From: Thermodesulfovibrionia bacterium
GTDB taxonomy: Bacteria; Nitrospirota; Thermodesulfovibrionia; JACRGW01
Direction: 5' to 3'
Assembly (NCBI GenBank): GCA_919902995.1
Contig: CAKKSD010000017.1
Location: 14,424-78,423 of the forward strand
DNA: 64,000 nt
Shown in pieces: positions 1 to 64,000 of the stretch; position 1 is the stretch's first letter; every line of letters begins with the position of its first letter. The notes below the pieces were generated by a model. That model did no database searches and had not been told where the DNA came from. It saw only the letters and a list, made by a program, of their open reading frames with translations. Both the position numbers and the translations under genes were made by a program.

Positions 1-1208
1 CAGAGGGCGTGATAGTTGTGGTCAGAAATAACAGGCATGGTTATATAAGGCCGCTGGGAATAGGGAAGGGACTGCGGACGAAGATCAATGCGAATATAGG
101 GACATCAAAGGATCAATGTTCCATGGCAGAAGAGATAAAAAAGCTCGAGACATCTGTCTCTGCAGGTGCAGATTCCGTTATGGATCTTTCTACAGGCGGA
201 CCTATCAGGGAAATAAGGAGAGAGATTCTTTCGCGATCTCCAGTAATAATCGGGACTGTTCCCATCTATCAGGCAGCAGTGACAGCAGCAGAGCATAAGG
301 GCCATATAGCCAGGATGTCAGCCGATGAAATCTTCAGAACCATCGAAGAACATGGTGAAGAAGGTGTTGATTTCGTGACAGTCCACTGCGGGGTAACACT
401 TCAGGGTATAGAGATACTCAGAGAACACGAGAGACTCCTTGATGTTGTTAGCAGAGGTGGGGTGTTTTTGATAGAGTGGATGATTTACAACGAAAAGGAA
501 AACCCCCTTTATCAGGATTTTGACCGTCTCCTCGATATAGCAAGGAGATATGACCTAACATTAAGTCTGGGTGATGGACTGAGACCAGGTTGTATCGCAG
601 ATGCAACTGACAGGGCACAGATACATGAACTTAAAACACTGGGGGAACTTACTGAAAGGGCATGGGATGCTGGGGTTCAGGTAATCGTAGAGGGACCAGG
701 TCATGTCCCTATTAATCAGATAGAAAAAAATGTAAAACTTGAAAAGGAAATATGTAAGGGTGCTCCATTCTATGTACTGGGGCCACTCGTGACTGATATT
801 GCCCCCGGATACGACCATATAACCGGTGCTATTGGTGGTGCGATAGCAGCGACAGCAGGTGCTGATTTCCTCTGTTATGTTACACCATCGGAACATCTGA
901 GGCTACCTACAATAGCGGATGTAAAGGAAGGCGTCCTTGCCTCAAAGATTGCAGCCCATGCCGCTGATATTGCAAAGGGTGTTAGGGGTGCGATAGAGAG
1001 AGATAATGAGTTTTCCAGGATGAGGAAGAATCTCGACTGGGAGGGTCAGATCTCAAATTCTTTAGACCCTGAGAAGGCAAAGAGGATGAGAACTGAGAGT
1101 GTTCCCCTTGATTCCGATGTCTGCACCATGTGCGGGGAGTTCTGCTCAATAAGATCGGTGAGGGAATACCTGAAGAAGGATTCGAGGATTCGAGACTTCA
1201 AGAAATAA
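1..1208 (+). CDS. thiC: Phosphomethylpyrimidine synthase ThiC, 5'-truncated by the window edge
   Basis: The ORF 9..1208 translation carries ThiC-type motifs (GLRTKINANIGTS, VDFVTVHCG, C-terminal Cys cluster CTMCGEFC). The frame stays open back to nt 3, so the N-terminus lies outside the window. Confidence 0.9.
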   Translation, partial: EGVIVVVRNNRHGYIRPLGIGKGLRTKINANIGTSKDQCSMAEEIKKLETSVSAGADSVMDLSTGGPIREIRREILSRSPVIIGTVPIYQAAVTAAEHKGHIARMSADEIFRTIEEHGEEGVDFVTVHCGVTLQGIEILREHERLLDVVSRGGVFLIEWMIYNEKENPLYQDFDRLLDIARRYDLTLSLGDGLRPGCIADATDRAQIHELKTLGELTERAWDAGVQVIVEGPGHVPINQIEKNVKLEKEICKGAPFYVLGPLVTDIAPGYDHITGAIGGAIAATAGADFLCYVTPSEHLRLPTIADVKEGVLASKIAAHAADIAKGVRGAIERDNEFSRMRKNLDWEGQISNSLDPEKAKRMRTESVPLDSDVCTMCGEFCSIRSVREYLKKDSRIRDFKK

Positions 1209-1231
1209 AATGAACTATTCCGCAGAAGTCT

Positions 1232-1402
1232 GTCATTCCGCACTTGATGCGGAATCCAGTTTATTTGTTTCTCTGGATTCCTGCCCCCGATTACTTAATT
1301 CGAGGGCATGCTTACTTACTGCGGGAATGACGACCAGGTAAATGTCATGCCCGAAGCCTGTCCCCGAATGTCTTTGTCGGGGATCATTAGTCGGGCATCC
1401 AG
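1232..1402. repeat. Modular hairpin repeats (family B: GTCATTCC-x-GGAATCCAG / CTGGATTCC-x-GGAATGACG)
   Basis: gtcattccgcacttgatgcggaatccag ... ctggattcctgc ... gcgggaatgacg, then gtcatgcccgaag ... cgggcatccag. The same modules recur at more than 12 other loci in the window. Confidence 0.8.
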
Positions 1403-1406
1403 AATA

Positions 1407-2231
1407 TTATAGGGGTTTTATTTCAAGACTTATATCCACTGCCGGTGCTGAATGGGTAATTGCACCGATCGAAATTAGATCTACTCCTGTCTTTGCCATC
1501 TCTCTCACATTATCGAGATTTATATTTCCGGATGCCTCTATCAATGCCTTACCTTGTATTAATTTAACCGCTTTTCTGGTAGTTTCTAAATCCATATTAT
1601 CAAGCATAATTATATCTACTCCGGACTGAAGAGCGTCCTTAACCTCTTTCAGACTCCTTGCCTCGACCTCTATCCTTGTTGTGTGTGATGTTTTTCCCTT
1701 TACATTTTCGACTGCCTTTTTGATGCTACCTGATAGTTCGATATGGTTATCCTTTATAAGTACTGCATCGTATAATCCAAATCGGTGATTGAATCCACCT
1801 CCCATTCTTACCGCATATTTCTCAAGAACCCTCAGCCCCGGGGTAGTCTTTCTTGTATCAACTATCTTGGCCTTAGTCCCTTTAATTTTTTCTACATACT
1901 TGGATGTGAGTGTTGCTATGCCTGAAAGTCTCTGGAGGAAATTAAGGGCAACCCTCTCTGCCATAAGTATAGTCTGTGCATTACCTTTAACCTCTGCTAT
2001 TACCTTTCTGGCTTTCACCTTATTACCGTCACCGAATCTTTCTTTAAAGATAATCTCTGGATCAAGGGTTTTGAAACACTCAGAGGCAACACCTATTCCT
2101 GCAAGTACAAAATCTTCCTTTGCGATGATTAATCCTTTGGCCTCAAGGCCGTCACGGATTATAGCTGAGGAAGTTATATCTCCGTGTCCGATGTCCTCTT
2201 CAAGTGCCTTTATTATGATAGGCCTGATCAA
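1407..2231 (-). CDS. nadC: Nicotinate-nucleotide pyrophosphorylase (quinolinate phosphoribosyltransferase)
   Basis: 274 aa with an EDIGHGDITS N-terminal motif and NadC-like length and layout. The apparent start is TTG, directly after the stop of the upstream ORF. Confidence 0.88.
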   Translation of the reverse strand: MIRPIIIKALEEDIGHGDITSSAIIRDGLEAKGLIIAKEDFVLAGIGVASECFKTLDPEIIFKERFGDGNKVKARKVIAEVKGNAQTILMAERVALNFLQRLSGIATLTSKYVEKIKGTKAKIVDTRKTTPGLRVLEKYAVRMGGGFNHRFGLYDAVLIKDNHIELSGSIKKAVENVKGKTSHTTRIEVEARSLKEVKDALQSGVDIIMLDNMDLETTRKAVKLIQGKALIEASGNINLDNVREMAKTGVDLISIGAITHSAPAVDISLEIKPL

Positions 2232-2765
2232 CTATCTTTTCTTTCTCAGAAGCATAGCCAGCCCTGTCAATCCCCCAAAGGCGAGGCCGAAGGCGAGGGC
2301 AGAGCGCCAGTCAAAAAGTGTCTTCACATCTCCTTCAACGCTATTCGCTATCATTATGCCAGCGAGGGATTTATTGGTTTTTATCTTATTTGCAGCCATA
2401 AAAAAAGCACCTCCCTGTTCTACCTCTATCTCTTCCCTTGCGAGCATTATCTGGGCGCCACCTAACTGGATATTTGCCTTTGTTGTGGCTATAAGACCAG
2501 CACCACCCTGGTTTATACTGATATCCTTTGCCCTCATGAGAAAGGAGCCTGCCTGTTTCAGATCTATCCTGTTTCCGTCTATGGAAAAGACAAGACCCTG
2601 AGTAACTTCGACATGGTTTCCTTCGATAGACCTGGCACTTGACTGGTCCATAGTCACATTCTCCGCCTCTATAATCTCTACTCTCTCTTGATTAATCTCC
2701 ACTGTTTGGGCTGAGCTCTCATCGGCATCCTCTTTATCTAATTTTACCTTTGCCTCTTTTTTCAT
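2232..2765 (-). CDS. Hypothetical tail-anchored beta-solenoid-like repeat protein
   Basis: 177 aa with six to seven repeats of about 16 residues (KDISINQGGAGLIATT / KANIQLGGAQIMLAR / EEIEVEQGGAFFMAAN ...). The C-terminus is a single hydrophobic helix plus RKKR. Its ATG overlaps the valS stop (ATGA). Confidence 0.6.
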   Translation of the reverse strand: MKKEAKVKLDKEDADESSAQTVEINQERVEIIEAENVTMDQSSARSIEGNHVEVTQGLVFSIDGNRIDLKQAGSFLMRAKDISINQGGAGLIATTKANIQLGGAQIMLAREEIEVEQGGAFFMAANKIKTNKSLAGIMIANSVEGDVKTLFDWRSALAFGLAFGGLTGLAMLLRKKR

Positions 2766-5467
2766 AGTGCTGCCTCCTTCTCTAATAGTTTTAACTTTTT
2801 TATCCCGTCCTTCAGTCTTTTTGCTTTTTCAGTGAGTGTATTGTAATTTGACTTATCTTTATTTACAACTTCTTTTGGTGCCTTGGAAAGGAAATCTTCG
2901 TTAGTGAGTTTTTTAGAGAGAATGGCGATATCCTGCTCTGCCTTATCCAGGTCTTTCTTAAGTCTTGACCGTTCACCATCTATATCAAGGATTCCCTCCA
3001 GGGGGATATATATCCCCATGACCTCAGAGATAGCGGTTGCTGCCATCTTCGGTCTCTGGAGACCCTTCCCGATCTTTATCTCCTTCCCTCTGGCGAATCT
3101 TTCTATATAAAGAAGATTCTTCTCCAGCGTCTCTTTCACCCTATCGTCCTTAACATTGATAATCGCTTTCAGCTCAATGGCTGGGGAAATATTCATCTCA
3201 CCCCTTATATTTCTTATTCCCATAACTGCTAATATTACGAGTGACATCGCTTCTTCTGCTTCTTTACTGTAAAGGTCAGGATCTTCTTTTGGAAATTCTG
3301 ATATTGTGATACTTTCTCTATTTCTCATAGGTAGATACTGCCAGATCTCCTCGGTTATAAAGGGCATAAAGGGATGGAGCAACCTTAATGAGTGGTCGAG
3401 GGTATGGATCAGACAGTTCAGGGTCTCTTCCTTTTCCTTACTGTCCTGAGAAAGGTCTGACTTTGCCATCTCGAGATACCAGTCACAGAATTCGTGCCAT
3501 ACAAACTGATAGATACTGCCTGCAGCGTCATTAAACCTGTAATCCTCAAGAGACTTTCTTGTCTCTCTGATAACATGATTCAGTCTGCTCAGTATCCAGC
3601 GGTTGGGAAGGGTTAGGGGTCCAGAGTTAAGAGTTTGGAGTTTGGAGTTTGGAGTCTGGGGTCTGAAGTCTTCAGGTACGTTCATGAATACAAACCTCGA
3701 GGCGTTCCAGATCTTGTTACAGAAATGCCTGTATCCTTCAACCCTTTCCTCTGAGAATCGAATGTCTCTCCCCTGTGCGGCAAAGGCAGTAAGGGTGAAG
3801 CGGAAGGCATCGGTTCCGTATTTATCTATCATCACGAGGGGATCGATGATATTGCCCTTCGATTTACTCATCTTCTGACCCTCTGCATCCCTTACAAGGG
3901 CATGGATATAGACATCACTGAACGGGATATTCCCCATGAATTTTAACCCCATCATAATCATCCTTGCAACCCAGAAAAAAAGGATGTCGAAGCTCGTTAC
4001 GAGGGTAGTGGTTGGATAAAATATCCTGAGTTCCTTTGTATCCTCTGGCCAGCCGAGTGTAGAGAAGGGCCAGAGGGCAGAAGAAAACCATGTATCAAGG
4101 ACATCTTCTTCCTGAATCAATCTTTCTGAACCGCAGTGAGGGCATGTCTCTGGCTCATTCCTTGAGACTATGATTCCATTTTGCATTTTGCATTTAGCAT
4201 TTAGCATTTCTTGACAGTGCCAGGCAGGGATTCTATGCCCCCACCATATCTGTCTTGAGATACACCAGTCCTTGATCTTCAGCATCCAGTCAAAATAGCT
4301 ATTCTCCCATCCCTTTGGTATGAGCCTGATCTTTCCTTTTCTTACCGCATCGATGGCTGGCTCTGCAAGCCTCTTCATTTTGACAAACCACTGTTTGGAG
4401 AGATAGGGTTCTACGGGTGTCCTGCACCGGTAGCAGTGTCCAACAGAATGTGTATAATCCTGAATTCTTTCTATATAGCCCCCTGCCTTCAGTTCTTTGA
4501 GTAAATTCTTACGACATTCGAATCTATCCTGTCCAGAATATCTTCCTGCCTCTTCATTCATCTTTCCTTCCTCATCCATTATTTTCAGGGCGGGGAGGTT
4601 GTGTCTCAATCCGATCTCGAAATCATTCGGGTCATGGGCAGGGGTTACCTTCACAGCGCCTGTTCCGAATTCCCGGTTCACAAAAGGGTCTGAGATGACA
4701 GGTATAAATCTTTCTGCTATAGGAAGAAGGACTTTCCTGCCGATAAGACCTCTGTATCTTTCATCCTCAGGATGGACTGCTACTGCGGTATCTCCGAGCA
4801 TAGTTTCAGGTCTTGTGGTAGCAACGATGATTGATTTCCCCTTTTCAGTTAAAGTGTACTTTATGTAGTAGAGGTTCCCCTTAACTTCTTCGTGTTCTAC
4901 TTCAAGGTCAGAGAGGGCAGTCCTGCACCTCGGGCACCAGTTGATGATATAATCTCCTTTATATATAAGCCCTTCTTCATAGAGTCTTACAAAGACCTCC
5001 CTTACAGCCTTCGAAAGACCCTCATCCATCGTGAACCTCTCTCTCTGCCAGTCACAGGATGCACCGAGTCTCTTTAGCTGGTGGATTATCCTTCCTCCGT
5101 ACTCTTCCTTCCACTGCCACACCCTTTTTACAAAATTATCCCTTCCGAGGGCATGGCGGTCAGCACCTTCTGACTGTAACTGTTTCTCTATAACATTCTG
5201 CGTGGCTATGCCTGCATGGTCTGTCCCTGGAAGCCAGAGTGCGTTATATCCATCCATCCTCTTCCATCGGATAAGGATGTCCTGGAGGGTATTGTTAAGG
5301 GCATGACCCAGATGGAGTGAGCCTGTTATGTTTGGAGGTGGGATAACGATACAGAAAGGGGATTTTGGGCTATCCTCATCTGCATGGGAATAACCTTTCT
5401 CAATCCAGAACTGATACCATTTATCCTCAACACCTTTTGGGTCGTATGACTTATTGAATTCTTTCAT
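2762..5467 (-). CDS. valS: Valyl-tRNA synthetase
   Basis: 901 aa with class I HIGH (PPNITGSLHLGHA) and KMSKS motifs and a C-terminal coiled coil. Confidence 0.97.
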   Translation of the reverse strand: MKEFNKSYDPKGVEDKWYQFWIEKGYSHADEDSPKSPFCIVIPPPNITGSLHLGHALNNTLQDILIRWKRMDGYNALWLPGTDHAGIATQNVIEKQLQSEGADRHALGRDNFVKRVWQWKEEYGGRIIHQLKRLGASCDWQRERFTMDEGLSKAVREVFVRLYEEGLIYKGDYIINWCPRCRTALSDLEVEHEEVKGNLYYIKYTLTEKGKSIIVATTRPETMLGDTAVAVHPEDERYRGLIGRKVLLPIAERFIPVISDPFVNREFGTGAVKVTPAHDPNDFEIGLRHNLPALKIMDEEGKMNEEAGRYSGQDRFECRKNLLKELKAGGYIERIQDYTHSVGHCYRCRTPVEPYLSKQWFVKMKRLAEPAIDAVRKGKIRLIPKGWENSYFDWMLKIKDWCISRQIWWGHRIPAWHCQEMLNAKCKMQNGIIVSRNEPETCPHCGSERLIQEEDVLDTWFSSALWPFSTLGWPEDTKELRIFYPTTTLVTSFDILFFWVARMIMMGLKFMGNIPFSDVYIHALVRDAEGQKMSKSKGNIIDPLVMIDKYGTDAFRFTLTAFAAQGRDIRFSEERVEGYRHFCNKIWNASRFVFMNVPEDFRPQTPNSKLQTLNSGPLTLPNRWILSRLNHVIRETRKSLEDYRFNDAAGSIYQFVWHEFCDWYLEMAKSDLSQDSKEKEETLNCLIHTLDHSLRLLHPFMPFITEEIWQYLPMRNRESITISEFPKEDPDLYSKEAEEAMSLVILAVMGIRNIRGEMNISPAIELKAIINVKDDRVKETLEKNLLYIERFARGKEIKIGKGLQRPKMAATAISEVMGIYIPLEGILDIDGERSRLKKDLDKAEQDIAILSKKLTNEDFLSKAPKEVVNKDKSNYNTLTEKAKRLKDGIKKLKLLEKEAAL
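3625..3675. repeat. Period-7 stutter repeat inside the valS coding sequence
   Basis: gagttaa gagtttg gagtttg gagtttg gagtctg gggtctg aagtctt. It encodes ...RPQTPNSKLQTLNSGPL... in frame. Confidence 0.75.
4176..4212. repeat. Period-7 stutter repeat inside the valS coding sequence
   Basis: ccatttt gcatttt gcattta gcattta gcatttc. It encodes ...EMLNAKCKMQNG... in frame. Confidence 0.7.
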
Positions 5468-5483
5468 CTACAAATAAGAGAAA

Positions 5484-5511
5484 GCGGGGATAGATACAAT
5501 TCTATCCCCGC
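5484..5511 (-). terminator. Rho-independent terminator candidate after the 5530..6348 response regulator gene
   Basis: An 11-bp stem (gcggggataga / tctatccccgc) is followed on the minus strand by T-rich tttctcttattt. Confidence 0.5.
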
Positions 5512-5529
5512 ACAGAATTGAAGGGATTA

Positions 5530-6348
5530 TCACTCTTCAGTTTCCTTGAGCCTCTCCTTCTTTATAAGATTTTCTGCTGAATCAGGGATTATCTCAAGCG
5601 ATATCTTTTCAACTATATCCTTTATGATTGTATCGAGTTTTGAGTTCAGGGTCTCTTTGATGATATTTTCAATCTCTTGAGCAGTGGTCTGAAGTATCTG
5701 TGGTATGGCATTACTAAGGATACCTTCAAGTTTTATTCTGAGTTCAGTCTTAATTGTATCAGGAACTACAAAAGACGAGATTGCACCCCGCAGTACCTTT
5801 TCTGTGGTTGTGAATATTTCTTCTTTAAGCATCTCGATTGATAATGGTTCAACACTTATCTCCATCTTATCTTCTGGGGAAGATATAACCTCAGCCACCG
5901 TATTTCTGATCTCGGTATTGATAGTTTGAACCTTTTCCCTGTCAGATTCATGCTCAGTAATTTCAGGAATCGGTCTTGAAGCCCGATCTATGCAATCGTT
6001 TACCTTTTTAACAAATTCATGGGATTCAAAGGGTTTTATTATGTAGGCGTCGGCACCCACATCAGATGCCTTATAGGAGTCGAAAGATTCGTACACACCT
6101 GCGAGTAAAAGGACAGGGACATTCATCAGGTCTGGGTCTTCTTTCACTTTTTTACAGAGCTGGTAGCCGTCAGTTCCTGGCATTATGACATCGGCAAGGA
6201 TGATATCAGGTTTATCCCTTTTTGCTGTCTCGAAGGCTTCGTTACCATTGTTTACAGAGGTGATAGAATAATCCTTCTCAGGTAGTATAAGTTCTACAAT
6301 CTTCTGGATAGTTATATTATCGTCTGCGAGGAGAAGCTTGTACCCCAT
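5530..6348 (-). CDS. Response regulator (CheY-like receiver) with an uncharacterised C-terminal domain
   Basis: The N-terminal REC domain (LLADDN...DIILADVIMPGTDGY...IIKPF) is followed by about 140 aa with no motif I recognise. Confidence 0.85.
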   Translation of the reverse strand: MGYKLLLADDNITIQKIVELILPEKDYSITSVNNGNEAFETAKRDKPDIILADVIMPGTDGYQLCKKVKEDPDLMNVPVLLLAGVYESFDSYKASDVGADAYIIKPFESHEFVKKVNDCIDRASRPIPEITEHESDREKVQTINTEIRNTVAEVISSPEDKMEISVEPLSIEMLKEEIFTTTEKVLRGAISSFVVPDTIKTELRIKLEGILSNAIPQILQTTAQEIENIIKETLNSKLDTIIKDIVEKISLEIIPDSAENLIKKERLKETEE

Positions 6349-6425
6349 CGTTCTTGACCATAGAGAGTTTAAAATTTATTAAATTCTATAGGAGCATACA
6401 AAAAGAAGTCAAGCCCTTTCTGGCT

Positions 6426-7148
6426 TTACGAGATGTCCTTAAGAATACCTTCAACCGTCTTTAGAGGGTCTTCTGCCAGCACTACAGGTCTTCCTATGAC
6501 AAGGTAATTAGCACCTTCCCTGATAGCCTCTTTTGGTGTCATGAACCTTTTCTGATCGTCCTTTATTAAATCAGGGATAGATTTCCCTTCAGGTCTTATT
6601 CCAGGGGTTACAATAATAAAGTCCTTTCCACAGCACTCACGGATAGTTTTCACTTCCTCTGGTGATGCTACTATACCATCAAGACCAGATCTCAGGGCTT
6701 TCTCAGATAGATGTCTTACTTTATCCTTGATGTTTTCCTTCATACCTAAATCATTCAGTGTTTTCTGGTCTATACTCGTAAGGATTGTAACAGCGATTAC
6801 CATAGGTCTTTTCACATTATCTTTTAGAGAAGTCTCTACTACTGAATCCTTGCACCTCTTCATCATTTCATCACCGCCTAATGCATGGATGCTGAACATA
6901 AATACACCGAGCCTTGTCGCTTCTATTGCAGCCTTTGCAACGGTGTTCGGGATATCATGGTATTTGAGGTCGAGGAATACCCTGCCACCTTTCTGATGGA
7001 CCATATTGACCGCCTTAGGTCCTTCTTTTGTGAATAGCTGGAGACCTATCTTGAAGATAGAGACCCTCTCTTTAAGGATATCAACCATCCTTTCTGCCTC
7101 TGAAAGGCTCTCTACATCAAGGGCAAGGATTAACTTTTCGCTGTTCAC
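6426..7148 (-). CDS. pyrF: Orotidine 5'-phosphate decarboxylase
   Basis: 240 aa with LILALDV, FLDLKYHDIPNT and VIGRP motifs. Confidence 0.92.
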   Translation of the reverse strand: MNSEKLILALDVESLSEAERMVDILKERVSIFKIGLQLFTKEGPKAVNMVHQKGGRVFLDLKYHDIPNTVAKAAIEATRLGVFMFSIHALGGDEMMKRCKDSVVETSLKDNVKRPMVIAVTILTSIDQKTLNDLGMKENIKDKVRHLSEKALRSGLDGIVASPEEVKTIRECCGKDFIIVTPGIRPEGKSIPDLIKDDQKRFMTPKEAIREGANYLVIGRPVVLAEDPLKTVEGILKDIS

Positions 7149-7207
7149 TGAAAATACCCTTTCAAATCCCCCTCATTCCTCCTTTGCTAAAAGGGGGTAT
7201 GGGGGGA

Positions 7208-7756
7208 TTATATCTTTGGTGGTGTGATTCCCTTCTGTGCCTGGTATTTCCCATTTTTGTCTGCATAGGACACAATACATTCCTCATCGCTCTCGAAGAA
7301 TATAATCTGTGCTATACCCTCGTTTGCATAAATCCTGACAGGGACAGGTGTGGTATTGGATATCCCCAGAGTGACATAACCCTCCCATTCAGGCTCAAAG
7401 GGGGTGATATTTGTTATGATACCGCACCTCGCATATGTTGATTTGCCAAAGCCTATAGTCATAACATTCCTCGGTATCCTGAAATATTCTACACTTCTAC
7501 CAAGGACAAAGGAATTTGGAGGGATGATACATACATCCCCTTTAAAGTCCTGAAAGGATTCAGGGTCTAAATTCTTTGGGTCTATAATTGTGATGTTTGT
7601 GTTTAATATTTTGAACTCCTCTGAAACTCTTATGTCATAACCGTATGATGAAAGACCATAGGATATAGTCCCCTTCCTCACCTGATTTTCCTCGAAGGGT
7701 TCAATCATCCTGTGTTCTAATGCCATTTTTTTTATCCAGCGGTCACTCTTTATCAT
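7208..7756 (-). CDS. dcd: dCTP deaminase
   Basis: 182 aa with Dcd/dUTPase-fold signatures ([31 protein letters not shown]). Confidence 0.9.
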
Positions 7757-7794
7757 AATTGGTGTTATAAGAAAGCGTTTCTAATTCCGTGATT

Positions 7795-7887
7795 GTCATT
7801 CTCGTGAAAACGGGAATCCAGTTCCTTTTGTCTTTCTGGATTCCTGCTGGAGTTTATCCCGTACCTTGATACGGGGCAGGAATGACG
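7795..7887. repeat. Family B modular hairpin repeats
   Basis: gtcattctcgtgaaaacgggaatccag ... ctggattcctgctggag...ggggcaggaatgacgg. Confidence 0.8.
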
Positions 7888-8071
7888 GAGAGAAAAACAG
7901 AATGGCTTCTTAATATACATAATCGCTATCACGGAAAAAGTAATGCATATATGTTATAAAATAAAGGTTCACGGTTTTAAGTTAAGATATCAGATTGAAG
8001 GTATAAATACAATAGCTATGCTCTAAAAAACCATCATAATCAATTGTAAGTAGTAAAACGTTTGTGTGGTT

Positions 8072-8187
8072 GTCATGCCGATCCACAGGACCCTGCGGGG
8101 CAGAGTCGAGGCATCTCATCTTTATTCTCAAGACCATTCCTGAGCAAAGTCTGAGGATATGAGATTTCTCGCTTCGCTCGAAATGAC
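8072..8187. repeat. Family B modular hairpin repeats
   Basis: gtcatgccgatccacaggaccctgcggggcagagtcgaggcatctcat recurs as a reverse complement at 62320..62365. gagatttctcgcttcgctcgaaatgac recurs at 12041..12068. Confidence 0.8.
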
Positions 8188-8203
8188 ATCTCTTTTTGTT
8201 ATC

Positions 8204-8382
8204 CCAAATCTAAACTGTCATAGGATTTCCAAGTCTGAATTGACGTCTCTTTATGGGTAGGGGAGGCTTTAGCCTCCCTACAAAGATCCTAATAATTTTA
8301 ATCATTAAAAAAGATTTTCCTGACATACCCATATAGTGGGCGACTGAAGTCGCCCCTACCCAATATGACAGTTTAGGTTTGG
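8204..8382. mobile_element. MITE-like element with 19-bp terminal inverted repeats and nested internal palindromes (family C)
   Basis: ccaaatctaaactgtcata (8204..8222) pairs with tatgacagtttaggtttgg (8364..8382), 18 of 19 complementary. Internal pairs are gggtagggg...cccctaccc, aggctttagcct and gggcgactgaagtcgccc. A shorter copy lies at 25349..25400, and a third TIR-like copy at 8388..8406. Confidence 0.5.
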
Positions 8383-8521
8383 AAAAATGTGACAATTGAG
8401 ATTTGGAATGATCCTCTTTTTCTCTAATTGACATCCTATTATAAAAATAGTATAAAGGACTTTGGAAGGGGCCTGCCCCCGAAGTTATAAATCGGGGGAT
8501 TTATAAAGAAAGGAGAGGTAT

Positions 8522-8806
8522 ATGGCATATTACATAATCTTGAGTAAACTTACAGATGAGGGTAGAAAGACTATAAAAGAGAAACCTGAGAGGATTCTTG
8601 AGGTAAATAAGGAAATAGAAAAGATGGGTGTGAAGGTGGTCAAGCAGTATGCGGTATTGGGTCCTTACGACTTTGTGAATATCGTAGAGGCACCTGACAA
8701 TGAGACCGTAATGAAGATGTCCGTTGAGCTCGGTGCAAGGGGTTCTGTCCAGCTCCTCACCCTTGCCGCTATCCCTGTTGAGGAATTCATAAAGAAACTC
8801 AAATAA
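8522..8806 (+). CDS. GYD domain protein
   Basis: 94 aa with an N-terminal MAYYIILSKLTDEG..., LGPYDFVNIVEAPD and a good RBS (aaggagaggt). Confidence 0.8.
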   Translation: MAYYIILSKLTDEGRKTIKEKPERILEVNKEIEKMGVKVVKQYAVLGPYDFVNIVEAPDNETVMKMSVELGARGSVQLLTLAAIPVEEFIKKLK

Positions 8807-8839
8807 TTCATATAACCCCTTCCAGATTCCTGTAAGAAT

Positions 8840-11800
8840 ATGAAGTTTTCCACAAAACTCACTGTAGTATTTTCAATCATAATCCTGATCAGCGGTGTGG
8901 CTATATCCTATATTGTCTATACCTCGAACATCAGGGTATTAGAAGACCATATAAAGGATAGACTCCAGAACCAGGCATTCCATACAATGGATAAGATTAA
9001 CAGGATGATCTTTGAAAGGTACGCAACCATCAGGGTAATCGCCACAGATCCTGTGATAAGCTCAAGGAAGTCCACACCCGGGCAGATAACGCAGAGGTTA
9101 TTGGAATACAAAAACAATTACAGAGCCTATGCATCGCTGTCGTTCTTTGATTTAAACAGGATAAGGATAGCTGATACAGAGGGAAGGGATATAGGTAAAC
9201 AGCACTCATTAACAGAATACTGGAAGGCATTGAAGGAAGTCGGGGATATTGTTTCAGGTATCTATGTTGCAGAGTCTCTGAAGAAGCAAGTTTTTTATTT
9301 CATATCTCCTGTAAGGGACAGGAACGGTGTTACGTTCGGCTATATTTCTTCGAGGATAATTATAGAGAGTCTGCAAGATATAGTGAAGCAGGCTGTTGGA
9401 ATCTACAGTGTTGAAAGGGATTTTAATGTAGAACTTCTCGACAAGGACGGATTTGTTATATATTCCAACCAGAAGGCAGACGTGATGTTGAAGAAAGTAT
9501 CGTCTGACTGGAATGTTTTAAAGAAGTCTCTTGAATCAGGGGCAAAGACAGGCGCGATAAAATTCACAAACCCTGCAGAAAACAAAGGCGAAGAGATTCT
9601 TGTTTTTGCCCAGCAACAGGGATATCTGGACTACAAAGGAAATGAATGGACATTGATAATAGAGGCGCCAACAAGTATTGTCTTTGCCTCTGCCATTGAA
9701 TTAAGGAATAGAATATTAATCATTTCTCTGGCGATTGCTTTGTTTAACATACCCATCATATTTCTTTTCTCCCATAGAATTTCCAAGACCGTAAAAAATC
9801 TTAGTAATGCATCACTCGAGGTCAGTAAGGGGAATCTGGATGTAAGGGTAGAAAGCAGGTCTAAGGATGAAATAGGACAACTCGCTGTGGTATTTAACAG
9901 GATGATAAAAGATTTGAGGGATCATCAAGCAGTCCTCGAAAATAAGGTTGCAGAACGGACTGCTGAACTGGAAAACGAACTTATCGAGCGTAAAAAGTCT
10001 GATGAGGTGCTGGAGGAGAGTGAAACTCGCTATCGAACTCTGGTTGAGACTTCACCTTATTCCATCATTCTTGCAGACCTGAATGGCAATATTACCTTCT
10101 GTAACCACCAGACAGTACGCTCCCATGGCTTTGACAGGTTAGAAGATATTATTGGAACAAGTTGCTTCGATCTCTTTGCACCGGAAGATCGTCAACGTGC
10201 TATAGATTCAGCACAGCAGACCCTGGCAAATGGTGGCTTCAGGAATGTCGAATATACCCTTATCAGAAAAGATGGCTCCCAATTTCCAGCAGAGGCAAGC
10301 GCCTCTCTGATAGTTGATTCAGAAGGAAAACCTCAGGGCTTTGTAGGAGTGTTGTGGGATATAACAGAGAGCAAGAGGACAAAAGGACATCTCTACATAC
10401 AGTATGCTGTGACACGCATGCTGTCTGAGTCTAAAGATGTTGGTGAGACAATACCAGAAATTCTAAAAATAATCTGTGAAAACATTGGATGGGAGATTGG
10501 TGAGGTATGGTTCCCTGGAAAAGATGACAGTGTGATCCGCTTAAGTAGCGCATGGTATATGCCTTCTTTTAATAAAGTAGAGTTTGAGAGGGTGAGTAAA
10601 GAGATAATCTTTACGCCAGGGAAAGGTCTTCCTGGCCGTGTCTGGGAAAGCGGGAAACCTGCATGGAGGGTAGATATTATAAATGACCCGGATTATCCAA
10701 GATCATCCTATGCCCTGAAGGCAGGATTACATACAGCCTTTGCCTTCCCTATCAAAAGCTTAAACAGGATAATAGGTGTCATGTTATTCTTCAGCACAAA
10801 AATCCAGCCACCAGATAATGAGCTACTTGCTATATTTGATTCCCTCGGAAGTCAGATCGGTGATTTCATTGAGCGTAAGAAAGATGAGGAAACGATAAAG
10901 TTACATAGAAACGAACTTCTTTCTCTTGCCGAAGCATCAAATGTCATCGCAGCTGCTATAACATCTAAAGAGAACATCTATGAGGCATTATGTAATATTG
11001 TAGTTAAGGAATTTGGTTTGAAGATGGCGTTGATCGGGCTTATAGAGAAGGGAAATTATAATGTTATACCTATTGCGATGGCGGGCTTTGAAGATGGTTA
11101 TTTAGCAAGATTAAGGATAAGATGGAATGATTCATCTATCAGTATGGGACCAGTAGGTATGGCCATAGAGACACAGAACTCACAGGTAATAAATGATATT
11201 GCCAAATACCCTCGCTTTACACTATGGAGAGATGAGGCGATAAAAAGGGGATGCTACTCTTCGATGGTATTACCGCTGGTTTCATCAGAAGGCGAAGAAA
11301 GAGGGGTGCTTGATATCTACAGCAGTGAACCAATGTTTTTCACAAAGGAAAGAATACAGGTATTTGAAGTCTTTGCCAATCAGGCAGCCACTGCCATTGA
11401 GAATAGAAGTCTTGTTGAAGGACTTGAACAGAGGGTAAGAGAAAGGACTGCAGAACTTGAGGTCGCAAGGTTAAAGGCAGAGGCAGGGAACAGGACAAAG
11501 TCAGAATTTTTAGCCAATATGTCCCACGAACTGAGGACACCCCTGAACACCATAATAGGTTTTTCTGAAATAATGTTTGATGGCATGACAGGACCTCTGA
11601 AAGATGAACAGAAGGAATACCTCGATAATATTTTACAGAGTGGCAGACACCTCCTTTCGATGATAAGTGATATACTTGAACTTTCAAGATTAGACATTGG
11701 AGAGATTGAGATTACTCCTAAGGAATTTAACCTCAGAGAGATGCTTGAGGGGAGCCTCGAAATCTTTAAAGTAAAAGCCTTAAAGCAAAGCATAAAAACA

Positions 11801-12337
11801 GCCCTTAATGTCGAATCCGGCATTGAAACTATCATTGCCGATGAAAGGGTAATAAAACAGGTTGTTAGTCATCTCCTGAGCAACGCCTTTAAGTTCACAC
11901 CGGATGGAGGCTCTATCTCCGTGCAGGCACGGAGAGTTCACAAAAGGGATGTCGTTGCGAGGAGTCCCGATTCACGGGACGACGAAGCAATCTCTAAAAA
12001 TGAAATTGCCACGCCGGAGCCTGCCCTGAGCGATAATGCGAGATTGCTTCGCTTCGCTCGCAATGACAAGAGCGAAGGGGCTCGCAATGACAGTTTAGGA
12101 GATTTTATCGAAATCATCGTCGAAGACACAGGCATTGGCATATCAGAGGAAGACCAGAAAAGACTCTTTACCCCCTTTGAACAGCTTGAACCTGTATATA
12201 CAAAGAGGTATGGAGGCACAGGCCTTGGTCTCTACTTCTCAAAGAGGCTTGTAGAACTACATGGAGGCAGGATATTGGTTGAAAGCAGGATAGAGGAGGG
12301 GAGTAAATTTACATTCATAATTCCTTTGAAAAAATAG
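8840..12337 (+). CDS. Multidomain sensor histidine kinase (TM-Cache-like-TM-HAMP-PAS-GAF-GAF-HisKA-HATPase)
   Basis: 1165 aa with two TM segments flanking an extracytoplasmic domain, a PAS region, two GAF-like regions, an H-box (SHELRTPLN) and G-boxes (EDTGIGI, GGTGLGL). Confidence 0.9.
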   Translation: MKFSTKLTVVFSIIILISGVAISYIVYTSNIRVLEDHIKDRLQNQAFHTMDKINRMIFERYATIRVIATDPVISSRKSTPGQITQRLLEYKNNYRAYASLSFFDLNRIRIADTEGRDIGKQHSLTEYWKALKEVGDIVSGIYVAESLKKQVFYFISPVRDRNGVTFGYISSRIIIESLQDIVKQAVGIYSVERDFNVELLDKDGFVIYSNQKADVMLKKVSSDWNVLKKSLESGAKTGAIKFTNPAENKGEEILVFAQQQGYLDYKGNEWTLIIEAPTSIVFASAIELRNRILIISLAIALFNIPIIFLFSHRISKTVKNLSNASLEVSKGNLDVRVESRSKDEIGQLAVVFNRMIKDLRDHQAVLENKVAERTAELENELIERKKSDEVLEESETRYRTLVETSPYSIILADLNGNITFCNHQTVRSHGFDRLEDIIGTSCFDLFAPEDRQRAIDSAQQTLANGGFRNVEYTLIRKDGSQFPAEASASLIVDSEGKPQGFVGVLWDITESKRTKGHLYIQYAVTRMLSESKDVGETIPEILKIICENIGWEIGEVWFPGKDDSVIRLSSAWYMPSFNKVEFERVSKEIIFTPGKGLPGRVWESGKPAWRVDIINDPDYPRSSYALKAGLHTAFAFPIKSLNRIIGVMLFFSTKIQPPDNELLAIFDSLGSQIGDFIERKKDEETIKLHRNELLSLAEASNVIAAAITSKENIYEALCNIVVKEFGLKMALIGLIEKGNYNVIPIAMAGFEDGYLARLRIRWNDSSISMGPVGMAIETQNSQVINDIAKYPRFTLWRDEAIKRGCYSSMVLPLVSSEGEERGVLDIYSSEPMFFTKERIQVFEVFANQAATAIENRSLVEGLEQRVRERTAELEVARLKAEAGNRTKSEFLANMSHELRTPLNTIIGFSEIMFDGMTGPLKDEQKEYLDNILQSGRHLLSMISDILELSRLDIGEIEITPKEFNLREMLEGSLEIFKVKALKQSIKTALNVESGIETIIADERVIKQVVSHLLSNAFKFTPDGGSISVQARRVHKRDVVARSPDSRDDEAISKNEIATPEPALSDNARLLRFARNDKSEGARNDSLGDFIEIIVEDTGIGISEEDQKRLFTPFEQLEPVYTKRYGGTGLGLYFSKRLVELHGGRILVESRIEEGSKFTFIIPLKK
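11945..12095. repeat. Family B repeat modules inserted in frame within the kinase ATPase domain
   Basis: gtcgttgcgaggagtcccgattcacgggacgacgaagcaatctc matches the intergenic copy at 27900..27946. gaaattgccacgcc... matches 22395..22424. gagattgcttcgcttcgctcgcaatgac matches 8161..8187. Confidence 0.75.
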
Positions 12338-12345
12338 TTCAGGGT

Positions 12346-12822
12346 TCACATTTCACTGTTCACAGCTTTTCCAAAACTATTCAGCCACATAATATGACCT
12401 CTTTCCTCATTTATTATCTCATCGATAACCTCTTTTTCTTTGACCATATCTTTTATCGTATAGAAATATAGTAATGTCTCTTTCTCAAAACCGATTGCAA
12501 AATTGATAGCGTCTTCCACAGTCTTCACATGCTCAAGGGATGGAAGTGATTTCTCCTTGCCAAGGAAGAACTCTGATTCAACAATAGCCCTCAGATATTG
12601 TGAGACCTCCTCCCATCCTTCAGGTTCATCACCCCCTACCGTTTCTTTGAGTTTAGAAAAGGCCTTTTCGTGAAGCAATTCTTTTACCGCAAGCGTCTCG
12701 AAGAGTCTAATCATCCCTTCATTTTCTTTGAACCTCTCTGCCATTGTAGTGTAAAATTTATGTCCCAATTTTTCTGTCTGAATTGCCTGTTCGATGACCT
12801 CTCTTATGGAGAACCTTTCCAT
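12346..12822 (-). CDS. Ferritin-like / rubrerythrin-domain protein
   Basis: Two E...ExxH-type half sites (QTEKLGHKFY ... KELLHEKAF ; GFEKETLLYF ... NEERGHIMWL). The ATG at 12822 is preferred (RBS gggggaaac) over the ORF-track start at 12867. Confidence 0.7.
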   Translation of the reverse strand: MERFSIREVIEQAIQTEKLGHKFYTTMAERFKENEGMIRLFETLAVKELLHEKAFSKLKETVGGDEPEGWEEVSQYLRAIVESEFFLGKEKSLPSLEHVKTVEDAINFAIGFEKETLLYFYTIKDMVKEKEVIDEIINEERGHIMWLNSFGKAVNSEM

Positions 12823-12959
12823 GTTTCCCCCTGGATTATTTGATGTTATTCTGAGTCTGCGATCCATAGGTTGACAGTCAGAATCAAGCCATATTATAGC
12901 ATGAGATAACTTCTTTCAACAGAGACTGTAATTAAATTATGGTATAATAAATATTCCAA

Positions 12960-13970
12960 ATGAATGATGAGAAACACATATCAGTTATCATCCCCAATTA
13001 TAACGGGGCTTCGACTATAGGTAAATGTCTTGAATCGGTATTTTCTTCAGGATATAAGAATTTTGAGATTATCGTTGTTGATGATTGTTCAGGAGATAAT
13101 TCAGTGGATATCATAAGGGAATACCCCTGCAGGCTGGTTCATATTGACAGGCATTCAGGTGCGTCGAAGGCGAGAAACACAGGTGTGCAGAACAGCAGAG
13201 GAGAAATCCTTTTTTTTGTTGATGCCGATTGTCTTTTACAGAGGGACACGCTCGCCTTAGCAGGCAAGGTTTTTTCTGAGGATAAAAATATAATAATCGG
13301 AGGCACCTATACCAAGATTCCCTACGACGATGGTTTTTTCAGCACCTTCCAGTCAATTTTCATAAACTACTTCGAGACAAAACATAGAGATACGCCTGAT
13401 TATATTGCCACCCATGCGATGATCATAGATAAGCAGATATTTAGGGATAACGGTGGATTTAAGGAAGGTTTTTTTCTTCCCATCCTTGAGGATGTGGAAT
13501 TCAGCCATAGGCTCAGAAGGGCGGGTTACAGGCTAATTATTAATCCCGAAATACTTGTCCAGCATATATTCAATTTTTCTTTATTAAGATCACTCATTAA
13601 TGGTGCGAGGAAGTCTATGTACTGGACAATATACTCCTTAAAGAATCGGGACTTGCTTGCAGATTCGGGCACTGCCTCAATAGAACTAAAAATTAATGTC
13701 CTCTCATACTTCTTTATCCTGCTTTTTGTTTTGCTATACCTTCTTTCCGGAATATCTCTCTTTTTAATCACTATACCATTCATTCTCGGAATGAATTTAT
13801 ATTTAAATAAAAGATTGATTAAAGCCTTCTATGAGACAAAGGGTCTTTTCTTTACCTTTTTCGCAATACCCTACTACACAATGGTATATCCTCTCGGGAT
13901 AGGTGCGGGTGCCTTTGCCGGAATTTTAAATTATCTATGGATTTTCAAGATTCAAAGAGGTTTAAAGTGA
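12960..13970 (+). CDS. Family 2 glycosyltransferase with a C-terminal multi-TM region
   Basis: ISVIIPNYNG, VVDDCSGD and FFVDADC (DxD) motifs, with 3-4 predicted TM helices at the C-terminus. Confidence 0.85.
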   Translation: MNDEKHISVIIPNYNGASTIGKCLESVFSSGYKNFEIIVVDDCSGDNSVDIIREYPCRLVHIDRHSGASKARNTGVQNSRGEILFFVDADCLLQRDTLALAGKVFSEDKNIIIGGTYTKIPYDDGFFSTFQSIFINYFETKHRDTPDYIATHAMIIDKQIFRDNGGFKEGFFLPILEDVEFSHRLRRAGYRLIINPEILVQHIFNFSLLRSLINGARKSMYWTIYSLKNRDLLADSGTASIELKINVLSYFFILLFVLLYLLSGISLFLITIPFILGMNLYLNKRLIKAFYETKGLFFTFFAIPYYTMVYPLGIGAGAFAGILNYLWIFKIQRGLK

Positions 13971-15046
13971 TGTATTCACCATTCCGACATATTGGTTCTA
14001 TATTCTGGAAGAGGATACCGATACAATTAACCTTCTTCATAACAAAAAGATGTAATGCCAGTTGTCCTTTCTGTTTTTATATCTACAGGAATAATGACTC
14101 AGATTCAGAAAAGGGAGAACTCACATTAGATGAGATTGAAAGGATATCCTCTTCTCTTGGAAATCTGCTCTGGCTTGCCTTCTCTGGGGGAGAGATATTT
14201 CTGAGAAAGGATTTGCCCGAAATAAGCAGGATATTCTATGAAAATAATAAACCTGCAATAATCCTTTATCCGACTAATGGGCTTCTTCCGGAGGTGATTT
14301 ATAAAAATATAGAGGAAATACTTAAAGAATGTAAAAAGAGCACCGTTGTTGTAAAGCTATCTATTGATGGACTTGATGGATTACATGATGAACTCCGTGG
14401 TGTGAAAGGAAGTTTTGAAAAGGTAATACAGACTTACAATCTGCTTTCTGGTCTCCTCGATAAATACAGGAATTTCGATCTCGGGATAAATACGGTCTTC
14501 TGTTCGGCTAATCAGGATAATATGTCAGAGATAATCAGATTTGTTAATGGCATGAGAAGGATAAATACACATACAGTTTCATTGGTGAGGGGAGATATAG
14601 ATGGTGGCTATAAAGAGGTGGATATAGAGAAATACAGGTATACGATCGAGGAGATGGAGGGGAATCTGAAGGACAGGATTGCCCATATATACAGATTCAG
14701 GGGAGCGAAGTTAAAAGCATCTCAGGACATCTTACAGCGGAGAATTATATATAATACAATAAGAGAAGGGCATAAGATGATCCCCTGCTATGCAGGGAGA
14801 TTGAATCTGGTACTTACCGAGACAGGGGATGTCTATCCCTGCGAATCCTTTAATAAGAAGATGGGGAATCTCAGGGAATATAATTATGATGTAAGAGAGA
14901 TATTGCAGAGCAAAGGGGCGAGAAGGGTTACTCATTCGATTCATAAAAACGGTTGTTACTGCACCCATGAGTGCTACCTGATGACAAATATTTTATTTAA
15001 CCCATTAGTTTATCCCGAATTAGTAAAAGAGTATTTTCAGTTGTAA
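13970..15046 (+). CDS. Radical SAM protein with a SPASM-type C-terminal Cys cluster
   Basis: CNASCPFCFY (CxxxCxxC) plus C-terminal Cys residues (CYAG...YPCES...GCYCTHEC). The ATG at 13970 overlaps the GT2 stop (TGATG). An in-frame alternative start lies at 13937. Confidence 0.85.
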   Translation: MYSPFRHIGSIFWKRIPIQLTFFITKRCNASCPFCFYIYRNNDSDSEKGELTLDEIERISSSLGNLLWLAFSGGEIFLRKDLPEISRIFYENNKPAIILYPTNGLLPEVIYKNIEEILKECKKSTVVVKLSIDGLDGLHDELRGVKGSFEKVIQTYNLLSGLLDKYRNFDLGINTVFCSANQDNMSEIIRFVNGMRRINTHTVSLVRGDIDGGYKEVDIEKYRYTIEEMEGNLKDRIAHIYRFRGAKLKASQDILQRRIIYNTIREGHKMIPCYAGRLNLVLTETGDVYPCESFNKKMGNLREYNYDVREILQSKGARRVTHSIHKNGCYCTHECYLMTNILFNPLVYPELVKEYFQL

Positions 15047-15056
15047 ACGGTAACCA

Positions 15057-15131
15057 GTCATTCTGAATTTATTTCAGAATCTTAAAGACGGACCCTGTCT
15101 ACGACTCGTAGAGAAACAAGTTCAGAATGAC
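15057..15131. repeat. Family B modular hairpin repeats
   Basis: gtcattctgaatttatttcagaatc ... ctacgactcgtagag ... ttcagaatgac. Confidence 0.7.
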
Positions 15132-15187
15132 ATCTATAACATAATGGATATACATCACCTAAAAATGTTTTTAGGCTCAAACTATAA

Positions 15188-17767
15188 TCAGATTGAATCC
15201 AGCACCTCTCTTACCTTTCTTAAAATCTCTCTCGGTGAGGCAGGTTTGTGGATAAAGTCTAATCCCTCAGCGAGTATTCCCCTTTTAAAGAGAATGTCTG
15301 CTGTATACCCGCTCAGAAATATCGCCTTTATGTCAGGTTTTATCTCCTTTATTTCTTCATAAACATCCTTTCCGCTTTTCCTGGGCATTATGAGATCAAG
15401 AAGTAAGAGCCGGATTTCCTCTTTATTCTCCCTGAACTTTTCTATCGCATCCTCTCCATCCTCTGCTGCTATGACCTTATATCCGAATCTCTCAAGCACA
15501 TCCCTTATCAGTTTCCTGACTGCCTCATCATCCTCTGCTATAAGTACCATCTCTGTTCCTCCTGCCGGATATGGAGCGATCTCCTTGATAGTCCCTGCCT
15601 CTTCAAACTCTGATTTAATAAATGGAAGATATATCTTAAATGTCGTCCCTCTGCCCGGTTCGCTATAGACATTGATAAAGCCACCGTGCTGTTTTATTAT
15701 GCCGTAGACTATTGAAAGGCCAAGACCTGTGCCACCACCTATCTCTTTTGTTGTGAAAAAGGGCTCGAAGACCCTTTTCATAGTTATTTCATCCATACCT
15801 ATGCCTGCATCTGTTATGGATATTAAGGCATAAAACCCTGGCTCTCCATAGCCATGCATCTTTATATATTCCTCATCCATCTGCACAATCCCTGTCTCAA
15901 TGATTAACTCTCCTCCATCAGGCATGGCATCTCTCGCATTGGTTGCGATATTCATAATGACCTGCTGGATCTGACTGCTGTCTACCATTGCTATTAGGTC
16001 CTTATCTGAAAGTATCGTCTTCAATTCTATATCCTCTCCTATAGTCATCCTTAAAAATTTTTCTACAGCCCTTATAATCTCATTCAGATTCTCAGACTGC
16101 AGGTCTATTATCTGTTTCCTGCTGTATGCAAGCAGACCCCTTGTGAGATGGGTTGCCCTTTCTCCTGCACTGAGTATCTCTTTTAGATGTGCCCTGTTAG
16201 GGTCATCATCATTCATATTCATCTCCATGAGGCTTCCAAACCCTATTATTGCATTCAGCATATTGTTAAAGTCATGGGCAATGCCACCTGCAAGCTGACC
16301 AATCGCCTCCATCTTCTGGGCATGACGGAATTGTTCCTCGAGTTTCTTATGTTCAGTGATGTCGCGAACTATGGCAGTGCAAAAGGTCTCCTCATGAAAC
16401 TTCCAAAGGGAGAGGGAAATCTCTAAGGGGAATTCGCCTCCGTCTTTCCTGAGACCGTATAACTCTATTACCTTTCCAGCTATGCGGGACTTCCCTGTTG
16501 AATGCATCCTCTCAAACCCTTTTTGATGAGCCTCTCTGTAACGCTCAGGCATCAGAATGGTTAAAGGCTTAAGAATCACCTCTTCCTCTGCATAGCCGAA
16601 GATATTTTCCGCTCCCCTGTTCCAGGATATGATTTTCCCACTGCTGTCAGCAGAGATGATCCCGTCAACGGCTGATTGCACAAGGGAGCGGAAACGCTCC
16701 TCACCTTCCCGCAGGGCCTCTTCCCTCTCCTTTATCTCGGCGCTCATCTGATTGAAACTCCCTGCCAGATCTTCAAGTTCATCTCCTGTCCTGACCTCAA
16801 CCTTTATACCCAGCCTGCCTGCACTCAGCTCTCTCGCTCCATGAGCAAGCCTTGAAAGTGGAGAGACAATACGGGTGCCGAACAACCATGATATAGCGAG
16901 TGCTAAAACTAATATGAGAAGGCTGAAAGATATGCTACGCAGGATACCCTTCCGTATTGGAGAAAAGATTTCTTCGGATGGAACACTTACGGATGCATAC
17001 CATTTTACTTTTGAAGGGGAGGAAACAGCGGTCAGCCTCTCTACACCGAGATACTCCAACTCAAAAGTTCCGCTTCCTTTCCTGACAATCTCCTTAAACC
17101 ACTTCTGTTCGCTTACATCTTTACGAGTCAGGGTTTCAGGCTCTGATGAACTAGTAATAATTCTTCCTTTCTGGTCTATCAGAGTCACCACCTCATTTTC
17201 TCTTAGCTGCAGGTGATCGAAGATTTCCTTCACTCTAATCAGAGAGATGGCTGCACCGACCATTCCTATCTTTCTGTCCGAATAGTCCTTAACAGGGTAG
17301 GCGATGACTATAACCGGTTTGCCGGTTATACGGCCAATCTGCACTTCACCGACTGTGAATCTCCCGGTCTCCATCACCTCCTTGAAATAAGAGCGGTCTC
17401 CGGCATAAGTGGGTTTCTCCTGAGGAACTGCAGAGCAATGAATCCAGGCTTTACTGTCTATTACAAATATGTTCTCGTAATAGGGATACTGGGGCTTGAG
17501 CCTCGAAAAAATATCTCTGCACTTCTTCCACTCCTGATTCTTTATCTCCGGGATCTCGGACAGGGCTATGAGGAGTCGCTCACTTCCATTGAGAAAGGTA
17601 TCCATTTCAATAGAGACCATGTGTGCCTGATGGAGGATCCACTTCTGTGCATCACTCCTGGCACTTCGTAGATTTTTGAACTCATGGTAAAGGCTGGTAG
17701 TAAATAATGGCAGGGCAGCTATTAGAACCAGGATTATAAGCTTGACCTTAATACCCATTTTAATCAT
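15188..17767 (-). CDS. Hybrid sensor histidine kinase (TM-Cache-like-TM-HAMP-PAS-HisKA-HATPase-REC)
   Basis: 859 aa with an H-box (GGIAHDFNNML), G-boxes (DAGIGM, GTGLGLS) and a C-terminal receiver (VLIAEDDE...LLLLDLIMP...KP). Confidence 0.9.
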   Translation of the reverse strand: MIKMGIKVKLIILVLIAALPLFTTSLYHEFKNLRSARSDAQKWILHQAHMVSIEMDTFLNGSERLLIALSEIPEIKNQEWKKCRDIFSRLKPQYPYYENIFVIDSKAWIHCSAVPQEKPTYAGDRSYFKEVMETGRFTVGEVQIGRITGKPVIVIAYPVKDYSDRKIGMVGAAISLIRVKEIFDHLQLRENEVVTLIDQKGRIITSSSEPETLTRKDVSEQKWFKEIVRKGSGTFELEYLGVERLTAVSSPSKVKWYASVSVPSEEIFSPIRKGILRSISFSLLILVLALAISWLFGTRIVSPLSRLAHGARELSAGRLGIKVEVRTGDELEDLAGSFNQMSAEIKEREEALREGEERFRSLVQSAVDGIISADSSGKIISWNRGAENIFGYAEEEVILKPLTILMPERYREAHQKGFERMHSTGKSRIAGKVIELYGLRKDGGEFPLEISLSLWKFHEETFCTAIVRDITEHKKLEEQFRHAQKMEAIGQLAGGIAHDFNNMLNAIIGFGSLMEMNMNDDDPNRAHLKEILSAGERATHLTRGLLAYSRKQIIDLQSENLNEIIRAVEKFLRMTIGEDIELKTILSDKDLIAMVDSSQIQQVIMNIATNARDAMPDGGELIIETGIVQMDEEYIKMHGYGEPGFYALISITDAGIGMDEITMKRVFEPFFTTKEIGGGTGLGLSIVYGIIKQHGGFINVYSEPGRGTTFKIYLPFIKSEFEEAGTIKEIAPYPAGGTEMVLIAEDDEAVRKLIRDVLERFGYKVIAAEDGEDAIEKFRENKEEIRLLLLDLIMPRKSGKDVYEEIKEIKPDIKAIFLSGYTADILFKRGILAEGLDFIHKPASPREILRKVREVLDSI

Positions 17768-17825
17768 CTATTTCGTCCTCTTTATTATTCAAAAGTTTAA
17801 ATAGTATTAGTTTTAACTTGATATT

Positions 17826-17974
17826 CCCTGTAGTCTTGCTACAGGGTTACCTTACTCCTGTCATTCCGCACTTGATGCGGAATCCAGTATCTTTATTTCT
17901 GGATTCCTGCCCTATGGGTCGTGACCCATCCACAGGATCCTACGGACGGGTCATAGACTTACGCAGGAATGACG
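17826..17974. repeat. Family B modular hairpin repeats in the kinase leader
   Basis: ccctgtagtcttgctacaggg, gtcattccgcacttgatgcggaatccag (identical to the 1232 copy) and ctggattcctgc...gcaggaatgacg. Confidence 0.8.
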
Positions 17975-18041
17975 AATTGAAGGGTATTTAATAATTTTGA
18001 TACCCTGCGGACTCTGCCTCAGGATAATTCATTAAAGCAGT

Positions 18042-18057
18042 AGCAAAAAGGATGCCA
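18042..18057 (-). promoter_or_regulatory. Sigma-54 (-24/-12) promoter candidate upstream of the hybrid kinase
   Basis: The minus strand reads TGGCATCCTTTTTGCT. This matches TGGCAC-N5-TTGCW, with GG and GC at the canonical spacing. The site lies between the NtrC-family gene and the kinase gene. Confidence 0.45.
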
Positions 18058-18120
18058 GGTAGTTTATAGCTATAACAATTTGATTTTTAAAGGACTAATT
18101 AAAGGATGAAGAGAAAGGGA

Positions 18121-18160
18121 ATAAGGAAATCATTCCATAATTATGGAATGATTTCCTTAT
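18121..18160 (-). terminator. 40-nt perfect palindrome directly after the NtrC-family gene (terminator and/or activator binding site)
   Basis: ataaggaaatcattccataa/ttatggaatgatttccttat lies 4 nt downstream of the stop at 18164. Confidence 0.55.
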
Positions 18161-18163
18161 TTA

Positions 18164-19519
18164 TCACCGAATACCATATTCCTTTATTTTTGTAAGGAGG
18201 GTCTTGTAATCTATCTTGAGTAATAATGCTGCCTTTGATTTATTTCCGTCTGTAATTCTCAGTGCTCGCCTTATAGCATTACTCTCAGCATCCTTTACAA
18301 CGAATGCGGAAAGCTCCTTAAGCGGTAAAAGAGAGGAAGGCTTTTTATCATCAGTTTTATCCAGGGATAAAAATTCTATATGTTCAGGCAGGATTACATC
18401 ATTGTAGGAAAGTAGTGCCGCCCTTTTAATAACATTCTTAAGCTCTCTCACATTGCCAGGCCAGTGGTATCCGAGCAATAGTTTCATCGCATTATCGGAA
18501 ATCTCCTTTATATCTTTCCCAAGTTCTGAGGAACAATCTTCAAGGAATCTCTGGGCAAGAAAAGGTAAGTCTTCTAACCGTTCCCGCAGTGGTGGAAGAC
18601 TTATCATGAATTCACTGAGGCGAAAAAAGAGGTCTTCCCTGAGCCTCTTATCCTTTAGGGCCTGCCTTACATCCATGTTAGTTGATGAGATAATACGGAC
18701 ATCAATATCTGTCGGGCTGGTGCTTCCGAGGTGATAGATACTCTTTTCTTCTACTACGCTCAGGAGCTTACCCTGTATAGAAGGAGGAATGTTCTCCAGT
18801 TCCTCTATGAGGATAGTGCCGCCATCGGCTATTTCAAAGAAACCCATCTTTTTCTTTTCAGCACCTGTAAATGCACCCTTCTCATAACCAAAGAGTTCGC
18901 TTTCTATAAGTGTATCAGGAATCGTGCCTATATCTACCTTCACAAATGGCTTCTCTGCCCTTTTGCTCAGGTTGTGTATAATACTTGCTACGAAGGATTT
19001 TCCTGTCCCCGTTTCACCCTCAAGGAGTGTAGAAAAAGCACTCTGTGAAACCTGATATATCTGTTTTATAATCTCCTTCATAATCTGACTTCTTCCAAAC
19101 ATGTATTCAAGGGATGCTGTAAAAGCGGTGTTGAGACGTTTTACTTCCCTCTTTAACTCAAGCTTTTCTATCGCCCTTTTAAGTATTACAGAAAGTATAT
19201 CGGTCTTAATTGGTTTGACTAAAAAATCATAGGCGCCGAGTTTAATAACCTCAACTGCTGTGGGGATATCTCCATAGGCGGTTATTATGATAATAGGGAC
19301 ATCAGGGTCTATCTTTTTAAGTTCTTTCATTGTCTCGATGCCATCCATGTCAGGCATCCTGAGATCGAGGAGTACTGCATCTGGGATATCCTTATTGAAA
19401 ATATCTATAGCCTGCCTACCACCTGAAGCACCTATCGGGGAAAATCCGTTTTTCTCTAACATCTCCAATAGGACATCTTTCACTTCATTGTCGTCATCAA
19501 CAACCAATATCTTCTTCAT
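18164..19519 (-). CDS. Sigma-54-dependent response regulator (NtrC family: REC-AAA+-HTH)
   Basis: 451 aa with a receiver domain, Walker A (GETGTGKS), the GAFTGA loop (EKGAFTGAE) and a C-terminal Fis-type HTH. Confidence 0.92.
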   Translation of the reverse strand: MKKILVVDDDNEVKDVLLEMLEKNGFSPIGASGGRQAIDIFNKDIPDAVLLDLRMPDMDGIETMKELKKIDPDVPIIIITAYGDIPTAVEVIKLGAYDFLVKPIKTDILSVILKRAIEKLELKREVKRLNTAFTASLEYMFGRSQIMKEIIKQIYQVSQSAFSTLLEGETGTGKSFVASIIHNLSKRAEKPFVKVDIGTIPDTLIESELFGYEKGAFTGAEKKKMGFFEIADGGTILIEELENIPPSIQGKLLSVVEEKSIYHLGSTSPTDIDVRIISSTNMDVRQALKDKRLREDLFFRLSEFMISLPPLRERLEDLPFLAQRFLEDCSSELGKDIKEISDNAMKLLLGYHWPGNVRELKNVIKRAALLSYNDVILPEHIEFLSLDKTDDKKPSSLLPLKELSAFVVKDAESNAIRRALRITDGNKSKAALLLKIDYKTLLTKIKEYGIR

Positions 19520-19666
19520 AATGGGATTATTATATATAAACTAAAAGATATTCTCTATATATATTATTTAATCTATCAATAATAACTATTGAACTTTGAG
19601 AGAGGGATGATTTATAATTTTCTATAAAGATTTTGAAGAAATGTGAGTTTTAGAGAGGGGTATTTT

Positions 19667-20272
19667 ATGCTCATCGATGCACGGGGGCTTGGATGTCCCA
19701 AGCCTGTGATGATGGCTGAAGAGGAGATATCTAAGATAGGAGAGGGCATGGTGGATGTCCTTGTCGATAATGAAGCGGCGGTTAAGAACCTTTCGAGGTT
19801 TGCCTCAAAGAACTCCCTCTATGCAGAGACAGAGAAGATAGATAATTACTGGAGGGTGAGGCTCGTGAAGGGGTATCCATATGAAACAGGTTCGGAGTTA
19901 GGAGTTCAGAGTTCTGCGTTAAAGAAAGAAACAGAAAAGGATATCTTGCTTATTGTCGGGACGGATGCCCTGGGCAAGGAGGAGGGACTTGGAAAGATTC
20001 TGATAAAGGGTTTTTTTGAGACGATGAAAGTTACAAAAGAGATACCCCACACGATATTTTTTCTTAATGCAGGCGTGAAGCTTACAACAACCGATACAGA
20101 GATAATCCCTTTACTCAAAGATATAGAGGCGATGGGTGTTGAGATATACTCCTGTGGGACATGCCTTAAACATTATAATCTTGAACCAGAACTCAAGGTA
20201 GGACATCGGGGCACAACAAACCACATCGTTGAAGGTATAAAGGATTTTAAGAAGACGGTCTGGATAGGATAG
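19667..20272 (+). CDS. yedF: YedF-like protein (TusA/SirA-like CPxP domain fused to a DsrE-like domain)
   Basis: N-terminal IDARGLGCPKPV motif with a DsrE-like C-terminal half. The ATG at 19667 is preceded by the RBS agagagggg. The ORF-track GTG at 19643 is less likely. Confidence 0.7.
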   Translation: MLIDARGLGCPKPVMMAEEEISKIGEGMVDVLVDNEAAVKNLSRFASKNSLYAETEKIDNYWRVRLVKGYPYETGSELGVQSSALKKETEKDILLIVGTDALGKEEGLGKILIKGFFETMKVTKEIPHTIFFLNAGVKLTTTDTEIIPLLKDIEAMGVEIYSCGTCLKHYNLEPELKVGHRGTTNHIVEGIKDFKKTVWIG

Positions 20273-20282
20273 AGGAAAGATA

Positions 20283-20651
20283 ATGTCTAAGAGGGTGCTT
20301 ATCGTTGACGATGATAGTAAGAGCAGGAAAATATTTGAGGCGATTCTTATATCTATGGATTTCGAGACAGTATTGGCAAACGATGGTGATGAAGCATTCG
20401 AAATCCTTGCAGAGGACCCATATTTTGACCTGATAATCACAGATGTGATGATGCCCTACATGACAGGATTCGAATTCTCAAAAAAACTGAAGGAATACAC
20501 CGAGACAAAGAATATACCTGTCATAGCAACGAGCGCCTTTGATGACTGGAAAAAGGCAAGGGAGGAACATGATTTGATTGCCGATGGTTTTGTCGCAAAA
20601 CCTATCGATAAGGAGATCCTCAGAAAAGAGATAACAAGGATTCTGGGTTAA
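20283..20651 (+). CDS. Single-domain response regulator (CheY-like)
   Basis: 122 aa: VLIVDDD ... LIITDVMMP ... AKP. Confidence 0.85.
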   Translation: MSKRVLIVDDDSKSRKIFEAILISMDFETVLANDGDEAFEILAEDPYFDLIITDVMMPYMTGFEFSKKLKEYTETKNIPVIATSAFDDWKKAREEHDLIADGFVAKPIDKEILRKEITRILG

Positions 20652-20711
20652 GGGGATGAGGAGAGACTTATAATACATTAAAACCAGGAATACTCTGTCT
20701 TGGTGCCTGTA

Positions 20712-20972
20712 TCATTCAGTATCACTCTTAGTTAGTTTATTATATAACCACCCTATCAGTGCCCCGCTCAGGAGGCCATCGAGGAATCCGTATAACAATC
20801 CCAAAAAACTTCTGGCAGGGGTGATCTCATAGCCTGGATATATAGAGACAGCAAGAACCTCCAGAAATTCCTTTGCATATCCAGTGTAGTAAGATATAAA
20901 TGTCGTAATGAATATCGATCCTCCCCATACTATCCCTATAGAAACCCCGAGTGCCCAAGGTCTAAGTTTCAT
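20712..20972 (-). CDS. Small membrane protein, function unknown
   Basis: 86 aa with 2-3 hydrophobic helices and an RBS (aaggaggtaaaag). No motif recognised. Confidence 0.5.
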   Translation of the reverse strand: MKLRPWALGVSIGIVWGGSIFITTFISYYTGYAKEFLEVLAVSIYPGYEITPARSFLGLLYGFLDGLLSGALIGWLYNKLTKSDTE

Positions 20973-20995
20973 CTTTTACCTCCTTCTTTCCTTTG

Positions 20996-21419
20996 CTCTG
21001 GATTCTCTGGTCAAGCCAGAGAATGACGAAAGTAATAATAGTGTTATACCAGACCAACAACTAATGCCATTCCCCGACTTGATCGGGGAATCCAGTTATT
21101 AAATCTTCATACAAATCTCTCCAATCAGGATTCGATTTCTCAATAAGTTCTAATTTCCACTTGCGATTGTAATTTTTCAGCCTTTTCTCTCTCTTAATTG
21201 CACTTTCTGGGTCTCGACATTGTTCGTAATAGACAAGTTTGTCTGCACCGTATTTCTTAGTAAATCCTTTTACTAATTTGTTCTTGTGATCCCAAACACG
21301 CTTTATCAAATCAGAGGTCACTCCAACATACAAAGTGCCATTTCGCTTACTCGCTAATATGTAAACATAAAAACTCTTTTCCATATTCTCTGGATTCTCC
21401 AGTCAAGCTGGAGAATTGC
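20996..21419. mobile_element. Candidate mobile unit: a GIY-YIG gene bracketed by direct copies of a family B module
   Basis: ctctggattctctggtcaagccagagaatgac (20996..21028) and ctctggattctccagtcaagctggagaattgc (21388..21419) are direct repeats flanking the gene. Confidence 0.35.
21061..21384 (-). CDS. GIY-YIG nuclease superfamily protein (UPF0213/YhbQ-like)
   Basis: 107 aa with FYVYILAS..GTLYVGVT (GIY...YIG), an R and E core, and KRLKNYNRKWK. The last 10 codons are encoded by a repeat module (ccattccccgacttgatcggggaatccag). Confidence 0.85.
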   Translation of the reverse strand: MEKSFYVYILASKRNGTLYVGVTSDLIKRVWDHKNKLVKGFTKKYGADKLVYYEQCRDPESAIKREKRLKNYNRKWKLELIEKSNPDWRDLYEDLITGFPDQVGEWH

Positions 21420-21464
21420 ATTATAATGACATTTCTGTGTAATCATATTCTAAAATCGGCGTAA

Positions 21465-22145
21465 TCAAGCATCATTAACTTTACCCTCAATAACAATGAC
21501 AATCTCACCCTTTGGACGAGCCCCTAACTTATCTATTACCTCTGATACTGTCCCCCTTATCATCTCTTCGTGGATCTTTGTCAATTCCCTTGCTACAGAA
21601 ACCTTCCTCTCACCGAATATCTCCCTTATCTCATTGAGGGTCTTAAGGGCTCTATAAGGTGATTCGTAGAGGATAAGGGTATGCTCGATTGTTGAAAGGG
21701 TCTTAAGGGTCTTTTCCCTCGCAGTCCTTTTTTTGGGGAGAAACCCTATGAAGGAAAACCGATCTGTAGATAGTCCGGATATAGAAAGTGCGGTAGTAAA
21801 AGCGGTAGTCCCGGGTATCGGTATAATCCTTATCCCCTCCTCTATTGTTCTCTTTATAAGATAATAGCCAGGGTCGGAGATCCCCGGTGTCCCTGCATCA
21901 GAGACAAGGGCGATATCTACCCCCTCTTTCATCTTTGCGATAAGGATTTCAGCCTTCTCGTATTTATTGTGGTCATGGTAGCTTGTGAGAGGAATGTGGA
22001 TGTCATATCGGCTGAGGAGTTTCCTTGTATGTCTTGTATCCTCAGCAGCGATGACACCTGCTTCTTTAAGAACCCTGATCGCCCTGAGTGTGATATCCTC
22101 GAGGTTTCCGATTGGGGTGGAGACTATGTAGAGATTGCCAGCCAT
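21465..22145 (-). CDS. rsmI: 16S rRNA (cytidine1402-2'-O)-methyltransferase
   Basis: GNLYIVSTPIGNLEDIT and AEDTRHT motifs. The ATG at 22145 is preferred over the upstream extension to 22193. Confidence 0.9.
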   Translation of the reverse strand: MAGNLYIVSTPIGNLEDITLRAIRVLKEAGVIAAEDTRHTRKLLSRYDIHIPLTSYHDHNKYEKAEILIAKMKEGVDIALVSDAGTPGISDPGYYLIKRTIEEGIRIIPIPGTTAFTTALSISGLSTDRFSFIGFLPKKRTAREKTLKTLSTIEHTLILYESPYRALKTLNEIREIFGERKVSVARELTKIHEEMIRGTVSEVIDKLGARPKGEIVIVIEGKVNDA

Positions 22146-22180
22146 ATTAAAAAAACATATTAAATAAAGGGACAAACTAT

Positions 22181-22424
22181 AGCAGGAATCCAATCCGTTT
22201 TATCCGTCATGCTCGAAGTTATTAATCGGGCATCCAGGGTTTCCCGCGAAAACGGGAATCTATAACCTTAGCTGGTTCCCCGCCTCGCGGGGACAAGTTT
22301 GCTTCCTAGTTCCCCGATTGAGATCTTCTGGGACAAGTTTCACGAGGACGGCATCTGGATTCCCACTTTCGTAGGAATGACGAAAAGAAAATGAGATTGC
22401 CACGGGCTTCGCCCGCGCAATGAC
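22181..22424. repeat. Array of family B hairpin modules
   Basis: cgtcatgctcgaag...cgggcatccag, tttcccgcgaaaacgggaatc, ccccgcctcgcgggg, ctggattcccactttcgtaggaatgacg and gagattgccacgggcttcgcccgcgcaatgac. Confidence 0.8.
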
Positions 22425-22449
22425 AAAAACATTTACTATGTTAGTTATG

Positions 22450-23706
22450 TTATTCCCTTAACTGTCCGTTTCCGAAGACTATGAATTTTGGACATGTGAG
22501 CTCCTCAAGACCCATCGGTCCCCTCGCATGTATCCTTGTAGTGGATATACCTATCTCTGCGCCAAGACCGAACTGGAAACCGTCATTAAGCCTTGTTGAT
22601 GCATTAACGAATACAGCAGAGGAGTCCACCTCCCTGAGAAACCGCATCGCTTTCTGGTGATTGTTTGTGACTATCGCATCCGAATGCTGAGAACCATAGG
22701 TGGCTATATGATCCATGGCATCATCGAGATTCTTCACGATCTTTATATTAAGGATGAGGTCTAAGTATTCATTGTACCAGTCGTCATCAGAGGCTTTCTT
22801 CATATCAGGAAATAACTTCAAAGTCTCTTTGCACCCCCTTAGTTCCACGCCTGCATCCTTTAATCTTTTGACCATTCCTGTAAGGAAGTTTTTGGCGATA
22901 TCTCTATGAACAAGCATCGTCTCCATCGCATTACATGTCCCCGGCCTCTGTACCTTTGCATTAAAGCATATATCTTCTGCCATCTTTAAATCTGCATCAC
23001 TATCCACATAGACATGGCATACCCCTTTATAATGCTTTATGACAGGTATCTTTGAATTTTCGACAACAGCCCTTATAAGACCCTCACCTCCCCTCGGTAT
23101 TATTAAGTCTATGACTTCTTCGAGTTTAAGCATCTCATTTACTGCCTGCCTGTCAGGGTTGTCGATAAATGTTATTGCATCACCCGGGACTCCTGCCTTC
23201 TCGGCAGCCTTAGAGAGTATTGACACGATTGCCTTATTTGAATTTATTGCCTCAGACCCACCCCTGAGTATTACAGCGTTTCCTGCCTTCATACAGAGGC
23301 TTGTGGCATCGGCAGTGACATTAGGTCTTGCCTCATAGATGATCCCGATCACGCCTATGGGAACCCTCATTCTTCCGACCTCCATACCATTAGGTCTCCT
23401 CCAGATTTTTATTATCTCTCCAACTGGGTCTGGAAGCTGGGCTACTTCCCTCAGTCCTTCTGACATTTCTTTGATCCGCTTCGGATTAAGGGTAAGCCTG
23501 TCTATCATCGCCTTTGAAAGGCCCTTCTTTTCGGCAGATTCTATATCTTTCCTGTTTTCCTTTATGAGTTCTTCTGCTTTCTTTTCTATCTCTTCAGCCA
23601 TAGCGATCAGGGCATCGTTCTTAACCTTTGTGGAAAGGTTTGCAAGAACCCTCGATGCCTTCTTTGCCCTTCGAGCCTTCTCTGTTACATAAGATTTAAT
23701 ATCCAA
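22450..23706 (-). CDS. proA: Gamma-glutamyl phosphate reductase
   Basis: 418 aa in the aldehyde dehydrogenase fold, with ProA-like motifs (IYEARPNVT, GTCNAMETMLVH). Confidence 0.95.
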   Translation of the reverse strand: MDIKSYVTEKARRAKKASRVLANLSTKVKNDALIAMAEEIEKKAEELIKENRKDIESAEKKGLSKAMIDRLTLNPKRIKEMSEGLREVAQLPDPVGEIIKIWRRPNGMEVGRMRVPIGVIGIIYEARPNVTADATSLCMKAGNAVILRGGSEAINSNKAIVSILSKAAEKAGVPGDAITFIDNPDRQAVNEMLKLEEVIDLIIPRGGEGLIRAVVENSKIPVIKHYKGVCHVYVDSDADLKMAEDICFNAKVQRPGTCNAMETMLVHRDIAKNFLTGMVKRLKDAGVELRGCKETLKLFPDMKKASDDDWYNEYLDLILNIKIVKNLDDAMDHIATYGSQHSDAIVTNNHQKAMRFLREVDSSAVFVNASTRLNDGFQFGLGAEIGISTTRIHARGPMGLEELTCPKFIVFGNGQLRE

Positions 23707-23742
23707 GATATCTCCTCCTCGAAATTAATCCTTCTTTACAAA

Positions 23743-24132
23743 TTAAAAATATTTAAGCGTAAGATTGTCTATATTCTCGAAATGTACATCCTTACTAATC
23801 AAAGGAATCTTATTCTCGATACATAGAGATGCAATCCATAAATCATTTTCAGGGATTGGTTTGCCCTTCTTTCTAAGGGATAATCTGGTCTTTGCATAAG
23901 TGGTTGCGGTAGTTTCTTTTATTTCTAAAATCTTTGACCTCTGAATTAGTTTCTTATATCTTGCAAGATTTTGTTCAACATGTGATGAATTCAAAGCACC
24001 GAAAATTAGCTCCCCGACAACAATTACAGGTAGATATATTTCAGAATATTTTGATAGAAAGTCCTCTATTACTTTATCACCGTTTAAAAATCTTATGGAG
24101 ATATCTGTATCGAGGGCAATTTTACCACTCAT
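23743..24132 (-). CDS. vapC: PIN-domain toxin (VapC family)
   Basis: 129 aa with acidic PIN residues (LDTDISI ... VVGEL ... DLWIA ... SKDVHF). It overlaps the upstream antitoxin gene by 11 nt. Confidence 0.85.
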   Translation of the reverse strand: MSGKIALDTDISIRFLNGDKVIEDFLSKYSEIYLPVIVVGELIFGALNSSHVEQNLARYKKLIQRSKILEIKETTATTYAKTRLSLRKKGKPIPENDLWIASLCIENKIPLISKDVHFENIDNLTLKYF

Positions 24133-24346
24133 TGATGTCTACTTTTTCGAATTCTTCTTCAACTATTCTTAGCATTTCTTCGGCATCATCATCAGGAAGT
24201 ATTCCGCAGAGCCCCTTAAAAGGGTGTTTTTTCTTTAAAGGCTTCTCGATCGTTATAGCAACCTTTTGATGTTTTTTCAAACCTTTTATTGGACTAAGAG
24301 GTCGAAGTACCCCATCTTTATAAATTGCTTCAATGGTTTTTGGCAT
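24122..24346 (-). CDS. DUF104-type antitoxin
   Basis: 74 aa. The N-terminal EAIYKDGVLRPL motif is typical of the AF2212/DUF104 antitoxin family paired with PIN toxins. Confidence 0.7.
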   Translation of the reverse strand: MPKTIEAIYKDGVLRPLSPIKGLKKHQKVAITIEKPLKKKHPFKGLCGILPDDDAEEMLRIVEEEFEKVDINEW

Positions 24347-24411
24347 TAAACACCTCCTCGGTTTTATATTTTATCATATTTTAAAAGAATGTTTGATAAA
24401 AATATGGGCAG

Positions 24412-24729
24412 TTATCTCGCAATTGCCCTGATAACCTTCAGGGCAAGGCGGAGGGTAGATTCATCAGCGGTTCTGGCAATACTCTGCATGGCTTCTTTAA
24501 GCTCTTTATGACTTACAATATGCTCGAAATCAAAAATCTCCAACATCTCTACCTCAAGGGCATCGGCAATTTTTATAAACATGTCGAGGGTAGGGTTTTC
24601 TTTGCCACATTCAATCCGACTAAGATAATTCGGGCTTATGTCAGCCTTCTCTGCGACCTTTTCTTGAGAAAGTCCATGTTTCTTTCGTAATTCCTGAATT
24701 CGCCTACCTATCAACTCCTTTTTGTTCAT
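24412..24729 (-). CDS. XRE-family HTH transcriptional regulator
   Basis: IQELRKKHGLSQEKVAEKADISPNYLSRIECG. The ATG at 24729 has the RBS gggagga. The ORF-track start at 24801 is unlikely. Confidence 0.85.
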   Translation of the reverse strand: MNKKELIGRRIQELRKKHGLSQEKVAEKADISPNYLSRIECGKENPTLDMFIKIADALEVEMLEIFDFEHIVSHKELKEAMQSIARTADESTLRLALKVIRAIAR

Positions 24730-24933
24730 TATTCCTCCCATAATCATGGCTTTAAGATGGGAGGTTTGTAAATGCACCAATGCAATAAAATATATTGACA
24801 TACTTAAACTATTGGGTATATTATTATACCTATCAGAGTCATTATTAAGACCAAATTATAACTATTACGGTAATAAAAAGCCAAGAAGATAGGAAAACGC
24901 CCTTTTTATTTGAAAGGAGGTGAGACTAATAAA

Positions 24934-25332
24934 ATGAGGTCATTTATAATTTTCTTATTATTAGGTTTGTCCACTTTATTCTTTGGCTGTGACAGTGGTG
25001 GAGGAGGTACGACAGGGCCGACTACTACTTACAATGTTACTGGGACCTGGACTGGGACAGTAAGTGGTGGTAGTATGCCACCCGGAGAGACAATAACTCT
25101 GAATTTGACTCAAAGTGGAAATGTTGTAACAGGTACAGTGCAGTCAGAAACTGAGACCTTTAACATTACCAGTGGGTCTTTCTCTGATAGAACCTTACAA
25201 ATTTCTTTCACCCCTCCAGAGTCTCTATCTCAAGTCAATGTGACAGGAACTATTAGTGATGATGGAAACAGAATTTCAGGAACCTGGACAGCCGGGACAG
25301 AAACTGGTTCCTTTGAGGTGAGGAGGGTCTAA
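24934..25332 (+). CDS. Thr/Gly-rich lipoprotein
   Basis: Signal peptide plus lipobox (LFFGC). The ATG at 24934 lies 13 nt after the aaggagg RBS. Confidence 0.7.
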   Translation: MRSFIIFLLLGLSTLFFGCDSGGGGTTGPTTTYNVTGTWTGTVSGGSMPPGETITLNLTQSGNVVTGTVQSETETFNITSGSFSDRTLQISFTPPESLSQVNVTGTISDDGNRISGTWTAGTETGSFEVRRV

Positions 25333-25348
25333 TAAGCAGAAAGGGTAA

Positions 25349-25622
25349 GAGGGGTAGCGGGGGCTTTAGCCTCCCTTTTAAAGTGGGCGACTAAAGTCGC
25401 CCCTACCCATTTTTTTCGTCATTCCTGCCCCGTATCAAGCCTGTCCTCAACTTGATTGGGGATACGGGGTAAACTCCAGCAGGAATCCAGCAAGACTTAA
25501 AGGAACTGGATTCCGCATCCCTGAATCAAGTTCAGGACAGGCAAGTGCGGAATGACATTTTTAATAGAAAAGACATGAATTCTGCTGGAGTTTACCCCCG
25601 CGAAAGCAGGGGCGGGAATGAC
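25349..25622. repeat. Family C and family B hairpin module array
   Basis: ggggtagcgggggctttagcctccc / gggcgactaaagtcgcccctaccc, then cgtcattcctgcccc..., ctggattccgcatccc...gtgcggaatgac and ...ggggcgggaatgac. Confidence 0.8.
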
Positions 25623-25671
25623 AGAAATAGTAGTATAAAAAACTGTTTGGGACAGTAAATTAGGATTTACC

Positions 25672-26790
25672 TCATAGTATCACCATATTATCCCTGTGTA
25701 TTACCTCATCGTCGTATTTATATCCGAGAATTGTCTCTATCTCAGAACTTTTCATGCCTTTGATCTTACTGAGATCCTCCGAAGAATAATTAATAATCCC
25801 CTTGGCGATTTTCTTCCCTGATTCATCCTCACAGCTTACTGCATCACCCACACCGAATCTACCTTCAACTGCTGTTATACCTGAAGGGAGAAGGCTCTTC
25901 CCCTTTGTGAGTATAGCCCTTTTAGCACCTTCGTCTATAATCAGGATTCCTTTAGACCTTGCTGTATAAGCGATCCAGTGTTTTCTCAGAGATAGACGGT
26001 TTTTGCCTGTCGAGAAAAGGGTGCCTATATTTTTATATTCGAAGAAACCATGGATAGATCCATGCTTTGTACCATTAATAATAGCAGAAGATACACCCAT
26101 AGCAGATGCCCTTTTTGCTGCCTGAACCTTTGAGAACATACCGCCTGTACCTTCTATAGTAGAACTTTTACCTGCTATCGCCTCAATCTGAGATGTTATG
26201 TCTGTTACGAGGTCTATAAGTCTGGCATCGGAGTTAGATCGCGGGTCTGATGTATAAAGCCCATCCACATCAGAGAGGATTAACAAAAGATCTGCCTGGA
26301 GGAGATTTGTGACCATGACTGCGAGTGTATCATTATCACCAAACTTAATCTCATCAACAGCAACGGTATCATTCTCATTTATTACAGGTATTACACCTAA
26401 ACCTATGAGGGTTTCGATTGTATTTCTGGCATAGAGGTAACGTCTCCTTTCCGAAAGGTCTTCCCTTGTGAGAAGAACCTGGGCAACCTTCTTTCCATAG
26501 GTCTCAAAACTTTTCTCATATGCCCACATGAGGCGGCTCTGACCAACTGCTGCTACTGCCTGCTTCATTTTTATTTCCTTTGGTCTTTCAACCAAAGAAA
26601 GCCTTCCCATCCCTGCAGCAATAGCCCCTGATGATACAATCACCACCTCTTTATCTATATTGCTTATCTCTTCTGCTAAGGAATCAATCCTACTCTGGTT
26701 TATACCTTCCTTAGAAGCGAGGACAGTGCTCCCTACCTTTATCACTACCCTTTTAGCGGACTTTATTAATTCTTCCCTTATGTTCTCCAT
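25672..26790 (-). CDS. proB: Glutamate 5-kinase (with PUA domain)
   Basis: 372 aa with VIKVGS, NENDTV and a C-terminal PUA-like region. Confidence 0.95.
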   Translation of the reverse strand: MENIREELIKSAKRVVIKVGSTVLASKEGINQSRIDSLAEEISNIDKEVVIVSSGAIAAGMGRLSLVERPKEIKMKQAVAAVGQSRLMWAYEKSFETYGKKVAQVLLTREDLSERRRYLYARNTIETLIGLGVIPVINENDTVAVDEIKFGDNDTLAVMVTNLLQADLLLILSDVDGLYTSDPRSNSDARLIDLVTDITSQIEAIAGKSSTIEGTGGMFSKVQAAKRASAMGVSSAIINGTKHGSIHGFFEYKNIGTLFSTGKNRLSLRKHWIAYTARSKGILIIDEGAKRAILTKGKSLLPSGITAVEGRFGVGDAVSCEDESGKKIAKGIINYSSEDLSKIKGMKSSEIETILGYKYDDEVIHRDNMVIL

Positions 26791-27836
26791 CAGGTCCAGA
26801 TCCTTTCTATTTGCTGGGCTTGACCCTTAGTCTTCGATCTTAATCCTTCAACCTTAATCGAAAAATAGGAAAGTAAGTCGTTTATCCCTTTTCCAGTTAT
26901 GGCAGAGATAGGGAAAATCCTGTATCCTGATTCCTCACAGAATTTCTTCAGGCGGGGAAGTTTGTCACCTTTTCCCATGACATCTATCTTATTGGCTACT
27001 ACAACCTGATGTCTTTCTACAAGGGATGGATCGTAGAGACCGAGTTCTCTATTTATGATTTTAAAATTCTCGATCGGATCCCCAGGGCTATCTTCCGATA
27101 CATCAACAAGATGAGCAAGGATGGAAGTCCTCTCCACATGCCTCAAAAACTGAAAGCCAAGTCCAGCACCCTTATGTGCCCCTTCGATAAGGCCGGGGAT
27201 ATCTGCTACAACAAAACTTTTTAAGTCACCATGTCTGACCACACCGAGTACAGGTGAAAGGGTTGTGAATGGATAGTCTGCTATCTTCGGTCTTGCAGAA
27301 GATATTGCAGATATAAGAGTGGATTTCCCTGAATTCGGCATCCCGATAAGACCCACATCTGCTATCAATTTCAGTTCTAATAGCAACCATTTTTCTTCAC
27401 CTTCCTCACCAGGCTGGGCGAATCTTGGTGCCTGCCTTGTAGAGGTTACGAAGAAGGCATTACCTTTACCACCCCTTCCACCTTTAACCGCAATAACCTC
27501 CATCCCTTCCTCTGTAAGGTCTGACAAGATCTCACCGGTATTGAAATCTTTAACTACGGTTCCAACAGGGACATGGATAATAATAGCAGGTCCATCCTTC
27601 CCGTGTTTATTCTTTCCCTTACCATGTTCACCTCTCTTTGCCCTGTAATGGAGATGATATTTGAGATCAAGCAGCGTATTGAGATCCTCTGTGGCCCTCA
27701 CGATTATATCTCCTCCCTTTCCGCCATCACCGCCATTAGGCCCTCCCTTAGGGACATACTTCTCCCTTCTGAAGCTTATGCAGCCCTTTCCACCATCACC
27801 TGCCTTCACAAAGATCTTTACCTGGTCGGCGAACAT
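26790..27836 (-). CDS. obg: GTPase Obg
   Basis: N-terminal Gly-rich Obg fold (GDGGKGCISFRREK...GGDGGKGG) with G1 GMPNSGKST and G4 NKID motifs. Confidence 0.95.
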   Translation of the reverse strand: MFADQVKIFVKAGDGGKGCISFRREKYVPKGGPNGGDGGKGGDIIVRATEDLNTLLDLKYHLHYRAKRGEHGKGKNKHGKDGPAIIIHVPVGTVVKDFNTGEILSDLTEEGMEVIAVKGGRGGKGNAFFVTSTRQAPRFAQPGEEGEEKWLLLELKLIADVGLIGMPNSGKSTLISAISSARPKIADYPFTTLSPVLGVVRHGDLKSFVVADIPGLIEGAHKGAGLGFQFLRHVERTSILAHLVDVSEDSPGDPIENFKIINRELGLYDPSLVERHQVVVANKIDVMGKGDKLPRLKKFCEESGYRIFPISAITGKGINDLLSYFSIKVEGLRSKTKGQAQQIERIWT

Positions 27837-27846
27837 ATATAAAAAT

Positions 27847-27946
27847 GAGATTCTTCGCTAACGCTCAGAATGACACAATCGAGGTGGTTAGCACTTATTG
27901 CGTCATTGCGAGGAGTACCGATTTATCGAGACGACGATGCAATCTC
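27847..27946. repeat. Family B hairpin modules
   Basis: gagattcttcgctaacgctcagaatgac and gcgtcattgcgaggagtaccgatttatcgagacgacgatgcaatctc. Confidence 0.75.
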
Positions 27947-28065
27947 AATTTAGATAAAAGATAATCCAATACCTATAAAAAGGCAATAGAATATTTTTTG
28001 GTCAGAACAGGAAATTTTGGTAGGGAGTATTAGAAAATTCGGGGATTAAAATTGCTGAGGTGTTT

Positions 28066-28126
28066 GATGCACGATACATGATAAAAGTTTAAAAATCATG
28101 CATCATGCATCCTGTATCATGGATAC
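28066..28126. repeat. Period-7 stutter / hairpin repeat (tgcatc/tgtatc word family)
   Basis: gatgcacgatacatgat ... atcatgc atcatgc atcctgt atcatgg atac. Confidence 0.65.
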
Positions 28127-28381
28127 TTATAAGGGGGCGTATACGCTGACCCTTGTTCTGTTCCTTCCGTTTTCGAATTTCACAATACCATCAATCTTTG
28201 CATAAAGGGTATCGTCACTACCTCTCCCGACATTCAGACCCGGATGGATTCTTGTTCCTCTCTGTCGAACAAGTATACTTCCTGCACTCACAATTTGACC
28301 TCCGTATCTTTTTACACCAAGCCTCTGGCCTGCGCTGTCCCTTCCGTTTCTTGAACTTCCGACACCTTTCTTATGTGCCAT
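28127..28381 (-). CDS. rpmA: 50S ribosomal protein L27
   Basis: [16 protein letters not shown]... Confidence 0.97.
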
Positions 28382-28703
28382 ATTTCTTACCTCCTACTTT
28401 AATCTCTTTAACTCTTATTTGGGTAAAAAGCTGTCTGTGTCCCCTTGTTTTCCTGTAGTTTTTTCTCCTCTTCATCTTAAAAACAGTAACCTTATCCGAT
28501 TTTCCATGAGAAACAACCTCAGCAAGAACCTTTGCCTTGTCAAGGGTTGACTTTTCGACCGAAATATCTTTGCCTTCACCTATGGCAAGGACTTTTTGAA
28601 TCTCTACTGTATCGCCTTCCTTGGCATCTAACCTTTCTACCTTGAGGAGATCACCCGGAGCCACTCTATATTGTTTGCCGCCTGTTTCAATAACTGCTAA
28701 CAT
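28371..28703 (-). CDS. rplU: 50S ribosomal protein L21
   Basis: [12 protein letters not shown]... It sits upstream of, and overlaps, rpmA. Confidence 0.95.
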
Positions 28704-28766
28704 TTACACCTCCAGATTTTTTTAACATATTCCTTATAAAACTGTCAAGATATTTGGTTTAATTTC

Positions 28767-28844
28767 TGGTGCCCCTGGGGTGACTCGAACACCCGACACA
28801 AGGTTTAGGAAACCTCTGCTCTGTCCAAACTGAGCTACAGGGGC
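28767..28844 (-). tRNA. tRNA-Arg (anticodon CCT), CCA encoded
   Basis: Manual cloverleaf: acceptor GCCCCTG/CAGGGGC, D stem GCTC/GAGC, anticodon arm GAGGT-TTCCTAA-ACCTT, T arm GGGTG-TTCGAGT-CACCC. Confidence 0.9.
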
Positions 28845-28873
28845 ACATAATAAAAGTTGCAAGTTGCAAGTTG

Positions 28874-29389
28874 TTAGTATGTTATCAATGAGAGGACATT
28901 GTATCCATCGAGGTGGTTTCTCCCCCTGAGTTCTGCGAGTTCAACGAGGAAGGCTATACCCACAATTAAACCTCCAAGAAGCTTTACAAGTTCTATAGTA
29001 GCTGAAATAGTTCCACCTGTAGCAAGAAGATCATCGACTAAAAGAACCCTCTGTCCAGGGGTTAATGCATCCTGATGGATGGTGAGGGTATCTGTGCCAT
29101 ACTCAAGTTCATATTTAGCCTCATAGATGTCGCTCGGGAGTTTCCCTGGTTTACGGACAGGCACAAAGCCAGCCCCGAGTCGAAAGGCAACAGGGGCACC
29201 AAGGATAAAACCCCTTGACTCTATACCGATAACCTTCTCTATTCCTTCATCCTGATAGAAAGAGGCAATCTTATCTATCGCCTTCTTGAATGCCTCCGGG
29301 TCTTTTAAAAGTGTAGTTATGTCCTTAAAAATAATACCTTCCTTAGGGAAATTAGGTATATCCCTTATCTTCGATTTCAGATCCAACAT
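28874..29389 (-). CDS. apt: Adenine phosphoribosyltransferase
   Basis: 171 aa with the PRPP motif VLLVDDLLATGGT. Confidence 0.93.
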   Translation of the reverse strand: MLDLKSKIRDIPNFPKEGIIFKDITTLLKDPEAFKKAIDKIASFYQDEGIEKVIGIESRGFILGAPVAFRLGAGFVPVRKPGKLPSDIYEAKYELEYGTDTLTIHQDALTPGQRVLLVDDLLATGGTISATIELVKLLGGLIVGIAFLVELAELRGRNHLDGYNVLSLITY

Positions 29390-29398
29390 ATTTCCCTC

Positions 29399-30382
29399 CT
29401 ATAGTATAGTCTCTGGTTTAACCTTTCTCTTTTTAAGAAGAAATCTCAGTTTATTGAGGGCTGAATATTCTATCTGCCTCACCCTCTCCCTTGTAACGCC
29501 AAAGATCTGACCTACTATCTCGAGTGTCTTTGGCTCTCCGTCTTCAAGTCCAAACCTCAATAATATCACCCTTTTTTCGTTTTCAGAGAGCAGTTGTAAC
29601 CAGTTGACTATCAGCTTATGCCTTTCTAATTCTTCAGTTATTTGAGCAGGAGACTGTGAAGTAAGATCCTCTATGATGTCCTTAAGCGATCCTCCTTCTT
29701 TATCTCCCAGAGGTGTGTCTAAAGAATATATCCTCCTGATTAACTGCTGCAAATCCCTTACCTGTTCAACGGCTGTCTTCATCCTTTCAGCTATCTCCTC
29801 CGCAGTAGGTTCTCTGCCGAATCTCTGTACGAGATCCCTGACAGCCTTGATATAGTTTTTTATAGAGTCAGAGATATGGACAGGTACCCTTATCATGCTT
29901 GACTGGTTTACCAGTGCCCGCTCGATTGCCTGTCTTATCCACCAAGAGGCATAGGTGCTGAATTTATAACCCTTCTCATATTTGAATTTTTCTACTGCTT
30001 TGATTAAACCCAGATTTCCTTCCTCTATTATATCAGGCAGGGGAAGTCCTCTGTTTATATACCTTTTCCCGATACTTACCACGAGTCTCAGGTTAGCCTC
30101 AATCATCCTCTGTTTTGCTTCCTTATCCCCTTCACTTATCCTTTTGCCTATTTCCATCTCTTCCTCTTTAGACAGAAGGGGAGACATCCCTATCTCTTTG
30201 AGATAGAGTTTCAAGGCATCAGGCCCTCCTTCGTAGGAAGCCTTTTCTTCCCCTTCTTCTCCTGAATCAAGTTCAGGTTCTTCATCCAGCCCGCAGGGTC
30301 CTGTGGAAATGTCAATCTCTTCTTCTGATTCAGACCCTGAAGGAGGATTAATAAATTCTTTATCTTCTCTAAATGAAGCCAT
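29399..30382 (-). CDS. Sigma-70 family RNA polymerase sigma factor (group 1/2, RpoD/RpoS-like)
   Basis: Regions 1.2-4 are present ([51 protein letters not shown]), with an acidic N-terminus. Confidence 0.9.
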
Positions 30383-30389
30383 AAATTTA

Positions 30390-30851
30390 TCAGACCTCAG
30401 ATAATATTCCGAAGGCTTTCTCCACCGCCTCTTTAGGAGTACTCACCCTGATTATACTTTCATCTAATTCCCATGAGCCGATGCTTATAATCCTTTTATT
30501 AAGAGTAAGCCCAAAGGCTATCTCTGAAAGTGTTCCATAACCCCCTGAAACAGCAATGAGTATATCAGAGGACTTTGCTATTATGATATTCCTTGCATAA
30601 CCAATTCCTGTGACGATAGGGATATCTATATAACGATTTGCCTCATCGGTATTGTCTCCAGGGAGGATTCCTATAGTTATCCCACCTTCCTCCTTAGCAC
30701 CTTTACAGGCAGCCTCCATAACACCTCCGAGACCACCGCAGAGCAGAAGTCCACCTTTTCTGGCTATTTCTCGGCCTACTTCCATAGCTGTTGTAGCAAT
30801 CTCCTTGGAACACTCCCCGGATCCGATTACACCGATAATTGTTCTTCTCAA
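30390..30851 (-). CDS. TIGR00725/LOG-like Rossmann-fold protein
   Basis: 153 aa: IGVIGSG ... [11 protein letters not shown] ... SGGYGTLSE. Confidence 0.7.
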
Positions 30852-30935
30852 GTCTAACCTCGATTGATAGTTAAATGTTCTAAGTTCGAAGGTATAAGAT
30901 AAAAAATAATCTAACCTCTGGACACTGAATCAATA

Positions 30936-31012
30936 TGGTCGGGGCGAAAGGATTTGAACCTTCGACACCACGGTCCCGAACCGTGTGCGCTACCAGGCTG
31001 CGCTACGCCCCG
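30936..31012 (-). tRNA. tRNA-Pro (anticodon CGG), CCA encoded
   Basis: Manual cloverleaf: acceptor CGGGGCG/CGCCCCG, anticodon arm CACGG-TTCGGGA-CCGTG, T arm GAAGG-TTCAAAT-CCTTT. Confidence 0.9.
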
Positions 31013-31070
31013 TAAATATCACTATAAAATGGTATAGGTATTGATGTCAACAATGAACTTGATTCATAGG

Positions 31071-31466
31071 TTATGCAGGGCCTATGTTTTTTTCATTCTT
31101 CTCTATCAATTTTCTTATCTTATCGAGGAGGCTGTTTTTGATATGATGAGTCTCTATATAATCATCTGCACCGTAGAGTGATACAGGCTCCCTTTTATAC
31201 CTTGTGGCATCGTATGTAGATGCAATAAGAATAACCAGAATTCCTTTCGTTTCATGCATACTTTTGATCCTGTTACAGAGTTCGAAGCTATATATCTTTG
31301 GAATGGCTACATCGAGTAAAACCAAAAAAGGCATTTCCTTCTCAATTCTTGCCATTGCCTCAATGCCATCAGAGGCTGTTACTACTTCATATCCTCCCTC
31401 TTTCAGGATAGCCTCCATGGTTTTTCTGGTAACCTCTCCATTATGGGCAACAAGTATCGTTCTCAT
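31071..31466 (-). CDS. Single-domain response regulator
   Basis: 131 aa with a receiver fold (ILVAHN ... LVLLDVAIP ...). Confidence 0.8.
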   Translation of the reverse strand: MRTILVAHNGEVTRKTMEAILKEGGYEVVTASDGIEAMARIEKEMPFLVLLDVAIPKIYSFELCNRIKSMHETKGILVILIASTYDATRYKREPVSLYGADDYIETHHIKNSLLDKIRKLIEKNEKNIGPA

Positions 31467-31488
31467 ATTGAATTCTCTTGAAACAAGG

Positions 31489-32157
31489 TTAAAGTCTCTT
31501 TGTTATAAGAAATAATTTTATAAGGATAACCCCAGCAAGAAATCCTCCTATGTGTGCGAACCAGGCAACCCCACCGCCACCTCCATACAAGCCTTTACTC
31601 AGGAGTCCGCTTATAAACTGTAATACTATCCAGAAACCTATAACTATGACAGCAGGGACCTTTATTACCTGTATGAAGAATCCAAAAAAGATTAGTGTAT
31701 GAATTTTTGCCCTGGGAAATAAAACAAGGTAGGCACCTATGATTCCTGATATGGCACCACTTGCCCCGATCATAGGCAACATTGAAGATGGATCAGAAAG
31801 GGCATGGGCATAAGTGGCGATCACTCCACAGAGTAGATAAAAGATGATAAATCTTAATATCCCCAATCTGTCCTCAATATTGTTACCGAATATCCAGAGG
31901 TAAAGCATATTCCCTGCTAAGTGGAGAAATCCACCATGAAGGAACATTGCTGTGAGGAGGTTGACTGCAATAGGAGTACCCATTACTTCATTCCCATGTA
32001 AGAGGCGATAAGGAATGACACCATAAGTGTATACAACAGCATTAGAATCATCGCCTGAAGATATCTGAAATAAAAAGACAATGGTGTTTATAACGATTAA
32101 AATTATAGTAATAATAGGAAAACGGATTGTAGGATTATCATCCTTATAGGGAATCAT
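31489..32157 (-). CDS. Rhomboid family intramembrane serine protease
   Basis: Six TM helices, with HGGFLHLAGNM, a GASGAISG catalytic Ser and AHIGGF His. Confidence 0.88.
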   Translation of the reverse strand: MIPYKDDNPTIRFPIITIILIVINTIVFLFQISSGDDSNAVVYTYGVIPYRLLHGNEVMGTPIAVNLLTAMFLHGGFLHLAGNMLYLWIFGNNIEDRLGILRFIIFYLLCGVIATYAHALSDPSSMLPMIGASGAISGIIGAYLVLFPRAKIHTLIFFGFFIQVIKVPAVIVIGFWIVLQFISGLLSKGLYGGGGGVAWFAHIGGFLAGVILIKLFLITKRL

Positions 32158-32169
32158 AAATACTTAACC

Positions 32170-33021
32170 TCAGCCTTTATCCATAAAAAATGAAAGAATC
32201 TTCGTCAGAGTATCTTTGAGGTTTTTCCTTTCAACGATTAAATCTATCATTCCGTGATCAAGTAAGAACTCTGCCCTCTGAAAACCTTCGGGGAGGGTCT
32301 GTTTAATGGTCTGTTCAATAACCCTCGGACCTGCAAAACCTATCAGAGATCTGGGCTCTGCTATTATTATATCCCCCAGCATGCCAAAGCTCGCGGTCAC
32401 ACCACCAAAGGTAGGATCAGTAAGGATAGAGATATAGGGGATTTTTTCCTCTTCCAATCGGGCTATGGCAGCTGCTGACTTTGCCATCTGCATGAGTGAT
32501 AGTATCCCTTCCTGCATTCTTGCCCCGCCTGAAGACGAGACGATAATGAGGGGAATGTTCTTTTCTATAGCCTTTTCTGCTGACCTGAAAATCTTTTCAC
32601 CCACTACCGAGCCCATGCTACCACCCATAAAAGAGAAGTCAAGGACAGCCAGGACTACAGGGTAACCGTTTATTCTGCCCTCTCCTGTAGTCATAGCATC
32701 CTTCTTACCTGTCTTTCTTTCAGATTCCCTGAGCCTATCCCTGTATTTCACGATGTCCTTAAAGTTCAGCGGGTCTTTTGAGGAGATGTTTTTATCCATT
32801 TCTAAGAATGTTCCCTCATCAATGAGTAAGTCTATTCTCTCCTTAGCAGAGATACGGAAATGATAGTTGCATTTGGGGCATACCTTGAGGGACTTTTCTA
32901 CTTCCCTTTTATATACGATTTCCTTGCAATTGTCACACTTGACCCAGGCCCCTTCAGGGATCTTGACCCTTTTAGCAGGTGTCTTTTCTTTCTGGATTTT
33001 ATCTTTTTTAAACCAGGCCAT
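32170..33021 (-). CDS. accD: Acetyl-CoA carboxylase carboxyltransferase beta subunit
   Basis: N-terminal Zn ribbon (CDNCKE...CPKCNYH) followed by a carboxyltransferase domain. Confidence 0.95.
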
Positions 33022-33032
33022 ACCTTAATCAG

Positions 33033-33893
33033 TTATGAGTTTGGAGTTAAGAGTTTAGAGTTGTGATTTTTTTCAAACTCTGAACTCTGAACTTCCTTTA
33101 TTCCTTCTGATAGGGTTTTCACAAATTCCCCAACCTTATCGACTATGGATGGACTTCCAAGGTTTTCTTCGATAACCCTCACGATGGCGCTACCGATGAT
33201 TATACCATCTGCCCACTCTGAAATCTTCTTAGCTTCCACTGCTGTAGAGATTCCAAAACCTACTGCTATCGGTTTATCAGTGACCTCCCTTATCTTCTCG
33301 AGAGAGTTTTTTATTTGATCTATTCCCTCTATCTTTGCCCCTGTAATTCCTGTGATAGAGACATAATAAATGAAACCCCTCGAGGCATTTGTTATCATAC
33401 TGATCCTCTCAGGGGTGCTCGTTGGTGCTAATAAAAATATTGTATCAAGACCGTTCATTTTTGAGGTCTTTATAAAATCCCTTGCCTCTTCAAAGGGGAG
33501 GTCTGGAATTATAACTCCATCTACTCCAGATGTTACGGCATCCTTTATGAAGTCCTCATCACCATGTTTAAATATGGGGTTGTAATATGTCATAAGGACC
33601 AGGGGGATCGTTGTCTTCTCCCTAATCCTTTTAACAAGATCGAGGATATTTTTTAATGTTACCTTATTCTTTAATGCCCTGTAGTGTGCCTTCTGGATAA
33701 CTGGACCATCGGCAAGGGGATCAGTAAAAGGGACTCCGAGTTCGATTATATCTCCTCCCGACCTTTCTATCTCGAGAATCAGCTCTTCTGTTGTCTTAAT
33801 ATCAGGGTCACCTGCCATGATATAGGGGATAAGAGCCTTCTTATCTTTCTTTTTAAGTCTTATAAATGTTTTCGTTATCTTTGATCTTTTCAT
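33033..33893 (-). CDS. trpA: Tryptophan synthase alpha chain, with a repeat-encoded C-terminal tail
   Basis: ELGVPFTDPLADGPVIQ and GFGIS motifs. The last ~19 codons (VQSSEFEKNHNSKLLTPNS) lie in the stutter repeat at 33036..33092. Confidence 0.93.
   Translation of the reverse strand: MKRSKITKTFIRLKKKDKKALIPYIMAGDPDIKTTEELILEIERSGGDIIELGVPFTDPLADGPVIQKAHYRALKNKVTLKNILDLVKRIREKTTIPLVLMTYYNPIFKHGDEDFIKDAVTSGVDGVIIPDLPFEEARDFIKTSKMNGLDTIFLLAPTSTPERISMITNASRGFIYYVSITGITGAKIEGIDQIKNSLEKIREVTDKPIAVGFGISTAVEAKKISEWADGIIIGSAIVRVIEENLGSPSIVDKVGEFVKTLSEGIKEVQSSEFEKNHNSKLLTPNS
33036..33092. repeat. Period-7 stutter repeat with hairpin (gagtttg family)
   Basis: gagtttg gagttaa gagttta gagttg tgattttttt caaactc tgaactc tgaac. 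Confidence 0.7.
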
Positions 33894-33933
33894 GTTTTGA
33901 GTTTTGAACTTTGGACTTTTAACTTTGAACTTT
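33894..33933. repeat. Period-7 stutter repeat filling the trpB-trpA spacer
   Basis: gttttga gttttga actttgg actttta actttga acttttc. Confidence 0.75.
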
Positions 33934-35124
33934 TCATAGCTCTATCCCCTTAATCTTAGCCACATGCTGGACATCCTTATCCCCCCTGCCTGATAGGTTT
34001 ATGATGATTATATTGTCCTTCGGGAGTTTAGGGGAGAGTTTTATTACCTCGGCAATTGCATGGGCTGATTCAAGGGCAGGAGTAATCCCTTCTATTTCAC
34101 TCAAAAGCTCGAAGGCTCGAAGCGCCTCATCATCTGTTACAGAGCTATACTCGATACGGCCTTCATCTCTCAGATAGCAATGTTCCGGACCCACAGAGGC
34201 ATAATCGAGCCCTGCAGAGACAGAATGCGTTGGAAGGACATTTCCATCACTATCCTGAAGGAGATAGCTCTTTGTCCCCTGGAATACTCCCAATGAACCA
34301 CCTGCAAAACGGGCAGCGTGCTTGCCTGTCTCTATCCCGAGCCCTCCAGCCTCAACGCCTATCATCTTAATATCCTTATCTTCGAGGAACTCATGGAAAA
34401 GACCTATGGAATTACTTCCTCCGCCTACGCAGGCGACAAGATAATCCGGCAGGCGGCCTTCTGCCTTTAATATTTGTGTCCTTGTTTCCTTACCTATTAC
34501 CGACTGAAAATCTCTGACCATCAAAGGGTAGGGATGGGGACCAAAAACAGTCCCCATGACATAATGGGTAGTCCTTACATTAGTCGTCCAATCTCTAAGG
34601 GCCTCATTAATCGCATCTTTGAGCGTCCTTGAACCGATGGAAACTTCTATAACCTTTGCACTGAGGAGTTTCATCCTAAAGACATTCAGTGCCTGTCTCT
34701 CCATGTCCTCACTTCCCATATATATCTCACACTCAAGACCTATAAGGGCCGCACCTGTTGCTGTAGCTACTCCGTGCTGACCTGCTCCAGTTTCAGCTAT
34801 AACACGTTTTTTACCCATTCTCTTTGCAAGAAGTGCCTGGGCAAGGGCGTTATTGATCTTGTGCGCACCTGTGTGGCAGAGGTCTTCTCTCTTGAGATAT
34901 ATCTTAGCACCCCCTAATCTCTCTGTTAATCTTTTTGCGAAATAAAGAGGGGTAGGTCTTCCGATATATGTCTTCTGAAGATTGAGGAGTTCATTCTGGA
35001 AGAGGGCATCCTTCTTTGAGTTTTTATATGCCTCTTCGAGTTCTTCGAGGGCAGGCATTAAGGTCTCAGGGACGAACTTACCCCCGTAGGGGCCGAAGTG
35101 ACCCTTTTTATCAGGTAATCTCAT
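33934..35124 (-). CDS. trpB: Tryptophan synthase beta chain (TrpB1)
   Basis: 396 aa with HTGAHKINN (PLP Lys) and GGGSNSIG motifs. Confidence 0.96.
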
Positions 35125-35771
35125 ATCTCTTTTCTCTTCTTTGATTCTATACGCCAGAGACCTTTTGCTACTTCTATGAAGAGTCTCATCTTGGCATGGT
35201 CTTTTCTGCGTTTGTTTCCTTCCATCTCGATGCCAGAACTTACATCAACGGCATAGGGCATGACATGTTTTACAGCCATCTCCACATTGTCAGGGTTAAG
35301 ACCTCCTGCAAGGATTATCCTTCCTAACCTTTTTGCCTCACGTGCTATATCCCAGTTAAAGACCTGTCCTGTACCTCCGAGTTTATCTTCTGTGTAGGTA
35401 TCGAGTAAATATGCAGAGACCCTGTATTTAGCGATCGGCTCAAGGCTGTCCCAGTCCCTTATCCGGAAGGACTTTATTACACGGCATCTGAGAGAATTAC
35501 AGATCTCCTGTGATTCATTACCGTGAAGCTGGATGATATTCAGGCTGCAGTGATCAGCTATTCTTTCAATCTCCTGAATTGGCTCATCTGCGAAGACGCC
35601 GACAGTTGTAATAAAAGGAGGCAATTTTTCTATTATCTCTTTAGCCTCTTTAATTTCGAGATCCCTTGGGCTTTTCTTGTAGAATACAAATCCGAGGGCA
35701 TCCGCACCAAACTCTATAGCAGCAAAGGCGTCTTCAATATTGGTTATACCGCAGATCTTGACTTTAACCAT
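35121..35771 (-). CDS. trpF: Phosphoribosylanthranilate isomerase
   Basis: VKICGIT and GFVF motifs. It overlaps trpB by 4 nt. Confidence 0.92.
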
Positions 35772-35836
35772 GATTCACGATTTATGATGCATGATACCTG
35801 AAAATCCTGTATCTTGTATCATGCATCTTGCATCCT
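35772..35836. repeat. Period-7 stutter / hairpin repeat filling the trpB2-trpF spacer
   Basis: A 12-bp stem (gatgcatgatac / gtatcatgcatc) sits among the units tgtatct tgtatca tgcatct tgcatcc. Confidence 0.75.
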
Positions 35837-35840
35837 TCAA

Positions 35841-37193
35841 TTAAATCACCGGCAGTCTTGCCAGCGCCTCCTTTATCTTAGTTTCAGGATATTTAAAATC
35901 CTCGAGCTTCCCTGACTGATAGGCCTCATAGGCGCCAAGATCAAGAAGTCCATGTCCGCTCATATTAAAGAAGATCGTCTTCTGTTCCTTTGCCTCCCTG
36001 CATTTTATGGCTTCATCAATTACTGCCCTGATCGCATGGGCTGTCTCCGGTGCGGGGATTATGCCTTCAGCCCTCGCGAATGTTATTGCTGCCTCAAAGA
36101 CAGGGAGTTGGGAATATGCCTTTGCCTCTATGATCCCGTCATTGTAGAGCTGGCATATGATCGGCGCATCACCATGATACCTTAACCCACCTGCATGGAT
36201 AGGAGGGGGAATGAAATCATGCCCCAATGTATACATCATAAGAAGCGGAGTGAGCTGGGCAGTATCTCCGAAGTCATACCTGAACTCCCCTTTCGTGAGT
36301 GTCGGGCATGATTCTGGCTCTACTGCAATAACCCTTAAATCCTTTCCATTGATCTTATCTCTTACAAATGGAAAACTTACACCACTGAGGTTACTCCCTC
36401 CACCGCAGCATCCGATGATCACATTAGGATAATCACCGATTTTTTCGAACTGCATTTGTGCCTCAAGCCCAATTATGGTCTGGTGGAGAAGAACATGGTT
36501 TAAAACAGATCCGAGGGAGTAGTTTGTATCAGTATGGGTAGCTGCATCTTCAACGCCCTCGCTAATTGCAAGACCAAGACTCCCGGGATTATCCGGATAT
36601 ACCTCGAGGGCCTTTCTCCCTGCATTAGTCTCATTGCTCGGGCTTGGCAGAACCCTTGCCCCCCAGGTCTCCATTGCTATCCGTCTATATGGTTTCTGAT
36701 TATAACTTACCTTTACCATATATACCGTAACATCAAGCCCGAAAAGGGCACCTGCCAGTGCAAGGGCGCTTCCCCACTGACCTGCTCCTGTCTCTGTTGC
36801 TATCCTCTTCATGCCAGCCTTCTTATTGTAATAGGCCTGGGCAACAGCGGTATTAGGTTTGTGGCTTCCTGCAGGGCTTATCCCCTCGTCCTTATAATAG
36901 ATCTTCGCAGGGGTTTTGAGGACTTCCTCTAATCTTCTCGCCCTGTGAAGGGGTGTTGGCCTCCATAGCGAATAGATCTTGATCACATCTTCAGGTATCT
37001 CAATAAATCTCTCCATACTCACTTCCTGCTCAATCAATGCCATCGGAAATATGGGAGTGAGGGCATCAGGTCCGATTGGTTCTTTTGTGGCTGGATTGAG
37101 TGGCGGCTTCGGAGGATTCGGCATATCAGGCAGAATATTGTACCACTTCTTCGGTATTTCCTTTTCAGGGAGTACTACTTTCATCACTTCCAT
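35841..37193 (-). CDS. trpB2: TrpB2-type tryptophan synthase beta-like protein
   Basis: 450 aa with the long N-terminal extension ([20 protein letters not shown]) and SHKPNT PLP-Lys motif typical of the TrpB2 clade. Confidence 0.88.
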
Positions 37194-37209
37194 AGGGACC
37201 TCCTTTTAG

Positions 37210-37300
37210 GAAGTAGTTAAGTAGTTAGTAGCAAGTAGTTAAGGATAAAAAATAAATTATTTTCCCCTAACTACTGACTACTTTCTACTTGCTACTATTT
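37210..37300. repeat. Period-7/8 stutter repeat forming a long imperfect hairpin (trpC-trpB2 spacer)
   Basis: agtagtta agtagtt agtagca agtagtt aagg ... cctaactact gactact ttctact tgctact. Confidence 0.75.
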
Positions 37301-38103
37301 TTTAACAGTTCCTCGACCTTCTTACCTATATCCTTTGCTTCCATAAATGCTGTTCCAATTAGGATAGCATCCACCCTTTCTTTTTCAAGCCTCTCCACAT
37401 CACCCCTTTCTTTTATACCACTTTCACTAACAACTATCTTCTCCTCAGGTATATCCTTTATAATATTAAAGGTTGTTTCTATATCAACCTTTAATGTATC
37501 GAGGCTCCTGTTATTAATCCCTATAATCTCTGCATCTACCGTAAGGGACTTTTCAAGGTCCTGCAGGTTGTGTACCTCAACAAGAGAATCCATGCCGAGT
37601 TCTGCTGCCAGACCCATAAAATCTTCTGTCTGTGACCTTTCGAGAATAGACGCTATCAAAAGGATCGCATCTGCCCCATGTAACCTTGACTCAAAGATCT
37701 GGTATGTGTCAAAGATGAAATCCTTTCTGAGAATGGGGAGGGAAACCTTCTTCCTTACAGTCCTCAGGTCTGAAAGACTCCCGTAAAAGAAATCGCTCTC
37801 AGTAAGAACAGAGATAGCAGATGCTCCCTTTTCTTCATAGGTCAATGCAATTCTTTCAGGATCAAAATCCTCCATGATGATACCTTTTGATGGTGATCCC
37901 TTTTTTATCTCTGCAATAAGTTTTAAAGCCTCACCCTTCTTTCTCTTAATTGCTTTCTTAAAATCTCTGGTTTCAGAGAGGTCTTTTACCTTTTCCTTAA
38001 TATCACTCAGCGGGATTTCTATTTTGACCTCCTTTAACTTCTCCCTTTTCCTTTTTACTATTTCGTCGAGAATCATGGTCATTTTAAAATTACCATTTAG
38101 CAT
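37285..38103 (-). CDS. trpC: Indole-3-glycerol phosphate synthase
   Basis: ILDEIV, AEIKKGSPSKG and NNRSL motifs. The true start may be the internal ATG at 38082 or 38076. Confidence 0.92.
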   Translation of the reverse strand: MLNGNFKMTMILDEIVKRKREKLKEVKIEIPLSDIKEKVKDLSETRDFKKAIKRKKGEALKLIAEIKKGSPSKGIIMEDFDPERIALTYEEKGASAISVLTESDFFYGSLSDLRTVRKKVSLPILRKDFIFDTYQIFESRLHGADAILLIASILERSQTEDFMGLAAELGMDSLVEVHNLQDLEKSLTVDAEIIGINNRSLDTLKVDIETTFNIIKDIPEEKIVVSESGIKERGDVERLEKERVDAILIGTAFMEAKDIGKKVEELLKNSSK

Positions 38104-38150
38104 TGCACATTTTAAATTTTAAATGCTAATTGCTAATTTTGCATTAAATG
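38104..38150. repeat. Period-7 stutter repeat filling the trpD-trpC spacer
   Basis: acatttt aaatttt aaatgct aattgct aattttg. Confidence 0.7.
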
Positions 38151-38152
38151 TT

Positions 38153-39166
38153 TCATCTCAGGCCACTGGCTACTTTCTTTATCCCCTCAAGTTTCCTGAG
38201 TGCTGCACCTGAATCTATTGACCTTTCTGCAATCGCAATCCCTTCTTTTAGATCCTTTGCCTTTCCAGAAGCAACAATCGCGGCTGAGGCATTGAGTAAT
38301 ACTATATCCCTCTTAGGACCCTTTTCCCCTTTCAGTATATTTATTGTGATTTCAGCGTTTTCCTTAGATTCACCTCCGAGGAGGTCTTCGATACTTCCAG
38401 TTTTGATTCCGAAATCTGAAGGTTCTATGAAGTAATTCTCGACTTTTCCGCCCTTAAGCTCCGAGACCTTTGTCTTTCCTGTAATTGTGATCTCATCAAG
38501 ACCGTCTTCACCATGTACGACAAAGGCGTGGATACATCCAAGATTACCGAGGACCTTGGCCATTGTCTCTGTAAGGTCAGATGAGTAAACACCGAGTACC
38601 TGGTATTTAGCACCTGCAGGATTTGTTAATGGACCCAGGATATTAAATACAGTCCTTATACCTATTTCCCTTCTCGGTCCCAGGGCATACTTCATCGCTC
38701 CGTGAAAAAAAGGGGCGAAGAGGAAACCGAAGCCGACTTCAATAAGGGATTTCTCAATCTTCTCAGGGGGGAGTTCGATATTCACCCCAAGTGCCTGAAG
38801 GACATCTGCACTGCCTGACTTGCTCGATACAGAACGGTTTCCGTGTTTTGCAACAGGGATACCTGCACCCGATACAATAAAGGCTGCTGTTGTGGATATG
38901 TTAAATGTATGTGCCATATCTCCGCCAGTCCCACATGTATCAACAGTCCCTGCAGGTGCCTTTATTGATAATGCTTTCTCCCTCATCACCTTTGCTGCAC
39001 CTGTGATCTCATCTATTGTCTCTCCTTTTAACCTCAGGGCTGTAAGGAATGCCCCTATCTGGGCATCTGTTGCCTTTCCCTCCATAATCTCCCTCATAGC
39101 CTCTGCCATCTCTGCTTCTGAGAGGTCGATCTTTTCTATAAGGATAGAAATCGCCTCTTTGATCAT
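38153..39166 (-). CDS. trpD: Anthranilate phosphoribosyltransferase
   Basis: 337 aa with DTCGTGGD and KHGNRS motifs. Confidence 0.95.
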
Positions 39167-39732
39167 ACCTTTGGCCTCAGGAAGTTCCTCAATAAATCCT
39201 TACCTACCTTTGTGAGAATCGATTCAGGATGGAACTGAACACCTTCAACGATAAACTCCTTATGCCTTACTCCCATGATCTCACCTTCCTTTGTCTCCGC
39301 AGTGATCTCAAGACAGGAGGGTATAGTCTCCCTTTTAATGATCAAAGAATGGTATCTTGTTGCTTCGAAAGGATTGGGAAGACCAATAAAGATCGTTTTA
39401 CCGTTATGGTATATCATGGAGGTCTTTCCATGCATCAGTCTATCAGCCCTTATCACATCTCCACCGTATGCTGCACCGATAGCCTGATGTCCGAGGCACA
39501 CACCGAGAATAGGTATCCGTCCGGAGAAATTCTTTATCAGGTCGATAGATATCCCTGCCTCTTTCGGTGTACAGGGTCCAGGTGAGATCACAATCCTGTC
39601 AGGATTAAGTATTTCTATTTCTTTAAGGGTTAGCTTATCATTCCTGTATACTCTGAGGTCTTCTCCAAGTTCGCCTAAATACTGGACAAGGTTATAAGTG
39701 AATGAATCGTAATTATCAATCATTAATAACAT
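39163..39732 (-). CDS. trpG: Anthranilate synthase component II (glutamine amidotransferase)
   Basis: 189 aa with GVCLGHQ (catalytic Cys) and HPES motifs. Confidence 0.95.
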
Positions 39733-39744
39733 TTTAACACCTTA

Positions 39745-40764
39745 CTATTTATGATTAAGATGGAAAGTACTATGTCTTCTTATAGTCATTGGAAACAATA
39801 GACTGCATTGTTCTTCTATAATTATCTTGGGTTTTATCTTTTTTATCTTTTTATCCCGCAACTTAATTTCTCTCTTTTCTAATTCAAATGGGTCATGTGG
39901 AATAGTAAAAGCTTCTTTAATTTTATCCCAATCCTTTGATCTTACGGTGGTCACATTATCCAGAAAAATACTAACATAACATCCATTTATCATTGTCGAT
40001 TCTGTTTCTGCTAACTTTCTATTTGTTATTTCGACATACTTAGGGTCAATATCAATACCTATAAACTTCCTTCCTAATCTCTTAGCAGCAATTGCAGTTG
40101 TTCCAGTGCCTATAAATGGGTCAAGGACAATATCTCCTTCATCTGTACTCATAATCAGTAATCTTTCAAGAAGATGCACAGGTAACTGGCATGGATGTTC
40201 ATCTCTTCTTTTTTTGTGTCTTATTCTATGAATATCTGTCCATACATCTGGGATAATAGGACCGAATTTATGCATCTGGTCTTTCTTTCCACCGTAATCT
40301 TTCAAAATATATCCACATGCCCTGCACCGCTTATGCAACATTCTTATATCATGAAATTTATAATCTTTATCTGACTTCACATAATAAAGCACTCCATAAT
40401 GATTTGGCAAGAGTGTCTTTCCCAGAGGTGAACCCATTGCATCCCATGCTATCCAATGCCGGAATATAGCAACTTCATTAAGGTAAGATCCAAAATAAAT
40501 TAACCACTTTGGGATATTATGAACAAAGATTGTCCCTGTTGGCTTAGTGATGCGAACCATTTCGTAAAGCCACTCTTTGCACCATGAAAGATATTTCTCA
40601 ACCTCATGTTTATCATAGTAGCTGTTGTATTTCTTTTTTAGATTAAACGGTGGGTCAGCAAATGTAACATCCACACTGCCATCAGGGATTTTTCTCATAA
40701 TCTCCAGACAATTTCCTATCGCAACCTTGTTTATTAAACTATCAAAATATTTTCTATTTTGCAT
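39745..40764 (-). CDS. Beta-class DNA methyltransferase (N6-adenine or N4-cytosine)
   Basis: Motif IV FADPPFN is N-terminal and motif I LDPFIGTGTT is C-terminal (the N6_N4_Mtase layout). The ATG at 40764 overlaps the stop of the upstream ORF by 11 nt. Confidence 0.85.
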   Translation of the reverse strand: MQNRKYFDSLINKVAIGNCLEIMRKIPDGSVDVTFADPPFNLKKKYNSYYDKHEVEKYLSWCKEWLYEMVRITKPTGTIFVHNIPKWLIYFGSYLNEVAIFRHWIAWDAMGSPLGKTLLPNHYGVLYYVKSDKDYKFHDIRMLHKRCRACGYILKDYGGKKDQMHKFGPIIPDVWTDIHRIRHKKRRDEHPCQLPVHLLERLLIMSTDEGDIVLDPFIGTGTTAIAAKRLGRKFIGIDIDPKYVEITNRKLAETESTMINGCYVSIFLDNVTTVRSKDWDKIKEAFTIPHDPFELEKREIKLRDKKIKKIKPKIIIEEQCSLLFPMTIRRHSTFHLNHK

Positions 40765-41728
40765 GGAAAGTCTCCGATAAGAGATTCTTAAACCTTTCAA
40801 GTTCATCCTTGCCAAATGTAAAAACCAAATCATAAGCTTCTACCATCCGCTTTAAATCGCCCCTTCTTACATACCATCCAATTCCATCAACAAAACCGAC
40901 AAAAACTACATTTGGATAATTTTTCTTCAAATAATCAGCTACCGTCTTTTCTGTCTTTGCCTTATCCCCCATTCCCGAGGCAGTAGTTACCGAATACGAA
41001 CATTCAATTATTATCTTTGGCGATGTCTTATTGGGGATTATGAAATCCATTGTTCTTGGGATATTGCCTGCTTTTGGAATTCTGAATTTGCCTTTCTCAA
41101 AGCCTAACTTATAATCTGTCAGGATTTGTTCGATGACAACCTCAGGATTTCCTCCTTTAGCAGCCTTATATGAACCTTTTGTCTTATATCTTATTATGGT
41201 ATCCACCAGAGACTCAACAGAGAATCTAAACTTATTTATATCAAGTTTCTTAAACTCAAAAAGTGGAAGAACCCTTTTTATTACTGGAACTGTAGGTCCC
41301 TTAAAAAACAGATTTACAATGCCTTCGGCAAACTTTTTATTTGCTTTAATAATATATTTTATCTTATCTAAACCCCATTCAGTCTTAAAATCCTCAGTAG
41401 GCCATGAATCCTTATTAACAAGGCTTGATAAGGTTTTGTCTTCTGTAGCCCTAATAAATGTTACCAGCCTCTGTAAGCTTTCCTTTGAAAAACCAGTTAC
41501 AGTCAAAATGGCATCAAGTCCATTTTCAACCTCTGTAATATGTTCAAATAAAATAGTCTCTTTTAACCCTTCTCTTTCTATTCTATTTCTTAGAAGAAAA
41601 ATATTCTGTGCAACCGAAGAGATATGCCCCTCATAATATTCTTCAAACTCTTCATTGTAGAAATAAAAGGTGTTCTTAGATATTACAGTATTAAATTTTT
41701 CATCTAATGATGGGTAACGTTTCGTCAT
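40754..41728 (-). CDS. Candidate type II restriction endonuclease (DpnII/MboI-like, tentative)
   Basis: 324 aa lying between two methyltransferase genes. The C-terminal segment is MDFIIPN-x8-IIIECSYS...GDKAKTE...VDGIGWY (PD-(D/E)xK-like). The resemblance to the DpnII family is recalled from memory and not verified. Confidence 0.5.
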   Translation of the reverse strand: MTKRYPSLDEKFNTVISKNTFYFYNEEFEEYYEGHISSVAQNIFLLRNRIEREGLKETILFEHITEVENGLDAILTVTGFSKESLQRLVTFIRATEDKTLSSLVNKDSWPTEDFKTEWGLDKIKYIIKANKKFAEGIVNLFFKGPTVPVIKRVLPLFEFKKLDINKFRFSVESLVDTIIRYKTKGSYKAAKGGNPEVVIEQILTDYKLGFEKGKFRIPKAGNIPRTMDFIIPNKTSPKIIIECSYSVTTASGMGDKAKTEKTVADYLKKNYPNVVFVGFVDGIGWYVRRGDLKRMVEAYDLVFTFGKDELERFKNLLSETFHAK

Positions 41729-42996
41729 TTCGTTTTCCTCAAAAACAATATATATTCATCCTTCATCGTATTTTGTATTCCTTTAATTGGTTTTACAATT
41801 TTTTGGTCAAGTGCAAATCCGTGTTTCAATGCCATTTCTTCAACTTTGGTTTCCAGCCTTATTCCGCCTGTCTGAACATCATTTGAGCCGATTATAATCA
41901 CTGCGTATTTACCAGCTTTTAAAACCCGTGCCATTTCTGATAAGACTCTGTCCATATCCTGAAAGTAATTGGCGAGTTTCTCTTTTTTGGTTTTCCCTTT
42001 TAAACCGATCATTTCGTCTTTAAGTTCATGCACATTATACCCTAAATATTCTAATTGGGGTCTATCATTTTCAGCGTAATCAATTGCAAATGAATAGGGC
42101 GGTGAGGTGATAATAGCATCTACTGAGTTGTCTTCTAAAGGAATATTTTTGGCATCACCAACTTTAAACTCTGCCTTTCCAAGATTCAGATTAAGTTTTT
42201 CTCTAGCCTGAATAAATGAATTTATCTGCCCCACATATCTTTTGAGCACTGACGGAAAAAGCACATCTATACTTTTTGCGCATCTCCTCGCATAGCCCAT
42301 AGCATCTAAGAAGGCAAGGAGGGTTATTGCTTTCTCTGTTTCGTAACTGCCATTATAAGAGAAGGTGCGAGGTAATCTATCACTTTTTATTAAAGTCTTA
42401 TAATTTTTCTGCATGTTGCCTGATACTAAAGCTAATAGAGAACAATCAACCTTTAATGCTTCATATTTGACTTTGCTCATTAAGGCGCAAAATGGACTTT
42501 TTTCAATTCCGATGGAATCAATTCCAATAATACTTGCTTCTACATTTAAAGTACCGCTCCCGCACATGGGGTCAAGAACGACCTCTCCAGATTTAACACC
42601 CAATATATTCAGCAGGCCCTTAATAAGTTGTGGATGAAATTTCCCTCTATATGGGAAAAGCCCATGTGTAGCGTAACCTGTGGAAAAATTACCTTCTCTA
42701 AAATATGATTTTGTTATTTCTGATCGCCCTTCCCAGATTAGCGGGCTGTTATTAGAGCATATAATGTAATGCTGTGCGGGTATTCCATCTACACTTTTAA
42801 AAAATGCCCCTCTATCAATGATTTCATATTTGGCAAGAAACTTATATTCATAAAATGCTAATTCTAATTCGAAAAGTTCAGAAGTATTTGGTAGTAGTTC
42901 ATACTCAGATGGCAATAGAAATGTAGTTATTTTCGGTAAGTTTTTTATTTGGGTAATATGTTGTTTTTGGTCAAAAACCTCTTTTATCACTGCCAT
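41725..42996 (-). CDS. DNA methyltransferase with motif I before motif IV (SPPY type)
   Basis: VLDPMCGSGT (motif I) is followed about 150 aa later by AIITSPPYSFAIDY (motif IV). It overlaps the downstream ORF by 4 nt. Confidence 0.75.
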   Translation of the reverse strand: MAVIKEVFDQKQHITQIKNLPKITTFLLPSEYELLPNTSELFELELAFYEYKFLAKYEIIDRGAFFKSVDGIPAQHYIICSNNSPLIWEGRSEITKSYFREGNFSTGYATHGLFPYRGKFHPQLIKGLLNILGVKSGEVVLDPMCGSGTLNVEASIIGIDSIGIEKSPFCALMSKVKYEALKVDCSLLALVSGNMQKNYKTLIKSDRLPRTFSYNGSYETEKAITLLAFLDAMGYARRCAKSIDVLFPSVLKRYVGQINSFIQAREKLNLNLGKAEFKVGDAKNIPLEDNSVDAIITSPPYSFAIDYAENDRPQLEYLGYNVHELKDEMIGLKGKTKKEKLANYFQDMDRVLSEMARVLKAGKYAVIIIGSNDVQTGGIRLETKVEEMALKHGFALDQKIVKPIKGIQNTMKDEYILFLRKTK

Positions 42997-43023
42997 ACTA
43001 TCTAAACCTGTTATCCTCTTAAT

Positions 43024-44598
43024 TCAGTTTAATCCTTCCTCTGCCATCTCTATTGCTTTTAACATTCCCTTTGCCTTATTCACAGTCTCATAATATTCCC
43101 TCTCAGGCACAGAATCTGCCACTATGCCTGCACCTGCCTGAATATAGGCCTTGCTGTCCTTTACTATTATTGTCCTTATCGTAATGCAGGTGTCCATATT
43201 GCCTGAGAAACTAAAATATCCAACAGCCCCTGCATAGGGTCCCCTTCTTGTAGGTTCGAGTTCTTCGATAATCTCCATTGCCCTTATCTTTGGAGCACCT
43301 GATACGGTTCCTGCTGGGAAACATGCCCTCAGTACATCATAGGAATCTTTGCCTTCAGCAAGTATTCCTTCGACATCAGAGACGATATGCATGACATGGG
43401 AGTACCTTTCTACAACCATGAGTTCCTTCATCCTGACCGAACCGATCTCTGATACCCTGCCGAGGTCGTTCCTTCCGAGGTCAACAAGCATTATATGCTC
43501 TGCCATTTCCTTAGGGTCCTTCAGAAGTTCTTCCTCCAGGACTTTATCTTCTTCCTCTGTAGATCCCCTCGTTCTTGTTCCGGCTATTGGTCTTTCTTCT
43601 AATACCTTTCCCTCTAATCTTACAAGAATCTCAGGAGAAGAGCCTATCATCGAAGTATTACCGAATCTGAGAAAATACATATAGGGAGAAGGGTTTATAA
43701 CCCTCAGAGCCCTGTAAATCTCAAAGGATGAAAAAGTTATTTCTTTTTCGAATCTCTGAGAAAGTACAACCTGTATTATATCACCAGAGGCTATATATTC
43801 CTTTGCACGTTTCACCATATTCTCGAAGTCTTCTTTTGTGAGATTAGACTCAATTTCTACCACAGGATCCATGATGCCTGATCCATGATGACTGATGTTT
43901 GTATCCTGCATCGTGTATCGGGCATCTTGCATCTTGCCCCTTGAACCCTTGACCCCTTGAATCCTGTTCGTTTTAAGTCTTTCTATAATATTTACGATCT
44001 TTTCCTTTGCATCTTCGTATGCCTTTTCTATAACTTGTCCTGAACTTGATTCGGGATCTCCATCATGAATATGAGCATTCGATACAACCTTTATCTTCTG
44101 TGCAAGGCTATCAAAGATAAGGAGGGTATCTGTTACCATAAAAAGAAGATCTGGAAGTCCGAGATCTTCCCTGCCGGAGTCGGGGATCTTCTCAAAAAAA
44201 CGGACTACATCATATCCGAGGTAACCTACAGCACCTCCAAAGAACCTCGGTAACCCGGCGATATTGACAGGTCTGTACCGTTCCATCTCCTTTTTTATTA
44301 CTTCTAATGGGTCCTTATTAAAAGGAAAAGTCTCTTTCTTTCCATCCCTTGTAATCTCTATATTATCCCCTTTTCCTTTTATGACTACTGAAGGGTTACT
44401 TCCAAGAAAGGAGTATCGTGCCCATTTTTCACCTCCCACAACGCTCTCAAGTAGATATGAATACTTGCCATCGTCTATCTTGAGGAAGGCAGAGACAGGG
44501 GTCTCCATATCGGCAAGGATTTCCTTATAAACAGGGATCAGATTCCCTTCCCTTGCCTTCTCTTTAAAGTCTTCTAAACTCGGAAAAAACATAGTCAT
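43024..44598 (-). CDS. trpE: Anthranilate synthase component I
   Basis: 524 aa with [24 protein letters not shown] and GAGIVADS motifs. Confidence 0.95.
43866..43966. repeat. Period-7 stutter repeat inserted in frame in the trpE inter-domain linker
   Basis: ...tgtatcc tgcatcg tgtatcg ggcatct tgcatct tgcccct tgaaccct tgacccct tgaatcc. It encodes [31 protein letters not shown]. Confidence 0.75.
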
Positions 44599-44635
44599 TT
44601 ATACCATATCCTTAGGTGTTAATCAAATCTAAAGT

Positions 44636-44696
44636 CCCCCTAACTCATCTTCCCAGAGGGTCTATGACTCGTAGAGGAGAGGATTAAGGTGAGGGG
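44636..44696. repeat. Hairpin repeat module in the ubiX-trpE spacer
   Basis: cccctaactcatc...ctatgactcgtagag...ggtgagggg. The core ctaYgactcgtagag is shared with 15099..15113. Confidence 0.6.
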
Positions 44697-44715
44697 ATGG
44701 ATTAAGAAGAATCTT

Positions 44716-45315
44716 TCAAGCCTTCCAGCGTCTATATAAGGAATTTTCGATATTCAGAGAATCGAGAACCTTTCCGACGATAAAGTCAACTAAATCCCCG
44801 ATCTTTTTTGGATGGTTATAAAAGGCGGGCATGGCAGGGATAATCATTACTCCTATTTGCGAAAGGCTGAGCATATTCCTTAGGTGAATGGTATTTAATG
44901 GGGTCTCTCTCGGTACAAGGATAAGTGTCCGACCTTCTTTTATCATCACATCAGCAGACCTTTCAACGAGGTTATTCGCATAACCCTGCGCGATGCCTGA
45001 AAGTGTTTTCATTGAGCAGGGAATTACAACCATAGCATCAACCTTTTGAGAGCCACTCGATACAGGGGCAAAGAGGTTTTCCTCATTAAAGAATGAAAGT
45101 TTACCTCTCTCTATCCTAAGGTCTTTCTTTATCCTCTTCTCTATAGTCTTTTCAGAGCCCCTCCAGTCATAGCCAACTTCTTCCTTCATGATAAGGGCGC
45201 CTTCTTTAGTTATAGTAAGATATACCTTATGTCCCTTCTTAAGGAGATATTCGAGGAGTTTAACACCATAGATACTCCCGCTTGCACCTGTTATCGCTAT
45301 TGTGTAGATGCCCAT
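44716..45315 (-). CDS. ubiX: Flavin prenyltransferase UbiX
   Basis: 199 aa: ITGASGSIYG ... PCSMKTLSGIA. Confidence 0.92.
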   Translation of the reverse strand: MGIYTIAITGASGSIYGVKLLEYLLKKGHKVYLTITKEGALIMKEEVGYDWRGSEKTIEKRIKKDLRIERGKLSFFNEENLFAPVSSGSQKVDAMVVIPCSMKTLSGIAQGYANNLVERSADVMIKEGRTLILVPRETPLNTIHLRNMLSLSQIGVMIIPAMPAFYNHPKKIGDLVDFIVGKVLDSLNIENSLYRRWKA

Positions 45316-45325
45316 AGTCTTAACC

Positions 45326-45417
45326 GAATGATTTTTAAATCATTCCTGTCATTCCCGCGGAAGCGGGAATCCAGAAAGTATCAAGAAATACTGGACTCCT
45401 GCTTCCGCAGGAGTGAC
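45326..45417. repeat. Family B hairpin modules
   Basis: gaatgatttttaaatcattc, gtcattcccgcggaagcgggaatccag and ctggactcctgcttccgcaggagtgac. Confidence 0.8.
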
Positions 45418-45453
45418 AATATTATACATGTTATTTCTAATACAGAATCATGA

Positions 45454-46353
45454 TTAAATTATGAGATCTGCCAAAGTTGCCAGAAAAACCACAACACTAA
45501 TATACCCGTTCATATTGAAGAAGGCTATATCAAGTTTTGTGAGGTCGTTCTCCTTCACAAGGGAATGCTCCCTTATAAACAGGCCTGTAATTGCTGCTAA
45601 CCCTATCAGGTAAATATAACCTAAATTTAATAAAGGATAGAGGGAAAAGAGCAAGAGTACTGTAATAAGATGGGAGAACCTCGATATATAGAGAGATTTC
45701 TTTATGCCGAGCTTTTGAGGAATAGATTTTAGGCCTGTTTTTCTATCAAAGTCTATATCCTCAAGGGCATAGAGTATATCAAAACCTATAAGCCAGAAGA
45801 CAACAGCACTACCAAGTAAGAGTGCCGGTAATTCTATAACACCTTTAACCCCGACCCATGCTCCGATAGGTGCGAGGCTTAAGGAAAGGCCGAGGAAAAA
45901 ATGTGAGAGGATTGTGAACCTCTTTGTGTATGAATAGAAAAAGACTATGAAGAGGGCGAGAGGCGAGAGTTTAAAGGCAAGGGGATTTAACCTCGAGGTG
46001 GCAAATATAAATATGGTGCCTGTGAGGATTATGAATATCATCACCTGAAGAGGCGTGAGAATTCCCTTTGGGAGTGCTCTGTCCTTAGTCCTCGGGTTAA
46101 GGGCATCGAACCTCCAGTCAGCAAGCCTGTTAAAACTCATTGCGGCAGATCTCGCCCCAACCATCGCAACTGTTATCCAGAAAATTTTATCCAATGAAGG
46201 GATCTTCTTTTCTGCAAGGATAGCACCTATAAAGGCGAAAGGCAGGGCAAAGACGGTGTGGGGGAATTTTATCATCTCGATGACGATTCTGATTTTTTCG
46301 ATAATCTTTCTCAAGTTTAAACCCTCTGGAAAGGAGATATCATTCAAAGCCAT
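45454..46353 (-). CDS. ubiA: UbiA-family aromatic prenyltransferase (MqnP/4-hydroxybenzoate polyprenyltransferase-like)
   Basis: 299 aa, polytopic, with an NRLADWRFD Asp-rich motif. Confidence 0.88.
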   Translation of the reverse strand: MALNDISFPEGLNLRKIIEKIRIVIEMIKFPHTVFALPFAFIGAILAEKKIPSLDKIFWITVAMVGARSAAMSFNRLADWRFDALNPRTKDRALPKGILTPLQVMIFIILTGTIFIFATSRLNPLAFKLSPLALFIVFFYSYTKRFTILSHFFLGLSLSLAPIGAWVGVKGVIELPALLLGSAVVFWLIGFDILYALEDIDFDRKTGLKSIPQKLGIKKSLYISRFSHLITVLLLFSLYPLLNLGYIYLIGLAAITGLFIREHSLVKENDLTKLDIAFFNMNGYISVVVFLATLADLII

Positions 46354-47791
46354 ACTCCTTCCATCTTTTATCTACAAGCCTCTTTATTTCTTCGGACATA
46401 AATAGCTCATCGGGCCATTCCCTCATCATTCCCTCTTCTCTTGCTTTCCTCGTAGCATCAATCCCCATTTTTGAGCCGTATCTCGGCCAGCTTGCTGCAT
46501 GGTCAAGGTCATCAAGCGGACCCTCAGCAATAACAACATCCCTTTTCCAATCCACATTATTCAAAACACGCCATGCTGTATAGGAGATATTCTGAACATC
46601 AACATCATCATCCACAACTATTATCAATTTCGAAAACATCATCTGTCCCTTTCCCCAGAGGCCGTGGATTATCTTCTTTGCATGCCCGGGGTAACTCTTC
46701 TTTATTGAGATCAATGCAGCATTATGGAATACACCCTCCATCGGGAGATTGATGTCTTTTATCTCAGGGAAATCGATTCTCAGGAGAGGCAAGAATATCC
46801 TTTCTGTTGCCTTCCCCATATAACAGTCTTCCATTGGAGGCTTTCCGACAATGGTTGCCGGGTATATCATATCCTTTCTATGTGTTATACAGGTTACATG
46901 AAACACAGGATAATAATCCGCTGCTGAATAAAACCCTGTATGGTCTCCGAATGGGCCTTCAAGACGCATCTCACCTGGCTCGAGATAGCCCTCTATCACA
47001 AGCTCGCTGTTTGCAGGAACTTCGATATCTGATGTAATGCACTTAACCATCTCCACAGGATCTTTACGCAGAAAACCCGCAAAGAGCATCTCATCAAAAG
47101 ACTCAGGGAGTGGCGCAGATGAAGAATATATAACGGCAGGGTCGCTTCCGATTGCAATGGCAGCAGGCATTCTTTTGTTGAGAGCTTTATATTTGTCATA
47201 ATGCCTTGCCCCGCCTTTATGGATATGCCAGTGCATGCCGGTAGTGGTCTTATCATATATCTGGATCCTGTACATACCACAGTTCTGTATACCTGCGTCA
47301 GGATCTTTTGTGAAGACCATAGGTAAAGTGATAAACCTACCTCCGTCAACGGGCCAGCATTTTATAATAGGGAATCTGCTTAAATCTGGATTTTCTTTTT
47401 CGATAACCTCCTGGCAAGGTGCATGTTTAACTATCTTTGGAAGGCATTTTGAAAGTTCAAAAAGTTGTGGAATCATTGAGAGTTTTTCCATTAATGTCTT
47501 TGGAGGTGACTGGTTAAGTAAGTCTTCTATTCGTTTTGCAACATCATCAATCTTCTCAACTTCGAGGGCAAGGCACATCCTCTCGAAAGAGCCGAAAAGA
47601 TTTGTGACAACAGGATACTGTGAACCTATTACCTTTTCAAAAAAGAGTGTCTTTCCCCCATTCGGGCTTTTACACATCCTGTCTGTAATTTCTGTAATCT
47701 CAAAGATCGGGTCTACTTCGACCCTGATCCTTTTCAGGAGTCCCTTCTTTTCCAATAAACTGATAAAATCCCTGAGGTCTTTATATGCCAC
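46340..47791 (-). CDS. ubiD: UbiD-family decarboxylase (menaquinone/ubiquinone biosynthesis type)
   Basis: 483 aa with an N-terminal YKDLRDFISLLEKKG and UbiD-like length. Confidence 0.9.
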   Translation of the reverse strand: MAYKDLRDFISLLEKKGLLKRIRVEVDPIFEITEITDRMCKSPNGGKTLFFEKVIGSQYPVVTNLFGSFERMCLALEVEKIDDVAKRIEDLLNQSPPKTLMEKLSMIPQLFELSKCLPKIVKHAPCQEVIEKENPDLSRFPIIKCWPVDGGRFITLPMVFTKDPDAGIQNCGMYRIQIYDKTTTGMHWHIHKGGARHYDKYKALNKRMPAAIAIGSDPAVIYSSSAPLPESFDEMLFAGFLRKDPVEMVKCITSDIEVPANSELVIEGYLEPGEMRLEGPFGDHTGFYSAADYYPVFHVTCITHRKDMIYPATIVGKPPMEDCYMGKATERIFLPLLRIDFPEIKDINLPMEGVFHNAALISIKKSYPGHAKKIIHGLWGKGQMMFSKLIIVVDDDVDVQNISYTAWRVLNNVDWKRDVVIAEGPLDDLDHAASWPRYGSKMGIDATRKAREEGMMREWPDELFMSEEIKRLVDKRWKEYGFE

Positions 47792-48776
47792 TCATTATCT
47801 CCTTAGCAATACTTCTTCCTGCTTCGAAGGCCTTTCTTATCTTTTTGGGGTTGAATTCAAGGCTGTCCATATACTCTTTGTCGGGTTCAAAGAGAGTAAT
47901 CTTTACCGATGCCTGCTTCTTTCTTTTATATCGGAATTCGAGGCCTTCAAAGATTCTTTCGACTTCGTCTATGTCATATCTCTTGTAGAGTCTTCTCCTT
48001 AAGGTCTCAAGTTTTTCAATATATTCATTTAACTCCTCGGCGTGTTTTATATCGTCTACATAGATCTCAGAAGTGAGAATCTCGATAGATCGTTTTAGTG
48101 TCTCTAAGATGTTGTTTGTCTCAGAACTTTTTATTTTCTTTATTTTCAGTGGTGAAGAAAGGACGATGTAGATCTCATCTCTTTCTGAACGATGAACTAT
48201 ATGTGAACTTTTCTCTCCCAATTTTCTTAGTGCCCTGAAGGCGTCAGCAAGTGGTGTGATCTCCCTCACACCACCATCAACAAAGAGCTGTTTTTTGATC
48301 TTAACAGGAGGGAAGAAGAAAGGTATAGAGGCGCTTGCAAGGATAAAATCCCTGATCATAGGACTTTTTTGATCGATAGGAATATATTCCCCAGTGTTTA
48401 AAGAGACAACTCCGGTCCTGAATTCCTTCCCTGACGATGCAATTTCTGAAGGTCTTATATTCTTGTTTATCTTGTCTTTAAGCGGAGAACCATTGTAACG
48501 GCTTACTATACGGAGAAAATCGACTTTAGGTGTCTTTTTGTATATATCTTTTTCTGAATTTATGCTGAACCATATCTCCTTAAGTTTTTCGAGTTTTTCT
48601 TTTAAGCCGTCATATCCTTTACTCTGAGAAAGCAGGGAGGCATTTAATGCACCTGTTGATACACCGCATAGGACCTGAAAATCCATCTTCAGGTCATTTA
48701 TGAGATAGTCCACTACCCCGAGTTCAAAAGAACCCTTCGCCCCACCACCGCTTAAAACAAGAGCTCTGTTGATCAT
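47781..48776 (-). CDS. Patatin-like phospholipase
   Basis: Oxyanion LSGGGAKGSFELG, nucleophile GVSTGA and catalytic Asp VDGGV. Its stop overlaps the ubiD start by 11 nt. Confidence 0.88.
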   Translation of the reverse strand: MINRALVLSGGGAKGSFELGVVDYLINDLKMDFQVLCGVSTGALNASLLSQSKGYDGLKEKLEKLKEIWFSINSEKDIYKKTPKVDFLRIVSRYNGSPLKDKINKNIRPSEIASSGKEFRTGVVSLNTGEYIPIDQKSPMIRDFILASASIPFFFPPVKIKKQLFVDGGVREITPLADAFRALRKLGEKSSHIVHRSERDEIYIVLSSPLKIKKIKSSETNNILETLKRSIEILTSEIYVDDIKHAEELNEYIEKLETLRRRLYKRYDIDEVERIFEGLEFRYKRKKQASVKITLFEPDKEYMDSLEFNPKKIRKAFEAGRSIAKEIMSGI

Positions 48777-49000
48777 AGCTTCATTACCCTGTCAATCATA
48801 GGCTTGAAAGGTTTTGGCTCGTGGTTTATGAATTCATTGAACTCGGTTAGAAAGGTAATCAAACGGTTCAAATCTACCTTTCCATTCACGATTACAGGAT
48901 TATGCCTGTTATCCCTTAAGTACTTCATATCCTTCCTCATGGAAGAAGATTTTGCCAGTCTCAGTAATTCTTCCCTTTCTTTTTTACTAAGCAATGCCAT
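48773..49000 (-). CDS. Small hypothetical protein (75 aa), translationally coupled between the NTase and patatin genes
   Basis: It overlaps both neighbours (14 nt and 4 nt). It is charged and helical, with no motif recognised. Confidence 0.55.
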   Translation of the reverse strand: MALLSKKEREELLRLAKSSSMRKDMKYLRDNRHNPVIVNGKVDLNRLITFLTEFNEFINHEPKPFKPMIDRVMKL

Positions 49001-49532
49001 ATCTTTCCTTAAGTTCCCTTAATAGCTCTTCAAAATCGAATAATTTGAAATAATCTTCAATTAATGACCAGTCAAGACTGTCTTTAAATCTTTCCATTAA
49101 AGACTCGATATCAGCAATATCCATATTTTTTCTACTTTCATTGTTTGCGATTGCCTGAATCTTAAAACCTATTAGATCTTCGGGTTTTAATACCCTGACA
49201 GTTATTCCATCTAAAACATCCTTATCCTCTGCCCTCTGGAACATGCCTAAGGAAGCATCCCTGAAGGCATGTATAAAATCTACTTCGCCAAAGATCTTAA
49301 GCGGCGATATATACTGCGAAACATTTTCGGTCTTATAGTGGCATTCGTATCCCATATCTGTCATAATCCTTTGCACCTTTTCTATATCATCTCTCTGGAC
49401 AAGGAAATCTATGTCAACGGTTGCCCTCGGTATACCCCATGCCCCGAGGGCAACAGCACCCATCATGGCATAGCGGATATCAGCCTCTTTAAAGGCTGTT
49501 AAGATTTTCTCAAGGACAAGTTTGAAATCCAT
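48987..49532 (-). CDS. Minimal nucleotidyltransferase-fold protein (AbiEii/MNT-like N-terminal motif)
   Basis: 181 aa with GAVALGAWGIPRATVDIDFLV (G[SA]-x9-11-DxD pol-beta-like NTase signature). It starts 13 nt from the tRNA-Thr 3' end, and no SD is visible. Confidence 0.65.
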   Translation of the reverse strand: MDFKLVLEKILTAFKEADIRYAMMGAVALGAWGIPRATVDIDFLVQRDDIEKVQRIMTDMGYECHYKTENVSQYISPLKIFGEVDFIHAFRDASLGMFQRAEDKDVLDGITVRVLKPEDLIGFKIQAIANNESRKNMDIADIESLMERFKDSLDWSLIEDYFKLFDFEELLRELKERYGIA

Positions 49533-49545
49533 AATAAAAAATTAA

Positions 49546-49620
49546 TGGAGCCGGCGAGTGGATTCGAACCACCGACCAGCTGATTACGAATCAGCTGCTC
49601 TACCTCTGAGCTACGCCGGC
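49546..49620 (-). tRNA. tRNA-Thr (anticodon CGT), CCA encoded
   Basis: Manual cloverleaf: acceptor GCCGGCG/CGCCGGC, anticodon arm GCTGA-TTCGTAA-TCAGC, T arm GGTGG-TTCGAAT-CCACT. Confidence 0.9.
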
Positions 49621-50819
49621 CCATGGGTCGTAGACCTGAGTTTTCTTAATGATTCTTCAATCCTGTTGAGACCCTTTTCTATATTTTCCATCGAAGTAGC
49701 ATAGGAGAGCCGGATATATTCATCCGCACCGAATGGGTCTCCAGGGACGATAGCAACTTTTGCTTCCTCAAGTAAATATCCTGCCATATCATAGGAATCC
49801 TTTATAACCTTTCCATCGAAATTCTTTCCATAGAAAGAAGATACATTAGGAAAGGCATAGAAGGCACCTCTGGGCATTATACAGGAGACCCCTTCCATCC
49901 TGTTAAGCCTCTTAACCATATATTTTCTTCTCCTGTCAAACTCCTCCACCATTTTCTTCACAGAATCCTGCGGTCCTCTCAGGGCCTCGATTGCTGCCTT
50001 CTGGGAAACAGATGCTGGGTTTGAAGTTGACTGGCTCTGAATGTTCGACATAGCAGAGATAATTTCCTTTGGACCTGCTGTATATCCTATCCGCCACCCA
50101 GTCATCGAGTATGCCTTAGAGACTCCATTTGCTACAAGAGTGATTGCCTTTATCTCTTTCCCGAGGGAAGCGATGCTTATATGTTCGAATCCATCGTAGA
50201 TTATCTTTTCGTATATCTCGTCAGAGATGATGTATATCTTATGTCTTACTGCTATCTCTGCTATCGACTCAAGACTTTTCTTATCATAGGCCATACCTGT
50301 TGGGTTAGAAGGGCTGTTGAGGATGATGGCCCTTGTCTTTGGGGTAATCTTTTCCTTGAGACCCTCAGGGGTTAGCAGGAAGTCATTACCTGTTTTTACA
50401 ATAACAGGTGTTGCATCATTGAGGATCACCTGATCTGGGTAGGAGACCCAGTAAGGAGCAGGTATTAAGATTTCATCACCGGGATTAAAGATCGCCTGTG
50501 CTATATTGTAAAGGCTGTGTTTTGCCCCACAGGATACGATTATCTCCGAGCGATCATAGTTAAGGTCGTTATCTTTTTTGAACTTTTCTATAATAGCATC
50601 CTTAAGCTCATCTATACCTGAGACAGCTGTATACTTTGTGAATCCATCCCTGATAGCCTTTATAGCGGTCTCTTTTATGTTATCTGGTGTATTAAAATCT
50701 GGTTCCCCTATACCGAAGCCGATTATATCTATCCCCTGAGATTTGAGTGCCCTTGCCTTGGCGTCAATTTCGAGGGTAGGGGATGGTTTTATTCCAGAAA
50801 CCCTTTTTGATAAGCTCAT
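49611..50819 (-). CDS. aspC: Aspartate/aromatic aminotransferase (class I PLP)
   Basis: 402 aa with NPSNPTG and SKAYSMTGWRIGY (PLP Lys). The last 3 codons and the stop overlap the 5' end of tRNA-Thr. Confidence 0.92.
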   Translation of the reverse strand: MSLSKRVSGIKPSPTLEIDAKARALKSQGIDIIGFGIGEPDFNTPDNIKETAIKAIRDGFTKYTAVSGIDELKDAIIEKFKKDNDLNYDRSEIIVSCGAKHSLYNIAQAIFNPGDEILIPAPYWVSYPDQVILNDATPVIVKTGNDFLLTPEGLKEKITPKTRAIILNSPSNPTGMAYDKKSLESIAEIAVRHKIYIISDEIYEKIIYDGFEHISIASLGKEIKAITLVANGVSKAYSMTGWRIGYTAGPKEIISAMSNIQSQSTSNPASVSQKAAIEALRGPQDSVKKMVEEFDRRRKYMVKRLNRMEGVSCIMPRGAFYAFPNVSSFYGKNFDGKVIKDSYDMAGYLLEEAKVAIVPGDPFGADEYIRLSYATSMENIEKGLNRIEESLRKLRSTTHGPA

Positions 50820-50990
50820 TTTATCTCCTGTTAGTAATACTAAACCTTACGAATAGTGTCTTTATCATTCAAATTTTTAAATAGGCCTTATGATTTCTTG
50901 CTGATTATACCAAATACATGGTAATGTGTAAATTGTTATATCTTGCTATAGGTATCAAAAATTAGGGGAACATAGAGCATAAGCACCTCC

Positions 50991-51058
50991 CTACTTGTTC
51001 CTCACTGCCTGCTTATAGGTCAGCAAAGGCTCAGAGAAGATCCGACTCTCCTGCCAAT
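50991..51058 (-). pseudogene. Fragment homologous to the middle of the 51864..52088 small-protein gene
   Basis: ctgcctgcttataggtcagcaaaggctcagagaagatccgactctcctgcc versus ctgcctgtttataggtcatcaaaggctcagagaagaccgtgctctcctggcc at 51939..51989. Confidence 0.55.
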
Positions 51059-51097
51059 GTATAAGTTAACTAATTGAGCATTGAGCGTATAAAACTG

Positions 51098-51139
51098 TTG
51101 ACAACAAATTATATTATATGTAGAATATGATTATCATAT
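51098..51139 (+). promoter_or_regulatory. Sigma-70 promoter (TTGACA-17-TAGAAT) with an overlapping palindromic operator candidate
   Basis: ttgaca at 51098..51103 and tagaat at 51121..51126. The palindrome atatgattatcatat (51125..51139) lies 19 nt upstream of the antitoxin ATG. Confidence 0.55.
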
Positions 51140-51157
51140 TTTATATAAGGAGAAACA

Positions 51158-51439
51158 ATGGGGAAACAGGTCAGTGCAACAGAGGCTGTCAGGAAGTTTT
51201 CTGAGATCCTTAATTCGATAAAATATAGGGGAGATCACTACACAATTATAAGGGGCGGCAAGCCCGTGGCTTCCATCTCGCCTGTAGAGACAGAAACCAG
51301 CGGAAGAACGCTTGGCGACCTGAAAGAGTTGTTAAAAAAACTTCCAAGCCTCGGAGATGAATCTAAAAGATTTGAAAAGGATTTAAAAGAGATAAGAAGA
51401 CAACAGCCTTCTATGCCCGGGAAAGATAAATGGGCTTGA
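51158..51439 (+). CDS. Phd/YefM-type antitoxin
   Basis: 93 aa. The N-terminal VSATEAVRKFSEILNSI...YTIIRGGKPVA motif is typical of Phd/YefM. It overlaps the downstream PIN gene by 10 nt. Confidence 0.75.
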   Translation: MGKQVSATEAVRKFSEILNSIKYRGDHYTIIRGGKPVASISPVETETSGRTLGDLKELLKKLPSLGDESKRFEKDLKEIRRQQPSMPGKDKWA

Positions 51440-51837
51440 TATTTGATACAAGCGTTCTCATAGCAATAGAACGAATATCTTCAAATATTGAAGGTTTTAT
51501 TAAGGAGCGTGAAGGTGAACCATTTGGTATAAGTGTGATTTCAGTTTCTGAGCTTCTACATGGTGTGCATAGGGCTGACACAGAAAAAAGGAGACTTAAA
51601 AGGGAATCTTATATAGAAAGGATTATAGAAACTTTTCCTATCTATTCTTTCGATCTCAATGCCTCAAGAATTTATGCAAGAATCTGGGCGACTCTCGCAA
51701 AAAAGGGGATCACTATAGGCGCTCATGACCTTATGATTGCCTCTACGGCTATCTCATTGGGCTTTGCCGTTCTTACATCTGATATAAGGGATTACGAAAA
51801 GATCAAGGGACTTAAGGTAGAGCAGTTTGCTGCATAA
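51430..51837 (+). CDS. vapC: PIN-domain toxin (VapC family)
   Basis: 135 aa: IFDTSVLI ... SVISVSEL ... AHDLMIAST ... TSDIRDY. Confidence 0.85.
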   Translation: MGLIFDTSVLIAIERISSNIEGFIKEREGEPFGISVISVSELLHGVHRADTEKRRLKRESYIERIIETFPIYSFDLNASRIYARIWATLAKKGITIGAHDLMIASTAISLGFAVLTSDIRDYEKIKGLKVEQFAA

Positions 51838-51863
51838 AATTAATAAAGATACACCCTCCTCTA

Positions 51864-52088
51864 TTATTTCTTTTTTGTATTCCTCTCAATATCCTTAAGC
51901 AGTCTGATTATATCCTCGTTCTGCTTAATAATTCTTTCTGCCTGTTTATAGGTCATCAAAGGCTCAGAGAAGACCGTGCTCTCCTGGCCTAATGGATTAG
52001 TCCTAACGATCATAATTGAAGGGGTATCACCAGAAACAGTAACTGCCATAAGTATAATTACTAAAACAAGAAAAATGATTATCCTCAT
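51864..52088 (-). CDS. Small secreted/membrane-anchored protein (74 aa)
   Basis: The ATG at 52088 is followed by an N-terminal hydrophobic signal (MRIIIFLVLVIILMAVTVSG). Partial copies of the gene lie at 50991..51058 and 53685..53750. Confidence 0.5.
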   Translation of the reverse strand: MRIIIFLVLVIILMAVTVSGDTPSIMIVRTNPLGQESTVFSEPLMTYKQAERIIKQNEDIIRLLKDIERNTKKK

Positions 52089-52113
52089 AGAGACCTCATA
52101 TAACGTAAAGGAA

Positions 52114-52785
52114 CTACTTTCCTTGGTATAAAACGTGAAATCTACGAGTTGCAAAATCATATTCAACTCCAAGGTTTTTAAATAGTGGCTTGTATAATCC
52201 CTTCTCCATAGCTTTAAGGACTGCAAATGGCCTCGCACTACTAATGCGTCCCATTCTGAAAATGCCCTTTTCCTGAAATTTTAATAACAGAACTAAAATA
52301 AATACTGTAGAATCGATCCAGTCGACAATCTTCGAAAAACCTATTACTCCTAAAGCATTTGTTGCTTTACGAAACGAAGATATTTTTTCACCAATATCAC
52401 ACGCATCAAGAATAAAAATTGTGCTATTCAATACATTCGAAATCTTACGCATTTCTCGACTGATGTTAATCTCGCCATCAATTGCAGTGAGTATTCTTCG
52501 ATGTTTCCTTTTATTTGCTTTTCTAATAAATTCATGCTTACCATGGGCGCTGAGAACAATAATATTTGGCCCCTTTTTATTGGCAGGAAGTAATACAAAC
52601 TGTTTGATATCTCTAATATATCTTGAGGCTAACAATGGTCTTTGAATAATATTTATCGGATCTTCATGTATATATAGGAGCGTCTCCAAAGATTGGTAAA
52701 TTTTTGCAGTTGATCTTGAATCACTAATATATTCTTTTTCGTCAGCCCAAGTAGATTCAAGAATTAATAACTTTTCAAATGCCAT
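52114..52785 (-). CDS. Minimal CHAT/caspase-like (clan CD) domain protein, tentative
   Basis: 223 aa. A beta-strand then His (NIIVLSAHGKH) and a beta-strand then Cys (TIFILDACDIGE) are spaced about 52 aa apart, followed by GVIGFSKIVDWIDS, mirroring the CHAT pattern HxxHG ... LSACxTG ... vigSLWxVxD. Confidence 0.45.
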   Translation of the reverse strand: MAFEKLLILESTWADEKEYISDSRSTAKIYQSLETLLYIHEDPINIIQRPLLASRYIRDIKQFVLLPANKKGPNIIVLSAHGKHEFIRKANKRKHRRILTAIDGEINISREMRKISNVLNSTIFILDACDIGEKISSFRKATNALGVIGFSKIVDWIDSTVFILVLLLKFQEKGIFRMGRISSARPFAVLKAMEKGLYKPLFKNLGVEYDFATRRFHVLYQGK

Positions 52786-52839
52786 ATTTCTTCGTATAGA
52801 AGTTTTTAATCTATTTTATATTTTAAAGAAGGTTTACTT

Positions 52840-53131
52840 GAGGCTACCACTATCGTTAGTTCAAAAGAATTTAATGCGTCCATTCTTATGCTCTGCTAAA
52901 TTAATCCCCTTACTGTCTTTTACTATAAACTGTGTTTTTCCAAAATATTTTTTCTGTCCTATCTGCTTTAAAAATTCCCTTTTCTCTTTATCTGAAATAG
53001 ACCTCTATGAATCATCAACATTGCAATATAAAACGCCATTTTCCACAGTCATTCTGTATTTCACTTCCAAAAGTTCTTCATTGAACAATGAAGAAGTAAT
53101 AGGTGATTGTATCCTCACTTTCATAGGCTAA
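52840..53131 (-). pseudogene. Truncated duplicate of an internal part of the 54274..55848 gene, with an in-frame stop
   Basis: About 230 nt are near-identical to 54600..54830 (ataaactgtgtttttccaaaatatt...ctgtcctatctgctttaaaaattcccttttctct...). The minus-strand reading gives ...LYCNVDDS*RSISDKEKREFLKQIGQKKYFGKTQFI... versus the intact ...LYSNVDDSWKSISDQEKREFLKQIGQKKYFGKTQFI.... Confidence 0.8.
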
Positions 53132-53139
53132 AAGAGAAA

Positions 53140-53607
53140 TTATTTTCTCAGCCTTAGCCTTAATATCTTTAGTAACTCTTTTTTCAACTCGCTCTCCGAT
53201 ATGCCCCACTTCCTGGCCATTCTTACCACTATATCCTTCTTCTTCTCAGCTAACATTATTCTCCTCTCTGCATCCCTAATCCTCTCCTTCTGATCCTCTA
53301 TCGTTTGCTCATCTACACCTCTACCTCTTATCTCCGCATTCTCTTTAACACTTCTTATTAATTCCTCACGCATCCTCTTCTGCTCTAACCAACGCCCTAA
53401 TTCGCGAATCCTGACCTTATAGGCATTGGCCAGCTTAATTCTCGCTTCTCCCTTAGTTCCATAAACCATATTTTCCTTTCTCAACGGAATTTCCAGGGAT
53501 TGCTCAAATTGCTTCAGCTCCCTCTTCTCCTCGGCTGTAAGGCTAACACCGCAACCCATAATCAATACTAATACTATCATCACTACCAGCCTTTTCCATA
53601 ATCTCAT
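53140..53607 (-). CDS. Coiled-coil lipoprotein
   Basis: The ATG at 53607 has a strong RBS (agggaggtg), a signal peptide plus lipobox (LIMGC), and charged heptad-rich remainder. Confidence 0.65.
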   Translation of the reverse strand: MRLWKRLVVMIVLVLIMGCGVSLTAEEKRELKQFEQSLEIPLRKENMVYGTKGEARIKLANAYKVRIRELGRWLEQKRMREELIRSVKENAEIRGRGVDEQTIEDQKERIRDAERRIMLAEKKKDIVVRMARKWGISESELKKELLKILRLRLRK

Positions 53608-53684
53608 TTTTCTTTCACCTCCCTTTTTAAGGTGAGAGAATAACTCCATATAGTCTTTTGATATCAATTTCTTTCTCCTATAAC

Positions 53685-53750
53685 TCTCAATATCCTTAAG
53701 CAGTCTGATTATTCCCTCGTTCTACTTAATGATTCTTCCTGTCTGCTTTC
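53685..53750 (-). pseudogene. Fragment homologous to the 3' end of the 51864..52088 small-protein gene
   Basis: ctctcaatatccttaagcagtctgattat(t/a)(c/t)cctcgttct(a/g)cttaat is shared with 51884..51935. Confidence 0.6.
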
Positions 53751-53774
53751 GAGCAAAGCGATGCAAGCGCTCCG

Positions 53775-54272
53775 TTAATAATTATCTTTAATACCGAATA
53801 TTATCAAAGCACAAACAGGTACTGGTATAGAGCCATTAATGATCCATGTATTTTTCAGAGTAGTCTTTGATTTAAGCTTCCATTCTTTACCGTCAAAAAC
53901 CCATGTATTAGATAACCTTGCTTTAGATTTTGGTTTCAGTTCCCTTCCATCCCATGTATAGGTGTTTGAAAGGGTTGCCCCTGACTTCGGTTTTAGTTCT
54001 TTACCATCCCAGACATAGGTATTTTTAAGAGTAGCCCCAGCCTTCGGTTTCAATTCCCTTCCATCGAATACCCAGGTATCCCCAAGCCTCCCACCGGCTT
54101 TTGGCTTTATCGCTTTCCCATCCCATATGTATGTATTTGAAAGAGAGGCACCAGCTTTTAACTTGATTTCCCCTATTGTAGATGCTAAAAGAGTTATTGG
54201 GGCAAGGGTAAAAAGTGTAAAAAAGATATTAAATATCTTCACGCCATTTACTAATTTTTTTATCTCTTCCAA
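53775..54272 (-). CDS. Secreted tandem-repeat protein (six 16-residue repeats)
   Basis: Repeat consensus G-A-T-L-x-N-T-[YW]-[VI]-[WF]-D-G-[KR]-E-[LW]-K-P-K, a 48-nt DNA period across about 53830..54150. The N-terminus is hydrophobic. The start is uncertain (TTG at 54272, 1 nt after the upstream stop). Confidence 0.6.
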   Translation of the reverse strand: MEEIKKLVNGVKIFNIFFTLFTLAPITLLASTIGEIKLKAGASLSNTYIWDGKAIKPKAGGRLGDTWVFDGRELKPKAGATLKNTYVWDGKELKPKSGATLSNTYTWDGRELKPKSKARLSNTWVFDGKEWKLKSKTTLKNTWIINGSIPVPVCALIIFGIKDNY

Positions 54273-54273
54273 A

Positions 54274-55848
54274 TTATTGAACTTTTATACCAGCCTGTCT
54301 CGCTTCATTCACAATTTTTTCATATTCCCGTCTTGCTTCTTCTAGAATTTTCTCTTCTTTAACCAGAAATTCTCTAAGCGATTCCTTTCTGTCTCTTGTT
54401 TCTTGTGGATTGCTCTGAGCATTTTCTAAATGCTGTCTAAAAGTTTCTATACGGTTTTCCTGATGCTTTACACTGCCATGAGCAAATTCAATTCTGCCTT
54501 GCCAGTAGTGTTCATCTCTTATAGATGGGCGATCTTTTTGTACCGGATACTTTCTAGGAAGACTGACTTGTGATTTACCTTTATCTTTAAATCCAGAGAG
54601 TTTGATGTTTCCATTCTTATATTCTGCCATATTAGTTCCAGAACTATCCTTCAATATAAACTGTGTTTTTCCAAAATATTTCTTCTGTCCTATCTGCTTT
54701 AAAAATTCCCTTTTCTCTTGATCTGAAATAGACTTCCATGAATCATCAACATTGCTGTATAAGATACCATTTTCTATAGTCATTCTGTATTTCACTCCCA
54801 AAAGTTCTTCGTTAAATAGCAACGCAGATGGGGATGACACAGATTGTGTAGATCGTAGCGGAGTTTGTTGTACAACATTTTCTTGTAACTCTACTTTAGG
54901 ATTTTCAACGGGAATCCATTTTTGTCTAATACATTCTGATAGAATAATAGATATATTATCGGCTTTTCCAATGAACGCACTCATTTCATCTTGCATTTTA
55001 TTAGATTCGGTCTCATTTTGAGCACGTAATTGACGCGTTATATAGCCACCGGGGCCATATTTTTCAGTATGTTTTGAAAACTCCTTAAAGTTTGTAATTA
55101 TGGTGGCAGTGTCCGGATTATGAAATGGTGAAGCAAATACAATTTCATTGAAAAAAATATCTCCATATTGTTGAATTAGTTTTTTAACAGCCACATATAT
55201 CACAGCATGATAGTGCAAAAGGTGCTCAGCTGTCCTTGGCCCAATAAATTTAATATATAGACTATTTGATTCTTTATTTTTATAGCTTTCACAGTATGCA
55301 ACCTCAGCCATAAAATCATAGCCAGATTCTTTTATCACATTATTAAGTAAAGTTGTTAGCTCTTCATTGGATAGTGGTAATTTGTACGAAGCTTTTAAGT
55401 TAGATCCGGTATTAACCCTTTTTTTCATCCCAATATACGATGGAATAACTATTAATAATAATAAAACAATGAGAATTCCTACGACAATGAACCAAACCTT
55501 TACCCATTTCTTTTGTTTTAATTGAAATTGTTCTACGCTATCATAATTGCCTTTCTCCCATGCCCATTGACTTCCTTTAATGCCCAACACAATATGCATG
55601 ATAAACCCTACATAAGGGAGAAAACCTAACAATCCAATCCACACCTTGTGTCCTATAGCCCAAATCGGCCCCCAGAGGAAAGCTGCCCAGTTCCACTTTT
55701 TTAGCTCAGCAGGCAAAGAGTCGTTCACATTAACCTTACTTAAACCACTACCTAACTGTGGCATACTCGATCCCAGCATACTTCCACAATGTTTGCACTT
55801 AATTGCTTCATCCTGAATCTCTTCCTGACAAAATGGACATAGTTTCAT
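54274..55848 (-). CDS. Zinc-ribbon membrane protein, large paralog (524 aa)
   Basis: N-terminal CPFCQEEIQDEAIKCKHCGS, then 2-3 TM helices, a domain of about 300 aa with no recognised motif, and a C-terminal coiled coil. RBS aaggagg. Confidence 0.75.
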   Translation of the reverse strand: MKLCPFCQEEIQDEAIKCKHCGSMLGSSMPQLGSGLSKVNVNDSLPAELKKWNWAAFLWGPIWAIGHKVWIGLLGFLPYVGFIMHIVLGIKGSQWAWEKGNYDSVEQFQLKQKKWVKVWFIVVGILIVLLLLIVIPSYIGMKKRVNTGSNLKASYKLPLSNEELTTLLNNVIKESGYDFMAEVAYCESYKNKESNSLYIKFIGPRTAEHLLHYHAVIYVAVKKLIQQYGDIFFNEIVFASPFHNPDTATIITNFKEFSKHTEKYGPGGYITRQLRAQNETESNKMQDEMSAFIGKADNISIILSECIRQKWIPVENPKVELQENVVQQTPLRSTQSVSSPSALLFNEELLGVKYRMTIENGILYSNVDDSWKSISDQEKREFLKQIGQKKYFGKTQFILKDSSGTNMAEYKNGNIKLSGFKDKGKSQVSLPRKYPVQKDRPSIRDEHYWQGRIEFAHGSVKHQENRIETFRQHLENAQSNPQETRDRKESLREFLVKEEKILEEARREYEKIVNEARQAGIKVQ

Positions 55849-55868
55849 AACAACCTCCTTTACTTATT

Positions 55869-56246
55869 TTACTTAACCAGTTGAGACAAGCCAAATAAGA
55901 ATCCGATACTTGTTAAAATGATACCTGATATAGCCATACCCCTACCCCTTTTTTGTGTTGAAACACTAACTATACCTATAACAAGTCCTACGATACTTAC
56001 AAAAATAAGACCCCCAATTAGGTCTTGGTCCCATGGTTCTGGCTCAATAAGTAGCAAAAGGCAGATAATACCTATTATCATTGATATTATAGGCAAAGCA
56101 ATAAATCCTTCTTTTTGTTTTAGATTATGGTTGACATAAACTATCTTGGGGTCAGTTTGAGTTTGAATTGAAGTTAATATAGAACCACAATACTTACACT
56201 TAATAGCTCCATCTCGTATTTCTTCCTTACAAAATAGACAAAGCAT
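55869..56246 (-). CDS. Zinc-ribbon membrane protein, small paralog (125 aa)
   Basis: CLFCKEEIRDGAIKCKYCGS plus 3 TM helices. RBS aaggaga. Confidence 0.7.
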   Translation of the reverse strand: MLCLFCKEEIRDGAIKCKYCGSILTSIQTQTDPKIVYVNHNLKQKEGFIALPIISMIIGIICLLLLIEPEPWDQDLIGGLIFVSIVGLVIGIVSVSTQKRGRGMAISGIILTSIGFLFGLSQLVK

Positions 56247-56264
56247 ATCTTCTCCTTTTTAAGA

Positions 56265-56624
56265 TTAAAATCTACTTAATTCTTTTCCTACATCTGCACA
56301 ACTTTTCAAAACTAACAATAGTGCTACAATAGATAAGAATAATCCTATATAGCTTAACTTTTTATTTTCTTTTCTTACGAGAGCTATTGCACCCATAACA
56401 ATTCCAGTAATAGCTGTTAACCAAGAAATAATTACAGGAAATATGATTGATATGCCTCCAAGGACAACAGCAGCAATAGAAAAAATGTTTTTTACATTAG
56501 TATTCATAGCAGTCTCTTTCTGAGAAAGTTCGGTTAATATTGAACCACAATGTTTACATTTGATAGCTGTTGAAATTATTTCTTCTTGGCAAAAAGGGCA
56601 TTTTTTAAGGTCACTATTCTGCAT
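56265..56624 (-). CDS. Zinc-ribbon membrane protein, small paralog (119 aa)
   Basis: CPFCQEEIISTAIKCKHCGS plus 2-3 TM helices. Confidence 0.7.
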   Translation of the reverse strand: MQNSDLKKCPFCQEEIISTAIKCKHCGSILTELSQKETAMNTNVKNIFSIAAVVLGGISIIFPVIISWLTAITGIVMGAIALVRKENKKLSYIGLFLSIVALLLVLKSCADVGKELSRF

Positions 56625-56783
56625 TGTTATCCCTTCTATTTTTTAATACGACCTTTTTATATATTCCTAAGCTCTACTTAGATCCACAAATATCACATAT
56701 AAGTATTATTTGTCAATAAAAACTTACATTTAATGGGTTTATAAGAAGGGATATGCCACCTATAATGCCTAAGGAGAAAACTT

Positions 56784-57077
56784 ATGGGTGATAATATAAG
56801 AAGTAAATTAGGCAAGAAAATAAGATTATTAAGGAAATTAAAAGGATTCACGCAGGAAGAATTAGGCGAAAAGGCAGGAATTAGCTACAAATTTCTTGGG
56901 GAGATAGAAAGGGGTGAAGCAAATCCAAGCTTAAATTCATTGATATTAATAGCGAATGCTCTAAGAGTAAATGTAAAAGAGTTATTTCCTGGAGAGCCTG
57001 ATGTATATGCTCAACTTTCTCCTCAAGACATCAAACTTATTAAAAAAGCCCTCAAACTCTTAAATAATACTTTTTAA
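56784..57077 (+). CDS. XRE-family HTH transcriptional regulator, divergent from the zinc-ribbon operon
   Basis: IRLLRKLKGFTQEELGEKAGISYKFLGEIERG. RBS aaggaga. It has the same architecture as the regulator at 24412..24729. Confidence 0.85.
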   Translation: MGDNIRSKLGKKIRLLRKLKGFTQEELGEKAGISYKFLGEIERGEANPSLNSLILIANALRVNVKELFPGEPDVYAQLSPQDIKLIKKALKLLNNTF

Positions 57078-57323
57078 AAATAAAAACAATACTTTCTTTA
57101 TTTATTCATCTAATTGTTATTACTATTACTCTCTGTAATCTCTCTTAAGAAGGAAGATTTACGCCGAACCGCCAGCCTTTTTCTGCTCCGCCTATAACAA
57201 GTCCTCCGGAGGGATAATAATACAAGGGGTAATATAGTCCCTTCTATAGGGAAAGGATCTCAGGTTTTTGGCTTCTGTGATTGATTTTACAAGCGTCTTT
57301 TCGATCTGTCTTATCATACGGCA

Positions 57324-57518
57324 TCACCTAAAGCCTATGTAATAACCTTCATCCCCGTATTCATCGACATAAAGAGGGATACTATTATAAGTAAGGTCTA
57401 TTCTATATTCGGCAGTGAAAGAGTTCGAAAACCAGAGAACAAAAAAGAGGCATAGAAATAATATTAGGAATATTTTGGAGTTCAGGGATCTTTGGTTTGG
57501 GGTTAAATAATTTTTCAT
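57324..57518 (-). CDS. Small signal-peptide protein, possibly the 5' part of a disrupted Tyr/Gly-rich gene
   Basis: RBS ggggggtgg and an N-terminal hydrophobic segment. Downstream, in another frame, runs GLYYPLYYYPSGGLVIGGAEKGWRFGVNLPS. Confidence 0.35.
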   Translation of the reverse strand: MKNYLTPNQRSLNSKIFLILFLCLFFVLWFSNSFTAEYRIDLTYNSIPLYVDEYGDEGYYIGFR

Positions 57519-57671
57519 TGTCCACCCCCCTTATTTCTACGAATTAAGTATACTACATTTGACTAACTTGTCAATTACTTTTTGAGAGGACTGCTAAACA
57601 TTTTGCTTTATCTGATCCGAGGCAAGATGCCTTGGCTTTTCTCGTGCAAGATTGAAGTCTTGATAAATGAT

Positions 57672-57722
57672 GAGATTCTTCCCCTTCCCCTTCACTTCTT
57701 TCAGGGTCAGGGTCTGAATGAC
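57672..57722. repeat. Family B-related repeat module
   Basis: gagattcttcccc...cagggtcagggtctgaatgac. Confidence 0.55.
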
Positions 57723-57734
57723 AGAAAATAAATC

Positions 57735-58214
57735 TTATTTGAATTTCTTCCTGAATGCCTTCTCTACAACTTCAGGAACAAGCCCTTTAACCGATCCATT
57801 CAGTGATGCCACTTCTTTTACAATGCTTGATGTAAGATAGGAATATTCCTCGCTCGGCATCATGAAGACCGTCTCTACTTCTGAATCGAGTCTCCTGTTC
57901 ATCAGTGCCATCTGGAGTTCATACTCGAAATCCGAAACTGCTCTCAGCCCCCTGATTATAGCAGTAGCGCCCTTTTCCCTTGCATAATCCATCAAAAGTC
58001 CATCGAAGGATTCAACCTTTACATCGCCCAGACCCTTAACTGCCTCTTCAGCCATCCTTACCCTTTCTTCTACTGTAAAGAGTGAAGTCTTTTTTGGATT
58101 CATAGCAACAGCCACGATGATCTGATCGAAAATCCGAAGTCCCCTCTGGATAAGATCCACATGACCATTTGTAATGGGATCAAATGTCCCTGGGTATATC
58201 GCTATTTTTTTCAT
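57735..58214 (-). CDS. coaD: Phosphopantetheine adenylyltransferase
   Basis: IAIYPGTFDPITNGH motif, 159 aa. Confidence 0.95.
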   Translation of the reverse strand: MKKIAIYPGTFDPITNGHVDLIQRGLRIFDQIIVAVAMNPKKTSLFTVEERVRMAEEAVKGLGDVKVESFDGLLMDYAREKGATAIIRGLRAVSDFEYELQMALMNRRLDSEVETVFMMPSEEYSYLTSSIVKEVASLNGSVKGLVPEVVEKAFRKKFK

Positions 58215-58220
58215 GGGTGT

Positions 58221-58772
58221 TTATCCTTTCATCATAAATAATGAGAGTACCGTATCTCCGTATACATACCTTTTTATAAATCTTAAAGGCCCTATCTCTT
58301 CTGGAAGTCCCTTCTTTTTAAAATGTTCTGCTACAACGACACCGTCTTCGCTCAGGATGCTTCCTTTCGAAAGAATCTTAAAGATCTTTTCCATTTCACC
58401 TGTATAATACGGAGGATCGATAAAGAGTATATCGAATCTCTCCCCTTTTTTTATAGCCCTTTTAAGAAAGACGCCTGCATCTGACTCTATTACCTTTGCC
58501 CTGTCCACAAACCCGAGAGAAAAAAGATTCTCTCTAAGGGTCTTTTTCATAAAAGGATTAGATTCTACGAAAATAGCTTTTCCTGCCCCGCGGCTTATGG
58601 CCTCTATACCTATCCCACCAGTACCTGCATAGAGATCGAGGAAGACAGAATCTTTTACCTTTTCTCCAAGTATATTGAACAAGGCCTCTTTAACCTTTTC
58701 TGATGTAGGTCTTAAGTTGGTTTTCGAAACCTTTAGCCTTCTACCCCTTGCTATTCCTCCAACAACCTTCAA
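58221..58772 (-). CDS. rsmD: 16S rRNA (guanine966-N2)-methyltransferase
   Basis: RPTSEKVKEALFNIL, DLYAGTGGIGIEA and FIDPPY motifs. Confidence 0.9.
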   Translation of the reverse strand: MKVVGGIARGRRLKVSKTNLRPTSEKVKEALFNILGEKVKDSVFLDLYAGTGGIGIEAISRGAGKAIFVESNPFMKKTLRENLFSLGFVDRAKVIESDAGVFLKRAIKKGERFDILFIDPPYYTGEMEKIFKILSKGSILSEDGVVVAEHFKKKGLPEEIGPLRFIKRYVYGDTVLSLFMMKG

Positions 58773-58821
58773 GTAATAAATCCAAATTATGTATGTTTAT
58801 AAAATATTTGTAACAATAGGT

Positions 58822-59361
58822 TTAGTCCTTTGGGTTATAAAGGGAGAGGGTCTCATAATTTTTCTGGTCCTCATAAAACTTTGTACTGGTAATAGATATG
58901 GCAGCCTGATCAGCAAAATATGATATTAACTCCTCGTCTTCATTGGGAAATACTCCATTCTTATCACCTTCTGAAAGTAAGATTGAACCTGCATCTGCAC
59001 CTGTAATCTTCAAAGAACTGTCTATAATATTATCGATGAGTATATCACCATAAACTATTTCACGAATATCCCTGGTTGTGGTTAAAAGCATATTTAGCTT
59101 ATTGCTATATTCCTCTATCTTTCTAATAGCCCTTTTTGAGGCACTATTTGCCAGATATAAACCTATAGCCACAAGACCTGCAAGGATTGAGAGGATAACT
59201 ACTATAGATTGTTTTGGTATATAATCCAGGATTACATAAAGAAACCTGATAACAAGAAAAAAGAGCGTGTAAATAATAACAAGGACTACAATATTTAAGA
59301 CTTTAATCTGACGCCTTATAGCATCTATAGCGCCCTTTTTTTCTTCAAGATTAACATCCAT
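58822..59361 (-). CDS. Membrane protein with a short GAF-like C-terminal fragment
   Basis: Two TM helices are followed by ...ITGADAGSILL...ELISYFADQAAISI..., which is shorter than a full GAF domain. Confidence 0.5.
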   Translation of the reverse strand: MDVNLEEKKGAIDAIRRQIKVLNIVVLVIIYTLFFLVIRFLYVILDYIPKQSIVVILSILAGLVAIGLYLANSASKRAIRKIEEYSNKLNMLLTTTRDIREIVYGDILIDNIIDSSLKITGADAGSILLSEGDKNGVFPNEDEELISYFADQAAISITSTKFYEDQKNYETLSLYNPKD

Positions 59362-59428
59362 TTTAGTCCTTATATCCTGTCTTAAAAAGACTACTCAAAT
59401 GGTATATTTATGTCAAGATATTTTTGTC

Positions 59429-59456
59429 TTGAAATCAATGGATAAAGTGGTATAAT
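59429..59456 (+). promoter_or_regulatory. Sigma-70 promoter with extended -10 (TTGAAA-16-TGgTATAAT)
   Basis: ttgaaa at 59429..59434 and tataat at 59451..59456, preceded by tgg. It lies about 50 nt upstream of the PEGA protein start. Confidence 0.55.
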
Positions 59457-59506
59457 TTAAATAGAATTCTCCTGTTATTCAGGTATATAAAATGGAGGTA
59501 TTAAAG

Positions 59507-60217
59507 ATGAAAAAGAGTATTATTGGATCGATCCTCCTTTTAGTATTATCTATAGGTACCATCGCAGAAGCAGGGAGAACAAGGGTTTATGGTGGATCGT
59601 GGTTCGGATGGTGGGGTCATCCCTGGATTGGTATTTCAGGAAGAACAGACTCAGGAAGGTTCTTCTTAAGTACAGGTTTTCCATACTGGTGGGGATACCC
59701 AGGGTCTGATCTGTTTGTTTCTAAGAGGATATATGGCCATGTATTATTCGGTTTTCCTTTTCCCTTCTTCTGGAATTACGATTACAGATACTACCATTCC
59801 AATGTATACTATTACCCCTACAATTACAGAGATTACAGCAGGATAATTGTGAAAAATCTTGATACTGTTAAAGATTCTTATAATGGGGGTACAGGATCGT
59901 ATAATCCAGATGTAACTCGGAAGGATCAGGATGTAATCTTCTACGGTGGTATCCAGATTCATCCTGCTGGCAGGATAAAGATAACAACAACTAAAGGGGA
60001 TTCTGGCCAGCCAGAGGTGGCCGATATTGTGATAAATGGTCTTCCTGCAGGAAAAACTGGAATCGGAGACAAACCTTTCGAAATGGGTCTCCTGATTGGG
60101 AAGCATAAGGTATCAGTTAAGAAAGATGGAAAGGAGGTGTTTTCAACAGAGGTGAATGTGGAGAGGAACAAAGATGTCTCATTAAAGATAGATCTTGAAA
60201 GTTTAATGTCACCCTGA
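59507..60217 (+). CDS. Secreted Trp/Tyr/Gly-rich protein with a C-terminal PEGA-like domain
   Basis: The ATG at 59507 follows ggagg and is followed by a signal peptide. The C-terminus is VINGLPAGKTG...GKHKVSVKKDGKEVFSTEVNV. Confidence 0.7.
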   Translation: MKKSIIGSILLLVLSIGTIAEAGRTRVYGGSWFGWWGHPWIGISGRTDSGRFFLSTGFPYWWGYPGSDLFVSKRIYGHVLFGFPFPFFWNYDYRYYHSNVYYYPYNYRDYSRIIVKNLDTVKDSYNGGTGSYNPDVTRKDQDVIFYGGIQIHPAGRIKITTTKGDSGQPEVADIVINGLPAGKTGIGDKPFEMGLLIGKHKVSVKKDGKEVFSTEVNVERNKDVSLKIDLESLMSP

Positions 60218-60292
60218 ACTTGGTTCAGGGTCTCGGAGAAGTGGGATGCTGAAACGATACTGAAACAAGTTCAGCACAAGATTCAGCATGAT
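60212..60292. repeat. Family B-related hairpin modules
   Basis: ccctgaacttggttcaggg and gctgaaacgatactgaaacaagttcagc. Confidence 0.6.
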
Positions 60293-60315
60293 AAAAATAA
60301 AAATATGGAGGTGTT

Positions 60316-60705
60316 ATGACTACCACCCCGGAACAGAAACAGAAGGAATTAGGGACTTCAAGTAGCGGGATGGAACCAAATCTCGCTGCGGCACTGTCTT
60401 ATGTGTTGTCAATAATAACCGGTGTAATATTTTTTGTGATTGAGAAAGAAAACAAATATGTCCGGTTTCATGCTATGCAGGCAATACTATTTGGGGCTGC
60501 ATGGATTGTTCTCTGGATAGTCCTCGGCATTGTTTCTTTGGGGCTTATTTTTGTACCCATAATTGGCTGGATAATAAATGCAGTGATCTATCTCGGGTTA
60601 GGACTTGGCGGATTCATACTCTGGTTACTTCTGATGTACAAGGCATACCAGGGTGAAAAATTCAAGCTCCCCATAATTGGGGATATTGCAGAGAAGAACG
60701 CCTGA
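60316..60705 (+). CDS. DUF4870-like membrane protein
   Basis: NLAAALSYVL...FHAMQAILF pattern with 3-4 TM helices. Confidence 0.65.
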   Translation: MTTTPEQKQKELGTSSSGMEPNLAAALSYVLSIITGVIFFVIEKENKYVRFHAMQAILFGAAWIVLWIVLGIVSLGLIFVPIIGWIINAVIYLGLGLGGFILWLLLMYKAYQGEKFKLPIIGDIAEKNA

Positions 60706-60732
60706 AAAGTTATATAAATGAAAGGAGGAAAT

Positions 60733-61452
60733 ATGAGGTTTAGAAGAAAAACATTGCTATCAGCCCTGTCCTTTACGGTCATGACATTCATTTTCACAAA
60801 CTGCGCCCCTACTGCTACAGTTACAAAGGGAACGACAGCCCCGACCATCTCGCAGGCACAGTCCGTACCTTATACTGGCCCACAAAAGAGGATCTCAGTT
60901 ATGAACTTTAGCGATAAGACCGCAAAAGGGTGGAGAGGTATTGGGGAAGGAATGTCAGAGATGCTTGCCTCATCACTGTTTGAGAGTGGACGATTCATCG
61001 TACTTGAAAGACAGGCCCTGAGGGATGTTATACAGGAGCAGGACTTAGGGGCCTCCGGAAGGGTGAAAAGGGAGACAGCGGCCCCTGTTGGCGAAATTGA
61101 AGGGGCAGAACTTATGGTTTATGGTGCGGTTACAGAGTTTGAACCTGATGCGAAGGGTATAGGTGGTGGGGCTATTATACCAGGTATCCATACTGGTGTT
61201 ATTGTCGGTGTTAAAAGGGCACATGTGGCTATTGATTTAAGGATTGTGGATGCAAAGACCTCAAGGATTGTAGCTACAACTACCGTTACCGGTAATGCTA
61301 CAGATATAGGTGGCGGGATTGGGACACAAATTGGTGGTGGTAAGACAAGAATGCCATTCGCACTTGGAGGGTGGTCTAAAACACCTATGGAACAGGCTAT
61401 AAGAGTTTGTATAGATGAGGCTGTCAAATTTATAAGTTCAAAGGCACAATAA
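60733..61452 (+). CDS. CsgG/LpoB-like outer-membrane lipoprotein, paralog 1
   Basis: Lipobox FTNC, then ISVMNFSDKT...GEGMSEMLASSLFESGRFIVLERQ...IEGAELMVYGAVTEF. The ATG at 60733 follows aaggagg. Confidence 0.75.
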   Translation: MRFRRKTLLSALSFTVMTFIFTNCAPTATVTKGTTAPTISQAQSVPYTGPQKRISVMNFSDKTAKGWRGIGEGMSEMLASSLFESGRFIVLERQALRDVIQEQDLGASGRVKRETAAPVGEIEGAELMVYGAVTEFEPDAKGIGGGAIIPGIHTGVIVGVKRAHVAIDLRIVDAKTSRIVATTTVTGNATDIGGGIGTQIGGGKTRMPFALGGWSKTPMEQAIRVCIDEAVKFISSKAQ

Positions 61453-61504
61453 ACAATCTCATAGGGGCAGGGCAACAACCTGCCCCTCCTGAAAGCTATC
61501 TTAA

Positions 61505-62257
61505 ATGTTCTTCTTGAAAATAAGAAATGTTATACCACTGCTTTTGATTTTTACTTTTTTTATCTCCATTCTATTCAGTTGTGCGCCTACTGCCGAGATT
61601 ACTAAAGGCTCTGTAATCCAGTCCACAGGATCCTTCGGACCGCAACAGGGACATTATTCCGGACAGAAGAAAAGGATGGCAGTAATGAGTCTTGGCGATA
61701 AGACTAATAAAGGCTGGCATGGGATAGGGGACGGAATGGCCGATATGCTTAACTCAGCCCTTGTCAATACTGACAGGTTCATTGTCCTTGAAAGGGAAAG
61801 GATCAAAGATATTATTTCCGAACAGGACTTAATGAGTAGAAAGGCTATACCAAAAGGTGAGATAGAAGGGGCAGAATTGCTTATATTTGGAGATATAACA
61901 GAATTTGAGCCGGAGAAACTTACAGCAGCAGGTGTATTGTTAGGTCTTGCATCTCTCGGCTCTGTAATATATTCAGCAACGAGTAAAAACAGGGTTCCTT
62001 TCTTTCTTGCAGGTTATATAGAGGCCCATATAGCAATGGACCTTCGAATAGTAGATGCAAAGACCTCAAGGGTTGTTGCAACGACTACAGTACAGGGTAA
62101 GGCCTCTGATATAGGAGGTTTAGTGGGCGGTGTTGTGGGTGGTGGTAAGACAGAGCTCCCTGTAGTACTTGGAGGTTTCGCAAAGACACCAATGGAGAAG
62201 GCGATAAGGATATGCATAGATACAGCCTCTAACTGGATTGCAAGGAGTGGTCTCTGA
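61505..62257 (+). CDS. CsgG/LpoB-like outer-membrane lipoprotein, paralog 2
   Basis: Lipobox LFSC, with the same motifs as paralog 1 and a divergent central segment (EKLTAAGVLLGLASLGSVIYSATSKNRVPFFLAG). Confidence 0.75.
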   Translation: MFFLKIRNVIPLLLIFTFFISILFSCAPTAEITKGSVIQSTGSFGPQQGHYSGQKKRMAVMSLGDKTNKGWHGIGDGMADMLNSALVNTDRFIVLERERIKDIISEQDLMSRKAIPKGEIEGAELLIFGDITEFEPEKLTAAGVLLGLASLGSVIYSATSKNRVPFFLAGYIEAHIAMDLRIVDAKTSRVVATTTVQGKASDIGGLVGGVVGGGKTELPVVLGGFAKTPMEKAIRICIDTASNWIARSGL

Positions 62258-62282
62258 TTCCATTCAAGAAATCTCAAAAGAC

Positions 62283-62386
62283 GAGATTCCTCGCGGAGTT
62301 TACCTGAGCAACTGATGAGATGCCTCGACTTCGCCCCGCAGGGTCCTGTGGATCGGCATGACAGGCGAAGGGTTTGGAATGATGAC
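62283..62386. repeat. Family B hairpin modules (reverse orientation of the 8072 copy)
   Basis: gagattcctcgcgg... and atgagatgcctcgacttcgccccgcagggtcctgtggatcggcatgac. Confidence 0.8.
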
Positions 62387-62398
62387 ATGTTAGTGTAA

Positions 62399-63850
62399 AT
62401 GAAGATCCTTTCTAATTTATATCGTTTAATTTCATCCTTCTTTATCCTTTTACTACTTAGCTGTGCGGTTAATCCTGTTACAGGCGAAAAGGAGTTCATG
62501 CTGATTGCAGAGGATGAAGAAATATCAATCGGCAAGGAGATATATCCCAATATCCTCTGGGGTGAAGAGGGTGGTGGAGGAGTATACAGAGACCAGGAGC
62601 TTGAAGGACATCTCGAAGGGATAATAAAGAGGCTCCATTCAATATCCCATAGACCAAATCTTCCTGTAGATTTTGTAATCCAGAATAGTTCTGTACCAAA
62701 TGCCTGGGCAATTCCAGGTCATGTGGCTATCACGAGAGGACTCTTAGTAAATATAGACAATGAAGCCCAATTCGCATTCGTAATGGGACACGAGATGGGA
62801 CATGTCTCTGCAAGACATTCTGCAAAAAAGCTCTCCTTAGGTATTCTCCAGCAGCTTGGCCTCGGTATTGCCTCTGCTTTTATAAAAGATGGAAAGAAAG
62901 AGCAGGAGTTACTTCTCGGTCTCGGGTTGATAGGTTCTAGCCTTCTGATCCTTAAATACGACAGAGGTCAGGAGCTTCAGGCAGACCGACTCGGCGTTCT
63001 CTATATGGCGAGGACTGGTTATGACCCTAATGAGGCCCTAACAGCACATAAAAAATTAGAAAAGGCAATCAAGGAATACCTCGCGAGGCTTGGAAAGAGT
63101 AGGGAAGAGACAATCCTCGGAGACCTCCTTTCTACACATCCGAGGACACAGATACGCCTTGACGAAGTAAAAACCACTATCCAGAACCTTGAACCATACA
63201 GAATCCAGGGTGACGGCAAGTTCAGTTCACCATTTATGAAGAATACAATGAAGATAAGGGAGATCCAGAAATCCTATCTTAAATATGATGACGCTACAAG
63301 GGCATTCAGAGAAAACAATATAAGAAAGGCTGAGGATAATATTTCGGAAGCAATAAAGATGAATCAGGGTCAGGCTCCATTCTGGAATCTTTCAGGGCTG
63401 ATACATCTAAAACAGGGTAGATACGATGATGCGGAAAGGGAGTTTAAAACAGCCCTCCAAAGAGATTCCGATTACCAGCCTGCATATCATGGCCTGGGTC
63501 TGAGACAATTTTTGATAAATGATTACAAAACTGCGATCGGATATTTTGAGAAAAGCCTTAAGCTATTTCCCGAGCATCCCGGTTCTAATTTCTATGCAGG
63601 GGTTATCTATTATAAGTTCAGAGATTACAGAAAGGCTGCACATCACCTTAATACCTTTGCAGGGATTGCTCCGAAACACCATGAGGTTCATGGTTACCTG
63701 GGATTGAGTTATGAAGGCATAAGGGACATAAATAGTGCTGTGAAGGAATACAGATATCAGATTCAGGTAGCACCCAACAACGAAATGGGAAGGACTGCGA
63801 GGTCAAGGCTCACAGCCTTAGAACCATATATCCAGCCAAAGAAGAAGTAA
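62399..63850 (+). CDS. M48-family zinc metalloprotease lipoprotein with C-terminal TPR repeats (BepA-like)
   Basis: Lipobox LLSC, HEMGH zinc motif and a TPR-like C-terminal third. Confidence 0.85.
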   Translation: MKILSNLYRLISSFFILLLLSCAVNPVTGEKEFMLIAEDEEISIGKEIYPNILWGEEGGGGVYRDQELEGHLEGIIKRLHSISHRPNLPVDFVIQNSSVPNAWAIPGHVAITRGLLVNIDNEAQFAFVMGHEMGHVSARHSAKKLSLGILQQLGLGIASAFIKDGKKEQELLLGLGLIGSSLLILKYDRGQELQADRLGVLYMARTGYDPNEALTAHKKLEKAIKEYLARLGKSREETILGDLLSTHPRTQIRLDEVKTTIQNLEPYRIQGDGKFSSPFMKNTMKIREIQKSYLKYDDATRAFRENNIRKAEDNISEAIKMNQGQAPFWNLSGLIHLKQGRYDDAEREFKTALQRDSDYQPAYHGLGLRQFLINDYKTAIGYFEKSLKLFPEHPGSNFYAGVIYYKFRDYRKAAHHLNTFAGIAPKHHEVHGYLGLSYEGIRDINSAVKEYRYQIQVAPNNEMGRTARSRLTALEPYIQPKKK

Positions 63851-64000
63851 GAAAGAGAACCTTAGCTACAGAAGCCTAATCCTAGAAGGAGAATTTCCTT
63901 GATAGTCTTGATTATGTAACCTTCCTTCCTATCAATAATAAATAATAGAAGATGCCCTTCTTACATTTCTCGCCTCAGTGAGAAGTTTATTTATGGTCTT

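Follow-up and report, generated by a model that had tools for sequence, protein, structure and literature searches.

A foreign, predicted M-R-M restriction-modification cassette between trpE and trpG of a Thermodesulfovibrionia bacterium

Restriction-modification (R-M) gene complexes inserted in operon-like clusters have been described previously, and R-M units with terminal inverted repeats (TIRs) and 8-bp duplications are on record in the same study (Furuta, Abe & Kobayashi 2010, PMC2853133). R-M systems, including XbaI, are also known in integron cassettes, and integrons occur in Archaea (PMC10661359). Integron cassettes seldom hold promoters (PMC4889954), and Loot 2024, as cited in PMC12614218, has cassettes integrating at genomic attG/secondary sites. 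With regard to gene content, the closest described systems are those of the DpnII/MboI/LlaDCHI type, with two methylases and a GATC nuclease, and the type IIS system MboII, in which one methylase is m6A-forming (M1.MboII) and the other m4C-forming (M2.MboII).

The locus described here lies in a window of 64,000 nucleotides from a Thermodesulfovibrionia bacterium of groundwater (contig CAKKSD010000017.1). trpE (anthranilate synthase component I; 43024-44598, minus strand, 524 aa) and trpG (component II; 39163-39732, minus strand, 189 aa) are separated by a 3.25-kb cassette of three genes in the same orientation as the trp operon. M1 (41725-42996, minus strand), directly downstream of trpE, encodes a 423-aa DNA methyltransferase, R (40754-41728, minus strand) a predicted 324-aa type II restriction endonuclease of a DpnII/BanI-like family, and M2 (39745-40764, minus strand) a 339-aa beta-class methyltransferase. 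Downstream of trpG follow trpD (38153-39166), trpC (37285-38103) and a trpB-like gene (35841-37193). Neighbouring genes of the cassette overlap, M1 and R by 4 nt (ATGA) and R and M2 by 11 nt. The junctions are tight, with 27 nt from the trpE stop codon (TGA) to the M1 ATG (42997-43023, minus strand; ATTAAGAGGATAACAGGTTTAGATAGT) and 12 nt from the M2 stop codon (TAG) to the trpG ATG (39733-39744, minus strand; TAAGGTGTTAAA), the latter containing the trpG ribosome-binding site AAGGTG. Orientation, overlaps and gap lengths are as the initial annotation had them, and each motif that it listed (VLDPMCGSGT, SPPY, MDFIIPN...IIIECSYS, FADPPF and DPFIGTGTT) is found in the translations. Both flanking genes are intact and undamaged by the cassette: trpE scores 590 bits with NCBIfam TIGR00564 trpE_most (cut-off 518) and matches Pfam Chorismate_bind and Anth_synt_I_N, and trpG scores 328 bits with NCBIfam NF005799 (cut-off 327) and 205 bits with Pfam GATase.

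An assembly artefact at trpE-trpG is ruled out by 11 independent contigs from several samples, which are 100% identical to the window wherever they overlap it. The trpE/M1 junction is spanned by contigs L001-L004 and L178, and the M2/trpG junction by L001-L003, L005, L178, L204-L206 and L210; L006 lies wholly within the cassette. The locus is, with good confidence, a horizontally acquired type II M-R-M unit that now occupies the trpE-trpG spacer, with read-through as its likeliest mode of expression.

M1 and M2 both match Pfam N6_N4_Mtase and PADLOC MTase_II, in agreement with their annotation as methyltransferases. M1 carries motif I (VLDPMCGSGT) about 150 residues ahead of motif IV (SPPY), and scores 61 bits with Pfam UPF0020, 55 bits with N6_N4_Mtase and 116 bits with MTase_II. 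Its PDB matches are weak (Trm11/Trm14 in the motif-I region, and an N4C methyltransferase), and there is no match to PF02086 (MethyltransfD12). In M2 the order is reversed, with motif IV (DPPF) ahead of motif I (FIGTGTT), and the scores are higher (171 bits with N6_N4_Mtase, 250 bits with MTase_II). Its top three solved relatives are two unnamed methyltransferases followed by M.MboIIA (E = 9e-28); CcrM (4e-24), RsrI and DpnA (5hek/5hfj, 3.5e-15) are also matched. DPPF is typical of N6-adenine enzymes, and SPPY of N4-cytosine enzymes. M2 is probably an N6-adenine-specific beta-class methylase and M1, judged by SPPY alone, is probably N4-cytosine-specific. M2 almost certainly starts from an ATG at 40764 (339 aa), which has GGAG 8 nt upstream and agrees with the gene calls of the source contigs; an ATG further upstream, at 40833 (362 aa), had been used in the ORF list. 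The combination of two differing methylases with a single nuclease suggests an asymmetric site, each strand having its own methylase, or else a doubly methylated site.

Profile searches bear out the annotation of the middle ORF as a nuclease. R passes the Pfam DpnII threshold (PF04556; 28.6 bits, cut-off 23) and matches PADLOC REase_II (E = 8e-7). The DpnII match runs from residue 201 to 305 and from profile position 174 to 268 of 278, and so covers the C-terminal third only (95 of 278 positions). The same region matches BanI (PF24447) with 27 bits, slightly under the cut-off of that family. As R matches BanI nearly as well as DpnII, and the DpnII profile only over its C-terminal third, GATC specificity is not to be assumed. 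No separate recognisable cleavage domain and no similarity to R.MboII were found in R, and its AlphaFold model is poor (pLDDT 61). R has 2494 homologues, and the best 120 of these are 80-100% identical and named 'DpnII family type II restriction endonuclease'. GATC occurs in the host at 0.67 of expectation, a mild depletion resembling that of other 4-bp palindromes, and k-mer depletion over 61 kb of host DNA singles out no specific site.

The cassette is foreign DNA and is polymorphic among near-identical strains. Its sliding GC content is 0.32-0.37, against 0.41-0.47 in the flanks, and GC3 of its genes is 0.29-0.30 (z -2.2 to -2.4), whereas 48 other ORFs average 0.409 (sd 0.049); the richness in AT previously noted by eye is seen with both measures. 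None of 80 trpE loci from other species carries the cassette, and trpG lies within 300 nt of trpE in 42 of the 76 evaluable loci. The relative L174/L175, with TrpE 82% identical, has the order ubiD-ubiA-ubiX-trpE-trpG-trpD-trpC, as in the window, and a cassette-free trpE-trpG spacer of 29 nt. The three genes are therefore not conserved between trpE and trpG in relatives, and their GC content is not native. Old vertical inheritance in the trp operon of this lineage, with loss of M1-R-M2 from the relatives, would account for the tight fit and the undamaged trpE and trpG, but is scarcely credible given the empty trpE loci, the absence of the cassette from both the 82% relative and a 98-100% identical sister haplotype, and a GC3 that is 2.2-2.4 sd under the host mean. 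Additionally, R homologues 85-88% identical are found in archaea and several bacterial phyla, in unrelated contexts. The family matches, the foreign GC content and the absence from relatives all agree with the initial annotation of an M-R-M cassette of horizontal origin wedged between trpE and trpG.

The sister haplotype is represented by contigs L207-L212. These match the window with 99.5-99.94% identity from the start codon of trpG on (trpG-trpD DNA), but upstream of trpG, where the window has M2, they carry a spacer of about 225 nt with REP-like palindromes. The same REP-like spacer follows a 98% identical TrpE in L177, from a sample that also gave L208. Homology to the cassette-free haplotype restarts precisely at the trpG ATG (39732). 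On the other side, BLAST homology of L177 to the window ends at 43040, 16 nt ahead of the trpE stop codon, and divergence is raised over the 3' end of trpE (43040-43374, minus strand): identity is 93% over 43374-43175 and about 88% in the last 135 aligned nt, with 100% blocks further upstream. This part of trpE is a probable homologous recombination tract brought in with the cassette, and the window copy probably spread from strain to strain by homologous recombination via the conserved trp flanks.

No terminator-like site was found on the minus strand at 39.7-43.0 kb, and neither junction has a hairpin or a fold more stable than shuffled controls (z 0.32 for trpE/M1 and 0.13 for M2/trpG). Together with the short gaps, this makes read-through from trpE through the cassette into trpG likeliest, and most likely the transcript would start from the promoter on the trpE side. 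Transcription of trpG-trpD-trpC would then have to cross the cassette or begin within it, and the methylase-first gene order with translational coupling would allow methylation ahead of cleavage. The statement in the initial annotation that there is no room for a promoter is not strict, since a promoter could sit within trpE or the cassette. If so, the cassette would be transcriptionally autonomous, with promoters in the 3' end of trpE or in M1/M2 driving the R-M genes and trpG-trpD-trpC and so splitting the operon. AT-rich foreign DNA often gives rise to promoters, and sigma-70-like matches are seen on the minus strand in trpE (43196-43169), in M1 (42139-42110), just before M2 (40856-40829) and, with a fit of 10/12, inside M2 (40410-40381). 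However, the number of such matches equals chance (22 found, 24±5 expected), a complete unit of the cassette family leaves only about 33 nt ahead of M1, and copies in other genomes are also co-oriented and directly behind host genes; autonomy is thus unlikely. The suggestion that the cassette is regulated by tryptophan supply finds no support, as the 117-nt stretch ahead of trpE contains no T-box, other Rfam match or leader with Trp codons.

The order M1-R-M2 is conserved in about 90 loci from at least 76 distinct contexts, with R 75-90% identical, and the unit begins with M1 in every case in which the contig extends that far (about 70 of the loci examined). Co-oriented units lie between carA and carB (with another copy after LeuRS), between homoserine dehydrogenase (hom) and a PALP enzyme (thrC), between DAHP synthase and prephenate dehydrogenase, between proA-like and nadD-like genes, and, in a Thermoplasmatales archaeon, between nrdD and grx-nrdG. 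With a crude ORF caller, 74% of the copies are co-oriented with the upstream neighbour, 83% with the downstream neighbour and 65% with both, which is only modestly above the usual level for adjacent genes. The family appears to have been very widely transferred between genomes. An R-M module in a biosynthetic operon had been called unusual; given these repeated insertions into operons and the published precedent (PMC2853133), it is less so than was assumed.

Copies in the family have a protein identity (85-90%) that exceeds their DNA identity (74-80%), indicating purifying selection. This argues against a decaying or domesticated remnant, in which the nuclease would be inactive, the methylases orphan epigenetic enzymes, and the module harmless and hence tolerated. 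R of the window is not truncated and has the invariant residue at each of the 139 invariant columns of a 30-sequence alignment, and M1, R and M2 are intact in every contig with the cassette-bearing haplotype. The points in favour of a remnant are that R is split into two ORFs in at least one relative (L117), and that the window copy departs from its relatives at both ends: some 18 N-terminal codons of M1 differ, and the last ~27 codons of M2 have no detectable DNA-level homology to other copies, with homology stopping at about 39825. On balance, a remnant is quite unlikely.

The ends of the other copies suggest how the family may move. Many share a conserved 5' boundary, at which a G is followed by TTATATGAAATGGCGGTTTAAGGAG about 33 nt ahead of the M1 ATG, and a 3' end, AAACCGCCACTTCATATAAC, followed by a stem-loop. 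In the 3' stem 87% of cells are paired, compared with 28-51% in slid controls, and compensatory changes are seen at 10 of 12 pairs. When the 3' end is joined to the 5' start, a long hairpin is formed (z -5.5 to -7). The palindrome has AAC/GTT cores, the upstream conservation boundary falls between G and TT, and the R-box-like ATATAAC/GTTATAT is a partial fit to the attC consensus. This attC-like covarying element is present in at least 15 related loci, and same-orientation tandem arrays of it separate small genes. Arrays of two or three elements are seen in L098, L113, L115, L170 and L173. Units in the same-orientation arrays measure 670-840 nt, and their genes are GNAT, cupin and unknown ones. 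The flanks available for the related loci are short, and no integron integrase was seen in them.

In the window copy, neither an nhmmer profile nor a covariance model finds the attC-like element anywhere in the 64 kb. The 5' leader is missing at the trpE/M1 junction, where only GGTTTA aligns, and M1 is preceded by 27 nt rather than the ~33 nt of complete copies. Since the attC-like sequence is missing from the window copy, the mode of entry of this copy can be read from its relatives only; its attC-like ends may have been lost or may never have been present.

Inverted repeats of ~17-20 bp, TATATGAAATGGCGGTT and AACCGCCACTTCATATA, bracket many copies. These could be the TIRs of a transposon-like R-M unit, as is precedented (PMC2853133), mobilised by a transposase in trans with target-site duplication rather than by an integron-type route. 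However, the repeats of related copies have no direct target duplications beside them, and conservation runs ~90 nt past the 3' repeat into the covarying stem-loop. The same-orientation tandem arrays, which separate unrelated small genes, fit attC arrays and not TIR transposons, and the junctions of the window copy have neither inverted repeats nor a direct target duplication. A transposon-like unit is thus unlikely. A tentative but possible reading is that the M1-R-M2 family is a promoterless, integron-type defence cassette, mobile across phyla and preferentially surviving where it is co-oriented in the spacers of essential biosynthetic operons.

A complete unit of the family is probably bounded by the attC-like imperfect palindrome, and the ~33 nt from its conserved 5' boundary to the start codon of M1 would leave no room for a promoter of its own. 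Copies would therefore persist where a host promoter reads in, which would explain their co-oriented recurrence inside housekeeping operons. Under the integron-type reading, a cassette lodged in sites such as trpE/trpG, carA/carB, hom/thrC, aroF/tyrA and nrdD/nrdG would use the promoter of the host, and its deletion would be difficult without a polar effect. Relatives would gain the cassette by homologous recombination in the conserved genes on either side of it, and the copy in the window would be one that had lodged in this way and lost its recombination site. Through a variable position that separates M1 from R, occupied by AbiU-like, HNH or unknown genes, the cassette would also transport additional defence genes. 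The family would tie integron-type mobility to the colonisation of operons, provided that the attC-like ends are genuine recombination sites, and its pattern suggests that landing place, besides coding content, decides the persistence of a defence cassette. The trp locus would be a clear natural example of a defence module, toxic and addictive, that relies on an amino-acid operon for expression, with the downstream trp genes in turn relying on transcription across foreign DNA. Related groundwater samples contain both cassette-bearing and cassette-free strains that are nearly identical, and these are a ready natural comparison for effects on methylome, transcription and phage resistance.

The locus resembles the DpnII/MboI/LlaDCHI-type systems in having three genes, two for methylases and one for a nuclease, in the PF04556 match of R, and in M2, which like DpnA (5hek) is a beta-class N6_N4 enzyme. 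It differs in that M2 is nearer to M.MboIIA and CcrM than to DpnA, and in that M1 is not Dam-like (D12/alpha-class), having instead a UPF0020-like, Trm11/Trm14-like motif-I region and SPPY. Additionally, the gene order is M-R-M, in the window as in the ~90 related loci, rather than M-M-R (dpnM-dpnA-dpnB). The likeness to DpnII-type cassettes in the initial annotation thus stands for the family match of R and for M2, but not for M1 or the gene order, and for R over the C-terminal region only. With MboII the locus shares two methylases with differing catalytic motifs, DPPF and SPPY, whereas its 324-aa R is not similar to R.MboII.

Like the R-M insertions of PMC2853133, the cassette is intergenic, has no linked mobility gene, leaves the flanking genes intact and has an empty site in related genomes. 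Unlike them, the window copy has no long target duplication or inverted repeats, and one conserved cassette family occurs here in many operons across phyla. The relatives of the window copy share with integron cassettes and CALIN arrays a putatively promoterless unit, a covarying 3' imperfect palindrome and same-orientation arrays, and the M1-R-M2 family, like integron cassettes, is found in both Bacteria and Archaea. However, the palindrome of the relatives exceeds a typical attC in length, with an outer stem of 17-20 bp as opposed to a 7-bp R box and an unpaired spacer of 3 nt plus 6-7 nt, and a content of three or four genes in 3.3-5 kb is large for a cassette. R-M insertion into operons is already known, and the cassette family in the trpE-trpG spacer is a further case of this phenomenon.

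Three overlapping genes on the minus strand separate trpE (43024-44598) from trpG (39163-39732), both on the same strand and securely identified by their profile scores (590 bits on TIGR00564 and 328 bits on NF005799, respectively). They encode a methyltransferase, M1 (41725-42996, 423 aa), a nuclease, R (40754-41728, 324 aa), and a second methyltransferase, M2 (39745-40764, 339 aa), and leave gaps of only 27 nt between trpE and M1 and 12 nt between M2 and trpG. The M1-R overlap is 4 nt (ATGA) and the R-M2 overlap 11 nt, and trpD, trpC and a trpB-like gene follow trpG in that order. The third gene begins at 40833 in the ORF list; the alternative ATG at 40764 is more likely to be the M2 start, being preceded by GGAG at a distance of 8 nt and agreeing with the gene calls of the source contigs. 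All motifs from which the initial annotation proposed a restriction-modification (R-M) cassette are found in the window sequence. An assembly chimera is ruled out, since both junctions are crossed by many independent identical contigs: several samples contribute a total of 11 contigs that agree with the window at 100% wherever they overlap it, and jointly these span both junctions.

Family matches of the three proteins, together with motif IV, predict a type II R-M system with two dissimilar methylases. In M1, the motif-I part matches Pfam UPF0020 (61 bits) and the SPPY part N6_N4_Mtase (55 bits), and the protein matches PADLOC MTase_II (116 bits). M2 matches N6_N4_Mtase with 171 bits; among named proteins of solved structure, M.MboIIA, CcrM and RsrI are nearest to it, with DpnA next. 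A motif IV of the form SPPY is typical of N4-cytosine enzymes and DPPF of N6-adenine enzymes, which suggests that M1 is an N4-cytosine and M2 an N6-adenine methylase. R matches Pfam DpnII (PF04556) with 28.6 bits (gathering score 23), over residues 201-305 only; BanI scores 27 bits over the same residues, slightly under its cut-off, and PADLOC REase_II is matched with an E value of 8e-7. A PDB sequence search with R returned no match. The AlphaFold2 model of R, built from 30 homologues, has a mean pLDDT of 61 and a pTM of 0.48, and a Foldseek search of the PDB with this low-confidence model found nothing at E ≤ 0.001 (top hit BstEII, E 3e-3, TM 0.22). In host DNA (61 kb), k-mer avoidance singles out no specific recognition site: CTAG, GGCC, GATC and other 4-bp palindromes are all low (GATC at 0.67 of expectation).

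No terminator-like site was found on the minus strand across 39.7-43.0 kb, promoter-like matches number 22 where chance alone predicts 24±5, and neither junction folds better than its shuffled controls (z 0.13 and 0.32). As only 12 nt, including the ribosome-binding site, separate the M2 stop from trpG, transcription of trpG must cross the cassette or start within it, and read-through from the trpE side would be the simplest reading. Regulation by tryptophan supply, raised as a possibility in the initial annotation, found no support: Rfam matches in the window are limited to three tRNAs, neither a Trp-codon-rich leader nor a T-box lies in the 117 nt before trpE, and no attenuator-type leader is visible there. 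A sigma-70-like sequence, TTGATT-17 nt-TATAAA, lies directly upstream of trpE (minus strand, 44598-44626), its -10 box overlapping the annotated ATG, and a second ATG is found 6 nt downstream of the annotated one; the trpE transcript may have little or no leader.

Horizontal insertion, suspected on the basis of AT-richness judged by eye, is upheld by base composition and by distribution. The GC content of the cassette is 0.34-0.36, against a mean of 0.418 in the 48 other ORFs of the window, and its GC3 is 0.29-0.30, against a mean of 0.409 (sd 0.049). M1, R and M2 are absent from all 80 trpE loci of other species, and trpG follows trpE within 300 nt in 42 of the 76 evaluable loci. The window sequence was recovered from Hainich groundwater, and the relatives of its TrpE belong to Nitrospirota. 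In a relative with an 82% identical TrpE (L174/L175), the order ubiD-ubiA-ubiX-trpE-trpG-trpD-trpC-trpB is as in the window, with a trpE-trpG spacer of only 29 nt. A plasmid or phage origin was rejected, as there is no plasmid match and the sole phage matches are 22-26% identical. In 15 of the 76 other species (L045, L073, L074, L083 (Microbulbifer) and others), 0.4-4 kb lie between trpE and a co-oriented trpG; thus, the junction also houses other inserted genes in other lineages. A second patch of low GC3 (0.27-0.32) at 51430-56246 is probably another accessory island; within it, the ORF at 51430-51837 resembles by eye a PIN-domain (VapC) toxin, and those at 52114-52785, 53775-54272, 54274-55848 and 55869-56246 encode unknown proteins of membrane or repeat type.

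The cassette is polymorphic among strains. Contigs L207, L208, L209, L211 and L212 are 99.5-99.94% identical to the window downstream from the trpG ATG (39732), and where the window has M2, directly upstream of trpG, they have REP-like palindromes (GTCATTCCCG...CGGGAATCC). Contig L177, from the same sample as L208, encodes a 98% identical TrpE and shows the start of the same REP-like spacer after the trpE stop codon. Together these sequences establish a second haplotype consisting of trpE, a spacer of ~225 nt with REP-like elements, and trpG, with no R-M genes. In the left flank, the two haplotypes form a mosaic of 100%-identity blocks and divergent patches, with 93% identity over 43374-43175 and ~88% across the last 135 aligned nt of trpE, and BLAST homology ends 16 nt short of the trpE stop codon; in the right flank, identity restarts precisely at the trpG start codon. 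The cassette probably passed between related strains by homologous recombination with the trp genes as flanks, and some donor trpE sequence would have been carried along with it.

In the window, REP-like palindromes (GTCATTCCCGC...GCGGGAATC) appear at a single place, 45348-45371 between ubiX and ubiA; they also occupy the trpE-trpG spacer of the cassette-free haplotype (L177 2400-2482; L207-L212 upstream of trpG). In L174 (GCA_040960175.1), a HepT/MNT (nucleotidyltransferase) toxin-antitoxin pair and a DUF2283 gene are co-oriented between ubiD and ubiA (2246-3269), genes that overlap directly in the window (46340-46353); this toxin-antitoxin insert is a second selfish module within the same gene cluster.

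R has at least 2,494 homologues, the best 120 of which are 80-100% identical and come from MAGs labelled Thermoplasmatales archaeon, Hydrothermarchaeota, Edwardsbacteria, Thermodesulfobacteriota and Spirochaetota; the wider family comprises 279 representatives at 50% clustering (E ≤ 0.001). The order M1-R-M2 is retained in ~90 fetched loci, representing 76 distinct contexts. DNA homology of the window cassette to all other copies is limited to 42974-39825 and never includes the trp genes. Many copies have a variable fourth gene exactly between M1 and R, whose product is AbiU/AIPR-like (~600 aa), has an HNH domain (541 aa) or is an unknown protein of ~640 aa (L088/L089, L096, L098-L100, L105, L106, L115, L133, L146, L179 and others). 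A few loci have an insertion between R and M2 instead, and the window copy has no insert between M1 and R. The copy in L117 is decaying, since R is broken into two ORFs of 83 and 231 aa (843-1811), with M2 intact; an ORF downstream (3435-4031) resembles by eye a group II intron reverse transcriptase. A complete cassette copy in L126 is preceded, at a distance of a few kb, by CRISPR-like 36-nt direct repeats (GTTTCAATCC.CACCCAACCCGAAGG..., at 1006-1626). Apart from the window's own haplotype, the closest cassette is that of L179 (R 90%, DNA 88% identical); it is preceded by a distinct direct repeat of ~85 nt with GTTAAGY (1-90 and 372-470), which flanks an 81-aa ORF without Pfam match and suggests a second family of cassette-array repeats.

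Residence within operons recurs across the family. Co-oriented copies are found between nrdD and glutaredoxin plus radical-SAM activase genes in a Thermoplasmatales archaeon, between aldehyde dehydrogenase (proA-like) and CTP_transf_like (nadD-like) genes, homoserine dehydrogenase and a PALP enzyme (thrC-like), DAHP synthase and prephenate dehydrogenase, carA amidotransferase and carB (which adjoins M2 in three loci), and nitroreductase and rplI, as well as after leucyl-tRNA synthetase. Over distinct contexts, co-orientation as counted with a crude ORF caller is 32/43 (74%) upstream, 43/52 (83%) downstream and 24/37 (65%) on both sides. Such enrichment was rejected as proof, being only modestly above that of ordinary adjacent genes and resting on too crude a caller; thus, the named operons, not the statistic, carry the argument.

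Complete copies in other genomes have conserved ends. At many loci conservation starts at G|TTATATGAAATGGCGGTTTAAGGAG, ~33 nt before the M1 ATG, with unrelated sequence farther upstream. Directly after the M2 stop follows AAACCGCCACTTCATATAAC, the reverse complement of the 5' leader, then a stem-loop of ~62 nt and a GTTA-like motif, where conservation stops. In the 12-bp inner stem, 87% of cells are paired in an alignment that was fitted to the model and so favours the structure, against 28-51% in slid controls, with compensatory changes in 10 of 12 pairs (23 distinct sequences). When the 3' end of a copy is joined to its own 5' start, a long hairpin results (z -5.5 to -7). The structured element that borders complete copies, an outer inverted repeat with a covarying inner stem, is ~100-130 nt long (e.g. 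L126 8953-9061; L094 4413-4536). It also forms same-orientation arrays, with copies on both sides of the R-M genes in L115 (1778-1838 and 6912-7028) and L173, and three copies 670-840 nt apart in L098 (6649-6765, 7487-7581 and 8155-8238) and L113 (1883-3473). Small genes next to the element in such arrays encode GNAT, cupin, SIR2-like and unknown proteins. No integron integrase is seen in the short flanks available. Matches of a 15-mer of the 3' repeat to viral contigs were dismissed as chance, as none of the 23 accompanies cassette genes and only one has a weak profile match. The conserved ends are absent from the window by pattern, nhmmer and covariance-model searches, and its junctions are unstructured.

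The initial annotation is extended by the polymorphism among strains, by the family's residence in housekeeping operons and by the attC-like ends that complete copies carry. Type II R-M systems with two methylases are already published, as are R-M units inserted in operon-like clusters or flanked by inverted repeats (PMC2853133) and R-M systems in integron cassettes, along with integrons in Archaea (PMC10661359). The window cassette does not fit the canonical DpnII type: its M1 is no Dam-like enzyme, its gene order is M-R-M, and the likeness of R to DpnII is confined to the C-terminal catalytic part. Integration of cassettes at genomic sites is attributed to Loot 2024, as cited in PMC12614218. 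Integron cassettes rarely contain promoters (PMC4889954, the basis of the attC and array comparison). Complete copies resemble attC sites and integron or CALIN arrays in their AAC/GTT cores, in a structure more conserved than its sequence, and in being apparently promoterless units, although their palindrome is longer than a typical attC; tentatively, their ends may be attC-like, with an integron/CALIN-type anatomy.
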